The position numbers and the translations under genes are program-made. The notes under the pieces were generated by a model. It saw nothing but the letters and a program-made list of their open reading frames with translations, searched no databases and was not told where the DNA came from. A stretch of DNA of 64,000 bases from contig BROI01000027.1 of assembly GCA_027923505.1 (NCBI GenBank), positions 1 through 64,000 on the forward strand. Direction: 5' to 3'. This document shows, one piece after another, positions 1 through 64,000 of the stretch. Within the stretch, counting starts at the first letter, position 1. Each line of letters opens with the position of its first letter. This DNA comes from Mayamaea pseudoterrestris (taxonomy: Eukaryota).

Positions 1-3000
1 TTACAGCAGGCCATGTATACACCCAAATGACACCAGAATGGTGCCAACATCATTATTCAGGCTGAGCAACAAGATGGTATGCCTGGCTAGTGTCTCAGGG
101 GACAGCAATGATATTGGTGACAACTTGTCACCAGTCTCAGCCTGCAGATGCCGTGACATTCAAACGCCCCTACAGCAGGCCCTGTAGGTGCCCAAAATAC
201 ACCAGAATATTGCCAACATCATTATTCAGGCTGCGCTACAAGATGGTATGCCTGGCTAGTGTCTCAGGGGACGGTAATGATATTGGTGACAACTTGTCAC
301 CAGTCTCAGCCTGCAGATGCCGTGACATTCAAATGCCCCTACAGCAGGCCATGTATACACCCAAATGACACCAGAATGGTGCCAACATCATTATTCAGGC
401 TGCGCTACAAGATGGTATGCCTGGCTAGTGTCTCAGGGGACGGCAATGATATTGGTGACAACTTGTCACCAGTCTCAGCCTGCAGATGCTGTGACATTCA
501 AACGCCCCTACGGCAGGCCATGAATATACCCAAATGACACCAGATTGGTGCCAACATCATTATTCAGGCTGCGCTACAAGATGGTATGCCTGGCTAGTGT
601 CTCAGGGGACGGCAATGATATTGGTGACAACTTGTCACCAGTCTCAGCCTTCAGATGCCGTGACATTCAAACGCCTTTGCAGCAGGCCATGAATATACCC
701 AAATGACACCAGAATGGTGCCAACATCATTATTCAGGCTGCGCTACAAGCTGGTATGCGTGGCTAGTGTCTAAGGGGACGGCAATGATATTGGTGACAAC
801 TTGTCACCAGTCTCAGCCTGCAGATGCCGTGACATTCAAACGCCCCTACAGCAGGCCATGTATACACCCAAATGACACCAGAATGGTGCCAACATCATTA
901 TTCAGGCTGCGCTACAAGATGGTATGCCTGGCTAGTGTCTCAGGGGACGGCAATGATATTGGTGACAACTTGTCACCAGTCTCAGCCTGCAGATGCCGTG
1001 GCATTCAAACGCCCCTACAGCAGGCCATGTGTATACCCAAATGTCACCAGAAAATTGCCAACATCATTATTCAAGCTGCGCTACAAGATGGTATGCCTGG
1101 CTAGTGTCTCAGGGGACAGCATTGCGATTGGTGACAACTTGTCACCAGTCTCAGCCCGCAGATGCCGTGACATTCAAACGCCCCTACAGCAAGCCCTGTA
1201 GGTGCCCAAAATACACCAGAATGGTGCCAACATCATTATTCAGGCTGCGCTACAAGATGGTATGCCTGGCTAGTGTCTCAGGGGACGGCAATGATATTGG
1301 TGACAACTTGTCACCAGTCTCAGCCTGCAGATGCCGTGACATTCAAACGCCCCTACAGCAGGCCATGTATATACCCAAATGCCACCAGAATATTGCCAAT
1401 ATCATTATTCAAGCTGCCCTACAAGATGGTATGCCTGGCTAGTGTTTCAGGGGACAGCAATGATATTGGTGACAACTTGTCACCAGTCTCAGCCCGCAGA
1501 TGCCGTGACATTCAAACGCCCCTACAGCAAGCTCTGTAGGTGCCCAAAATACACCAGAATGGTGCCAACATCATTATTCAGGCTGCGCTACAAGATGGTA
1601 TGCCTGGCTAGTGTCTCAGGGGACGGTAATGATATTGGTGACAACTTGTCACCAGTCTCAGCCTGCAGATGCCGTGACATTCAAACGCCCCTACAGCAGG
1701 CCATGTATACACCCAAATGACACCAGAATGGTGCCAACATCATTATTCAGGTTGCGCTACAAGATGGTATGCCTGGCTAGTGTCTCAGGGGATGGCAATG
1801 ATATTGGTGACAACTTGTCACCAGTCTCAGCCCGCAGATGCCGTGACATTCAAACGCCCCTACAGCAGGCCATGTATACACCCAAATGACACCAGAATGG
1901 TGCCAACATCATTATTCAGGCTGCGCAACAAGATGGTATGCCTGGCTAGTGTCTCAGGGGACGGCAATGATATTGGTGACAACTTGTCACCAGTCTCAGC
2001 CTGCAGATGCCGTGACATTCAAACGCCCTTACAGCAGGCCATGTATACACCCAAATGACACCAGAATGGTGCCAACATCATTATTCAGGCTGCGCAACAA
2101 GATGGTATGCCTGGCTAGTGTCTCAGGGGACGGCAATGATATTGGTGACAACTTGTCACCAGTCTCAGCCTGCAGATGCCGTGACATTCAAACGCCCCTA
2201 CAGCAGGCCCTGTAGGTGCCCAAAATACACCAGAATGGTGCCAACATCATTATTCAGGCTGCGCTACAAGATGGTATGCCTGGCTAGTGTCTCAGGGGAC
2301 GGTAATGATATTGGTGACAACTTGTCACCAGTCTCAGCCTGCAGATGCCGTGACATTCAAACGCCCCTACAGCAGGCCATGTATACACCCAAATGACACC
2401 AGAATGGTGCCAACATCATTATTCAGGCTGCGCTACAAGTGGGTATGCCTGGCTAGTGTCTCAGGGGACGGCAATGATATTGGTGACAACTTGTCACCAG
2501 TCTCAGCCTGCAGATGCCGTGACATTCAAACGCCCCTACAGCAGGCCATGTATACACCCAAATGACACCAGAATGGTGCCAACATCATTATTCAGGCTGC
2601 GCAACAAGATGGTATGCCTGGCTAGTGTCTCAGGGGACGGCAATGATATTGGTGACAACTTGTCACCAGTCTCAGCCTGCAGATGCCGTGACATTCAAAC
2701 GCCCCTACAGCAGGCCCTGTAGGTGCACCCAAATTACACCAGAATGGTGCCAACATCATTATTCAGGCTGCGCTACAAGATGGTATGCCTGGCTAGTGTC
2801 TCAGGGGACGGCAATGATATTGGTGACAACTTGTCACCAGTCTCAGCCTGCAGATGCCGTGACATTCAAACGCCCCTACAGCAGGCCATGTATACACCCA
2901 AATGACACCAGAATGGTGCCAACATCAATATTCAGGCTGCGCTACAAGCTGGTATGCCTGGCTAGTGTCTCAGGGGACGGCAATGATATTGGTGACAACT

Positions 3001-6000
3001 TGTCACCAGTCTCAGCCTGCAGATGCCGTGACATTCAAACGCCCCTACAGCAGGCCATGTATACACCCAAATGACACCAGAATGGTGCCAACATCATTAT
3101 TCAGGCTGCGCTACAAGATGGTATGCCTGGCTAGTGTCTCAGGGGACGGCAATGATATTGGTGACAACTTGTCACCAGTCTCAGCCTGCAGATGCCGTGA
3201 CATTCAAACGCCCCTACAGCAGGCCCTGTAGGTACCCAAAATACACCAGAATGGTGCCAACATCATTATTCAGGCTGCGCTACAAGATGGTATGCCTGGC
3301 TAGTGTCTCAGGGGACGGCAATGATATTGGTGACAACTTGTCACCAGTCTCAGCCTGCAGATGCCGTGACATTCAAACGCCCCTACAGCAGGCCATGTAG
3401 GTGCCCAAAATACACCAGAATGGTGCCAACATCATTATTCAGGCTGCGCTACAAGATGGTATGCCTGGCTAGTGTCTCAGGGGACGGCAATGATATTGGT
3501 GACAACTTGTCACCAGTCTCAGCCTGCAGATGCCGTGACATTCAATCGCCCCTACAGCAGGCCATGTATACACCCAAATGACACCAGAATGGTGCCAACA
3601 TCATTATTCAGGCTGCGCTACAAGATGGTATGCCTGGCTAGTGTCTCAGGGGACGGCAATGATATTGGTGACAACTTGTCACCAGTCTCAGCCCGCAGAT
3701 GCCGTGACATTCAAACGCCCCTACAGCAGGCCATGTATACACCCAAATGACACCAGAATGGTGCCAACATCATTATTCAGGCTGCGCAACAAGATGGTAT
3801 GCCTGGCTAGTGTCTCAGGGGACGGCAATGATATTGGTGACAACTTGTCACCAGTCTCAGCCTGCAGATGCCGTGACATTCAAACGCCCCTACAGCAGGC
3901 CATGTAGATACCCAAATGACACCAGAATGGTGCCAACATCATTATTCAGGCTGCGCAACAAGATGGTATGCCTGGCTAGTGTCTCAGGGGACGGCAATGA
4001 TATTGGTGACAACTTGTCACCAGTCTCAGCCCGCAGATGCCGTGACATTCAAACGCCCCTACAGCAGGCCCTGTAGGTGCCCAAATGACACCAGAATTGT
4101 GCCAACATCATTATTCAGGCTGCGCTACAAGCTGGTATACGTGGCTAGTGTCTAAGGGGACGGCAATGATATTGGTGACAACTTGTCACCAGTCTCAGCC
4201 TGCAGATGCCGTGACATTCAAACGCCCCTACAGCAGGCCATGTATACACCCAAATGACACCAGAATGGTGCCAACATCATTATTCAGGCTGCGCTACAAG
4301 ATGGTATGCCTGGCTAGTGTCTCAGGGGACGGCAATGATATTGGTGACAACTTGTCACCAGTCTCAGCCTGCAGATGCCGTGGCATTCAAACGCCCCTAC
4401 AGCAGGCCATGTGTATACCCAAATGTCACCAGAAAATTGCCAACATCATTATTCAAGCTGCGCTACAAGATGGTATGCCTGGCTAGTGTCTCAGGGGACA
4501 GCATTGCGATTGGTGACAACTTGTCACCAGTCTCAGCCCGCAGATGCCGTGACATTCAAACGCCCCTACAGCAAGCCCTGTAGGTGCCCAAAATACACCA
4601 GAATGGTGCCAACATCATTATTCAGGCTGCGCTACAAGATGGTATGCCTGGCTAGTGTCTCAGGGGACGGCAATGATATTGGTGACAACTTGTCACCAGT
4701 CTCAGCCTGCAGATGCCGTGACATTCAAACGCCCCTACAGCAGGCCATGTATATACCCAAATGCCACCAGAATATTGCCAATATCATTATTCAAGCTGCC
4801 CTACAAGATGGTATGCCTGGCTAGTGTTTCAGGGGACAGCAATGATATTGGTGACAACTTGTCACCAGTCTCAGCCCGCAGATGCCGTGACATTCAAACG
4901 CCCCTACAGCAAGCTCTGTAGGTGCCCAAAATACACCAGAATGGTGCCAACATCATTATTCAGGCTGCGCTACAAGATGGTATGCCTGGCTAGTGTCTCA
5001 GGGGACGGTAATGATATTGGTGACAACTTGTCACCAGTCTCAGCCTGCAGATGCCGTGACATTCAAACGCCCCTACAGCAGGCCATGTATACACCCAAAT
5101 GACACCAGAATGGTGCCAACATCATTATTCAGGTTGCGCTACAAGATGGTATGCCTGGCTAGTGTCTCAGGGGATGGCAATGATATTGGTGACAACTTGT
5201 CACCAGTCTCAGCCCGCAGATGCCGTGACATTCAAACGCCCCTACAGCAGGCCATGTATACACCCAAATGACACCAGAATGGTGCCAACATCATTATTCA
5301 GGCTGCGCAACAAGATGGTATGCCTGGCTAGTGTCTCAGGGGACGGCAATGATATTGGTGACAACTTGTCACCAGTCTCAGCCTGCAGATGCCGTGACAT
5401 TCAAACGCCCTTACAGCAGGCCATGTATACACCCAAATGACACCAGAATGGTGCCAACATCATTATTCAGGCTGCGCAACAAGATGGTATGCCTGGCTAG
5501 TGTCTCAGGGGACGGCAATGATATTGGTGACAACTTGTCACCAGTCTCAGCCTGCAGATGCCGTGACATTCAAACGCCCCTACAGCAGGCCCTGTAGGTG
5601 CCCAAAATACACCAGAATGGTGCCAACATCATTATTCAGGCTGCGCTACAAGATGGTATGCCTGGCTAGTGTCTCAGGGGACGGTAATGATATTGGTGAC
5701 AACTTGTCACCAGTCTCAGCCTGCAGATGCCGTGACATTCAAACGCCCCTACAGCAGGCCATGTATACACCCAAATGACACCAGAATGGTGCCAACATCA
5801 TTATTCAGGCTGCGCTACAAGTGGGTATGCCTGGCTAGTGTCTCAGGGGACGGCAATGATATTGGTGACAACTTGTCACCAGTCTCAGCCTGCAGATGCC
5901 GTGACATTCAAACGCCCCTACAGCAGGCCATGTATACACCCAAATGACACCAGAATGGTGCCAACATCATTATTCAGGCTGCGCAACAAGATGGTATGCC

Positions 6001-9000
6001 TGGCTAGTGTCTCAGGGGACGGCAATGATATTGGTGACAACTTGTCACCAGTCTCAGCCTGCAGATGCCGTGACATTCAAACGCCCCTACAGCAGGCCCT
6101 GTAGGTGCACCCAAATTACACCAGAATGGTGCCAACATCATTATTCAGGCTGCGCTACAAGATGGTATGCCTGGCTAGTGTCTCAGGGGACGGCAATGAT
6201 ATTGGTGACAACTTGTCACCAGTCTCAGCCTGCAGATGCCGTGACATTCAAACGCCCCTACAGCAGGCCATGTATACACCCAAATGACACCAGAATGGTG
6301 CCAACATCAATATTCAGGCTGCGCTACAAGCTGGTATGCCTGGCTAGTGTCTCAGGGGACGGCAATGATATTGGTGACAACTTGTCACCAGTCTCAGCCT
6401 GCAGATGCCGTGACATTCAAACGCCCCTACAGCAGGCCATGTATACACCCAAATGACACCAGAATGGTGCCAACATCATTATTCAGGCTGCGCTACAAGA
6501 TGGTATGCCTGGCTAGTGTCTCAGGGGACGGCAATGATATTGGTGACAACTTGTCACCAGTCTCAGCCTGCAGATGCCGTGACATTCAAACGCCCCTACA
6601 GCAGGCCCTGTAGGTACCCAAAATACACCAGAATGGTGCCAACATCATTATTCAGGCTGCGCTACAAGATGGTATGCCTGGCTAGTGTCTCAGGGGACGG
6701 CAATGATATTGGTGACAACTTGTCACCAGTCTCAGCCTGCAGATGCCGTGACATTCAAACGCCCCTACAGCAGGCCATGTAGGTGCCCAAAATACACCAG
6801 AATGGTGCCAACATCATTATTCAGGCTGCGCTACAAGATGGTATGCCTGGCTAGTGTCTCAGGGGACGGCAATGATATTGGTGACAACTTGTCACCAGTC
6901 TCAGCCTGCAGATGCCGTGACATTCAATCGCCCCTACAGCAGGCCATGTATACACCCAAATGACACCAGAATGGTGCCAACATCATTATTCAGGCTGCGC
7001 TACAAGATGGTATGCCTGGCTAGTGTCTCAGGGGACGGCAATGATATTGGTGACAACTTGTCACCAGTCTCAGCCCGCAGATGCCGTGACATTCAAACGC
7101 CCCTACAGCAGGCCATGTATACACCCAAATGACACCAGAATGGTGCCAACATCATTATTCAGGCTGCGCAACAAGATGGTATGCCTGGCTAGTGTCTCAG
7201 GGGACGGCAATGATATTGGTGACAACTTGTCACCAGTCTCAGCCTGCAGATGCCGTGACATTCAAACGCCCCTACAGCAGGCCATGTAGATACCCAAATG
7301 ACACCAGAATGGTGCCAACATCATTATTCAGGCTGCGCAACAAGATGGTATGCCTGGCTAGTGTCTCAGGGGACGGCAATGATATTGGTGACAACTTGTC
7401 ACCAGTCTCAGCCCGCAGATGCCGTGACATTCAAACGCCCCTACAGCAGGCCCTGTAGGTGCCCAAATGACACCAGAATGGTGCCAACATCATTATTCAG
7501 GCTGCGCTACAAGATGGTATGCCTGGCTAGTGTCTCAGGGGATGGCAATGATATTGGTGACAACTTGTCACCAGTCTCAGCCTGCAGATGCCGTGACATT
7601 TAAACGCCCCTACAGCAGGCCATGTATACACCCAAATGACACCAGAATATTGCCAACATCATTATTCAGGCTGCGCAACAAGATGGTATGCCTGGCTAGT
7701 GTCTCAGGGGACGGCAATGATATTGGTGACAACTTGTCACCAGTCTCAGCCTGCAGATGCCGTGACATTCAAACGCCCCTACAGCAGGCCCTGTAGGTGC
7801 CCAAAATACACCAGAATGGTGCCAACATCATTATTCAGGCTGCGCTACAAGATGGTATGCCTGGCTAGTGTCTCAGGGGACAGCAATGACATTGGTGACA
7901 ACTTGTCACCAGTCTCAGCCTTCAGATGCCGTGACATTCAAACGCCTTTACAGCAGGCCATGAATATACCCAAATGACACCAGAATGGTGCCAACATCAT
8001 TATTCAGGCTGCGCTACAAGCTGGTATGCCTGGCTAGTGTCTCAGGGGACGGCAATGATATTGGTGACAACTTGTCACCAGTCTCAGCCTGCAGATGCCA
8101 TGACATTCAAACGCCCCTACAGCAGGCCATGTATACACCCAAATGTCACCAGAATATTGCCAACATCATTATTCAGGCTGCGCAACAAGATGGTATGCCT
8201 GGCTAGTGTCTCAGGGGACGGCAATGATATTGGTGACAACTTGTCACCAGTCTCAGCCCGCAGATGCCGTGACATTCAAACGCCCCTACAGCAGGCCCTG
8301 TAGGTGCCCAAAATACACCAGAATATTGCCAACATCATTATTCAGGCTGCGCTACAAGATGGTATGCCTGGCTAGTGTCTCAGGGGACGGCAATGATATT
8401 GGTGACAACTTGTCACCAGTCTCAGCCTTCAGATGCCGTGACATTCAAACGCCTTTACAGCAGGCCATGAATATACCCAAATGACACCAGAATGGTGCCA
8501 ACATCATTATTCAGGCTGCGCTACAAGCTGGTATGCGTGGCTAGTGTCTAAGGGGACGGCAATGATATTGGTGACAACTTGTCACCAGTCTCAGCCTGCA
8601 GATGCCATGACATTCAAACGCCCCTACAGCAGGCCATGTATACACCCAAATGACACCAGAATGGTGCCAACATCATTATCCAGGCTGCGCAACAAGATGG
8701 TATACCTGGCTAGTGTCTCAGGGGATGGCAATGATATTGGTGACAACTTGTCACCAGTCTCAGCCCGCAGATGCCGTGACATTCAAACGCCCCTACAGCA
8801 GGCCATGTGTATACCCAAATGTCACCAGAAAATTGCCAACATCATTATTCAAGCTGCGCTACAAGATGGTATGCCTGGCTAGTGTCTCAGGGGACAGCAA
8901 TGATATTGGTGACAACTTGTCACCAGTCTCAGCCCGCAGATGCCGTGACATTCAAACGCCCCTACAGTAAGCCCTGTAGGTGCCCAAAATACACCAGAAT

Positions 9001-9223
9001 GGTGCCAACATCATTATTCAGGCTGCGCTACAAGATGGTATACCTGGCTAGTGTCTCAGGGGATGGCAATGATATTGGTGACAACTTGTCACCAGTCTCA
9101 GCCTGCAGATGCCGTGACATTCAAACGCCCCTACAGCAGGCCATGTATACACCCAGATGACACCAGAATGGTGCCAACATCATTATTCAGGCTGCGCTAC
9201 AAGATGATATGCCTGGCTAGTGT
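1..9223. repeat. 169-bp tandem satellite array, left block (~54 monomers, runs off window start)
   Basis: Head-to-tail monomer ATGACACCAGAATGGTGCCAAC...TGGTGACAACTTGTCACCA...GTATACACCCAA. ORF-track starts recur every 169 nt (90/259, 703/872). Monomers differ by only a few substitutions. Confidence 0.99.
760..7479. repeat. Higher-order repeat: two tandem copies of a 3382-bp unit (20 monomers + 2 nt)
   Basis: Diagnostic variants and ORF-track entries recur at +3382 (872/4254, 993/4375, 2723/6105, 3747/7129). This includes the rare 2-nt insertion GTAGGTGCACCC at ~2725 and ~6107. Confidence 0.93.
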
Positions 9224-9608
9224 TCCGGCTCAGGGCGGATGCTTCGAGGAGACTGCCTTGGGGACACTCATAAGATACCTTATGAGATACACTCTGAGTG
9301 ATACACATCATCGATGGTTCGGGACACGTCACATGCGACATCAATGGAGGACCGACAACCACAGACCAAGTTGCCGATCCCCATCCGATGCCTCTCATTC
9401 CTCTTGCTTGCTTGCTTGCCAACCCTGTTGTCTAGCCAGCTTGTTTGTTTGTTTGTTCTTGCCTTTGTTGCTCGAACCGCGTTTTCTCAGCTTTCATTCC
9501 CTCACACTTGTCCGTTTTCCAGGAGCTCTCAAAGAGTTTGGAGGCGCCTCGCCTGCTTTCCGTTTGCCGATCCAAACCTCAGCCTCGACTACTTGGTTGG
9601 GAGAGGAG

Positions 9609-10500
9609 ATGCCCAAGCAGGAGGAGCGCGCGGAAGCCATGGCGTTTCAGATTGACGGTTGGACGGAAGGCCAGGAGGTCCTCACGAAGGAGGAAGTTTT
9701 CGCTTTGAACAAGAGGATGATCCTAGCTCGCAACCAACCCAACGACAAGCAGCTCTGGCTCGGCACACCCGATCGCCTCACGAAAGTGATGGATATTGGC
9801 GGCGCTGTCGGTGTTCCAGAGCCAGTATCTCGGGACCCAGCCTGAGCAAGAAGACCAGTTGGCGGCGCCAGAGCAGATGGTCATCATCTGCTTGGCTCGA
9901 CCTTCAGGCACCAAGGATGGAAGTAAGTTCCTCCTCCATGACAACAGCAACCAGCCCAATATCGGGGATACGCAGCAGCAGCCGGATAATCGCTACATGC
10001 CAAGTGGCTTCGCCATAGTCAACTTGTCATCACCTTGGCCGCCGGTGTCCAGGCCAGAGGACAGCGACACATGGAGGACTGGTACAATGCCATTCGAGCG
10101 GACCACATCCTTTTCCCCAGAGGCGATGAGTTACTGCAGCCAGTCGTGTTGGTTTTTCATTCCGGGCGACACCGCCAGGACACGCCAGACCATCATAGGG
10201 CCAGGGGAACTTCACGCAAGCATGCAGGGAACCATGCAGTACAAGAGAGAAGGCCCTTCGCATACGCCCGGATAGCACAGATCTATCCCTGACACGGGCT
10301 AGCGCCAATGGGCCGTTGTTTCTTCCTCCCGAAAAACCATGGAATGCCACTCGCCGCTTCGATCCAGGCAATTGCGCTCCTTGGATTGCATTGAGTACAG
10401 GACTACCGGAAGAAGTATACAACTGGATGCTGGAGAACCCTCTTTTGGACATGTGGCTACAGGGCTGTCGCATCAGCCCAGAAGTGGACACCGTCTTCTA
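9609..10500 (+). pseudogene. Frameshifted upstream ORF(s) of the DIRS-like element (possible ORF1/gag-like)
   Basis: ATG at 9609 (MPKQEERAEA...), with coding-like segments continuing across frames (9796-10275, 10035-10292, 10316-10501). No motif recognised. Confidence 0.35.
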
Positions 10501-12000
10501 GGCCATGATGAACTACAGAACCCGAGAGTGTACTACGGCACAGTCATCCCCCGCATGTTAAAACTCATTTGGAACTTGCGCCTGGATCACCCTCACGAGG
10601 AGATATATATCGCAGCCGATGACATTTCCTCGGCTTTCCGCTGGTTACACTACCACCCAGACATAGCAGTGGCCTTTGGCACTGTTCTCGCCGACTGGCT
10701 CGTCATACCTGTTGGACAGATCTTTGGTGGCGTCCCTTGTCCCGGATGGTACATGAAAATGGGTGAGATGCGCAGCCTCATTGCCGCAACATTGGAAATT
10801 GGATCTGCAACTACTGACTTGTCGGAAAACATTGTCCTCTCTGCCCCACCTACCATTTCCGAGGCATCCGAGTTTGGCCAGTCAGTGCGTGACCGGTACA
10901 ACCAAGGCACCAACCGTCTGCTCGGCCCTGACTACAAGTTTGGCTTCTCCAGCTTTGTCGACGATCAAGGCGTGGCGGCAGTGGGAAACTCCATACGGGA
11001 GGCGGTCCACCGTAGTGTCATCGCGGCCAGAATTGTCTTTGGAGATGTCGACGACCAGTGGCGAAGCGCCTGCATTAACGCGGCAAAATGGCAGCCTCTC
11101 ATATCCCACAAGCTCCACTATCTGGGATTGGATTGGGACTCACGCAGAATGGAAGTTGGCTGGCCCATTTTCAAGCAGCAAAAGTTGGCGCACAGATCAA
11201 AGATAATTGGTCGCTTGCGCGTCGTCCCAGTTCCGTGCTCGTCTCCGTGAGCGACAAGGCGTCCATCCTCGGTCTCATGCGGCATGGCGGCGGTATTGCA
11301 GACTTGGCAGACTATCTATCCATTCGCTTGCAGGAGTCACTCACGGACCAGGCGCGACGAGCCGACGCCATGCTGAAGCATGCACTCCACACCAATGACC
11401 CCACGCCATTCCAACATATGGTACTCCGACGCTGGTGGCGTAAAGCACGCGTCGCCATTTCAACTGGTGCACTTGCAGATTTAAGCATCCTTCGTGGCAC
11501 CCTTGACAATCCCGCATGGGCTCACGTCTGGAAAAAACCCATTGGTTTGATGGTCGAACGAGAGCCCACCAACACTCTCAAAAGTGATGCCTCCACCAAA
11601 GGACTTGGAGCTTTCAATGTGGAACTAGAGTTCATGTGGCGCTTACACGACGGTGACCTGGCGTCGTGTGGGTTTCGCACACGGAATGTTCAGGAACGCC
11701 CCTGCCACGGCCCGCTTACCGATGACGATTACCACATAAACGTCCTGGAGTTTGCGGCCATTATCATCAATGTTATTTTAACAATTAATGTCTATCGCCA
11801 CTGTCCAATCCGCCGCCACCATCATCACATTCTGAATGTGCTAGCGGACAACACCTCCGCCCTTTCTTGGATGCGGCACGCAGCGCGCTGCAGAAAACCC
11901 CATGTGCGTCGCCTGGCGCGCTTCTTCCATGCCATTGTCACTTACAGCATCACCATTCCTCCCAGGAGAAATGTCAAATCCGGGCATCCGTTATCACGCC
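10500..12000 (+). pseudogene. DIRS-type reverse transcriptase + RNase H (frameshift near 11190; RT N-terminus apparently missing)
   Basis: ORF 10339-11250 has the RT core (FVDD at ~10954-10965). ORF 11088-12083 has RNase H (SDAS ~11583, HINVLEF ~11733, ADN ~11843). A degraded match to the usual 'IPG..N..AD.LSR' end lies at ~11955-12000. Confidence 0.8.
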
Positions 12001-12071
12001 GGAAACGCAGGCATTGGACGCAAAGCTTCCCTGAATGGTTCTTGCCAACTGCTTACAACAATCCGCATCAG

Positions 12072-15000
12072 TGCCTGAGCTAGTGTCTCAAGGGATGTAC
12101 AGTAATGAGCACGTTTGGTGACAACTTGTCAGTTGAGCCTCGCATTTTGGAAAATACCATGGCAGGATTCAACGCCCAAAGGCCTTCGTATAACGCACCG
12201 GCAGGAAATCCGGAATGGTGCCAGCTACTATCATTGGCATCAGGCGAAACTTGCGCTTGACAAAATGGAGAAGTGCCTGGCTACCGTGTCTCAGGTTGGC
12301 AATGGTATGCTGGTCAACTTGTCCCTGTCTCCGGCTCCCGCAGCATGTACACATCTTTAACCCCTACATCAGGCCTTCTCCACCCAATTGACACCAGTCG
12401 GTGCCTCAGTCAGCTACGCTTCAATGATATGCCTGGCTCGTGTAGTGAGAAAATTGGGACAACTTGTCCTCGCCTGAGAACGGGAGTGCCGTGCACACGA
12501 ACGCCCCTACCCGGCCAAATGTATACACCCAGATGACACCAGAATGGTGCCAACATCATTAGTCAGGCGGCGCTGCAGGATGAGTATGTACGGTCTCAGG
12601 GACGGTAATGATTTTACAACTTGTCACCAGTCTCAGCCTAGATGCCTGACATTCAACGCCCAGCAGGCCATGTCGCAAATGACACCAGGTGCAACATCAT
12701 TATTCAGGCTGCGCAACAAGATGGTATGCCTGGCTAGTGTCTCAGGGGACGGTAGAATTGGTGACAACTTGTCACCAGTCTCAGCTCTGCAGATGCCGTG
12801 ACATTCAAACGCCCCTACAGCCAGGCCTGCTGCCCAAGTGGCTCGTACACTTGATTCGCCGTATACACCCAAATGTCCAGAATGGTGCCAACATCATTAT
12901 TCAGGCTGCGCTACAAGATGGTTTGCCTGACTGGTGTCTCAGGGGATGGCAATGATATTGGTGACAACTTGTCACCAGTCTCAGCCCCGCAGATGCCGTG
13001 CATTCAACGCACCTACAGCAAGCCTGTAGGTGCCCTAATTACACAAGAATGGTACCAACATCATTATTCATTCTGCGCTACAAGATGGTAGGCTTGGCTA
13101 TTGTCCTCAGGAGACGGCAATGATATTGGTGACAACCTTGTCACCAGTCTCAGCCTGCAGATGCCGTGACATTCAAACGCCCCTACAGCAGGCCATGTAA
13201 TACACCCAAATGACACCAGATTGGTGCCAACATTAATCATTATTCAGGCTGCGCTACAAGATGGTATGCCTGGCTAGTGTCTCAGGGGACAGCAATGATA
13301 TTGGTGACAACTTGTCACCAGTCTCAGCCTGCAGATGCCGTGACATTCAAACGCCCCTACAGCGGGCCTGTAGTGCCCAAATGACACCAGAATGGTGCCC
13401 AACATCATTATTCAGGCTGCGCTCAAGATGGTGTGCCTGGCTAGTGTCTCGGGGACGGCTATGATATTGGTGACAACTTGTCACCAGTCTCCAGCCTGCA
13501 GATGCCGGGACATTCAAACGCCCCTACAGCAGGCCATGTATACACCCAAATGACACCAGAATGGTGCCAACATCATTATTCAGGCTGCGCTACAAGATGG
13601 TATGCCTGGCTAGTGTCTCAGGGGACGGCAATGATATTGGTGACAACTTCTCACCAGTCTCAGCCTGCAGATGCCGTGACATTCAAACGCCCCTACAGCA
13701 GGCCATGTATACACCCAAATGACACCAGAATGGTGCCAACATCATTATTCAGGCTGCGCTACAAGATGGTATGCCTGGCTAGTGTCTCAGGGGACGGTAA
13801 TGATATTGGTGACAACTTGTCACCAGTCTCAGCCTGCAGTTGCAGTGACATTCAAATGCCCCTACAGCAGGCCATGTATACACCCAAATGACACCAGAAT
13901 GGTGCCAACATCATTATTCAGGCTGCGCTACAAGATGGTATGCCTGGCTAGTGTCTCAGGGGATGGCAATGATATTGGTGACAACTTGTCACCAGTCTCA
14001 GCCTGCAGATGCCGTGACATTCAAACGCCCCTACAGCAGGCCATGTATACACCCAAATGACACCAGAATGGTGCCAACATCATTATTCAGGCTGCGCAAC
14101 AAGATGGTAAACCTGGCTAGTGTCTCAGGGGACGGCAATGATATTGGTGACAACTTGTCACCAGTCTCAGCCTGCAGATGCCGTGACATTCAAACGCCCC
14201 CACAGCAGGCCATGTATACACCCAAATGACACCAGAATAGTGCCAACATCATTATTCAAGCTGCCCTACAAGATGGTATGCCCTGGCTAGTGTCTCAGGG
14301 GACAGCAATGATATTGGTGACAACTTGTCACCAGTCTCAGCCCGCAGATGCCGTGACATTCAAACGCCCCTACAGCAGGCCCTGTAGGTGCCCAAATTAC
14401 ACCAGAATGGTGCCAACATCATTATTCAGGCTGCGCTACAAGATGGTATGCCTGGCTAGTGTCTCAGGGGACGGCAATGATATTGGTGACAACTTGTCAC
14501 CAGTCTCAGCCTGCAGATGCCGTGACATTCAAATGCCCCTACAGCAGGCCATGTATACACCCAAATGACACCAGAATGGTGCCAACATCATTATTCAGGC
14601 TGCGCTACAAGATGGTATGCCTGGCTAGTGTCTCAGGGGATGGCAATGATATTGGTGACAACTTGTCACCAGTCTCAGCCTGCAGATGCCGTGACATTCA
14701 AATGCCCCTACAGCAGGCCATGTATACACCCAAATGACACCAGAATGGTGCCAACATCATTATTCAGGCTGCGCAACAAGATGGTATGCCTGGCTAGTGT
14801 CTCAGGGGACGGCAATGATATTGGTGACAACTTGTCACCAGTCTCAGCCTGCAGATGCCGTGACATTCAAACGCCCCTACAGCAGGCCATGTATACACCC
14901 AAATGACACCAGAATGGTGCCAACATCATTATTCAGGCTGCGCAACAAGATGGTATGCCTGGCTAGTGTCTCAGGGGACGGCAATGATATTGATGACAAC

Positions 15001-18000
15001 TTGTCACCAGTCTGAGCCTGCAGATGCCGTGACATTCAAACGCCCCTACAGCAGGCCCAAAACCCTCCACAATGGTGCCAACATCATTATTCAGGCTGCG
15101 CTACAAGATGGTATGCCTGGCTAGTGTCTCAGGGGACGGCAATGATATTGGTGACAACTTGTCACCAGTCTCAGCCTGCAGATGCCGTGACATTCAAACG
15201 CCCCTACAGCAGGCCCTGTAGGTGCCCAAAATACACCAGAATGGTGCCAACATCATTATTCAGGCTGCGCAACAAGATGGTATGCCTGGCTAGTGTCTCA
15301 GGGGACGGCAATGATATTGGTGACAACTTGTCACCAGTCTCAGCCTGCAGATGCCGCGACATTCAAACGCCCCTACAGCAGGCCATGTATACACCCAAAT
15401 GACACCAGAATGGTGCCAACATCATTATTCAGGCTGCGCAACAAGATGGTATGCCTGGCTAGTGTCTCAGGGGACGGTAATGATATTGGTGACAACTTGT
15501 CACCAGTCTCAGCCTGCAGATGCCGTGACATTCAAACGCCCCTACAGCAGGCCATGTATACACCCAAATGACACCAGAATGGTGCCAACATCATTATTCA
15601 GGCTGCGCTACAAGATGGTATGCCTGGCTAGTGTCTCAGGGGACGGCAATGATATTGGTGACAACTTGTCACCAGTCTCAGCCCGCAGATGCCGTGACAT
15701 TCAAATGCCCCTACAGCAGGCCATGTATACACCCAAATGACACCAGAATGGTGCCAACATCATTATTCAGGCTGCGCTACAAGATGGTATGCCTGGCTAG
15801 TGTCTCAGGGGACGGCAATGATATTGGTGACAACTTGTCACCAGTCTCAGCCTGCAGATGCCGTGACATTCAAACGCCCCTACAGCAGGCCAGGTATATA
15901 CCCAAATGTCACCAGAATATTGCCAATATCATTATTCAGGCTGCGCTACAAGATGGTATGCCTGGCTAGTGTCTCAGGGGACGGCAATGATATTGGTGAC
16001 AACTTGTCACCAGTCTCAGCCTGCAGATGCCGTGACATTCAAACGCCCCTACAGCAGGCCCTGTATACACCCAAATGACACCAGAATGGTGCCAACATCA
16101 TTATTCAGGCTGCGCTACAAGATGGTATGCCTGGCTAGTGTCTCAGGGGACGGTAATGATATTGGTGACAACTTGTCACCAGTCTCAGCCTGCAGATGCC
16201 GTGACATTCAAATGCCCCTACAGCAGGCCATGTATACACCCAAATGACACCAGAATATGCCAAACTCATTATTCAGGCTGCGCTACAAGATGGTATGCCT
16301 GGCTAGTGTCTCAGGGGATGGCAATGATATTGGTGACAACTTGTCACCAGTCTCAGCCCGCAGATGCCGTGACATTCAAACGCCCCTACAGCAGGCCATG
16401 TATACACCCAAATGACACCAGAATGGTGCCAACATCATTATTCAGGCTGCGCAACAAGATGGTAAACCTGGCTAGTGTCTCAGGGGATGGCAATGATATT
16501 GGTGACAACTTGTCACCAGTCTCAGCCTGCAGATGCCGTGACATTCAAACGCCCCTACAGCAGGCCATGTATACACCCAAATGTCACCAGAATATTGCCA
16601 ATATCATTATTCAAGCTGCCCTACAAGATGGTATGCCCTGGCTAGTGTCTCAGGGGACAGCAATGATATTGGTGACAACTTGTCACCAGTCTCAGCCCGC
16701 AGATGCCGTGACATTCAAACGCCCCTACAGCAAGCCCTGTAGGGCCTCAAATGACACCAGAATGGTGCCAACATCATTATTCAGGCTGCGCTACAAGATG
16801 GTATGCCTGGCTAGTGTCTCAGGGGACGGCAATGATATTGGTGACAACTTGTCACCAGTCTCAGCCTGCAGATGCCGTGACATTCAAACGCCCCTACAGC
16901 AGGCCATGTATACACCCAAATGACACCAGAATGGTGCCAACATCATTATTCAGGCTGTGCTACAAGATGGTATGCCTGGCTAGTGTCTCAGGGGACGGCA
17001 ATGATATTGGTGACAACTTGTCACCAGTCTCAGCCTGCAGATGCCGTGACATTCAAACGCCCCTACAGCAGGCCATGTATACACCCAATTGACACTGGAA
17101 TGGTGCCAACATCATTATTCAGGCTGCGCAACAAGATGGTATGCCTGGCTAGTGTCTCAGGGGACGGCAATGATATTGGTGACAACTTGTCACCAGTCTC
17201 AGCCTGCAGATGCCGCGACATTCAAACGCCCCTACAGCAGGCCATGTATACACCCAAATGACACCAGAATGGTGCCAACATCATTATTCAGGCTGCGCTA
17301 CAAGATGGTATGCCTGGCTAGTGTCTCAGGGGACAGCAATGATATTGGTGACAACTTGTCACCAGTCTCAGCCCGCAGATGCCGTGACATTCAAACGCCC
17401 CTACAGCAGGCCCTGTAGGTGCCCAAAATACACCAGAATGGTGCCAACATCATTATTCAGGCTGCGCTACAAGATGGTATGCCTGGCTAGTGTCTCAGGG
17501 GACGGCAATGATATTGGTGACAACTTGTCACCAGTCTCAGCCTGCAGATGCCGTGACATTCAAATGCCCCTACAGCAGGCCATGTATACACCCAAATGAC
17601 ACCAGAATGGTGCCAACATCATTATTCAGGCTGCGCTACAAGATGGTATGCCTGGCTAGTGTCTCAGGGGACGGCAATGATATTGGTGACAACTTGTCAC
17701 CAGTCTCAGCCTGCAGATGCCGTGACATTCAAACGCCCTTACAGCAGGCCATGTATACACCCAAATGACACCAGAATGGTGCCAACATCATTATTCAGGC
17801 TGCGCAACAAGATGGTATGCCTGGCTAGTGTCTCAGGGGACGGCAATGATATTGGTGACAACTTGTCACCAGTCTCAGCCTGCAGATGCCGTGACATTCA
17901 AATGCCCCTACAGCAGGCCATGAATATACCCAAATGACACCAGAATGGTGCCAACATCATTATTCAGGCTGCGCTACAAGATGGTATGCCTGGCTAGTGT

Positions 18001-21000
18001 CTCAGGGGACGGCAATGATATTGGTGACAACTTGTCACCAGTCTCAGCCTGCAGATGCCGTGACATTCAAACGCCCCTACAGCAGGCCATGTATACACCC
18101 AAATGACACCAGAATGGTGCCAACATCATTATTCAGGCTGCGCTACAAGATGGTATGCCTGGCTAGTGTCTCAGGGGACGGCAATGATATTGGTGACAAC
18201 TTGTCACCAGTCTCAGCCTGCAGATGCCGTGACATTCAAACGCCCCTACAGCAGGCCATGTATACACCCAAATGACACCAGAATGGTGCCAACATCATTA
18301 TTCAGGCTGCGCTACAAGATGGTATGCCTGGCTAGTGTCTCAGGGGACGGCAATGATATTGGTGACAACTTGTCACCAGTCTCAGCCTGCAGATGCCGTG
18401 ACATTCAAACGCCCCTACAGCAGGCCATGTAGTACCCAAAATGACACCAGAATGGTGCCAACATCATTATTCAGGCTGCGCTACAAGATGGTATGCCTGG
18501 CTAGTGTCTCAGGGGACGGCAATGATATTGGTGACAACTTGTCACCAGTCTCAGCCTGCAGATGCCGTGACATTCAAACGCCCCTACAGCAGGCCATGTA
18601 TACACCCAAATGACACCAGAATGGTGCCAACATCATTATCCAGGCTGCGCTACAAGATGGTATGCCTGGCTAGTGTCTCAGGGGATGGCAATGATATTGG
18701 TGACAACTTGTCACCAGTCTCAGCCTGCAGATGCCGTGACATTCAAACGCCCCTACAGCAGGCCATGTATATACCCAAATGTCACCAGAATATTGCCAAC
18801 ATCATTATTCAGGCTGCGCTACAAGATGGTATGCCTGGCTAGTGTCTCAGGGGACGGCAATGATATTGGTGACAACTTGTCACCAGTCTCAGCCCGCAGA
18901 TGCCGTGACATTCAAACGCCCCTACAGCAGGCCATGTATATACCCAAATGACACCAGAATGGTGCCAACATCATTATTCAGGCTGCGCTACAAGATGGTA
19001 TGCCTGGCTAGTGTCTCAGGGGACGGCAATGATATTGGTGACAACTTGTCACCAGTCTCAGCCTGCAGATGCCGTGACATTCAAACGCCCCTACAGCAGG
19101 CCATGTATATACCCAAATGTCACCAGAAAATTGCCAACATCATTATTCAGGCTGCGCTACAAGATGGTATGCCTGGCTAGTGTCTCAGGGGACGGCAATG
19201 ATATTGGTGACAACTTGTCACCAGTCTCAGCCTGCAGATGCCGTGACATTCAAACGCCCCTACAGCAAGCCCTGTAGGTGCCCAAAATACACCAGAATGG
19301 TGCCAACATCATTATTCAGGCTGCGCTACAAGATGGTATGCCTGGCTAGTGTCTCAGGGGACGGTAATGATATTGGTGACAACTTGTCACCAGTCTCAGC
19401 CTGCAGATGCCGTGACATTCAAACGCCCCTACAGCAGGCCATGTATACACCCAAATGACACCAGAATGGTGCCAACATATTTATCCAGGCTGCGCTACAA
19501 GATGGTATGCCTGGCTAGTGTCTCAGGGGACGGCAATGATATTGGTGACAACTTGTCACCAGTCTCAGCCTGCAGATGCCGTGGCATTCAAACGCCCCTA
19601 CAGCAGGCCATGTATATACCCAAATGTCACCAGAATATTGCCAACATCTTTATTCAAGCTGCGCTACAAGATGGTATGCCTGGCTAGTGTCTCAGGGGAC
19701 AGCAATGATATTGGTGACAACTTGTCACCAGTCTCAGCCCGCAGATGCCGTGACATTCAAACGCCCCTACAGCAGGCCATGTATACACCCAAATGACACC
19801 AGAATGGTGCCAACATATTTATCCAGGCTGCGCTACACGATGGTATACCTGGCTAGTGTCTCAGGGGATGGCAATGATATTGGTGACAACTTGTCACCAG
19901 TCTCAGCCTGCAGATGCCGTGGCATTCAAACGCCCCTACAGCAGGCCATGTATATACCCAAATGTCACCAGAATATTGCCAACATCATTATTCAGGCTGC
20001 GCTACAAGATGGTATGCCTGGCTAGTGTCTCAGGGGACAGCAATGATATTGGTGACAACTTGTCACCAGTCTCAGCCCGCAGATGCCGTGACATTCAAAC
20101 GCCCCTACAGTAAGCCCTGTAGGTGCCCAAAATACACCAGAATGGTGCCAACATCATTATTCAGGCTGCGCTACAAGATGGTATGCCTGGCTAGTGTCTC
20201 AGGGGACGGCAATGATATTGGTGACAACTTGTCACCAGTCTCAGCCTGCAGATGCCGTGACATTCAAATGCCCCTACAGCAGGCCATGTATACACCCAAA
20301 TGACACCAGAATGGTGCCAACATCATTATTCAGGCTGTGCTACAAGATGGTATGCCTGGCTAGTGTCTCAGGGGATGGCAATGATATTGGTGACAACTTG
20401 TCACCAGTCTCAGCCCGCAGATGCCGTGACATTCAAACGCCCCTACAGCAGGCCATGTATACACCCAAATGACACCAGAATGGTGCCAACATCATTATTC
20501 AGGCTGCGCTACAAGATGGTATGCCTGGCTAGTGTCTCAGGGGACGGCAATGATATTGGTGACAACTTGTCACCAGTCTCAGCCTGCAGATGCCGTGACA
20601 TTCAAACGCCCCTACAGCAGGCCATGTATACACCCAAATGACACCAGAATGGTGCCAACATCATTATTCAGGCTGCGCAACAAGATGGTATGCCTGGCTA
20701 GTGTCTCAGGGGACGGCAATGATATTGGTGACAACTTGTCACCAGTCTCAGCCTGCAGATGCCGTGACATTCAAACGCCCCTACAGCAGGCCATGTATAC
20801 ACCCAAATGACACCAGAATGGTGCCAACATCATCATTCAGGCTGTGCTACAAGTGGGTATGCCTGGCTAGTGTCTCAGGGGACGGCAATGATATTGGTGA
20901 CAACTTGTCACCAGTCTCAGCCTGTAGATGCCGTGACATTCAAACGCCCCTACAGCAGGCTATGTATACCCCCAATTGACACTGGAATGGTGGCAACATC

Positions 21001-21596
21001 ATTATGCAGGCTGCACTACAAGATGGTATGCCTGGCTAGTGTCTCAGGGGACAGCAATGATATTGGTGACAACTTGTCACCAGTCTCAGCGCGCGTATGC
21101 CGTGACATTCAAACACCCCTACAGCAGGCCATGTATACACCCAAATGACACCAGAATGGTGCCAACATCATTATTCAGGCTGCGCTACAAGATGGTATGC
21201 CTGGCTAGTGTCTCAGGGGATGGCAATGTATTTGGTGACAACTTGTCACCAGTCTCAGCCCGCAGATGCCGTGACATTCAAACGCCCCTACAGCAGGCCA
21301 TGTATACACCCAAATGACACCAGAATGGTGCCAACATCATTATTCAGGCTGCGCAACAAGATGGTATGCCTGGCTAGTGTCTCAGGGGACGGCAATGATA
21401 TTGGTGACAACTTGTCACCAGTCTCAGCCTGCAGATGCCGTGACATTCAAACGCCCCTACAGCAGGCCATGTATACACCCTAATGACACCAGAATGGTGC
21501 CAACACATTATTCAGGCTGCGCAACAAGATGGTATGCCTGGCTAGTGTCTCAGGGGACGGCAATGATATTGGTGACAACTTGTCACCAGTCTCAGC
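12072..21596. repeat. 169-bp tandem satellite array, right block (~56 monomers; first ~1.4 kb heavily degenerate)
   Basis: Same monomer and orientation as the left block. It is recognisable from GTGCCTGAGCTAGTGTCTCA at ~12071, clean from ~13500, and ends mid-monomer at ...CAGTCTCAGC, 21596. Confidence 0.98.
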
Positions 21597-21997
21597 TGTC
21601 ACAATGACGATCTAGTCCAGTCGCTTGACGCGAACCTAGACGTCGCCGGGGGCGCACGAGCATAGTACTCGAACCTCCGTTGCGGTACCAGAAAAGACAT
21701 CTACTCACAACTACGTCATTGAAATATTGCATGTGTGCCAGCCGCAGGCACGATTAAACAAGATTAGTATTCACTATCGTGAATGGTCTTGAAAGAGCCA
21801 TCTGATCAATCGCTCTTTCTCGACCGATCGTAAATCAACTCACTTTCTAGAGAACTGCTTAATCAACTAGCGTTTTGTAGGATAAGACCCCTGTAGGATA
21901 AACCAAGGTAAAGGACTGATCATCCCGCTCACTTGGAAACCGACTACAGAGGGTGAGGAATCGTTGCAGCCGTACGAACTGGAACTGCATCGTGTCA
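21597..21997 (+). repeat. Family A copia 5' LTR (401 bp)
   Basis: TGTCACAATG...CATCGTGTCA with imperfect terminal inverted repeat. Near-identical to 30428-30828 (about 3 substitutions by eye). Confidence 0.95.
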
Positions 21998-22012
21998 GAT
22001 CACACAGTCTTG
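21998..22012 (+). promoter_or_regulatory. Putative primer-binding site, family A (non-canonical)
   Basis: GATCACACAGTCTTG lies directly after the LTR and recurs at 23938. It resembles the family B PBS and lacks the canonical TGG start. Confidence 0.6.
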
Positions 22013-22246
22013 GTCTTTACAATCAACTCTCTCGGGCGCTGGTGACGACCACTCCCGTCGTTTCGTTGCACACTACATTGGCAGCGGACATCCCTCGTTC
22101 ATTTCCTGTCCGAGGCTTCAATCTACACTAGTCCGGCAGACGGAGGGATTGAAGACCGAGTCGAATTGCAAGCATCGCTCGGATAGAATCGACTTCCTCG
22201 ATTATTCTCGTGGTATATATTCATCCCGTACCAATCAATCAACAAC

Positions 22247-23736
22247 ATGACCGTCGTCGAAGATGATCCTCCCGACGGACCCAATGTCACGCAAGATGAC
22301 GCGGAAGACAACTCGCTCGCCGTCGGATTGAAAAGCATGTACAAGCAGAAGACCGTCAACAACGACAAGTTCATGAAGCTTCCAGTCATCGTCGCCATCA
22401 AGTCACTCCTCCCGGACGGACGTCTACTCACGGAGCCATTCCTAATGCTGACCATCAAGGACATCGAGTTGGTACTGAAGGAATCCAAAACGCACATCAC
22501 GGTTATTCGAACCATTACCCGCCTTCGTCAATGGGCATCGGAAGAGCGCGAACTCAAGGAATGGGCGACGCTCACATTCGCAGGACTCATCAAAGCAACC
22601 GAATCGCCCGAAGAGTCTCTATTCCAAAGCGACATGAGTCGGATTCAACGAGTCAGCTCGACGGACGTTCCCGAGAAGTCCGAGGCCGAGAAGTACAAAT
22701 CTCGCGTCCGAGTCGACACCAAAGCATACACCGAGTTCAAAGGCAGTACAAATTCCATCAATGGTGGCTCAAGACGTTCGCAGCGGCCAAGAACCAAGGC
22801 ATCGAGCGAAGTCTTCGATCCGAGTTTCAACCCGACAACGCTTTCGCCCGAAGATCTCGAGGTATTCAAAGCGCAAGAAGCCACAGCATTCGACATCATC
22901 ACTTCATACTGCAAAGTCGCCAACTGCATCCCGATCATTCGTCGCCACAAGGACGGGTCGGCCCACGAGTGTTTCAAGGAAATGCACACGATGTACTTGA
23001 CGGGCAAGAACGCCGAGCGCGCAGCGCAGCGAGCCGAGTCAAGAGTTCGCGACATGAAACTGACGAACGACCACGGCAGTACGTACACTGCGTGGTTCAC
23101 TCAATGGGAGAATGCCTTGCTCGATTACGAAGATTATACGCGAAACAGTCCCACGACGGACGCCGCAAGAAGTGGTTGTCCGAATCGGTTCGCTGGAATG
23201 ACGCTTTTTGCCAAGAAATCAGTTCGGCGAGTGCGTATCCTCAACGCGCAAGGTCAAAGATCAAAGCTTCGAAGACTGGTACAAGCAGCTCATCGAGTTC
23301 GCTCGCGATACAGACGACGTCAAGATCGAGCACGGCCAAATGAAGATCCACCAATCCATCCAACAAGCGAGTACTCCACCGACCGGAGGCACTACACCGA
23401 CTAGCGGCAACACTCCAAGCAGCAGCCAAGGCGGAAACGGTCGGGAAATGGCAGCGGACGCGGAACCGGTTCCGTGGTTCTGGGCGGTGGACGCGGTGGC
23501 CGAGGTAACTTCGGACGAGGTGGTGGACGCGGACAGTGCACCAATCCTTCTGCAGCATCGAACTGTCGAGTCGAGCCGGATGTATGGTTCTCTTGGACGG
23601 AGGAGCACACCAAGCTCATAAGGCAGAAACTTCGCCGAATCCGAGAAGCCGAACGTGCGCGCCTGCAGCTGAACGCCAAGCCAGCCAGCACGAACAACAC
23701 TAATACACCACCAACTCCACAAATTCAGCTTCCACC
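22247..23736 (+). pseudogene. gag: Family A gag, copy 1 (frameshifted, truncated after the RGG region)
   Basis: MTVVEDDPPDGP..., homologous to 24187-25690. Several small indels; RGG-rich segment at ~23430-23535. Confidence 0.85.
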
Positions 23737-23937
23737 AGCCATCTGATCAGTAAACCATCTCGACCAGTTATTAAAATCGCTCACTTTCTAGAGAACTGCT
23801 TAATCAACTAGCGTTTTGTAGGATAAGACCCTGTAGGATAAACCAAGGTAAAGGACTGATCATCGCTCGCTCTTGGAAACCGACTACAGAGGGTGAGGAA
23901 TCGTTGCAGCCATACGAACTGGAACTACATCATGTCA
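23737..23937 (+). repeat. Partial family A LTR (3' half) heading a second copy
   Basis: AGCCATCTGATCA...CATCATGTCA matches the 3' half of 21597-21997 and is followed by the same PBS and leader. The first ~45 nt are noisy. Confidence 0.85.
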
Positions 23938-24186
23938 GATCACACAGTCTTGGTCTTTACAAACAACCCTCTCGGGCGCTGGTCGACCGACCACTCCCGT
24001 CGTTCGTTGCACACTACATTGGCAGCGGACATCCCTGGTTCATTTTCTGTCCGAGGCTTCAATCTACAGTAGTCCGGCAGACGGAGGGATTGAAGACCGA
24101 GTTGAGTTGCAAGCATCGCTCGGATAGAATTGATTCCTTGATTATTCTTGCGGTATATATTTAACCCGTACCATTCAACCAACAAC

Positions 24187-27100
24187 ATGACCGTCATTGA
24201 AGAAGAAGATCCTCCCATCAATGGACCCAATGTCACGCAAGATGACTTGGAGAACAATTGGCTCACCATCGGATTGAAGAGCATTTACAAACTGAAGACC
24301 GTCAGCAACGAGAAGTTCATGAAACTACCCGTCATCATCACCATCAAGTCACTCCTACCGGAAGGACGTTTACTCACGGAGCCATTCCTACTGCTCAACA
24401 TCAAGGACATCGAGACAATACTGAAGGAGGCCAAAACTCATATCATGGTCATTTGAACCATCACCTGCCTTCGTCAAAGGGCGTTGGAAGATCGCGACCT
24501 CACGGATTGGGCATCGCTCACATTCGCTGGACTCATCCGTGCGACTGAATCGGCCGATGAGACCCTATTCCACAACGACTTGAGTCGGATTCAATGAGTC
24601 GGCTCATCGGACATTCACAAGAAGTCCGAGGTGGAGAAGTACAAAGCTCGCATCCAAGTCGACACCAAAGCATACACCGAGTTCAAAGACGAGTACATAT
24701 TCCGTCAATGGTGACTCAAGACGCTCGCAACAGCCAAGAACCAAGGCTTTGAGCGAGTCTTCAATCCGGACTTTAAACCGGCAACACTTTCACCTGAAGA
24801 TCTCAAGGTATTCAAAGCGCAAGAAGCCACAGCATTCGACATCATCACGACATACTGCAAAGTCGTCAACTGCATCCCGATCATTCCTCGCCACAAGGAT
24901 GGATCGGCCCACAAGTGCTTCAAGGAAATGCACAAGATGTACTTGACGGGCAAGAACACCGAACGCGCAGCGCAGCGAGCCAAGTCAAGAGTCCACGACA
25001 TGAAACTGATGAACAACCATGGTAGCACATACACTGTGTGGTTCACTCAATAGGAGAATGCCTTGCTCGATTATGAAGATTACACCGGAGAAACGGTTCC
25101 CGACCCAACGCGCAAGAAGTGGTTGTCCGAGACGGTTTGCTGCAATGACGCCTTTCGCCAAGAAATCAGTTCGGCGAGTCGTATCCTCAACGCGCAAGGT
25201 CAAGATCAAAGCTTCGAAGACTGGTACAAGCAGCTCATCGAGTTCGCTCGCGATACCGACGACGTCAAAGCGGCACGCAAACGCCAAATGAAGATCCACC
25301 AATCCATCCAACAAGCGAGTACTCCACCGACCGGAGGCACTACACCGACTAGCGGCAACACTCCAAGCAGCAGCCAAGGCGGAAACGGTCGTGGAAATGG
25401 CAGCGGACGCGGAACCGGTCGCGGTTCTGGACGCGGCGGTGGACGCGGCGGCCGAGGTAACTTCGGACGAGGTGGTGGACGCGGACAGTGCACCAATCCT
25501 TCTGCAGCATCGAACCGTCGAGTCGAGCCGGATGTATGGTTCTCTTGGACGGAGGAGCAACGCGAAGCTCATAAGGCAGAAACTCGCCGAATCCGAGAAG
25601 CGGAACGTGCGCGCCTGCAGCTGAACGCAAGCCAAGCCAGCACGAACAACACTAATACACCACCAACTCCACAAATTCAGCTTCCACCGGCGAGTACGAC
25701 GGCGATGTCAACCATGTCGGCGATTACACAGCCTACAGTCGGAACTACACCAGCACGTGGAACCGCCATGCGCGCGTTTCAGTCTCAGCAACAAGGCTCG
25801 ATCGCTCAAGGAAGCCAGCCATCTACTCCACCAGTGTATCAAGCACGAGTCGGCGACGTTACATACAACATGTATCGTGCCAACGCAACCAACGTCACGC
25901 GTCGTTCTACAAACCATGTCGCTACACATAACGTATCCTACGCAGATGCGCTTATGGGTATGAATACTCCGGCAACCGAAGGGCCACACGCGTCACAGTT
26001 CCATGTCACTCGTGCAATTACGTCTCGAAGCCCGTCCATGATGGATCGCGGTGCCAACGGTTCGATCGCTGGTAAGGACATGATTTGCTTGGATCGATCG
26101 ACGACTCAGTTTGCCGACGTTACCGGAATTGACAATCACATGATGCAAGGACTACCCATCGGAACATTCGCCGCCAAGATCTGGACGACGGAAGGGTACG
26201 TCATTGGCATTTTCTACCAGTACGCCGACGGAGGAACCGACGCGACCATTCATTCAGTCGTTCAGCTCAAGGACTTCGGAAACAAGGTATTCGACAAGGC
26301 AAGCGCACTTGGCGGACGGCAGCTCATGATTACACCCGAAGGAGCATTGATCCCATTCACGGTCCAGAACGGTTTGGTCCATTTGAAGATGCATCATTTC
26401 ACCGACGCCGAGTTCGACACGTTGCCGCACGTCGTCATGACAGCAGACACGCCTTGGGATCCGTCAAAGTACGATGGAGACCTTAATGACGATTCGATCC
26501 AAGCGGAAATTGAAACCGCGACGGACGATCACGAAGCGCCAACACTACTAGTCAACAACACCCAAGTCAACGGAAACGCGCAAGACGAATATCCCGAAGA
26601 CCTTTCAGTCGAAACACTCAACGTCGTCTCATGGAACGGACTCGAAACCCACTGAAGGGAGCACTTCAGCGACGAGTCGGACCCTATGCAAGTCGAAACC
26701 GAGGGTCCATCCGAGCGCATTGCCGACATTGTACCCGACGACGCTTCTTACAACACGAACCCACAACAGGATGACATTTCACTACCCTCACTACTTTCAC
26801 GCGGAACCATATCGACATCCGGATCAAGCCATGCTCCGAATCCCAACGACGCAACGTTCGAATACGAAGACACTGCCGGGGAAATGTACGATCCGTACGA
26901 GCTGCAGGTCAATGCCGCAATTGTAGAAGCTGGAGGCAATCCATATTCTGGACTAGCCGGCCGACCGGCACGCACTGTGGTTCCTACGCGACCAGATTAC
27001 CAAATGCTTCGTCCCAACGATTTCTACCCACCGATCGTATCAAAGAGACTCTCAAGAACACTACCCAATTCTATCGCGCCGAGCAACGTTTTCCTCAGCG

Positions 27101-30100
27101 ACGCCATTTGCGTACTCGTTTCCCGGGTGCGAATGTTTGTCGACTACCTGAAGAAGTTGCAATGGACACACTATTCTCCGACACACCCGCACTCAACGAT
27201 GGTATTCCTGGACATGCCGGATGCCAAGCAGCGCAACTATACGTTTGCATGCAGAGCCGATTGATTCGCGTCTACCCGATGGCGAACAAGGGACAAGTTC
27301 CGTCGACGCTCATGCAGTTTATCAACGATTGCGGTGCTCCACTCGGTCTAATATCAGACGGAGCCAAGGAAGAAAACAGCCTAGCGATTCGAGAAATCGA
27401 ACGCCAGTTTATGATCCGTAAGCACTGGGTCAGCGAACCGGAAAACCAACAGCAGAATCCAGCGGAACGCGTTATCGGCGACGTCGAGCGCACTGTCAAT
27501 GTCAACATGGATCGAACCGGATCGCCTGCACCAACCTGGCTGCTATGCACTCTACACATCGTAGCTCTACTCGCCCTCATGTCCCAGTCACGTCTCGGTG
27601 GCATGACCCCATATCAAAAGGTATACAATGAAGTACCCGATATCTCTGCCTACCTCAACTACCACTGGTGGCAGCCCGTTCGATACAGCGCAAACTCTAC
27701 ATCGCTCAACCAAACCAATGAGCGCGCTGGACGTTTCGTCGGGGTAGCTGATAACGTCGGTGATGCTCTAACGTACTGGGTCTTGGACGAGGAAACACAT
27801 CAAGTTGTCGCCCGAAGCATTGTAACGGCTCGTCGAGACGATCTTAATCCAAACATCCGTCTTGATTTACCACAAGTCGAAGCTTCTCCCGAAGGCGACA
27901 TGTTCGTATACACCGAAGGTGGACTCCAAGAGAGCTTCCAACTCGGCACCCAAAGCTCCGAAGAAGAGGGGCTACCCACTGATGAACCCGTTCCTACTGA
28001 AACGGCCGACGACGGACCCGAGTTCTACTTCGGAGATGAACCATTCGTCGGAAGCAGTCCCTACCAGCGGCCGCCATCAGCCCGTCCTCAAGCGCATCCA
28101 CGCGGACCAATCGATTTACTACCTGCATTCTCACCTGAAGAACTTGTCAATCAAACGTTTACTTGGCATACTCAGGATGGGGAGCCCATGCGAGCCGAAA
28201 TCGTTCGCAAGCTCGAAACCATGGACGCAGCCAACCATCATAACATCAAGTTCCTACTCAAAATCGGCGAAAACGAAGCTGAAGAAGTCATCGATTACAT
28301 CCGACTCTGCGAATTGTTCGAAAAGGACCAAGCAGCAAAGGTAAACGATCCTGAACACAACTGGACGTTTAAAGCAATCCTATCGCACGAAGGGCCACTC
28401 ACAAAGCAATCCGACGGATGGAAAGGCTCCATGTATAACATCAAAGTCGTGTGGGAAGACAACTCAACGACTTGGGAGCCATTGAACGCTTTAGCACGCA
28501 ACGACATCATTTCCTGCGCTCGCTACGCCGAGGCGAACGGACTACTCAACAAGAAAGGCTGGAAGTTCCTACGTGACGCAGCCCGACGCGCACGTATCGC
28601 CCGTCGAACCGTAAACCAAGCCAAGCAACGACGCAGCATTCGACACAAGTTCGGCGTCAAGGTACCACGCGATCCAAAGGAAGCTCGAAAGTTCCAAGAA
28701 GAACTCCGGCATACCAAATGGACCGACGCAGAGAAGGTAGAGCTGTCAAGCCTGTTCGAATACGACACCTTCATTGATCTCGGATTGAATGCCGCGCCTC
28801 CCGAAGGCTATCAAAAGATTCGCACTATCTGGGTCTACGACTGCAAGCAAGACTTTCATCACAAGGCTCGGATGGTTGCTGGTGGACACCTTACTGATCC
28901 TGTCGACGACTCATACTCGAGCGTCGTTTCACTCGAATCGCTGCGCCTAGCGCTGGCGATAGGGGAGTTGAATGGACTCACTCCCATGGTAGGCGACATC
29001 GGAAATGCTTACCTCAAAGCCAAAACCAAAGAAAAGATTTACTTCATCGCTGGACCTGAGTTCGGCGACTTGGAAGGCCACACACTCATCATCTACAAAG
29101 CACTCTACGGCCTACGCACAAGCGGAGCACGATTCCACGAGCGGCTCGCGGACGCGCTATGAGCGGAAGGCTTCAAAGCCTCGTACGCCGATCCAGACGT
29201 TTGGATTCGCGATGCTGGCCATTGTTACGAATACATTTGCACTTACGTCGACGACCTTATGGCAATCATGATTGACCCGGGCGCATTCTACGACATTCTT
29301 CGCAACAAGTACAAGTTCAAGCTCAAGGGCGTCGGATGCCCAGAGTACCATCTAGGCGGCGACTTCGGACGCGACCCTGACGGAACATTATTCTGGGGCA
29401 CCAAGACCTACATCACCAAGCTTCTAGCCAACTACGAGCGTACATTCAACAGACCACCACCAAAGTACAGCTCTCCACTCGACTCTCATGACCACCCGGA
29501 ACTCGACCAGACGTCTCTTTTAGGGGAGTCGGACATTAAGATCTACCAATCGTTTGTCGGAGCCCTTCAGTGGGCGATCACCCTTGGCCGATTCGATATC
29601 TGCAGTGCCACCGCCTGCCTGTCACGCTTCCGCGGACAGCCTCGCATTGGACACCTCGACCGAGTCAAGCGTGTATGCGGCTACCTTCGCAAGTTTCCCG
29701 AGGCAGCCATCCGATTCACACCAGTGGCCGCAGAACGAAATCATCTTCGGCGACTCACCAACCTATGACTGGCAACAAACCGTCTACGACAACCCCAAGG
29801 AAGAGGTCCTTTCACTCTGGCCGAAACCAAAGGGCAAGACAGTTCGCCTTACTACCCTCAAAGATGCCAACCTGATGCATTGCAAAGTCACCGGCAAAGC
29901 ATGCACTGGAATCCTTCACTTCATTCAGCAGACTCCGTTCAAGTGGTTTGCCAAACTTCAAGATACCGTCGAACACGCGACCTTTGGCTCTGAACTCATG
30001 AGCGGACGCGTTGCAACCGACCATATCCTAGGCATACGCGTCACTCATGGCAATGGGTGTTCCCATCGAGTCCTCATCATGGCTACTCGGTGATAACCAA

Positions 30101-30496
30101 TCAGTCATCACGCAGTGTACAGTGCCTACATCCACACTCACCAAGCGCCACAATTCCCTCGCATATCACCGTATCCGGTGGTGTGTAGCAGCCGGAATTA
30201 TCAAGTTCGTCAAGATTGCTGGCAAGGAAAACGCTTCCGACGCTTGCAAATACCTACCCTACATCGACGCATGGCCCCTACTCAAACCATTACTGTTCTG
30301 GCGTGGCGAAACCTTGGATCCTGGAGAACTCGAATTCTACCTTATGGACCCGTCGCTGCCTCAAGGGGAGCCGACTCCAGGGGAGCTCATTGAGCTTACA
30401 CCTGTCCTGGCACACCTACAAGGGGAGTGTCACAATGACGATCTAGTCCAGTCGCTTGACGCGAACCTAGACGTCGCCGGGGGCGCACGAGCATAG
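24187..30496 (+). pseudogene. Family A CoDi-like Ty1/copia gag-pol (Gag-PR-INT-chromo-like-RT-RNase H), with stops and frameshifts
   Basis: Copia domain order: RGG-rich Gag; protease MDRGANG; integrase VAMDT / ISDGAKE / QNPAERV; VVWEDNSTTWEPL module; RT GDIGNAYL / KALYGLRTSG / YVDD; RNase H KDAN / GDNQS / NASD. In-frame stops at e.g. 24454, 26653, 29160. Confidence 0.93.
30420..30427 (+). promoter_or_regulatory. Polypurine tract, family A
   Basis: AAGGGGAG immediately before the 3' LTR. Confidence 0.85.
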
Positions 30497-30828
30497 TACT
30501 CGAACCTCCGTTGCGGTACCAGAAAAGACATCTACTCACAACTACGTCATTGAAATATTGCATGTGTGCCAGCCGCAGGCACGATTAAACAAGATTAGTA
30601 TTCACTATCGTGAATGGTCTTGAAAGAGCCATCTGATCAATCGCTCTTTCTCGACCGATCGTAAATCAACTCACTTTCTAGAGAACTGCTTAATCAATTA
30701 GCATTTTGTAGGATAAGACCCCTGTAGGATAAACCAAGGTAAAGGACTGATCATCCCACTCACTTGGAAACCGACTACAGAGGGTGAGGAATCGTTGCAG
30801 CCGTACGAACTGGAACTGCATCGTGTCA
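30428..30828 (+). repeat. Family A copia 3' LTR (401 bp)
   Basis: Direct repeat of 21597-21997, preceded by the PPT. Confidence 0.95.
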
Positions 30829-33651
30829 GAACACGACACAGTTATTCCGTGCATCGGCACACACCCCATTTCGCCAACACTTTAAGTCGCAATTCCCTGC
30901 CGCCAACGTGATTCGTTTCCACAACGATACGGCGACAGATACCTGGTTTTCCAAGGAAGCCGCCTTTAACGACGGAATCCGCGGCCATGGCTGATGCAAG
31001 ATGATGCAATTGTTTGTTGGCAAGAAGAGTTTGCTGACAAAGGGGTACCCACTGAGAACCGAGAGTGACATGCCCATGGCGCTCGAAGACTTCATTCGAG
31101 ACATTGGCGCTCCCAACTTGCTCATTAGCGATAACTTGCGAGTGCAGCTCGGGAAGCAAGTTGAAACCTTGTTGCGATTCTACGCGATTCGTGACCAACA
31201 GAGCGAGCCCGGATACCAGAACCAGAACCCTGCTGAGCGTCGCATCCAAGAAGTCAAGTCATCAGTCCAGAACATCATGAACCGTACGGGCGCACCTGCT
31301 GGAGCCTGGCTTCTATGCGCACTGTACGTAATCACCTTATTCAACAATCTGGCGACCGAGTCCCTCAACTGGAAGACCCCTACTGAAGCCGCCTTCAACC
31401 GAGTACCCGACATTTCGCCGTTCCTGCAGTTCAGGTTCTGGGAATGAGTCCTGTACGAAGCTGGAGCCGACGAGCCGCCAACATTTCCTCACACCAAGGA
31501 AGCAGCAGGACGCTGGGTCGGCATTGCAGAGAACAAGGGTGACATCCTCACATACCAAGTCCGATCCGATTGGACTGGAATGGTTGTTGTACAATCCAAC
31601 GTTCGTCCCTTCTCCGAAGGACGTAACCTACGCGCTGAAGCCGAAAGCGCTCCTGAACCCAAGTCCGAACAACCATTGTTCGCGGAACCTGTCTTCGACG
31701 CGCGCCCTGCACGTGAACGAGTCCAAGTCAAAACTGTCGACGAGTTTGACGATGAGTATGACCTAGCCAGTCCGGTGTTTGAACACAACCTTACACCGAC
31801 CCCAGCGCCTGATTCTGGGGGAACCGTGGATGAAGACTCATTCACATTGTAAAGCACTGCCGAGATAGCCAGTTTGGATCCCGACGGACCCATGCCATCC
31901 TTTACTCTGGCTGAACTGATGGGATGCACTGTCCTTCTTGACGAGGAAGACGGCTCCACGCGGCGTTACAAGGTTATCGAGCAACTGAACGATTGCGATG
32001 AAGCCAACCATAAGATTATCAAGTTCCGATTGAGCCTCGGTGACGGCGACGTCAACAAGCTTATTACCTACAACGAACTAGCCGACCTGTGCGAGCGGCA
32101 AGATTCTTTACGACTGGGGGACGATGACAACGACGACCAGTACTACAAGTTTGATTTCATTGACGGACATGAAGGTCCACTGACACAAGCCAACGCTACA
32201 TATCACGGCTCATCCTACAACTTGCTCATCCAATGGGCAAATGGCGAGAAGACCTGGGAGCCACTCGCATTGATTATCAAGTCCGACCCTGTTACCATTG
32301 CCGAGTATGGCAAGCGCAAGGGTATGCTGGACAAGGATGGATGGAAGCGCTTGAGGCGCATGGCAGGACGCACTAAACTGTTTAACCGCATGTGCAAGGC
32401 TACCGATGGAACCCTCTGCATGAGCGCAAAGCTTTCAAGAGTTTGGCTGTTCAAGTACTAGAAACCATGTTGGCGAAGGAAGCCACCGCGTCGACGAACG
32501 GGACCACCCTTGACCTGACGCCGAAGAGCTGGATGCCCGTGGCATTCAACAGTACCACTTTCTTATCGGTGCCCTCCAGTGGGCAGTGACTGTCGAACGC
32601 TTCACATTCATTGTTCCGACTGACGACTCGGCCCGACCGCGCCGGGGACACCTGACCGAGCCAGCGAGACTGCGGTTACCTAGCCCGGCGTTGTACTCTA
32701 TGCGAAGCATCGAACGATAGCACGAGCGAACTCACTACAAGTATGGCTGCGATGTCCACTCGAGGCCAAGAGCTTCCAAACAAGGACAATGCCGGTCCCG
32801 AGTTGGACCATTGAAGGCCATACCTTGGTCATCTACAGCGCACTTACTGGATTGCGCACTTCTGGCGCCGCGTTGGCATGGCACTTTGCCGAACCAGACG
32901 CCCGTCGAATGGTTCTGCAAGCGTCAGAATACTGTCGAGACTGCAACGTACGGATCCGAGTTCGTCGTTGCCAAGACCGCGACGGAACAGATTATGGATT
33001 TCCGATACTCCCTATGCATGTTGGGAGTACCTTTGAGTGGACCAGCCTGGATGTTCGGTGACAACGAAAGTGTCAAGAAGTCGTCAACTATCCCGCACTC
33101 CACACTTTCTAAGCGACACAATGCGCTCGCCTACCACCGAGTTCGCGAGGCCATTGCAAGCAATGTTTTGTACTTTGAACACATCTTTGGCAAGCAGAAC
33201 GTCGCCGACATTCTTACCAAGTTCTTGCCGCACGCCACGTTCCGCCCGTTGATCATTCCGATTCTTTTCTGGAAGGGTGATACGGCAAACCGATCGTTGT
33301 CACAAGCCTAGATCAAGGGGGATGACACAATATTATTGAGTTGAGTTGACCTGCGTCTCATGACAAGACGGTTAGCTACCTGTGTTTTGTATGCATTTAA
33401 TCCTGTGCAGGGTTGAGTCACACATGTGACCAAATCCTCACATACATGAGTGAAATCACTGACGATCGAGGCGTGAACCTCGACCGTGAACCCAGTGAGA
33501 ACGAGAAGGAAGCGCACGAGTAGAGTAGCGAGTAACATGCACTATTCTAGCAATTGAGTTTGTTTGTTTGCTTTACGCTGGACGAAGAGGTTGATCGCTC
33601 CTAGTCCATTGTAGTCGCTGGAATAAACGTTCGTCTGATATTATCGTGTCA
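30829..33651 (+). mobile_element. Family B copia 3' fragment (integrase, chromo-like module, scrambled/deleted RT, RNase H, PPT, 3' LTR)
   Basis: Homologous to ~51594-55227. Jumps at ~32400 from just before RT to late RT. Stops at ~30993, 31445, 31849. LTR at 33323-33651. Confidence 0.92.
33323..33651 (+). repeat. Family B LTR (329 bp)
   Basis: TGACACAATA...TATCGTGTCA after PPT AAGGGGGA; several substitutions relative to 48442-48770. Confidence 0.95.
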
Positions 33652-33699
33652 CTGGCATCCAATGTACTGAATGAACTATAAGGAGACAACAGGTCTGGT

Positions 33700-34010
33700 G
33701 CGGTATAACCATCAATGTGGAAGTTTGTAAAGGGTTGCCATGTCTGTCAAACGTGTAAGGTGACTTGACCGAAATATGGACATAAGCTGTTGCTTGAGGA
33801 GAACTTACATTCTTGGCACACACTTAGGTCTGCATGGATCTTATTGGTATTGAAAGGGAATTGAATGCTCTAAATTCATCAAGGTCCCAAAAGCACGGCT
33901 CAAACGGAAGCGCGGCTCTATCCTCAATCCGTTGTATTATACACAACCATGGAAGCGACTTTATAGGGAAACAGTTTAAAGAACTTGAACAATCATCGCG
34001 GCTATTCAGA
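33700..34010 (+). pseudogene. Relic Ty3/gypsy-type integrase fragment
   Basis: Pieces translate as FVKGCHVCQTCK, VCMDLIG and RCIIHNHGSDFIGKQFKEL. These match the gypsy integrase CxxC, (V)DLIG and HDNGGEF motifs in order. Confidence 0.55.
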
Positions 34011-34959
34011 TGGAGCAGCTTTACCAGGTACTACCAACCTATTATAGAGTGTCGTCTTAAACAATGACGGCTGGAGCAAATGAGCCAGCGTCAATAACCA
34101 CAAGGACATGGGGTTTGACTAGTGTCGGAGGAATAAACAGTTGGATCCATCGGGTATTAATTGGCCATCACAAGCAAAGCAAAGGCAGTTGATGCGGCTT
34201 TCAATTGAGTAGGACTAACTGTATCATCGTCATATGTTTGTAACAATATAACCTTGACAGTGCTAGGCATTAATCTTTGCAGTGCTTTGTTGCCAGTGCA
34301 GCTGCGGAAGGATGCAGTTGAATTGCCAATGATGCCTCTTTTTGGCCTTTGTTGATTGGTTTCAGGTCCCAGGCCTCGCTCTTGAAAATCCAATGGCTTG
34401 TTACTTGTAGTAGGCAATCACCACAAAGTGTCCAATACAAACACACATCAGTCCCGCCATGCTCTGTTCTGCTGCAAATGCATAGTTCACCACACCCCTA
34501 TACCCTTTATAGCTGGACCCATAGTAACAGTAACAGTGGTATTCCTTGGTGTCAGTTTGCCGAGTGAAGTCTGACACAAATGGGCAAGAAAAGCCTAATC
34601 AAAGCTGCATACAGTAATACAACAGACAGGACATATCATAACGCTTAGCTCGTTAAGGTGATAGGCGACGTTATCACGGGTCGGTGAGCCGATTTGGTTA
34701 CTCAACTACAGCTGTCGTTCATCTCCAATAGAAAGTTCTTGTCGACTCAGGAGCAAACTCTGCAACTAGACAAATAAAGTTACTGTGCCTTTGATACTTC
34801 CTAAATTACCTTAACAGTCTTCATAAAGCTTACAGAAGAAAAGATATTGACCACTAGTTAGTTTTCTGCCATTACAGCTAACGGTGCTTACGGGGACCAT
34901 GTTATTGACTGCACCCACTGCACAGAAAAGGAAGGCTCTCCTACCAATTATTTCTTGTA

Positions 34960-36060
34960 TCACGACACAAGAAATGGTTGCTGAATTGCTTCGGAGGGTT
35001 GGATGCAATCTTCAGGTTGGTAGGCCAGCATCTTGTTAATGAAATTGGCAAAATTGTCTTTCTCATTGGAATTCTCGCCGTTCTGTGCATCGCGAGCCGT
35101 AAAGACTTTGCGGAGATTTGAAATTGGATTCATGCATAGAACTAGCGACATAGTTTTTGACTCCGACAATGCGTTCAATGCATTTTTGCCTCCAGATTTT
35201 ACGGAACGGTGTTGCTGCCACTCCTCACTTTCCGGTTGCCCCGAAACATGGCAAAAGAATAGAAATTTAGTAATTCCAGTCTTTGCCAGCATTTGTGGCA
35301 GGCATTATGCCCAGAACTCTGGCAATAGTATGCATCTGATCAACAATGTCATTTCCCGGAAAAAGTGGGCCTCCTGGATGCAGCTCGGCTAGCGTGCACC
35401 CAAGACTCCACATGTCGATTGCACCACTATAAGGTGCCATATTTAGCAACACTTCTGGTGCCCAATAGTGACGCAATTGAACGTATGACTCCAGATGCTT
35501 GTCGGATGAACACATGACCATTCCAAAATCAAGCAATTTAATTTTAAAGCGCTTCTGTGGATCCCACAACATGATTTTCTCTGGCTTAGCGAAAAGCCCA
35601 ACGAACTGCCAACCTTTTTTTAATGGACCGCTCGTTTTAATTGGAGCGCTAAGTGTAAACTTTGGGACAGCATTTCAAACACAAGACATTGATTATCCCC
35701 GTGCATGAAGTGGACCAAGAGTTGAACTGTAGACATGACAATGACAGCGGCGTGAGATCAGAAAACAAATGTCACAAGCACAAACACTTTCTACAAAGCA
35801 CGTGAAAGCAGTCACTCTCATACCAAGGTGAACCTTTTTGGAAAATTCTTTCAACAAAGCAATATATACTTCCGTGACATTCTCATTCTTGAACTTGGAC
35901 AGTTTGATGGCCACATCCCACTGGATTTCCACATCCTGAGCCCAAACAACTTGACCATACAAACCCTTGCCAATTTGCTCAATGATCTTGAACCAATTAT
36001 AAATCAGCTTGCCGCATTGACTGTCATGATTCTTATTGTCCCTGTTGCTGTTGACTATGC
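34960..36060 (-). pseudogene. DYRK/YAK-family protein kinase pseudogene
   Basis: IGKGLYGQVV...DVAIK (subdomains I-II), KPEKIML...IKLLDFG, SYVQLRHYWAPEVLL (cf. YIQSRFYRSPEV), IDMWSLGC..AELH...PLFPG. The HCD catalytic loop is missing and frames are broken. Confidence 0.85.
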
Positions 36061-36409
36061 TCCTTTCTGCGACAGCTCCGATTGCAGTAGATCGAAACGA
36101 TACAGATGCTTGCTGTTGTTGATGCTGCAGCTCAGGCTGCGGAATAGCTCATCCTGCTTTTTGGAGTTGTCACAATTCTCATTGTCCCCGTTGCTGTTGG
36201 CTGTGCTCCTCTCTGCAGCAGCACCAATCGCAGTAGATTGAAATGATACAAATGCTTGCTGTCCATGATGCTGCAGCTCAGGCTGTGGGAATAGCTCATC
36301 CTGCTTTTTTAAGTTTAATGCATTGCTGTGCTTGCTCGTTTCCATTAAAGCAGATGGGCAAGTCAGAGCAGATGGCAGTTGATGATTCAAAATTGGGGGA
36401 CGAACATCA

Positions 36410-37641
36410 TATGGCACTCCTGGTTGCTGCATGTCCCAGCTCTGGCAGCACGTCCAGGGCATCCCCAAGATACCTCTCAAGGATGGACTCGATACATGCC
36501 CCACCTGCCAACAGGCTAAGCTGACTTGTGCCACCCGCGGTCATGACGACTTTAGCCGTGCGACCGTTCCCTTTCAAGGCCTTTCCATCAAACTCCAACC
36601 GGGTCCGCAATCTTACCAGCGTAAACGGCGAGACCTGCTACTGTTTGATTGAAGACCATTACTCTGGCGCCCTGTTCACGCACACTTTTTTGTACCAAAG
36701 CACCACCCATCGCGTATCTCGACAAGTTTCTTGCTGCTCACAACCCAGGAGATGGATGTGATCGCTACGTCCGCTTTGACCTAGGTGGCGAGCTGGGCTG
36801 ATGCACGGCGCTTGTGGAACTGTTCACCACTGCTGGCTATGCTGTCGAAACCACTGTACCTGATTTGTCTCATCAGAACGGCCCCATCGAGCGGCCTCAC
36901 CGGTCCTTTGCCGCTGGAGTACAGACCTTCGTAATTGGCGCCACCCATGAACCAAAATACTGGCCGTACGCACTACATCATTATCTGCGTGTCTTTAATG
37001 CCACCATGCCTCGTGGCGATGACTGCAAGACTCCTTTTGAGCTCTGTGCTGGCCATCAGCCTGACATAACACATTTCAAAAGGTTTGGCTGTCGCCTCTA
37101 CGCTCTGCCCAGCCACGGTCACTCCACCAAGACATTGAACGAAGCTCGCACTGGTGTCTTCCTTGGGTATGCCCGTACCACAAACAATGCATTATATCTT
37201 GACCTCGCTAATGGCCAAGTAAGAACATGCCAGCATGCCGCCTTTGATGAGTCCTTTATCAATCTGCCATTCCATCTTAAACCTCCCAATGCTCGACGCC
37301 TTGATGCCCTTTGCGACTACACAGAAGACCCCAACAAGGTGCTTCTCATTGATCCTACTGACCTTGATCAGGCACTCCTCAAACTCGACATTTTTACCAC
37401 ACATGTTCTATACGACCACCTCTATTACCCTCCCCTTGCGCAACGGAACCGTTGCAGGCCATACGTTTCCGCTATTCATGCCCTTCATTCTACTCAGTTT
37501 TGCAGCCTCCCGGCGTTCCGCAAGAAATTTGTCGGTGCCTACGTTGCCGCTGTTAATGGCACCGTTGACAACGTCCATACTCAGCTCGCAATCCTTGCCA
37601 CCGCCGCCCTCCACACCGGCGTTACACTGGAACTGGCTCCC
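36410..37641 (+). mobile_element. Family C copia relic, integrase part
   Basis: QHVQGIPKI...CPTCQQAKL (pre-integrase/CxxC), YVRFDLGGEL, HQNGPIERPHR, FGCRLYALP...TGVFLGY; stops and frameshifts. Confidence 0.85.
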
Positions 37642-40600
37642 ATAAGGCGATTACGTACAACGCGCACAGGAGCCAGGCTCCAGTGGGTGCGCCCGTACGG
37701 TTCATGATGTTCTGGACAGATGACTTGACTTCTTGGATGCGACGCTCGGCAGGGTTCTGGTTCTGGTATCCAGGCTCGCTCTGTTGGTCACAAATCACGT
37801 AGAATCGTAACAAGGTTTCAACTTGTTTCCCGAGCTGCACTTGCGAGTTATCGCTAATGAGCAAGTCGGGAGCGCCAATGTCTCAAATGAAGTCTTCGAG
37901 CGCCATGGGCATGTCACTCTCGGTTCTCAGTGGGTTCCCCTTCGTTAGCAAACTCTTCTTGCCAACGAACAATTGCATCATCTTGCATCCGCCATGGCCG
38001 CGGATTCCGTCATTAAAGGCGGCTTCCTTGGAAAACCAGGTATCTGTCGCCGTATCGTCGTGGAAACGAATCACGTTGGCGGCAGGGAATCACGACTTAA
38101 AATGTTGGCGAAATGGGGTGTGTGCCGATGCACGGAAAAGCTGTGTCATATTCTTGATTGTGCGCTTGACTCGTTCAAGTGGCGTGTAGCCAAGGTAGGG
38201 TCGAAGTGCTTGGTAGTCAGGTTCTTGTGGCATGATGCGTCGTGCATTGGCTTGGCGCGTCGTATCTGCCCTATTGCGATCGACATGCTGCACCACACGT
38301 TCCACTGAGTTCAAATTGTTCCGGTAGGTGGCGTCGCCGAAGTCGTCCATGCGGGCGTCGACGAAACCATGTTCTTCTTCCAAGTTGTCGAAGCAACGAT
38401 TAAACTCAAGTTCTTCTTCGTTCCATTCATTATCCAACTCCGACGGATCCCAAAGGGTGTCCGCAGAGAAAATGACCATCGGATACATTTCCAACTTTGC
38501 GTCCGTCGGTGGACGCATATCCATACGAGGCAAGCTGTCACGGATTGCCAAGGGGATGGTCTTGCCACAACTGGTGACAATGGCTTGTGCTCCATTCTGG
38601 GAGCGAGCGACGTCGTCGATCAGATGTCCGAACGAACGAAGCTGCGATGGAGCATGAATGGATTCAGCACCGTTGTACAAAGCATACTGGTTGAACTGGC
38701 CAATGATAGGTCCAGTCTGAGTCTCGATCAATGCGACACCAGTTCTGACTTGCAAGTTGCGAACCTTGTGGTCACTCAAACCTGTCACGTTACACGTGTG
38801 GTTGGTAGTACTCATGATTCTCATGTTGCTTCCAGCAAGCCCACCGTTTGCACTGCCATCAATCAGCGATTCTTGGCGAGTCTCGTTGCTGCGAGCTCAA
38901 TTCACATTGTAGCGCACCAATACCATTGTGCTATACCAACGACCGTCGCTTCCCATGAACTCTTGCTGGGTGTTATTTGCAGCTTGAGTGTGAGACGACG
39001 CTGCGTTCGCAAGGAAAGATCTAATCATGTCATCTGGTGCACCTTGAGTGGCTGTCGTCAGGGCAATCGAGACAGCGTCATTCTGATACAGGATTGTACC
39101 AGGCACCGAGGCAGCCGCTTGTGACTGCTGGTTATTCGCGCGATTGCTGTTGTTCGCGCGTCTTGTTGTGGCGAGCGTATTCGTCCTCATTAAGTCGGCT
39201 GAGTCGTTCGTACATCATGTACGACCAGGGGGCCTGCAACAACTGTTCAAAGTTCAGATAATCACCAGGGAATTGTTCCCGATGCGCTTGCATACCGGCT
39301 GCTGGTAGTGGCGTGGAAGAGCCTCGTCCTCCGGAACCGCGGCCCGCTTGGGTGCCGCGTCCACCGTCTCATCCAGCGCCGTGCCCGCCTTGGCTGCCGC
39401 GTCCTCCGCCGTGGCCGGAACCGCGTCCATTGCCACGTCCTTGACCGGAAGTGTTCACGTTCTTCGCTTGGCGGTCGGCGTTCTTCTTGCCCTTGTTCAA
39501 CTTGGCGTTCTTGTTGTCGACGCGCAGAGCTTGCGCGGACAATAGGTCACAAAGATAGTCATAATCTTCCGTTACGACAGCTTCTGGGTTGCCATTTGCA
39601 TTGACGATACGTCATCGTTCAAATGTTAAGTGCTGGTCGAATGTCGTGCACGTGGGGCCAAACTCTTCGTCGCCTTCCACTGCAGCTCGGAGCCAGTAGT
39701 ACCTCTTCTTGTTATCCGTCACTCCAGGATGGAACTCTTTGAGATTCTTCATGAGCTGTTCAATGTAGTTGAGGAACTTGTAGTGCCCCTTTGTCCAGGT
39801 TGAATCTAGGCGAATCGTCGCAAGCTTGGCTTGTAATTCGTTCGCTTGGATGGTAGCTAACCCGTCAGCACCAAACTTGGTTGCAAGTTTGCGATAGACG
39901 CTCTGAGCGTCAGACTTGTCAGCGTACTTCATTAGGAGCAATTGGTATCCAGGTACTTCGAGACAATTGCGAAACGCAGTGTACATGAAGATTTGCTGAT
40001 CCTTGAACTCTTCCTTCTCTTCTTCCGTGACTGGTACGTACTTGCTGTCGAGCACGTTAGAACAGCCATGGAGCTTGGCAATTGCCTTGGTAGACGCACT
40101 CCAACTCAACCACCCGTGGGGATGTTGGAACATTTCGTAGTCCTTGTAATCTCGCTTCGTCTTGACGTTCGAGAAACGACCCTTGGCATCTGCTTCCTTT
40201 TTGGCCTTCTCAGCCTTCATATTCTCATTTTCGAGTTGCTTAGCAAGTAGCTTGGCTTGCTTCTTCTTGGACTCGAGCATGTAGCGACCTTCTTCACGCT
40301 TACGACCAATTTCTTGTTCGGCGAGTATTTCTTGAAACCGTTCAAGCTTGCCTAAATCAAGCGTATACCACTTCTTGGTGTTCGGGGCTCCGTTGTGCAT
40401 GTTAAACCATTCGCATGCATCGAGGATAAGGTTCACGTAGACTGGTGCTAGCTTCGTTTCGTATCGCTGCACCGGGGCATCAGCTACTTGTTCTTTGGCC
40501 GGTTCGTCGCCCGGCTGCGCAGCGTCGGGCTGCGCCGCTTCCGGTTGCTCTTCGCCTAATGGGATAGCAATTCTTTGGGCCCAGTAGGGGGCTTCAAGTT

Positions 40601-41286
40601 GCTCCTTGGTCAATCTCAACATCTGTGTAGTGGTAGTTACATTCCAAAAGAAGAACGATTCTTGGATGTCGCGTCCGAAGACGTTCACGCAGAGCATCCG
40701 CAATGCTTCCGCAGTAACTGAAGCCATGATAGTGAATACCTCGCTTTCCGCAAGCCCTTACTCAAACAACAACCGCTCTCAATGCAGTCAAGCCTTATAC
40801 GATCCTTTTCTACGCACTCGTGCCAAGTATTCGGATTGACAACGCCGCAAGGAATCTGCTCTTTCTCTCTCAAATTCTCAATTCTTTCACTCTCTCTCTC
40901 TTTCGCACAGCTCTCTCAGGTCAAGACAAGCTAGCAAGACTGTTAATCTGACACGATAATATCAGACGAACCTTTATTCCAGCGACTACAATGGACTAAG
41001 AGTGATCAACCTCTTTGTCCAGCGTAAAGCAAACAAACAAACTCAATTGCTAGAATAGTGCATGTTACTCGCTACTCTACTCGTGCTCTTCTTCGTCATT
41101 CTCACTGGGTTCACGGTCAAGGTTCACGCCTCGATTGCCTCGATTGTCAGCGATTTCACTCATGTATGTGAGGATTCGGTCACAAGTGTGACTCAACCCT
41201 GCACAGGATTAAATGCATACAAAACACAGGTAGCTACCTGTCTTGTCATGAGACGCAGGTCAACTCAACTCAATAATATTGTGTCA
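37642..41286 (-). mobile_element. Family B copia 5' fragment, reverse orientation (5' LTR, PBS, gag, protease, start of integrase), nested in family C
   Basis: LTR 40949-41286 (338 bp, includes a 9-bp duplication GCCTCGATT). PBS 40934-40948. gag starts at 40727 with a CGA>TGA stop at 39612. Truncated at 37642 inside the integrase. Confidence 0.93.
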
Positions 41287-41876
41287 GAACATCTGTCAAT
41301 ACCTCCGCGGCACCAAGACGTGGGGCATCCTATATTGGCGACCCTCCCCTCGCCCGGAATTGCCACATGTTCAACACAAGTTCCCTCCACCTGATCCAGA
41401 CGCCGCTCCTCTACCTGTGTTTCCAGCCACACGTATCCTAGAACTGGTGGGTTGCGTCGATGCTGCACATGCCACTTACTCCACCACGAGGCGCTCTGTT
41501 ACTGGTTATTTATTCAACCTTGCCGGCGGAGCCGTGGCGTACAAGTCAAAACAGCAATTAGCCTACTGTGCGCTCTCGCCACATTGATGTGCAATACTAT
41601 GCCATTCCAGAGTGGCGAGCGCGGCGTATTGTCAAACTTGCTAATTTGCCCCGCATCATCAACCCCACCAATCAATTGACGAAAGCGCTTGGCTGGGTTC
41701 TCCATGCCCGTCACACCCGTCGCACCATGGGGCATTTTGGCCCACCTACCGCGCTCAAGTAAGACTCTCATAGCTCACAACGACCCTGTCGCACAACATT
41801 ATCTCATTCGTCAGCATGGAGTCCATTCCCAGGCCTGTTCCTTTCCTGGCTTCACAATGCTTGAAGCCGGGGAGGA
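41287..41876 (+). mobile_element. Family C copia relic, RT end/RNase H and PPT
   Basis: ICQYLRGTKTWGILYWR, VDAAHA...RRSVTGY...GGAVAYKSK, RSRHIDVQYY...LTKALGWVLH. GGGGAGGA followed by TGTT at 41877 (possible start of a truncated LTR). Confidence 0.85.
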
Positions 41877-44800
41877 TGTTGGAACATGTCTGGCAGTACA
41901 TAAATTTAGCTACCTCCAAAGAATCGGCTGCGGGGACTTTACCGCGCCAGTCGAAACGCGACATGTTTTATGCCCTTGGTTATTTGGAGAAAAGATGAAG
42001 GCTTTGAGAAAGGGTACGTTGCTGTCGATGTAACTTGTTTCAACACCCGATTGTGCGGTTGACTCGGCAACTTTTGCTAATCCTTCTTCTTTGAATTCTT
42101 CCGCAATGTGACTGTAAAACACTTCGTTGTTGGCAAGGTCTTTAAACTGATTGAAGCGTTGCTCACAAGCTTGTTCCGGGTTGATTGGCTTTGATGAAGG
42201 CGGCGGTAGAAAGCCTCGAAAGATCCAGGCGAAGCGCTTGTCTTCTTCGTCCCAAGTCCACGGAGTTGGAGGAGAGACGTGAGGGTCGTAACGATACCAG
42301 CCGTATCGAACGTTCGGGTGGTTGTAAATTGCTTTCTCTTCATCAGTGGCGGGTCGTCCAGTTAAATGCCAGTCTTCAGGGTTGTTTGGTGAAAGTCGAC
42401 GAAGGCTGTCGCGCGTGTTGGACTCGGTTGGAAAAATACGCTCTCGTTCTTGATTGCTTGCAATTTGATTGGCGGCGGTAAGTCGAATTACTGGTCGGCC
42501 TTCTGGAGCGACCGATTGGGAACTTGAAAAGGGTTGAACTTGTGTAAAGTATTGTTGATGAAGAGGACGACGACTTGTAGAAGGCGTCGTGAATGATTAA
42601 AGACTTGGCGGCTTGTGTTGGAGCGGCGAAGGAAACTGTAAAGTAGGCGCGTGACTTGTGAAGTGAGAGGCAACTTGGAAAGAGTGCTCAGCAGACTAGG
42701 TAAAGTAGTTCTGCTCAACTGATGGAGACTTGAAATCTGCTCGACGACGTTGGCCTTGATCAAACGCTTGATCCGACTGGAGGTAAACTGAAAGATAAAG
42801 GCAAAAGGGTCGCTTGTACACTTGCTCTTGCTCACTCAATACATGAGGGCTTTGCCGCGTCAGTGGAAAGGCAACACGTGATAAGCCCTTGGTTATGAGG
42901 GCTTCGCCGTGTCCAACGAAAAGGCAACACATGCTGTGCCCCTGGTTATGAGGGCTTTGCCGCGTCAGTTGACGAACACCACAGGCTGCACCACAAGACC
43001 GATGGACCGCGCCATGCCGGAGCTCAGAGTGAGCTCAACTTTTTTGTACCCCTTATCTAAAATCATGCCTTAGACCTATTTGTTATGAAAACGCACTCAC
43101 CATGACTCATTAATATCCTATTCAGTCCACCATCCATTCCATTACTTTGCTCTCAGCCACTCGATTAGCAAGAGTCTCCTGGCGCTTACCGCAATGAGCT
43201 CATTAATGTAACAATTCAACGTTATTGAACTAGTCTGTTTTGAGTGTCTGCTGTAGTACCTTGCGGCCCTTCAACACTATTGTTATCCGTAACAGCAAGC
43301 CTATAAAGCCTTCAGCTATAAGTCTTGGATAACTCCCAGTTGATTCAGAAGCAGGAACATGGAGATCAACCGGCAAATCCAGTGGCCCTGAAGACCTATC
43401 GGCCACCAACCAGACTGTTGCAACTGCTGCATAATTGGCCGGAAACGGACAAACTAACTGGTAACGGTTAGTCTGCAGTGAATACAGCCTGATAACCACT
43501 GAGCAGAATCATTGTAGCAGGCTAGTCCTTCTTTTATTCGAACGGCACCCACAAACGGATTCATTGAGTAGCTTCAGTGATAGTCATTCCGCTGCGTCAA
43601 CCAGACATAGCTCACAGCTGAAGTTTAATCTTCGCCCATGGGGGAAAAACTATCCCCCTTGACTTCTCCTGCAGAATATCATTGCTGACATGACCATCTT
43701 TTGTGAGTGCAGCTGTTCTGCTGGTCGCTGAGACGTTACCATTGCCCCCGCTGCCAATCTGGCATGTTTCACAGGATTCAACCAACCAAAAGAATTGAAC
43801 CGCGGTGAGGACTTCACCCATGGTCTCACGGGCGACCGCCTCCTCTGCCTCACATGCCATCCTACGCTGTCAGCTCTCCAGCTACGCGCCCACCCGACTG
43901 CTACTCCCATGCCGCTGGCCACTCCGTACTTCTTTGCTATGGGCACATCACTGCCGCCTTCCGCTATCGCCCTGGGCATTCAGCCTATTGACAGGGCGGC
44001 ACCGAATTTCTACTATCCTCCAACGTAGACTTTGACCGCACACATGTCGCTGGCAATCCGACACCATGATCCGTTAACGTCACTGTAATACCTTACCCGC
44101 CATGCACCAACACTTTTGCTGGCTACAACTGAATGTTATTTACCTTTCTTTCCCGCACTCCTTGACTCCCCGCTCCAATCCCACCCAGTTTTCTTTTGGC
44201 CTGAATTTTCATTCTTTGAAGCGAAACTGGGCATTGGTCGGGCATGTTATCCATTTAACTAACTGCTGAGATGGGCTGGATATCTGCAAACTGGTGACAG
44301 TCATTCCTGTGCATGGATGAAAGCCACCCTAAGCAAATGAAATCAACAAGAAAAAATAACATACCAGCTTAACTACACGGAGCATAACGATAGCATCGCA
44401 TGCACAATGTCAATTACAGATATCGAGGCTCCACTACTTCATTAGATAGTGTTAAAAGCTTAAACTTCATAACTCTGAATCTGCGGGAACGGGGGGATGG
44501 CAAGTTCTTTACCTTTAAATCAATTCAAATCTTCACACAGCTTGCTGCTTTGCTGCCTTGATGGACAGGATGACGCAAGCTAGTATTATGAGTAAGGTTA
44601 AAAGAAAAATTAAACAATTTTTGAAAAGTGTTCATTCAAAAATACAGCGCTTTCCCGCATCATCCGTTTTATTTAGCAGCTGACGTGAAAAACCTTTTTA
44701 AAATTGTAGAATGCTTACATCCAACCGTCTTCTATCACTTTCTATCAACCCTTCGTGACATTGTAACTCATTTCGATGATGACATAGAAAATCAGATTTT

Positions 44801-45239
44801 GACCATATTAAATTTATTTTTATTATTATTCATAACCTGACTAACAGGCCGATTGCAACTCTGCCCAATCTAAAGAGACCCGCTAACATCCAAACGTCTT
44901 CCATTCCTATCAATTTGAAGCAGCTCCTTTGAGAAGTTTCATCTGTTTTGTACATTTTTATCAGGTTTGGTCCATCATTTCACCTTTGCTGGCGAGACCT
45001 CGCCGAGTAGCTGGCTTGCTGCCTTTTGCCATCCAGTAGGCGTTTCGTATTGTGGGTAATTAAGGTGCTTTGGCGTGTAGACACCATTGAGAATTGATGA
45101 ACAAATAGACGGGTGGATCAGGTGATGTGATGGATCGCCATGGTGCACCTGTTGGCGAGGCAGGTTGGTGGTGACGGAGACGAATTGCGCCAAAACTTGT
45201 GATGTCGCCTGGATATCCAACACTACCTTTTCGTGCTGT

Positions 45240-47900
45240 CGCCTTACCAACCCTGCACTGTGAGACGGTGCTTGGTTAGTTTTTCTTTCCATTGGGACGC
45301 TGCTCTTGGTCAGAATGTCTGCTCTCTGCTCCTTTGTGTCGATGATCAGGATGCTGATCTCGCCGGAGTTGACGTTTTGGCGGAAATGGTAGTATTGCAC
45401 AATGATGTGCTTGGTGCGGGGGCGCATTTTGTGAGCGTTGCTGAGCTCGAGGCATGCGCTGTTGTCCTCAAACACTTTGCAGTGCTAGGTGGGGATGGTA
45501 GTCTCGAACTTGAATTCCTTGGTTAATTCCATCAATGGGATGACTTCCGGATTGCGGTGCGGAGTGCAATGTACTCCGACTCCGTGGTGGATAGAGCTAG
45601 CTGAGTCTGCATCTTGCTCTCCCACACCAGCGGGCAGCCGGCGTAGTATATGATGAAGCCCGTTCAGTACCTGGCTGTGTCGGGGTCATTTGGCGCCTCG
45701 GTTGGGTCCCAGTCGCCTATCCAGTTGCGTCGACAGAGTCGTCGGTGGGTCTGTATATCATGCCTTTGTCGCGGGATCCTGCTAGGTACCTGCAGATCCA
45801 CTTGATGGGCCTTGCGGAGCTCTTGTTTGGGGTTGCTGGAGAATCGCCTGAGGCGTGAGCAGCGGCGTTCCAGGTGGTTGAGCTTGCCAAGCACCAACCG
45901 ATAGTCAAAGCTGTTGTCGAATGGCTCTGAGCCTGTGTGCCGCATAAGGATCTTTGAGGTGCATGCTGGGGTCTTCTTGATTGCGACGTAAGGTAGGTCG
46001 AGGGCCACATCCTTCAGAACTTGCTCAATCTAAGGCTGTTTGGTGGAATGGATCCCTTATCCCTTTCGCTTGATCTTGACACCAAAAAATCTCCCAGCTT
46101 GTCTTCTACTGTGAGGTTGAGACTGGTGTGGCTTCTATCTCACCGTTGTTAAGATCACAAAGGATGCTATTGTTACAGTAGAGCACGTACAGTGATGACC
46201 CTCGGAAGAATAGACACATGTCCTTGCTCTGACTGAAGCCCACACTCTTAAGTTTAGCCACAAGATGCTTGTTCCATGTTCGTCCAGAGTCGCAGCCTCC
46301 GTAAATTGTCTTCTTGATGTGCAGGTATTGCCTGGACTGGCACCGGGGTAAGCGAAACCTTTGAAGATCTTCATGAAGACAGTGGTGGACTTGGCTTCGG
46401 CCTGGTTATATGCGTGGACGAAGTCTATCTGATGAGTGTGCCCCTTTAGTTGCAGCGTTTTGGCAATGACTAGCCGGATGGTGGCCCACGAGGCAACTGG
46501 AGCATACCAGTAGGTCTGGTCATAGTGGACTCCCTTGATTTGCTTGGCGCCATCTAGGTTGAGGCAAGCCCCACTTGTAGATGTCTCCCATGGCAATTTA
46601 TCTTTTCCTCTCCATGGCCCACACTGCAGGCAGCGGAGCCACTCCCTTGGGCACTTGAGTGCGAGAAACTATCTCCCATATGCCGTTGCTGGCCTGGTTG
46701 TCTATATCCTTTGAGCGGCCTGTAGGAACTGTACTTGCTTGGTCCTTGGATTGCATGGTTTGGTGCAGTACATGATGTCTTTGGCGGATCCTGAGGGCAA
46801 TGGTGCAGGAGGAACAAACTCTTTAGGCTTGGCAAGCGCCTCAAAGGCCACCAGGCTCCCTTGCGCGTCCTGCAGTTCATGCGCATGGCTTTGGCTAGAT
46901 ATTCATAGTTAGGTGGAGTTTGAGCAGCTCCATCCGCATGGCCTGGATCATCTCTGTGACGTTACGGCCTCCTCTGAGTTGTGATCAATACTGTCAACCT
47001 TCCTTGGTCAGCTTGCGCTGGCATTGGGAGTGCTGCAGAGGTGGGCTAGCTGCCACCCTTGTTGAATTATTGGCAGGATCTTCAGTTGGTGGAGCAGTCA
47101 GTGGGGTTGCACTGGTGGGTGGAGTGTCCAGCAGAGCTGAATCCGCTGGCACGGTTGTATAGCCTTGGGATTGGCAAAATTTGCCTTGGGTGGGAGGCCG
47201 TTTGCCTCGGGGAAGGAAACTTGGGAGGCCCGACTGAGCAGGCTTTTGTTGTCCGGATGTAGTGCCTCTGGGAATGACTCGCCCTTGTTGGTCGTGAGGA
47301 AATGACACTTGTCTTGCCAGTGTGATGTGGGAGGGCAGTGCAAGGGTGATATCTTTGGACTCATTAGCCATTCGCAGGGGATACAGCCAAAGGTTTGCAT
47401 TGTAGGCGGAGGGCCACCTTCTCGTGGTGTGTATCATCATGGTGCAGGCTTGATCCTGCAGCTCCCTTATGCATTGCTCGGTGATGCCGTTCTGGAAACG
47501 GGCATGGACCCTGCAGAGGGTGAGTACCTGGCCGCTCCTTGCGCAGGTGGCTCGCCATTGATTGTCAGCAAAGAAGCCATTGTCAGCTCTATAATGTTGG
47601 ACTTTCACTCCCACTAAACTAGCATGCACTTTATAAACACGGACTTGGCCTCCAGTGTCTCTTCTGCTGAAAAGGCTTTCTGGAGGTGGACGTAGGAGAA
47701 GTGGCTGAATTGGTCCACGAATACTGTAGAGCACTGGTAGCGCCGCTTGGTAGGGGTTCCTCTGAGCTGGGCTATGAGGATGGCATGTAAGACACCAGTT
47801 GGTCAATTGAGACACACTCTCCAGGCTTGGTGGCCTGCAGTTTGGCGTTGGCCTGTGACAACCCCTTGGGCTTGGATTGCCATGAAGTGCCTACCGTTGG
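45240..47900 (-). mobile_element. Family D copia relic (integrase, RT, RNase H), heavily decayed
   Basis: HYRADNGFF...FQNGITEQCIRELQ (integrase), DGAKQIKGVHYDQTY..APVASWATIRL...QIDFVHAY (RT), FEDNSACLEL...RPRTKHI...ADILTK (RNase H). No LTRs identified. Confidence 0.85.
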
Positions 47901-48770
47901 AGGTAAACAACAGATATGTTGACACACGCATGCGTGCAGACATGCAAGTGGAGCATGCTTCGACCGTTAATCCAAGACTGAAGCTTCCTTACAAAGCCGC
48001 CAGTGGGAATGCATCAATGCTGTTTGTAGCAAGTGAGCTCGTGTTGACTTATGTAATACAAATGCACATGGCAGCACGCTTTCACTCTCAAATTTCAAGT
48101 CAACGTATTGACTGGTACTGGTAGACAAGATTGAAATATAACTCGCACTCATGCTTTTTTATATGAATGCAAGTGCACAATCCAAACTGATCAAAAAATT
48201 TAAAAGTCCAAAGCCAACTGACAGACACGACTGATTTACATAGCTACAAACCGTTATGATTTGCGAATCAAGAGAATTCAACAGAAGGCAAAATTTCTTG
48301 GCACGAGTCCATCCCTTCAGTTGCTCACGCATCGCACCTCCACAAAATTGATCCATCTACAAAGTGGTGTTGGCCCATCTTCTTGAAAGCGGTTCATTCA
48401 TCTTGACTAAACATGAGCGGCAACCAAGAAGGACCTGGTAGTGACACAATATTATTGAGTTGAGTTGACCTGCGTCTTATGACAAGACGGTTAGCTACCT
48501 GTGTTTTGTATGCATTTAATCCTGTGCAGGGTTGAGTCACACTTGTGACCGAATCCTCACATACATGAGTGAAATCGCTGACGATCGAGGCGTGAACCTC
48601 GACCGTGAACCCAGTGAGAACGAGAAAGAAGCGCACGAGTAGAGTAGCGAGTAACATGCACTATTCTAGCAATTGAGTTTGTTTGTTTGCTTTACGCTGG
48701 ACGAAGAGGTTGATCGCTCCGAGTCCATTGTAGTCGCTGGAATAAAGGTTCGTCTGATATTATCGTGTCA

Positions 48771-48785
48771 GATTAACAGTCTTGC
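48771..48785 (+). promoter_or_regulatory. Putative primer-binding site, family B, complementary to a tRNA-Asn(GTT) anticodon arm
   Basis: GATTAACAGTCTTGC; the reverse complement G-CAAGA-CTGTTAA-TC reads as anticodon stem + Asn loop. Identical in the diverged copy at 40934-40948. Confidence 0.7.
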
Positions 48786-48989
48786 TAGCTTGTCTTGACC
48801 TGAGAGAGCTGTGCGAAAGAGAGAGAGTAAAAGAATCGAGAAATTGAGAGAGAAAGAGCAGATTCCTTGCGGCGTCGTCAATCCGAATACTTGGCACGAG
48901 CGCGTAGAACAGGATCGTATAAGGCTCGACTGCATTGAGAGCGGTTGTTGTGTAAGAAAGGACTTGCGGAAAGCGAGGTATTCACTATC

Positions 48990-51900
48990 ATGGTTGCGAT
49001 TACTGCGGAAGCTTTGCAGCTTCTCTGCACGAACGTTTTCGGACGAGACATCCAAGAAGCGTTCTTGTTTTGGAATGTAACCACCACTACCCAGATGTTG
49101 AGATTGACCAAGGAGCAACTTGAAGCCCCCTACTGGGTCGACAGAGCCGCCATTCCAGCTGGCGCTGAGCAAGAAGAAGGCGCGCAACCCGACGATGCGC
49201 AGCCGGGCGACGAGCCGGCCGAAGAACCGGCCGAGGAGCAAGCAGCCGCCGCACCAGAACGATACGAAACGACACTAGCACCAGTCTACGTGAACCTCAT
49301 CCTCGATGCATGCGAATGGTTTACCATGCACGACGGACCCCCGAACACCAAGAAATGGGCGTTGCTGGACTTAGGCAAGCTCGAGCGATACCAAGCGGTT
49401 CTCGCGGAACAAGAAATCGCGCGGAAGCGTGAAGAAGGATACTACGTACTCGAGTCCAAGAAGAAGCAAGCCGAGCTACTTGCCAAGCAACTCGAAAATG
49501 AGAATGTGAAGGCCGAGAAGGCCGAAAAGGAAGAAGATGCCAAGGGTCGTTTCTCGAATCTCAAGACGAAGCGAGATTACAAGGACTACAAAACGTTCCA
49601 ACATCCCCACGCGTGGTTGAGTTGGAGCGCGTCTACCAAGGCAATCGCCAAGCTCCATGGCTGTTCTAACGTGCTCGACAGCAAGTACGTACCAGTCACG
49701 GAACAAGAGAAGGAAGAGTTCGAGAACCAGCAAATCTTCATGTACACTGCGTTTCGCAATTGCCTCGAAGTCCCTGGATACCAGTCGCTCTTAATGAAGT
49801 ACAGCGACAAGTCTGACGCTCAGAGCGTCTGCGCGAACTCGCGACCCATTTGGTTCGTTCGAGGCCACCACCCAAGACCGAATCTGCAAGAGCGACGCTC
49901 GCGTCGCCTAGATTCGACCTGGACGAAAGGGCACTACAAGTTCCTAAACTACATCGAACAGCTCATGAAGAATCTCGAAGAGTTCCGTCCTGGAGTGACG
50001 GATGACAAGAAGAAGTACTACTGGCTCCGAGCTGCAGTGGAGGGTGACGAAGAATTCGGCCCCACGTGCACGACGTTCGACCAGCACCTGTTATTTGAAC
50101 GACGACGCATCACCAGTGCAAACGGTGACCCAGACGCCGTCGTAACGGAAGATTATGACTATCTTTTCGACATGTTGTTGCAGCAGGCTCTGCGCGTCGA
50201 CAACAAAAACGCCAAGTTGAATAAGGGCAAGAAGAACGCCGACCGCCAAGCGAACAACGCGAACACTTCCGGGCAAGGACGTGGTAATGGACGCGGTTCC
50301 GGTCGCGGCGGAGGACGCGGCGGACAAGGCGGACGCGGCGGTGGACGAGACGGTGGACGCGGTTCCCAAGTGAGCCGCGGTTCCGGAGGACGAGGCTCTT
50401 CCGCGCCACTACCAGCAGCCGGTACGCAAGCGCATCGGGAACGATTCCCTGGTGATTATCTGAACTTTGAACAGTTGTTGCAGAACCCCTGGTCGTACAT
50501 GTCGTATGAACGACTCGGCCGACTTAACGAGGACGAATACGCTCAGCTCATGGCTCGACGCGAAGCCGTCCCAAGACCCGCCACGACAAGACGCGCGAAC
50601 AATGGCAACCGCGCGAATAACCAGCAGTCACAAGCGGCTGCATCGGTGCCTGGTACAATCTTGTATCAGAATGACGCTGTCTCGATCGCCCCGACGACAG
50701 CCACTCAAGGTGCACCGGATGACATGATTAGATCTTTCCTTGCGAACGCCGCGTCGTCTCGCACTCAAGCTGCGAATAACACCCAGCAAGAGTTTATGGG
50801 AAGCGACGGCCGTCGGTACCGCGCAATGGTATCGGTGCGCTACACTGTGAATCGAGCTCGCAGCAACGAGACCCGCCAAGGATCGCTGATTGACGGCGGT
50901 GCGAACGGTGGACTCGCTGGAAGCGATATGAGAATCTTGAGTACTACCAACCACACGTGTAACGTGACAGGTTTGAGCGACCACACGGTTCGCGACCTCC
51001 AAGTCGGAACTGGCGTCGCATTGATTGAGACTCGGACTGGACCCATTATCGGTCAGTTCAACCAGTATGCTTTGTACGACGGCGCTGAATCCATTCATGC
51101 TCCATCGCAGCTTCGTTCGTTCGGCCATCTGATCGACGACGTCGCTCGCTCCCAGAATGGAGCACAAGCCATTGTCACCAGTTGTGGCAAGACCATCCCC
51201 TTGGCGATCCGCGACGGCTTGCCTCGTATGGATATGCGCGGCGGACGCAGAGTTGGAAATGTATCCGACGGTCATTTTCTCTGCGGACACCCTTTGGGAT
51301 CCGGCGGAATTGGATAATGAATGGAACGAAGAAGAACTTGAGTTTAATCGTCGCTTCGACGAATTGGAAGAAGCCCACGGTTTCGTCGACGCCCGCATGG
51401 ACGACTTCGGCGACGCCACCTACCGGAACAACATGAACTCAGTGGAACGTGTGGTGCAGTATGTCGATCGCAATCAGGCTGATACGACGCGCCAAGCCAA
51501 TGCACGACGCATAATGCCACAAGAACCTGACTACCAAGCGCTTCGACCCTACCTTGGCTACACGCCACTTGAACGAGTCAAGCGCACCATCAAGAATACG
51601 ACACAGCTTTTCCGTGCATCGGCACACACCCCATTTCGCCAACACTTTAAGTCGCGATTCCCTGCCGCCAATGTGGTTCGTTTCCATGACGATACGGCGA
51701 CAGATACCTGGTTTTCCAAGGAAGCCGCCTTTAACGACGGAATCCGCGGCCATGGCGGATGCAAGATGATGCAACTGTTCGTCGGCAAGAAGAGTCTGCT
51801 GACGAGGGGATACCCACTGAGAACCGAGAGTGACATGCCCATGGCGCTCGAAGACTTCATTCGAGACATTGGCGCTCCCGATTTGCTCATTAGCGATAAC

Positions 51901-54892
51901 TCGCGAGTGCAGCTCGGGAAGCAAGTTGAAACCTTGTTGCGATTCTACGCGATTCGTGACCAACAGAGCGAGCCCGGATACCAGAACCAGAACCCTGCCG
52001 AGCGTCGCATCCAAGAAGTCAAGTCATCAGTCCAGAACATCATGAACCGTACGGGCGCACCCGCTGGAGCCTGGCTCCTATGCGCGCTGTACGTAATCGC
52101 CTTATTCAACAATCTGGCGACCGAGTCCCTCAACTGGAAGACCCCTACTGAAGCCGCCTTCAACCGAGTACCCGACATTTCGCCGTTCCTGCAGTTCAAG
52201 TTCTGGGAACGAGTCCTGTACGAAGCTGGAGCCGACGAGCCGCCGACATTTCCTCACACCAAGGAAGCAGCAGGACGCTGGGTCGGCATTGCAGAGAACA
52301 AGGGTGACATCCTCACGTACCAAGTTCGATCTGATCGGACTGGAATGGTTGTCGTCCGATCCAATGTTCGTCCCTTCTCCGAAGGACGTAACCTACGCGC
52401 TGAAGCCGAAAGCGCCCCTGAACCCGAGTCCGAACGACCACTGTTCGCGGAACCTGTCTTTGACGCGCGCCCTGCGCGTGAACGAGTCCAAGTCGAAACT
52501 GTCGACGAGTTTGACGATGAGTATGACCTAGTCGGTCCGGTGTTTGAACACGACCTTACACCGACCCCAGCGCCTGATTCTGGGGAACCGTGGATGAAGA
52601 CGCATTCACGTTGGAAAGCGCTGCCGAGTTAGCCGGTTTGGATCCCGACGGACCCATGCCGTCCTTTACTCCGGCTGAACTGATGGGACGCACTGTCCTT
52701 CTTGACGAGGAAGATGGCTCCACGCGACGTTACAAGGTTATCGAGCAACTGAACGATCGCGATGAAGCCAACCACAAGATTATCAAGTTCCGATTGAGTC
52801 TCGGCGACGGCGACGTCGACGAGCTTATCACCTACAACAAACTGGCCGACCTGTGCGAGCGGCAAGATTCTTTACGACTGGGGGACGATGACAACGACGA
52901 CCAGTACTACAAGTTTGATTTCATTGACGGACATGAAGGTCCACTGACACAAGCCGACGCTACGTATCGCGGCTCATCCTACAACTTGCTCATCCAATGG
53001 GCAAATGGCGAGAAGACCTGGGAGCCACTCGCATTGATTATCAAGTCCGACCCTGTGACCGTTGCCGAGTACGGCAAGCGCAAGGGTATGCTGGACAAGG
53101 ATGGATGGAAGCGCTTGAAGCGCATGGCAGGACGCACTAAAATGTTTAACCGCATGTGCAAGGCTGCAAAGAAGAACCGTGTCCAAGAAGCGCGTTTCAA
53201 GTTTGGCGTTCAAGTTCCTAATACCTGGAAGGAAGCGAACCGCCTCGACGCTGCTAATGGAAACACCCTGTGGGCTGACGCCGTCAAGACTGAGATGGAG
53301 CAGCTACATGAGTACGACACTTTCATCGACAAGGGCATCGGTGCCTTCATGGAAAGTGACTGGAAGCGCATCAACGCGCATCTTGTTTTCGACTGCAAGA
53401 ACGATCTACGACGTAAGGCCCGACTCGTCGCCGGGGGACATTTGACCGCTCCGCCCAAGGACTCCGCCTACTCCGGCGTTGTATCTATGCGAAGCATTCG
53501 AACCATAGCACTGTTAGCTGAACTGAACGACCTCAAGTTTTGGGCTGCCGATGTCGGTAACGCCTACCTCGAGGCCAAGACCAAGGAAAAGGTCTACATT
53601 GTTGCCGGTCCCGAGTTTGGACCATTGGAAGGCCATACCTTGGTCATCTACAAGGCACTATACGGATTGCGCACTTCTGGCGCGCGTTGGCATGAGCACT
53701 TTGCCGACACACTCCGCGATATTGGATTCTACCCAAGCTACGCGGACCCTGACGTCTGGATGAAAGACTGTGGCACTCACTACGAGTACGTCGGCGTGTT
53801 CGTCGACGATCTGGCTATGGCCATGAAAGATCCACAAGCCTTCACAGACCTCCTCAAGGAGAAGTACAAGTACAAGTTGAAGGGCGTTGGTGACATCAAG
53901 TACCACCTTGGAGCCGACTTCTATCGTGATCCCGATGGAACCCTCTGCATGAGCGCGAAGACCTACGTCGGTCGCATGCTCAAGAACTACGAGACCATGT
54001 TTGGCGAGAAACCACGCAAGCGCAAGTCACCGCTTGACGACGGGGACCACCCCGAACTTGACCTTACCGAAGAGCTGGATGCCCGTGGCATTCAACAGTA
54101 CCAGTCTCTTATCGGTGCCCTCCAGTGGGCAGTGACCCTATGTCGACTAGACATTCATTGTGCCGTAATGACACTTGGCCGATTCCGCTGCGCCCCGCGC
54201 CGTGGACACCTGGACCGAGCCAAGCGAGTCTGCGGTTACCTAGCTGAGTACCCTGATGCGGCGATTCGTTTCCGGACGAAGTGCGTCGATCACGGGGAAT
54301 CTACCCATTATGATTGGTTTCAACCTGTCTACGGCAACTCAAGCGAAGAGCTTCCGTGGAACATGCCGATCCCGAAGGGCAAGCCTGTGCAACTAACTAC
54401 CTTTATGGACGCGAACCTGTACCATGATTACACTACTGGACGTTCCGCAATGGGAGTCCTGCATTTCCTGAACCAGACGCCCGTCGAATGGTTCTGCAAG
54501 CGTCAGAATACTGTCGAGACTGCAACGTACTGATCCTAGTTCGTCGCTCGCCAAGACCGCGACCGGAACAGATTATGGGTTTCCGATACTCCCTAAGCAT
54601 GTTGGGAGTTCCTTTGAGTGGACCAGCCTGGATGTTCGGCGACAACGAAAGTGTCAAGAAGTCGTCAACGATCCCGCACTCCACACTTTCTAAGCGACAC
54701 AATGCGCTCGCCTACCACCGAGTTCGCGAGGCCATTGCAAGCAATGTTCTGTACTTTGAGCACATCTTCGGCAAGCAGAACGTCGCCGACGTTCTTACCA
54801 AGTTCTTGCCGCATGCCACGTTCCGACCCCTGATCATTCCGATTCTTTTCTGGAAGGGTGATACGGCAAACCGATCGTTGTCACAAGCCTAG
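48990..54892 (+). CDS. Family B gag-pol polyprotein, broken here at ~51240, ~52585 and ~54530 (breaks look like consensus errors)
   Basis: RGG Gag; protease LIDGGANGG; integrase TATDTWF / ISDNS / QNPAERR; IQWANGEKTWEPL module; RT ADVGNAYL / KALYGLRTSG / FVDD; RNase H MDAN / GDNES / NVADVLTK. Sister fragments in this window are in frame at all three breaks. Confidence 0.85.
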
Positions 54893-55225
54893 ATCAAGGG
54901 GGATGACACAATATTATTGAGTTGAGTTGACCTGCGTCTTATGACAAGACGGTTAGCTACCTGTGTTTTGTATGCATTTAATCCTGTGCAGGGTTGAGTC
55001 ACACTTGTGACCGAATCCTCACATACATGAGTGAAATCGCTGACGATCGAGGCGTGAACCTCGACCGTGAACCCAGTGAGAACGAGAAAGAAGCGCACGA
55101 GTAGAGTAGCGAGTAACATGCACTATTCTAGCAATTGAGTTTGTTTGTTTGCTTTACGCTGGACGAAGAGGTTGATCGCTCCGAGTCCATTGTAGTCGCT
55201 GGAATAAAGGTTCGTCTGATATTAT

Positions 55226-58200
55226 CGGTTGTTGTGTAAGAAAGGACTTGCGGAAAGCGAGGTATTCACTATCATGGTTGCGATTACTGCGGAAGCTTTG
55301 CAGCTTCTCTGCACGAACGTTTTCGGACGAGACATCCAAGAAGCGTTCTTGTTTTGGAATGTAACCACCACTACCCAGATGTTGAGATTGACCAAGGAGC
55401 AACTTGAAGCCCCCTACTGGGTCGACAGAGCCGCCATTCCAGCTGGCGCTGAGCAAGAAGAAGGCGCGCAACCCGACGATGCGCAGCCGGGCGACGAGCC
55501 GGCCGAAGAACCGGCCGAGGAGCAAGCAGCCGCCGCACCAGAACGATACGAAACGACACTAGCACCAGTCTACGTGAACCTCATCCTCGATGCATGCGAA
55601 TGGTTTACCATGCACGACGGACCCCCGAACACCAAGAAATGGGCGTTGCTGGACTTAGGCAAGCTCGAGCGATACCAAGCGGTTCTCGCGGAACAAGAAA
55701 TCGCGCGGAAGCGTGAAGAAGGATACTACGTACTCGAGTCCAAGAAGAAGCAAGCCGAGCTACTTGCCAAGCAACTCGAAAATGAGAATGTGAAGGCCGA
55801 GAAGGCCGAAAAGGAAGAAGATGCCAAGGGTCGTTTCTCGAATCTCAAGACGAAGCGAGATTACAAGGACTACAAAACGTTCCAACATCCCCACGCGTGG
55901 TTGAGTTGGAGCGCGTCTACCAAGGCAATCGCCAAGCTCCATGGCTGTTCTAACGTGCTCGACAGCAAGTACGTACCAGTCACGGAACAAGAGAAGGAAG
56001 AGTTCGAGAACCAGCAAATCTTCATGTACACTGCGTTTCGCAATTGCCTCGAAGTCCCTGGATACCAGTCGCTCTTAATGAAGTACAGCGACAAGTCTGA
56101 CGCTCAGAGCGTCTGCGCGAACTCGCGACCCATTTGGTTCGTTCGAGGCCACCACCCAAGACCGAATCTGCAAGAGCGACGCTCGCGTCGCCTAGATTCG
56201 ACCTGGACGAAAGGGCACTACAAGTTCCTAAACTACATCGAACAGCTCATGAAGAATCTCGAAGAGTTCCGTCCTGGAGTGACGGATGACAAGAAGAAGT
56301 ACTACTGGCTCCGAGCTGCAGTGGAGGGTGACGAAGAATTCGGCCCCACGTGCACGACGTTCGACCAGCACCTGTTATTTGAACGACGACGCATCACCAG
56401 TGCAAACGGTGACCCAGACGCCGTCGTAACGGAAGATTATGACTATCTTTTCGACATGTTGTTGCAGCAGGCTCTGCGCGTCGACAACAAAAACGCCAAG
56501 TTGAATAAGGGCAAGAAGAACGCCGACCGCCAAGCGAACAACGCGAACACTTCCGGGCAAGGACGTGGTAATGGACGCGGTTCCGGTCGCGGCGGAGGAC
56601 GCGGCGGACAAGGCGGACGCGGCGGTGGACGAGACGGTGGACGCGGTTCCCAAGTGAGCCGCGGTTCCGGAGGACGAGGCTCTTCCGCGCCACTACCAGC
56701 AGCCGGTACGCAAGCGCATCGGGAACGATTCCCTGGTGATTATCTGAACTTTGAACAGTTGTTGCAGAACCCCTGGTCGTACATGTCGTATGAACGACTC
56801 GGCCGACTTAACGAGGACGAATACGCTCAGCTCATGGCTCGACGCGAAGCCGTCCCAAGACCCGCCACGACAAGACGCGCGAACAATGGCAACCGCGCGA
56901 ATAACCAGCAGTCACAAGCGGCTGCATCGGTGCCTGGTACAATCTTGTATCAGAATGACGCTGTCTCGATCGCCCCGACGACAGCCACTCAAGGTGCACC
57001 GGATGACATGATTAGATCTTTCCTTGCGAACGCCGCGTCGTCTCGCACTCAAGCTGCGAATAACACCCAGCAAGAGTTTATGGGAAGCGACGGCCGTCGG
57101 TACCGCGCAATGGTATCGGTGCGCTACACTGTGAATCGAGCTCGCAGCAACGAGACCCGCCAAGGATCGCTGATTGACGGCGGTGCGAACGGTGGACTCG
57201 CTGGAAGCGATATGAGAATCTTGAGTACTACCAACCACACGTGTAACGTGACAGGTTTGAGCGACCACACGGTTCGCGACCTCCAAGTCGGAACTGGCGT
57301 CGCATTGATTGAGACTCGGACTGGACCCATTATCGGTCAGTTCAACCAGTATGCTTTGTACGACGGCGCTGAATCCATTCATGCTCCATCGCAGCTTCGT
57401 TCGTTCGGCCATCTGATCGACGACGTCGCTCGCTCCCAGAATGGAGCACAAGCCATTGTCACCAGTTGTGGCAAGACCATCCCCTTGGCGATCCGCGACG
57501 GCTTGCCTCGTATGGATATGCGCGGCGGACGCAGAGTTGGAAATGTATCCGACGGTCATTTTCTCTGCGGACACCCTTTGGGATCCGGCGGAATTGGATA
57601 ATGAATGGAACGAAGAAGAACTTGAGTTTAATCGTCGCTTCGACGAATTGGAAGAAGCCCACGGTTTCGTCGACGCCCGCATGGACGACTTCGGCGACGC
57701 CACCTACCGGAACAACATGAACTCAGTGGAACGTGTGGTGCAGTATGTCGATCGCAATCAGGCTGATACGACGCGCCAAGCCAATGCACGACGCATAATG
57801 CCACAAGAACCTGACTACCAAGCGCTTCGACCCTACCTTGGCTACACGCCACTTGAACGAGTCAAGCGCACCATCAAGAATACGACACAGCTTTTCCGTG
57901 CATCGGCACACACCCCATTTCGCCAACACTTTAAGTCGCGATTCCCTGCCGCCAATGTGGTTCGTTTCCATGACGATACGGCGACAGATACCTGGTTTTC
58001 CAAGGAAGCCGCCTTTAACGACGGAATCCGCGGCCATGGCGGATGCAAGATGATGCAACTGTTCGTCGGCAAGAAGAGTCTGCTGACGAGGGGATACCCA
58101 CTGAGAACCGAGAGTGACATGCCCATGGCGCTCGAAGACTTCATTCGAGACATTGGCGCTCCCGATTTGCTCATTAGCGATAACTCGCGAGTGCAGCTCG

Positions 58201-61200
58201 GGAAGCAAGTTGAAACCTTGTTGCGATTCTACGCGATTCGTGACCAACAGAGCGAGCCCGGATACCAGAACCAGAACCCTGCCGAGCGTCGCATCCAAGA
58301 AGTCAAGTCATCAGTCCAGAACATCATGAACCGTACGGGCGCACCCGCTGGAGCCTGGCTCCTATGCGCGCTGTACGTAATCGCCTTATTCAACAATCTG
58401 GCGACCGAGTCCCTCAACTGGAAGACCCCTACTGAAGCCGCCTTCAACCGAGTACCCGACATTTCGCCGTTCCTGCAGTTCAAGTTCTGGGAACGAGTCC
58501 TGTACGAAGCTGGAGCCGACGAGCCGCCGACATTTCCTCACACCAAGGAAGCAGCAGGACGCTGGGTCGGCATTGCAGAGAACAAGGGTGACATCCTCAC
58601 GTACCAAGTTCGATCTGATCGGACTGGAATGGTTGTCGTCCGATCCAATGTTCGTCCCTTCTCCGAAGGACGTAACCTACGCGCTGAAGCCGAAAGCGCC
58701 CCTGAACCCGAGTCCGAACGACCACTGTTCGCGGAACCTGTCTTTGACGCGCGCCCTGCGCGTGAACGAGTCCAAGTCGAAACTGTCGACGAGTTTGACG
58801 ATGAGTATGACCTAGTCGGTCCGGTGTTTGAACACGACCTTACACCGACCCCAGCGCCTGATTCTGGGGAACCGTGGATGAAGACGCATTCACGTTGGAA
58901 AGCGCTGCCGAGTTAGCCGGTTTGGATCCCGACGGACCCATGCCGTCCTTTACTCCGGCTGAACTGATGGGACGCACTGTCCTTCTTGACGAGGAAGATG
59001 GCTCCACGCGACGTTACAAGGTTATCGAGCAACTGAACGATCGCGATGAAGCCAACCACAAGATTATCAAGTTCCGATTGAGTCTCGGCGACGGCGACGT
59101 CGACGAGCTTATCACCTACAACAAACTGGCCGACCTGTGCGAGCGGCAAGATTCTTTACGACTGGGGGACGATGACAACGACGACCAGTACTACAAGTTT
59201 GATTTCATTGACGGACATGAAGGTCCACTGACACAAGCCGACGCTACGTATCGCGGCTCATCCTACAACTTGCTCATCCAATGGGCAAATGGCGAGAAGA
59301 CCTGGGAGCCACTCGCATTGATTATCAAGTCCGACCCTGTGACCGTTGCCGAGTACGGCAAGCGCAAGGGTATGCTGGACAAGGATGGATGGAAGCGCTT
59401 GAAGCGCATGGCAGGACGCACTAAAATGTTTAACCGCATGTGCAAGGCTGCAAAGAAGAACCGTGTCCAAGAAGCGCGTTTCAAGTTTGGCGTTCAAGTT
59501 CCTAATACCTGGAAGGAAGCGAACCGCCTCGACGCTGCTAATGGAAACACCCTGTGGGCTGACGCCGTCAAGACTGAGATGGAGCAGCTACATGAGTACG
59601 ACACTTTCATCGACAAGGGCATCGGTGCCTTCATGGAAAGTGACTGGAAGCGCATCAACGCGCATCTTGTTTTCGACTGCAAGAACGATCTACGACGTAA
59701 GGCCCGACTCGTCGCCGGGGGACATTTGACCGCTCCGCCCAAGGACTCCGCCTACTCCGGCGTTGTATCTATGCGAAGCATTCGAACCATAGCACTGTTA
59801 GCTGAACTGAACGACCTCAAGTTTTGGGCTGCCGATGTCGGTAACGCCTACCTCGAGGCCAAGACCAAGGAAAAGGTCTACATTGTTGCCGGTCCCGAGT
59901 TTGGACCATTGGAAGGCCATACCTTGGTCATCTACAAGGCACTATACGGATTGCGCACTTCTGGCGCGCGTTGGCATGAGCACTTTGCCGACACACTCCG
60001 CGATATTGGATTCTACCCAAGCTACGCGGACCCTGACGTCTGGATGAAAGACTGTGGCACTCACTACGAGTACGTCGGCGTGTTCGTCGACGATCTGGCT
60101 ATGGCCATGAAAGATCCACAAGCCTTCACAGACCTCCTCAAGGAGAAGTACAAGTACAAGTTGAAGGGCGTTGGTGACATCAAGTACCACCTTGGAGCCG
60201 ACTTCTATCGTGATCCCGATGGAACCCTCTGCATGAGCGCGAAGACCTACGTCGGTCGCATGCTCAAGAACTACGAGACCATGTTTGGCGAGAAACCACG
60301 CAAGCGCAAGTCACCGCTTGACGACGGGGACCACCCCGAACTTGACCTTACCGAAGAGCTGGATGCCCGTGGCATTCAACAGTACCAGTCTCTTATCGGT
60401 GCCCTCCAGTGGGCAGTGACCCTATGTCGACTAGACATTCATTGTGCCGTAATGACACTTGGCCGATTCCGCTGCGCCCCGCGCCGTGGACACCTGGACC
60501 GAGCCAAGCGAGTCTGCGGTTACCTAGCTGAGTACCCTGATGCGGCGATTCGTTTCCGGACGAAGTGCGTCGATCACGGGGAATCTACCCATTATGATTG
60601 GTTTCAACCTGTCTACGGCAACTCAAGCGAAGAGCTTCCGTGGAACATGCCGATCCCGAAGGGCAAGCCTGTGCAACTAACTACCTTTATGGACGCGAAC
60701 CTGTACCATGATTACACTACTGGACGTTCCGCAATGGGAGTCCTGCATTTCCTGAACCAGACGCCCGTCGAATGGTTCTGCAAGCGTCAGAATACTGTCG
60801 AGACTGCAACGTACTGATCCTAGTTCGTCGCTCGCCAAGACCGCGACCGGAACAGATTATGGGTTTCCGATACTCCCTAAGCATGTTGGGAGTTCCTTTG
60901 AGTGGACCAGCCTGGATGTTCGGCGACAACGAAAGTGTCAAGAAGTCGTCAACGATCCCGCACTCCACACTTTCTAAGCGACACAATGCGCTCGCCTACC
61001 ACCGAGTTCGCGAGGCCATTGCAAGCAATGTTCTGTACTTTGAGCACATCTTCGGCAAGCAGAACGTCGCCGACGTTCTTACCAAGTTCTTGCCGCATGC
61101 CACGTTCCGACCCCTGATCATTCCGATTCTTTTCTGGAAGGGTGATACGGCAAACCGATCGTTGTCACAAGCCTAGATCAAGGGGGATGACACAATATTA

Positions 61201-61516
61201 TTGAGTTGAGTTGACCTGCGTCTTATGACAAGACGGTTAGCTACCTGTGTTTTGTATGCATTTAATCCTGTGCAGGGTTGAGTCACACTTGTGACCGAAT
61301 CCTCACATACATGAGTGAAATCGCTGACGATCGAGGCGTGAACCTCGACCGTGAACCCAGTGAGAACGAGAAAGAAGCGCACGAGTAGAGTAGCGAGTAA
61401 CATGCACTATTCTAGCAATTGAGTTTGTTTGTTTGCTTTACGCTGGACGAAGAGGTTGATCGCTCCGAGTCCATTGTAGTCGCTGGAATAAAGGTTCGTC
61501 TGATATTATCGTGTCA
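55226..61516 (+). mobile_element. Exact tandem duplicate (+6284 bp) of the family B element, without PBS or leader, ending in a complete LTR 61188-61516
   Basis: All ORFs repeat at +6284 with identical translations (48945/55229, 51157/57441, 52590/58874). The junction ATTATCG|GTTGTTGTG has CG microhomology. Confidence 0.93.
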
Positions 61517-62064
61517 GAACCCAAGCGTTTTGTTGGAAGGCTATCACCCATCGACATCAACCTTATTCTCGGCGCATGCAAATGGTGGAACATGTGGGAA
61601 GGCATCAAGAACTCCGACAAGTGGTTGGAATTGGACCTAGGCAAGCTCGAAAAGTTTCAAACAACCCTCACTGAGCAAAGAGTGGTCAAAAGCGTGAAGA
61701 GTTACACTTCACCGTCGAGACCAAGAAGAACGAAGAACATATCTTGAAGGTTGCTGCTGAGGCTGCCAAGCTTCAAGCGGAGCTACTTTCCAAGCAACTC
61801 AAAAATGAAGAAAAGAAGGCTGTGAAGGCTGAAAAGGAAGCAGATGCCAAGGGTCGATTCTCTAACGTCAAGACGAAGCAAGTTCACAAGGACTACAAAA
61901 TGTTCCAGCATCCCCATGGGTGGTTGAGCTGGAGTGCATCTACCAAGGCACTGGCCAAGCTCCATGGCTGTTCTAACGTGCTTGACAGCAAGTATGTACC
62001 AGTCATGGATGAAGAGAAGGAAGAGTTTCAAGAGCAACAAATCTTCATGTACTCTGCGTTTCGC
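61517..62064 (+). pseudogene. gag: Diverged family-B-like gag fragment
   Basis: INLILGACKWW...LDLGKLEKFQ and KGRFSNVKTK...FQHPHGWLSWSASTKALAKLHGCSNVLDSKYVPV...QQIFMYSAFR are homologous to 49255-49757. Truncated at both ends. Confidence 0.88.
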
Positions 62065-62834
62065 TTGATTACGGCTGTATGCTCAACATCGCTTGGATGG
62101 TTATCGCTACAATAAGGAGACCTTTTGGGAATCCTAACATCAGCTTAACTAAAAATTGTGGCTTGTAAAGCTTGCAGTCTAGTCGTGTAGTAACTTTCTA
62201 ATTCCGCGGCTATCCAGCATGCAATTAATGATTAAAGGCATCGTCCGCTTGCATTAGGACTCTCAATGAGCAATCGCCATCAAGGACCTGTCGCTCACTT
62301 GACCTCGGCCAGCAATTTGCAGTTGATTAGGCAATTAAACTAAACACATACCAGGACTTTCGCATGTGCTTATAATGATTTGGTATTGAACGACATGCAC
62401 TACATTTCTACTGCTGATAAGCCACCATGTTGTTACAAGCGTAGGTGCAAAGTCACTGTCAGATAACACAACCATGCCGTAAACTGGGCTTAGATGCGAC
62501 GCGCTACTTAAGCAGAGGAAAACATTGGACTTCGAACACAATCTGGCTCAATACTGGCTGACAGTGAATGCCAATCCCGCGGGCATGCCAACAGGCAAAG
62601 TATTGAGTTAAAAGAGGTAGCTACCTGATCAACACGCGGGCCATGCAATCCAACGGATGATTTGACACCGATGCGACACCAATCGGAACCATTCATCTTG
62701 CCGGATCATCGAAAAGATGTTGCTGACCCGCCAACCTCAAATTGATCGGCTCTCTTGTCCCTCGACCTTCGCACAACCATCTCACTATCACAAAATCAAG
62801 AGCGTTACTTCATCTCGCTAGCATACTTTTCAGC

Positions 62835-63998
62835 ATGACGTTCTTTCCTCGCTCTAGTCTCGCCGCAGCTCTCGTTGCCGCCGCTTGCGTCTCGTTCGTT
62901 CCGTCCACGCTCGCCCAAGACACTTGCCAACTTTGCCCTTCCGGATCAACCATGAACAATGTCGACAAGCCCTTTTACGGAACCGGCGATAACGCGCCTG
63001 CAACCTGCGGAGGTTTCGATGAGTTGCTGGCGCTCATTCCGGCTGATTCCTGCGAGGCGACGCTCGAATCGCAGGGCGTGCTGAGTCCAGTGAACTTGCG
63101 CGTCTACTGCGAGTGCTCCGGCGTGGACGCTCCCAATGTGTGCGACTTGTGCAATGGCGGCGATCTCATTGCAGGGTCCGATGAGCCGTCGCAAATCTTG
63201 GCGGGCTACACGTGCAATCAAATCAATGACTTGTTTGCCAGTTCGACCGAGGCGGATAACTGCGGTGAAAACGACTTGTCGGCTGCTGCGGCACTATGCT
63301 GCGAGGGAGGAACTGGACTTAATATTACCTTTTCGGATGATGACGCCGTTACAGGAGGAAACATGACAGCCATGCCTGACTCCAACAGCACCATGGCTCC
63401 GACCTCGAATGGTGGCGACGAAAACGCGACTGCCATTTGCCAAATTTGCGCCGACGGAAGCGACCCTACCAACGACGCCACTATTCCTCTATTGGAAATG
63501 TCTTGCTCCGTCTTTCAAGCCTTTCCAATCCCTGTAGCAGTGTGCAGTGAACTCAAGTCGCAGATTGCGATTGGAGCGCTCTGTGGATGCGCCGGCGAGG
63601 AACCTCCCAATGCTTGTCCCTTGTGCGGCGACGGACAAGTTTCCAACTCGTCGGATCTTGTCAATGTACCAAACGGGGGCTCATTGACCTGCCAAGATGC
63701 TTTAATGTTGTCTATGTTTGCGGGTGAGAACCTTTGCAACTCGAGTGTCCAGGAGCTGGAGGCTGTTTGCTGCGTGGATGCTTCCGCAGCGACAGTAGCA
63801 CCTACTCCAGCCGAAGCGGATTCCCCTGTGGCGGCGCCAACGGCCGGAAGCGGCAGCGATACGTCGGAACCTACTGCTGCGCCAATTGGAGCTACCAATG
63901 AACAAGACTCTAGTACAAGTATGGCTGCCCAGCCGAATCACGGCTTGACGTCAATGGTCGGCGGATTTTTGATTGCCGTTGTGGCTGCAATGATGTAA
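62835..63998 (+). CDS. Secreted cysteine-rich cell-surface glycoprotein, probably GPI-anchored (387 aa from ATG 62835)
   Basis: Uninterrupted ORF. Hydrophobic signal peptide (MTFFPRSSLAAALVAAACVSFVPSTLA|QD). Four CxxC...(T/S)C...C...C modules in two pairs. N-glycosylation sequons (NIT, NMT, NST, NAT, NSS). APT/PTAAP stalk and a hydrophobic C-terminal tail with no cytosolic part. Confidence 0.85.
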   Translation: MTFFPRSSLAAALVAAACVSFVPSTLAQDTCQLCPSGSTMNNVDKPFYGTGDNAPATCGGFDELLALIPADSCEATLESQGVLSPVNLRVYCECSGVDAPNVCDLCNGGDLIAGSDEPSQILAGYTCNQINDLFASSTEADNCGENDLSAAAALCCEGGTGLNITFSDDDAVTGGNMTAMPDSNSTMAPTSNGGDENATAICQICADGSDPTNDATIPLLEMSCSVFQAFPIPVAVCSELKSQIAIGALCGCAGEEPPNACPLCGDGQVSNSSDLVNVPNGGSLTCQDALMLSMFAGENLCNSSVQELEAVCCVDASAATVAPTPAEADSPVAAPTAGSGSDTSEPTAAPIGATNEQDSSTSMAAQPNHGLTSMVGGFLIAVVAAMM

Positions 63999-64000
63999 AT

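Follow-up and report, generated by a model that had tools for sequence, protein, structure and literature searches.

A satellite array and a nest of LTR retrotransposons

The window, by which we mean the whole 64-kb stretch of DNA analysed here, starts with a 169-bp satellite that covers positions 2-9223 and 12861-21596, with about 106 units in all and 94 % matches. The array is interrupted for about 3.6 kb at 9224-12860, where none of the ORFs has a Pfam family. A 169-bp satellite is unusual compared to what is said of model diatom genomes; its unit is about one nucleosome repeat in length. The rest of the window, from position 21597, consists of nested LTR retrotransposons, and the features discussed below are collected in Table 1.

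The family A copia-type element at 21597-30828 is young and inserted in the satellite array. Its 401-bp LTRs (3' LTR at 30428-30828) are 99.25 % identical, and it contains an LTR fragment at 23737-23937. Family B is represented by a tandem LTR-internal-LTR-internal-LTR array at 48442-61516, by a diverged and truncated copy on the opposite strand and by a further LTR. We read 48442-61516 as a tandem array because the purine run AAGGGGGA stands immediately upstream of the LTRs at 54904 and 61188, as it does at the LTR at 33323. The second unit carries a 178-bp deletion (the equivalent of 48766-48943) with CG microhomology, which removes the last 5 bp of the LTR, the primer-binding site (PBS) and about 158 bp of leader. 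No target-site duplication was found at the ends of the array, where the 5-base flanks are GGTAG and GAACC.

Table 1. Positions of LTRs, open reading frames and candidate primer sites in the window
Feature	Position	Strand	Remarks
Family A site GATCACACAGTCTTGG, adjoining the 401-bp 5' LTR 21597-21997	21998..22013	+	
Second family A site GATCACACAGTCTTGG, after LTR fragment 23737-23937	23938..23953	+	LTR fragment 89 % identical to family A LTR
Further family B LTR	33323..33651	+	97.9 % identical
ORF between retroelement fragments	36814..37707	+	Retroviral-polymerase SH3-like domain, PF25597, E 2.3e-12
Predicted PBS of the diverged family B copy	40934..40948	-	Same 15 nt as at 48771
5' LTR of the diverged, truncated family B copy	40949..41286	-	93.8 % identical to the LTR at 48442
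Family B 5' LTR, unit 1	48442..48770	+	329 bp, TGACA...TGTCA
Predicted PBS of family B	48771..48785	+	Complementary to tRNA-Asn(GUU) 26-40 (16 nt to position 41 with A48770)
ORF1, presumed gag-protease part	48945..51317	+	790 aa; no Pfam family
ORF2, integrase-like D...D(35)E by eye	51157..52632	+	491 aa; in the +1 frame with respect to ORF1 and ORF3
ORF3, copia-type reverse transcriptase	52590..54533	+	647 aa; RVT_2, E 5.5e-26
Polypurine tract AAGGGGGA, directly before the middle LTR	54896..54903	+	
Middle LTR of the tandem array	54904..55227	+	100 % identical to the 48442 LTR over 324 bp
3' LTR of the tandem array	61188..61516	+	100 % identical to 48442-48770

The coding region of the first unit (48945-54533) consists of three ORFs that overlap, the second in frame +1 and the other two in frame 0, and ORF3 ends 370 bp before the next LTR. 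No Pfam family was found in ORF1 or ORF2 even at E values up to 1, and a search of PDB sequences with ORF2 gave no meaningful match. Judged from the integrase-like D,D35E arrangement upstream of the reverse transcriptase, together with the RVT_2 match of the latter, family B is a Ty1/copia-type element. With three ORFs in two frames the copy at 48442 may not be autonomous. The second tandem unit has an ORF of 790 aa as well (55229-57601), which was compared to ORF1 by length and start codon alone and agrees in both.

To place the reverse transcriptase we scored 8000 candidates and retained 1807 relatives at E values up to 0.001. The best 75 of these 1807 relatives show 48-61 % identity over most of the query and all belong to PF07727; a sequence from the diatom Ditylum brightwellii (54 % identity) is among them, one of the few to which an organism name is attached. 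Viral contigs contained no relative of the reverse transcriptase, whether the query was the single protein or an alignment of 15 sequences. When the end of the LTR and the site that follows it were used together as a 16-mer, eight matches were found in viral contigs, none of them after an LTR-like TGTCA end. Judged by their flanks, these eight are chance matches.

The site that follows the family B LTR

The sequence GATTAACAGTCTTGC begins at the first base after the final LTR base (A48770), so that the junction at 48770/48771 reads TGTCA/GATTAAC... and the site is flush with the 5' LTR. A second GATTAACAGTCTTGC lies directly after the LTR of the diverged copy, which runs from 41286 to 40949 on the minus strand. 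At up to two mismatches the window contains these two matches in total, both adjoining an LTR, compared to a mean of 0.16 in shuffled windows; two or more matches were obtained in 0 of 100 shuffles. Both intact family B 5' LTR junctions in the window thus carry the site (2/2), the number being limited to two because the third junction (55227) has its site deleted.

The conservation of the site between the two copies adds little, given that the 244 bp surrounding it are 96 % identical anyway; downstream of these 244 bp the identity falls to 87 %. The first-pass annotation had reported a 15-mer without TGG after the LTR and had pointed to its preservation in the diverged copy. We confirmed the sequence and the coordinates of the first site and the presence of the second, but the preservation carries little weight as evidence with flanks so similar.

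TGG is absent from the first 34 bases 3' of the 5' LTR at 48442-48770, which rules out a primer formed by the 3' end of a tRNA. The same absence would suit self-priming of the Tf1 type, in which the 5' end of the transcript folds back onto the site and is cut into the primer, and the end of U5 can indeed form a small hairpin with the first three bases of the site in the predicted fold. Tf1-type self-priming needs about 11 nt of the transcript 5' end to be complementary to the site, however, and the LTR is without any complement of at least 8 nt to the first 25 bases that follow it. The best candidate is one 7-mer complementary to 48785-48791, which overlaps the site by the last base alone. In addition, the RNA fold of 48740-48860 is no better than that of shuffled sequences (z -0.09). 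We consider self-priming extremely unlikely; it and the tRNA 3' end were the alternatives named in the earlier annotation, and neither gained support.

The reverse complement of the site has the layout of a tRNA anticodon arm, with G26, a 5-nt stem strand CAAGA, a loop CTGTTAA in which GTT corresponds to positions 34-36, and TC at positions 39-40. To look for this arm in real tRNA genes, we extended the complement by the three bases needed to pair the whole stem and searched public metagenome contigs and viral contigs with the resulting 18-mer, using ARAGORN to call tRNA genes. In metagenome contigs a tRNA-Asn(GTT) gene was called over the 18-mer in 62 of 74 matches, corresponding to 44 distinct tRNA-Asn genes. 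Seventeen of these genes have an encoded CCA, which is the bacterial or phage style of tRNA gene, and 27 are without it, several of the latter continuing into runs of T. In viral contigs the 18-mer fell within a tRNA-Asn gene in all 32 matches. These proportions argue that the arm deduced from the site is a real and widespread tRNA-Asn arm, in agreement with the earlier proposal that the reverse complement is an anticodon arm with a GTT loop.

In the reference tRNA-Asn gene (L001) ARAGORN places the anticodon at position 34, and the site accordingly pairs with positions 26-40, or with 26-41 if A48770 is included. By our own arithmetic, with about 3000 internal tRNA registers available, the probability of a match for a given 15-mer is about 3e-6.

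Several of the viral-contig records are the same as metagenome matches. Of the 32 viral contigs (L103-L134), two are named as giant-virus bins, and algal viruses may carry a tRNA-Asn with this arm.

A probable host tRNA-Asn gene and the predicted primer

The 64-kb window contains no tRNA genes. Of the words sampled from window positions 41300-50500, assembly X1 contains 0.71 and assembly X2 contains 0.70, and one of the two may be where the window comes from. We aligned the contigs of X1, X2, X4 and X5 to the L001 tRNA-Asn gene at 80 % likeness. X1 and X2 each yielded one contig of 418 nt that matches L001 positions 7-64 without a gap, a stretch that takes in the D arm, the entire anticodon arm, the variable loop and the greater part of the T arm. 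The contig is identical to L001 at 57 of these 58 positions, the one difference being unlocated within 7-64. On the tRNA strand the ends of the contig provide a perfectly paired 7-bp acceptor stem (GCACCAT/ATGGTGC), G73 and a run of T, and the contig has the look of a nuclear tRNA gene transcribed by polymerase III.

From this match over positions 7-64 with a single difference, the host very probably has a tRNA-Asn with the arm in question, as the first-pass annotation had anticipated. A priori, the chance that the single difference falls inside the paired stretch is 15 in 58. We infer that it lies outside positions 26-40, because the site agrees with L001 at 15 of 15 positions, because an isolated stem change would leave a base unpaired and because base 65 of the host gene, in the loose end of the contig, calls for a compensating change at position 49.

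A second tRNA gene was found in X1, X2 and X4, with five differences over positions 8-48 (41 nt, L001:136-176). Its D arm and anticodon arm are close to those of tRNA-Asn, but it has a different acceptor stem and A73, and its identity could be Lys, Ile, Thr or His. This second, different tRNA is the only one aligned to L001 in X4, and none of the X5 contigs aligned to the L001 tRNA-Asn.

We propose that minus-strand synthesis of this Ty1/copia-type LTR retrotransposon is primed at the 15 bases that follow its 5' LTR and that the primer for this site is probably a 5' fragment of the host tRNA-Asn(GUU) ending at position 40 or 41. Priming from a tRNA-Asn 5' half had been suggested before the present analysis, and both the match to the anticodon arm and the host tRNA gene speak for it. 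Since the site is complementary to the anticodon arm, the primer would have to be a 3'-truncated tRNA. By analogy with copia and Ty5, the tRNA would be cleaved in the 3' strand of the anticodon stem, and the last 15-16 nt of the fragment (G26, stem positions 27-31, the whole anticodon loop and positions 39-40 or 39-41) would anneal to the site. The reverse transcriptase would then extend the 3'-OH of the fragment into U5 and R.

A fragment ending at position 40 would fit a primer that is removed exactly at the RNA-DNA junction. An end at position 41 would suit a mechanism that leaves one ribonucleotide on the minus strand, as happens in HIV-1. Between 48651-48990 and the rest of the L001 tRNA there is no second pairing of at least 7 nt, and hence no bipartite site is seen. 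Q34 and t6A37 are modifications to be expected in mature tRNA-Asn, and both would fall inside the predicted duplex of primer and site, which we count against the reading. In the tRNA-iMet primer of copia, t6A37 likewise lies inside the paired stretch.

One alternative is that the resemblance to tRNA-Asn is fortuitous or that the primer is a different one, the site binding some other host RNA or nothing. The evidence for the host tRNA comes from contigs of X1 and X2, and another RNA with the same 15 bases may exist; the host contig has its one unlocated mismatch to L001, and for the related family A site, which has ACAGTCTTG in common with the family B site, none of 13 matches in viral contigs lay within a tRNA. 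Against this stand the match at 15 of 15 positions (16 with the last LTR base) to a canonical anticodon arm in the copia/Ty5 class of register, the placement of the 18-mer within tRNA-Asn genes in both contig collections and the presence of a matching tRNA gene in the host assemblies. On balance we judge such a coincidence or substitute primer to be improbable.

It is also conceivable that the site is a relic, made for the tRNA-Asn of another host (through horizontal transfer) or of an ancestor, and now inexact. The unlocated host difference would be compatible with this, as would the finding that contigs classed as viral, including the two labelled as giant-virus bins, have many tRNA-Asn genes of this kind. 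However, identity among the three LTRs of the tandem array is 100 %, so that the last copying was recent, and over the aligned part the host tRNA departs from the reference at a single position. We regard a relic as very improbable.

Finally, the site could mainly be the target of a small RNA derived from tRNA-Asn that restrains the element, rather than a place of priming. At the primer sites of mouse retroviruses, 3' tRNA fragments act as such restraints, and any 5' fragment of tRNA-Asn would pair with the site described here. Fragments covering the D loop and the anticodon have been reported in one diatom, and in the supplement of the P. tricornutum small-RNA paper the row for Asn-GTT gives counts alone, without sequence. 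Exactly here, though, an LTR element must have its primer site, and no other candidate is present. Targeting by small RNAs would therefore add to priming and not replace it, and as the main function of the site it has hardly any probability in our view.

If priming by a tRNA-Asn fragment is confirmed, transposition of family B would depend on a specific tRNA cleavage. Such cleavage could be sought under the stresses said to activate diatom retrotransposons.

Known and proposed half-tRNA primers and the family A variant

Drosophila copia and yeast Ty5 belong to the genus Hemivirus, and the primer of copia stops after the first two bases of the anticodon-stem 3' strand. Family B resembles these elements in being of Ty1/copia type and in having a site that is flush with the 5' LTR, without TGG and complementary to an anticodon arm. 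It differs from them in the tRNA, which is the initiator tRNA-Met in copia and Ty5 and would be tRNA-Asn(GUU) here, the complement of the site having GTT and not CAT in the loop. A further difference is that the primer was demonstrated biochemically in those systems and is deduced from sequence in ours. In the narrow sense of Hemivirus, with its initiator tRNA-Met, family B would lie outside the copia/Ty5 group. The half-tRNA primer of copia and the internal cleavage of tRNA-iMet for Ty5 are described in passages of PMC5371799.

Primer sites for half molecules of tRNAs other than tRNA-Met are already in print. In Neumann et al. 2019 (PMC6317226), sites for half-molecule tRNA-Met are given for Osser, Bryco and Gymco-II and a site for 1/2 tRNA-Ile for Bianca, in 92 % of 260 elements; tRNA-Asn figures in their survey as a 3'-end primer alone, in 2 % of elements. 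Bianca resembles family B as a copia lineage with a half-tRNA site that was recognised in silico and is not for tRNA-Met, and differs in belonging to green plants and in the use of tRNA-Ile. For the fungal copia clade FunCo1, Donnart et al. 2017 (PMC5445492) describe the site ATTAAGAGTCT as complementary to an internal region of tRNA-Lys. This site and ATTAACAGTCT, at 48772-48782 of the window, are one base apart, the differing base lying opposite anticodon position 34. FunCo1 is likened to family B here by the sequence of the site alone and differs from it in host group (Pezizomycotina) and tRNA, which is tRNA-Lys(CUU). A review of Candida elements lists internal matches to tRNA-Arg(UCU) and to tRNA-iMet as primer sites, Arg being that of Candida gamma. 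The Candida elements are thus similar to family B in having internal tRNA sites, one of them non-Met, and differ in being from yeast and in the tRNA involved.

Half-tRNA priming and the use of a tRNA other than tRNA-Met are therefore known, and the non-Met primer stressed in the first-pass annotation is not new as such. What appears to be new is the combination with tRNA-Asn and with diatoms. Full-text literature searches for tRNA-Asn halves or primer sites, and for primer sites or tRNAs of diatom copia elements, returned no description of the site. The CoDi clades (Maumus et al. 2009, PMC2806351) are likewise diatom copia elements, and the reverse transcriptase of family B has the Ditylum relative mentioned above; a term search of the main text of that founding paper found no passage on a PBS or a tRNA. 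Our reading adds diatoms and tRNA-Asn to the range of internal priming in copia elements and offers a concrete, testable primer for an abundant diatom family. The gain is incremental, since both the mechanism and the use of non-Met tRNAs were known.

The family A element provides a variant of the site. The sequence GATCACACAGTCTTG, noticed earlier as a variant, is present at 21998 and at 23938, in both cases directly after ...TGTCA. The family A site is conserved and probably functional, because it recurs unchanged behind an LTR fragment with no more than 89 % identity. We tried by hand to fold its complement into an anticodon arm and in none of the registers tried did it give a standard loop of 7 nt.

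It had been suggested that the family A sequence is the complement of a His arm with one extra base and that it marks a switch of primer. We found no support for this in viral contigs: neither the complement of the family A site (0 of 13 matches) nor the guessed His arm (0 of 7) was located in a tRNA, compared to 32 of 32 for the Asn arm. One locus among the former two sets has a neighbouring tRNA-Leu, the match itself not being called as a tRNA.

The half-tRNA primers proposed so far (iMet, Ile, Lys(CUU), Arg(UCU) and now Asn(GUU)) all decode codons that start with A. The tRNAs for such codons share U36, t6A37 and usually A38, and these features are thus common to the proposed primers. We hypothesize, tentatively and with more doubt than confidence, that the cut that makes the primer, or its acceptance by the reverse transcriptase, depends on this shared loop. 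A text search of the literature and a term search of one review found no statement of the rule on A-starting codons. If the dependence is true, copia lineages could switch primer through one or two base changes in the site. The single base that separates the FunCo1 site from that of family B would be an example of such a switch, and the variant seen in family A could represent another such step. The site also supplies a simple marker for sorting diatom copia lineages.
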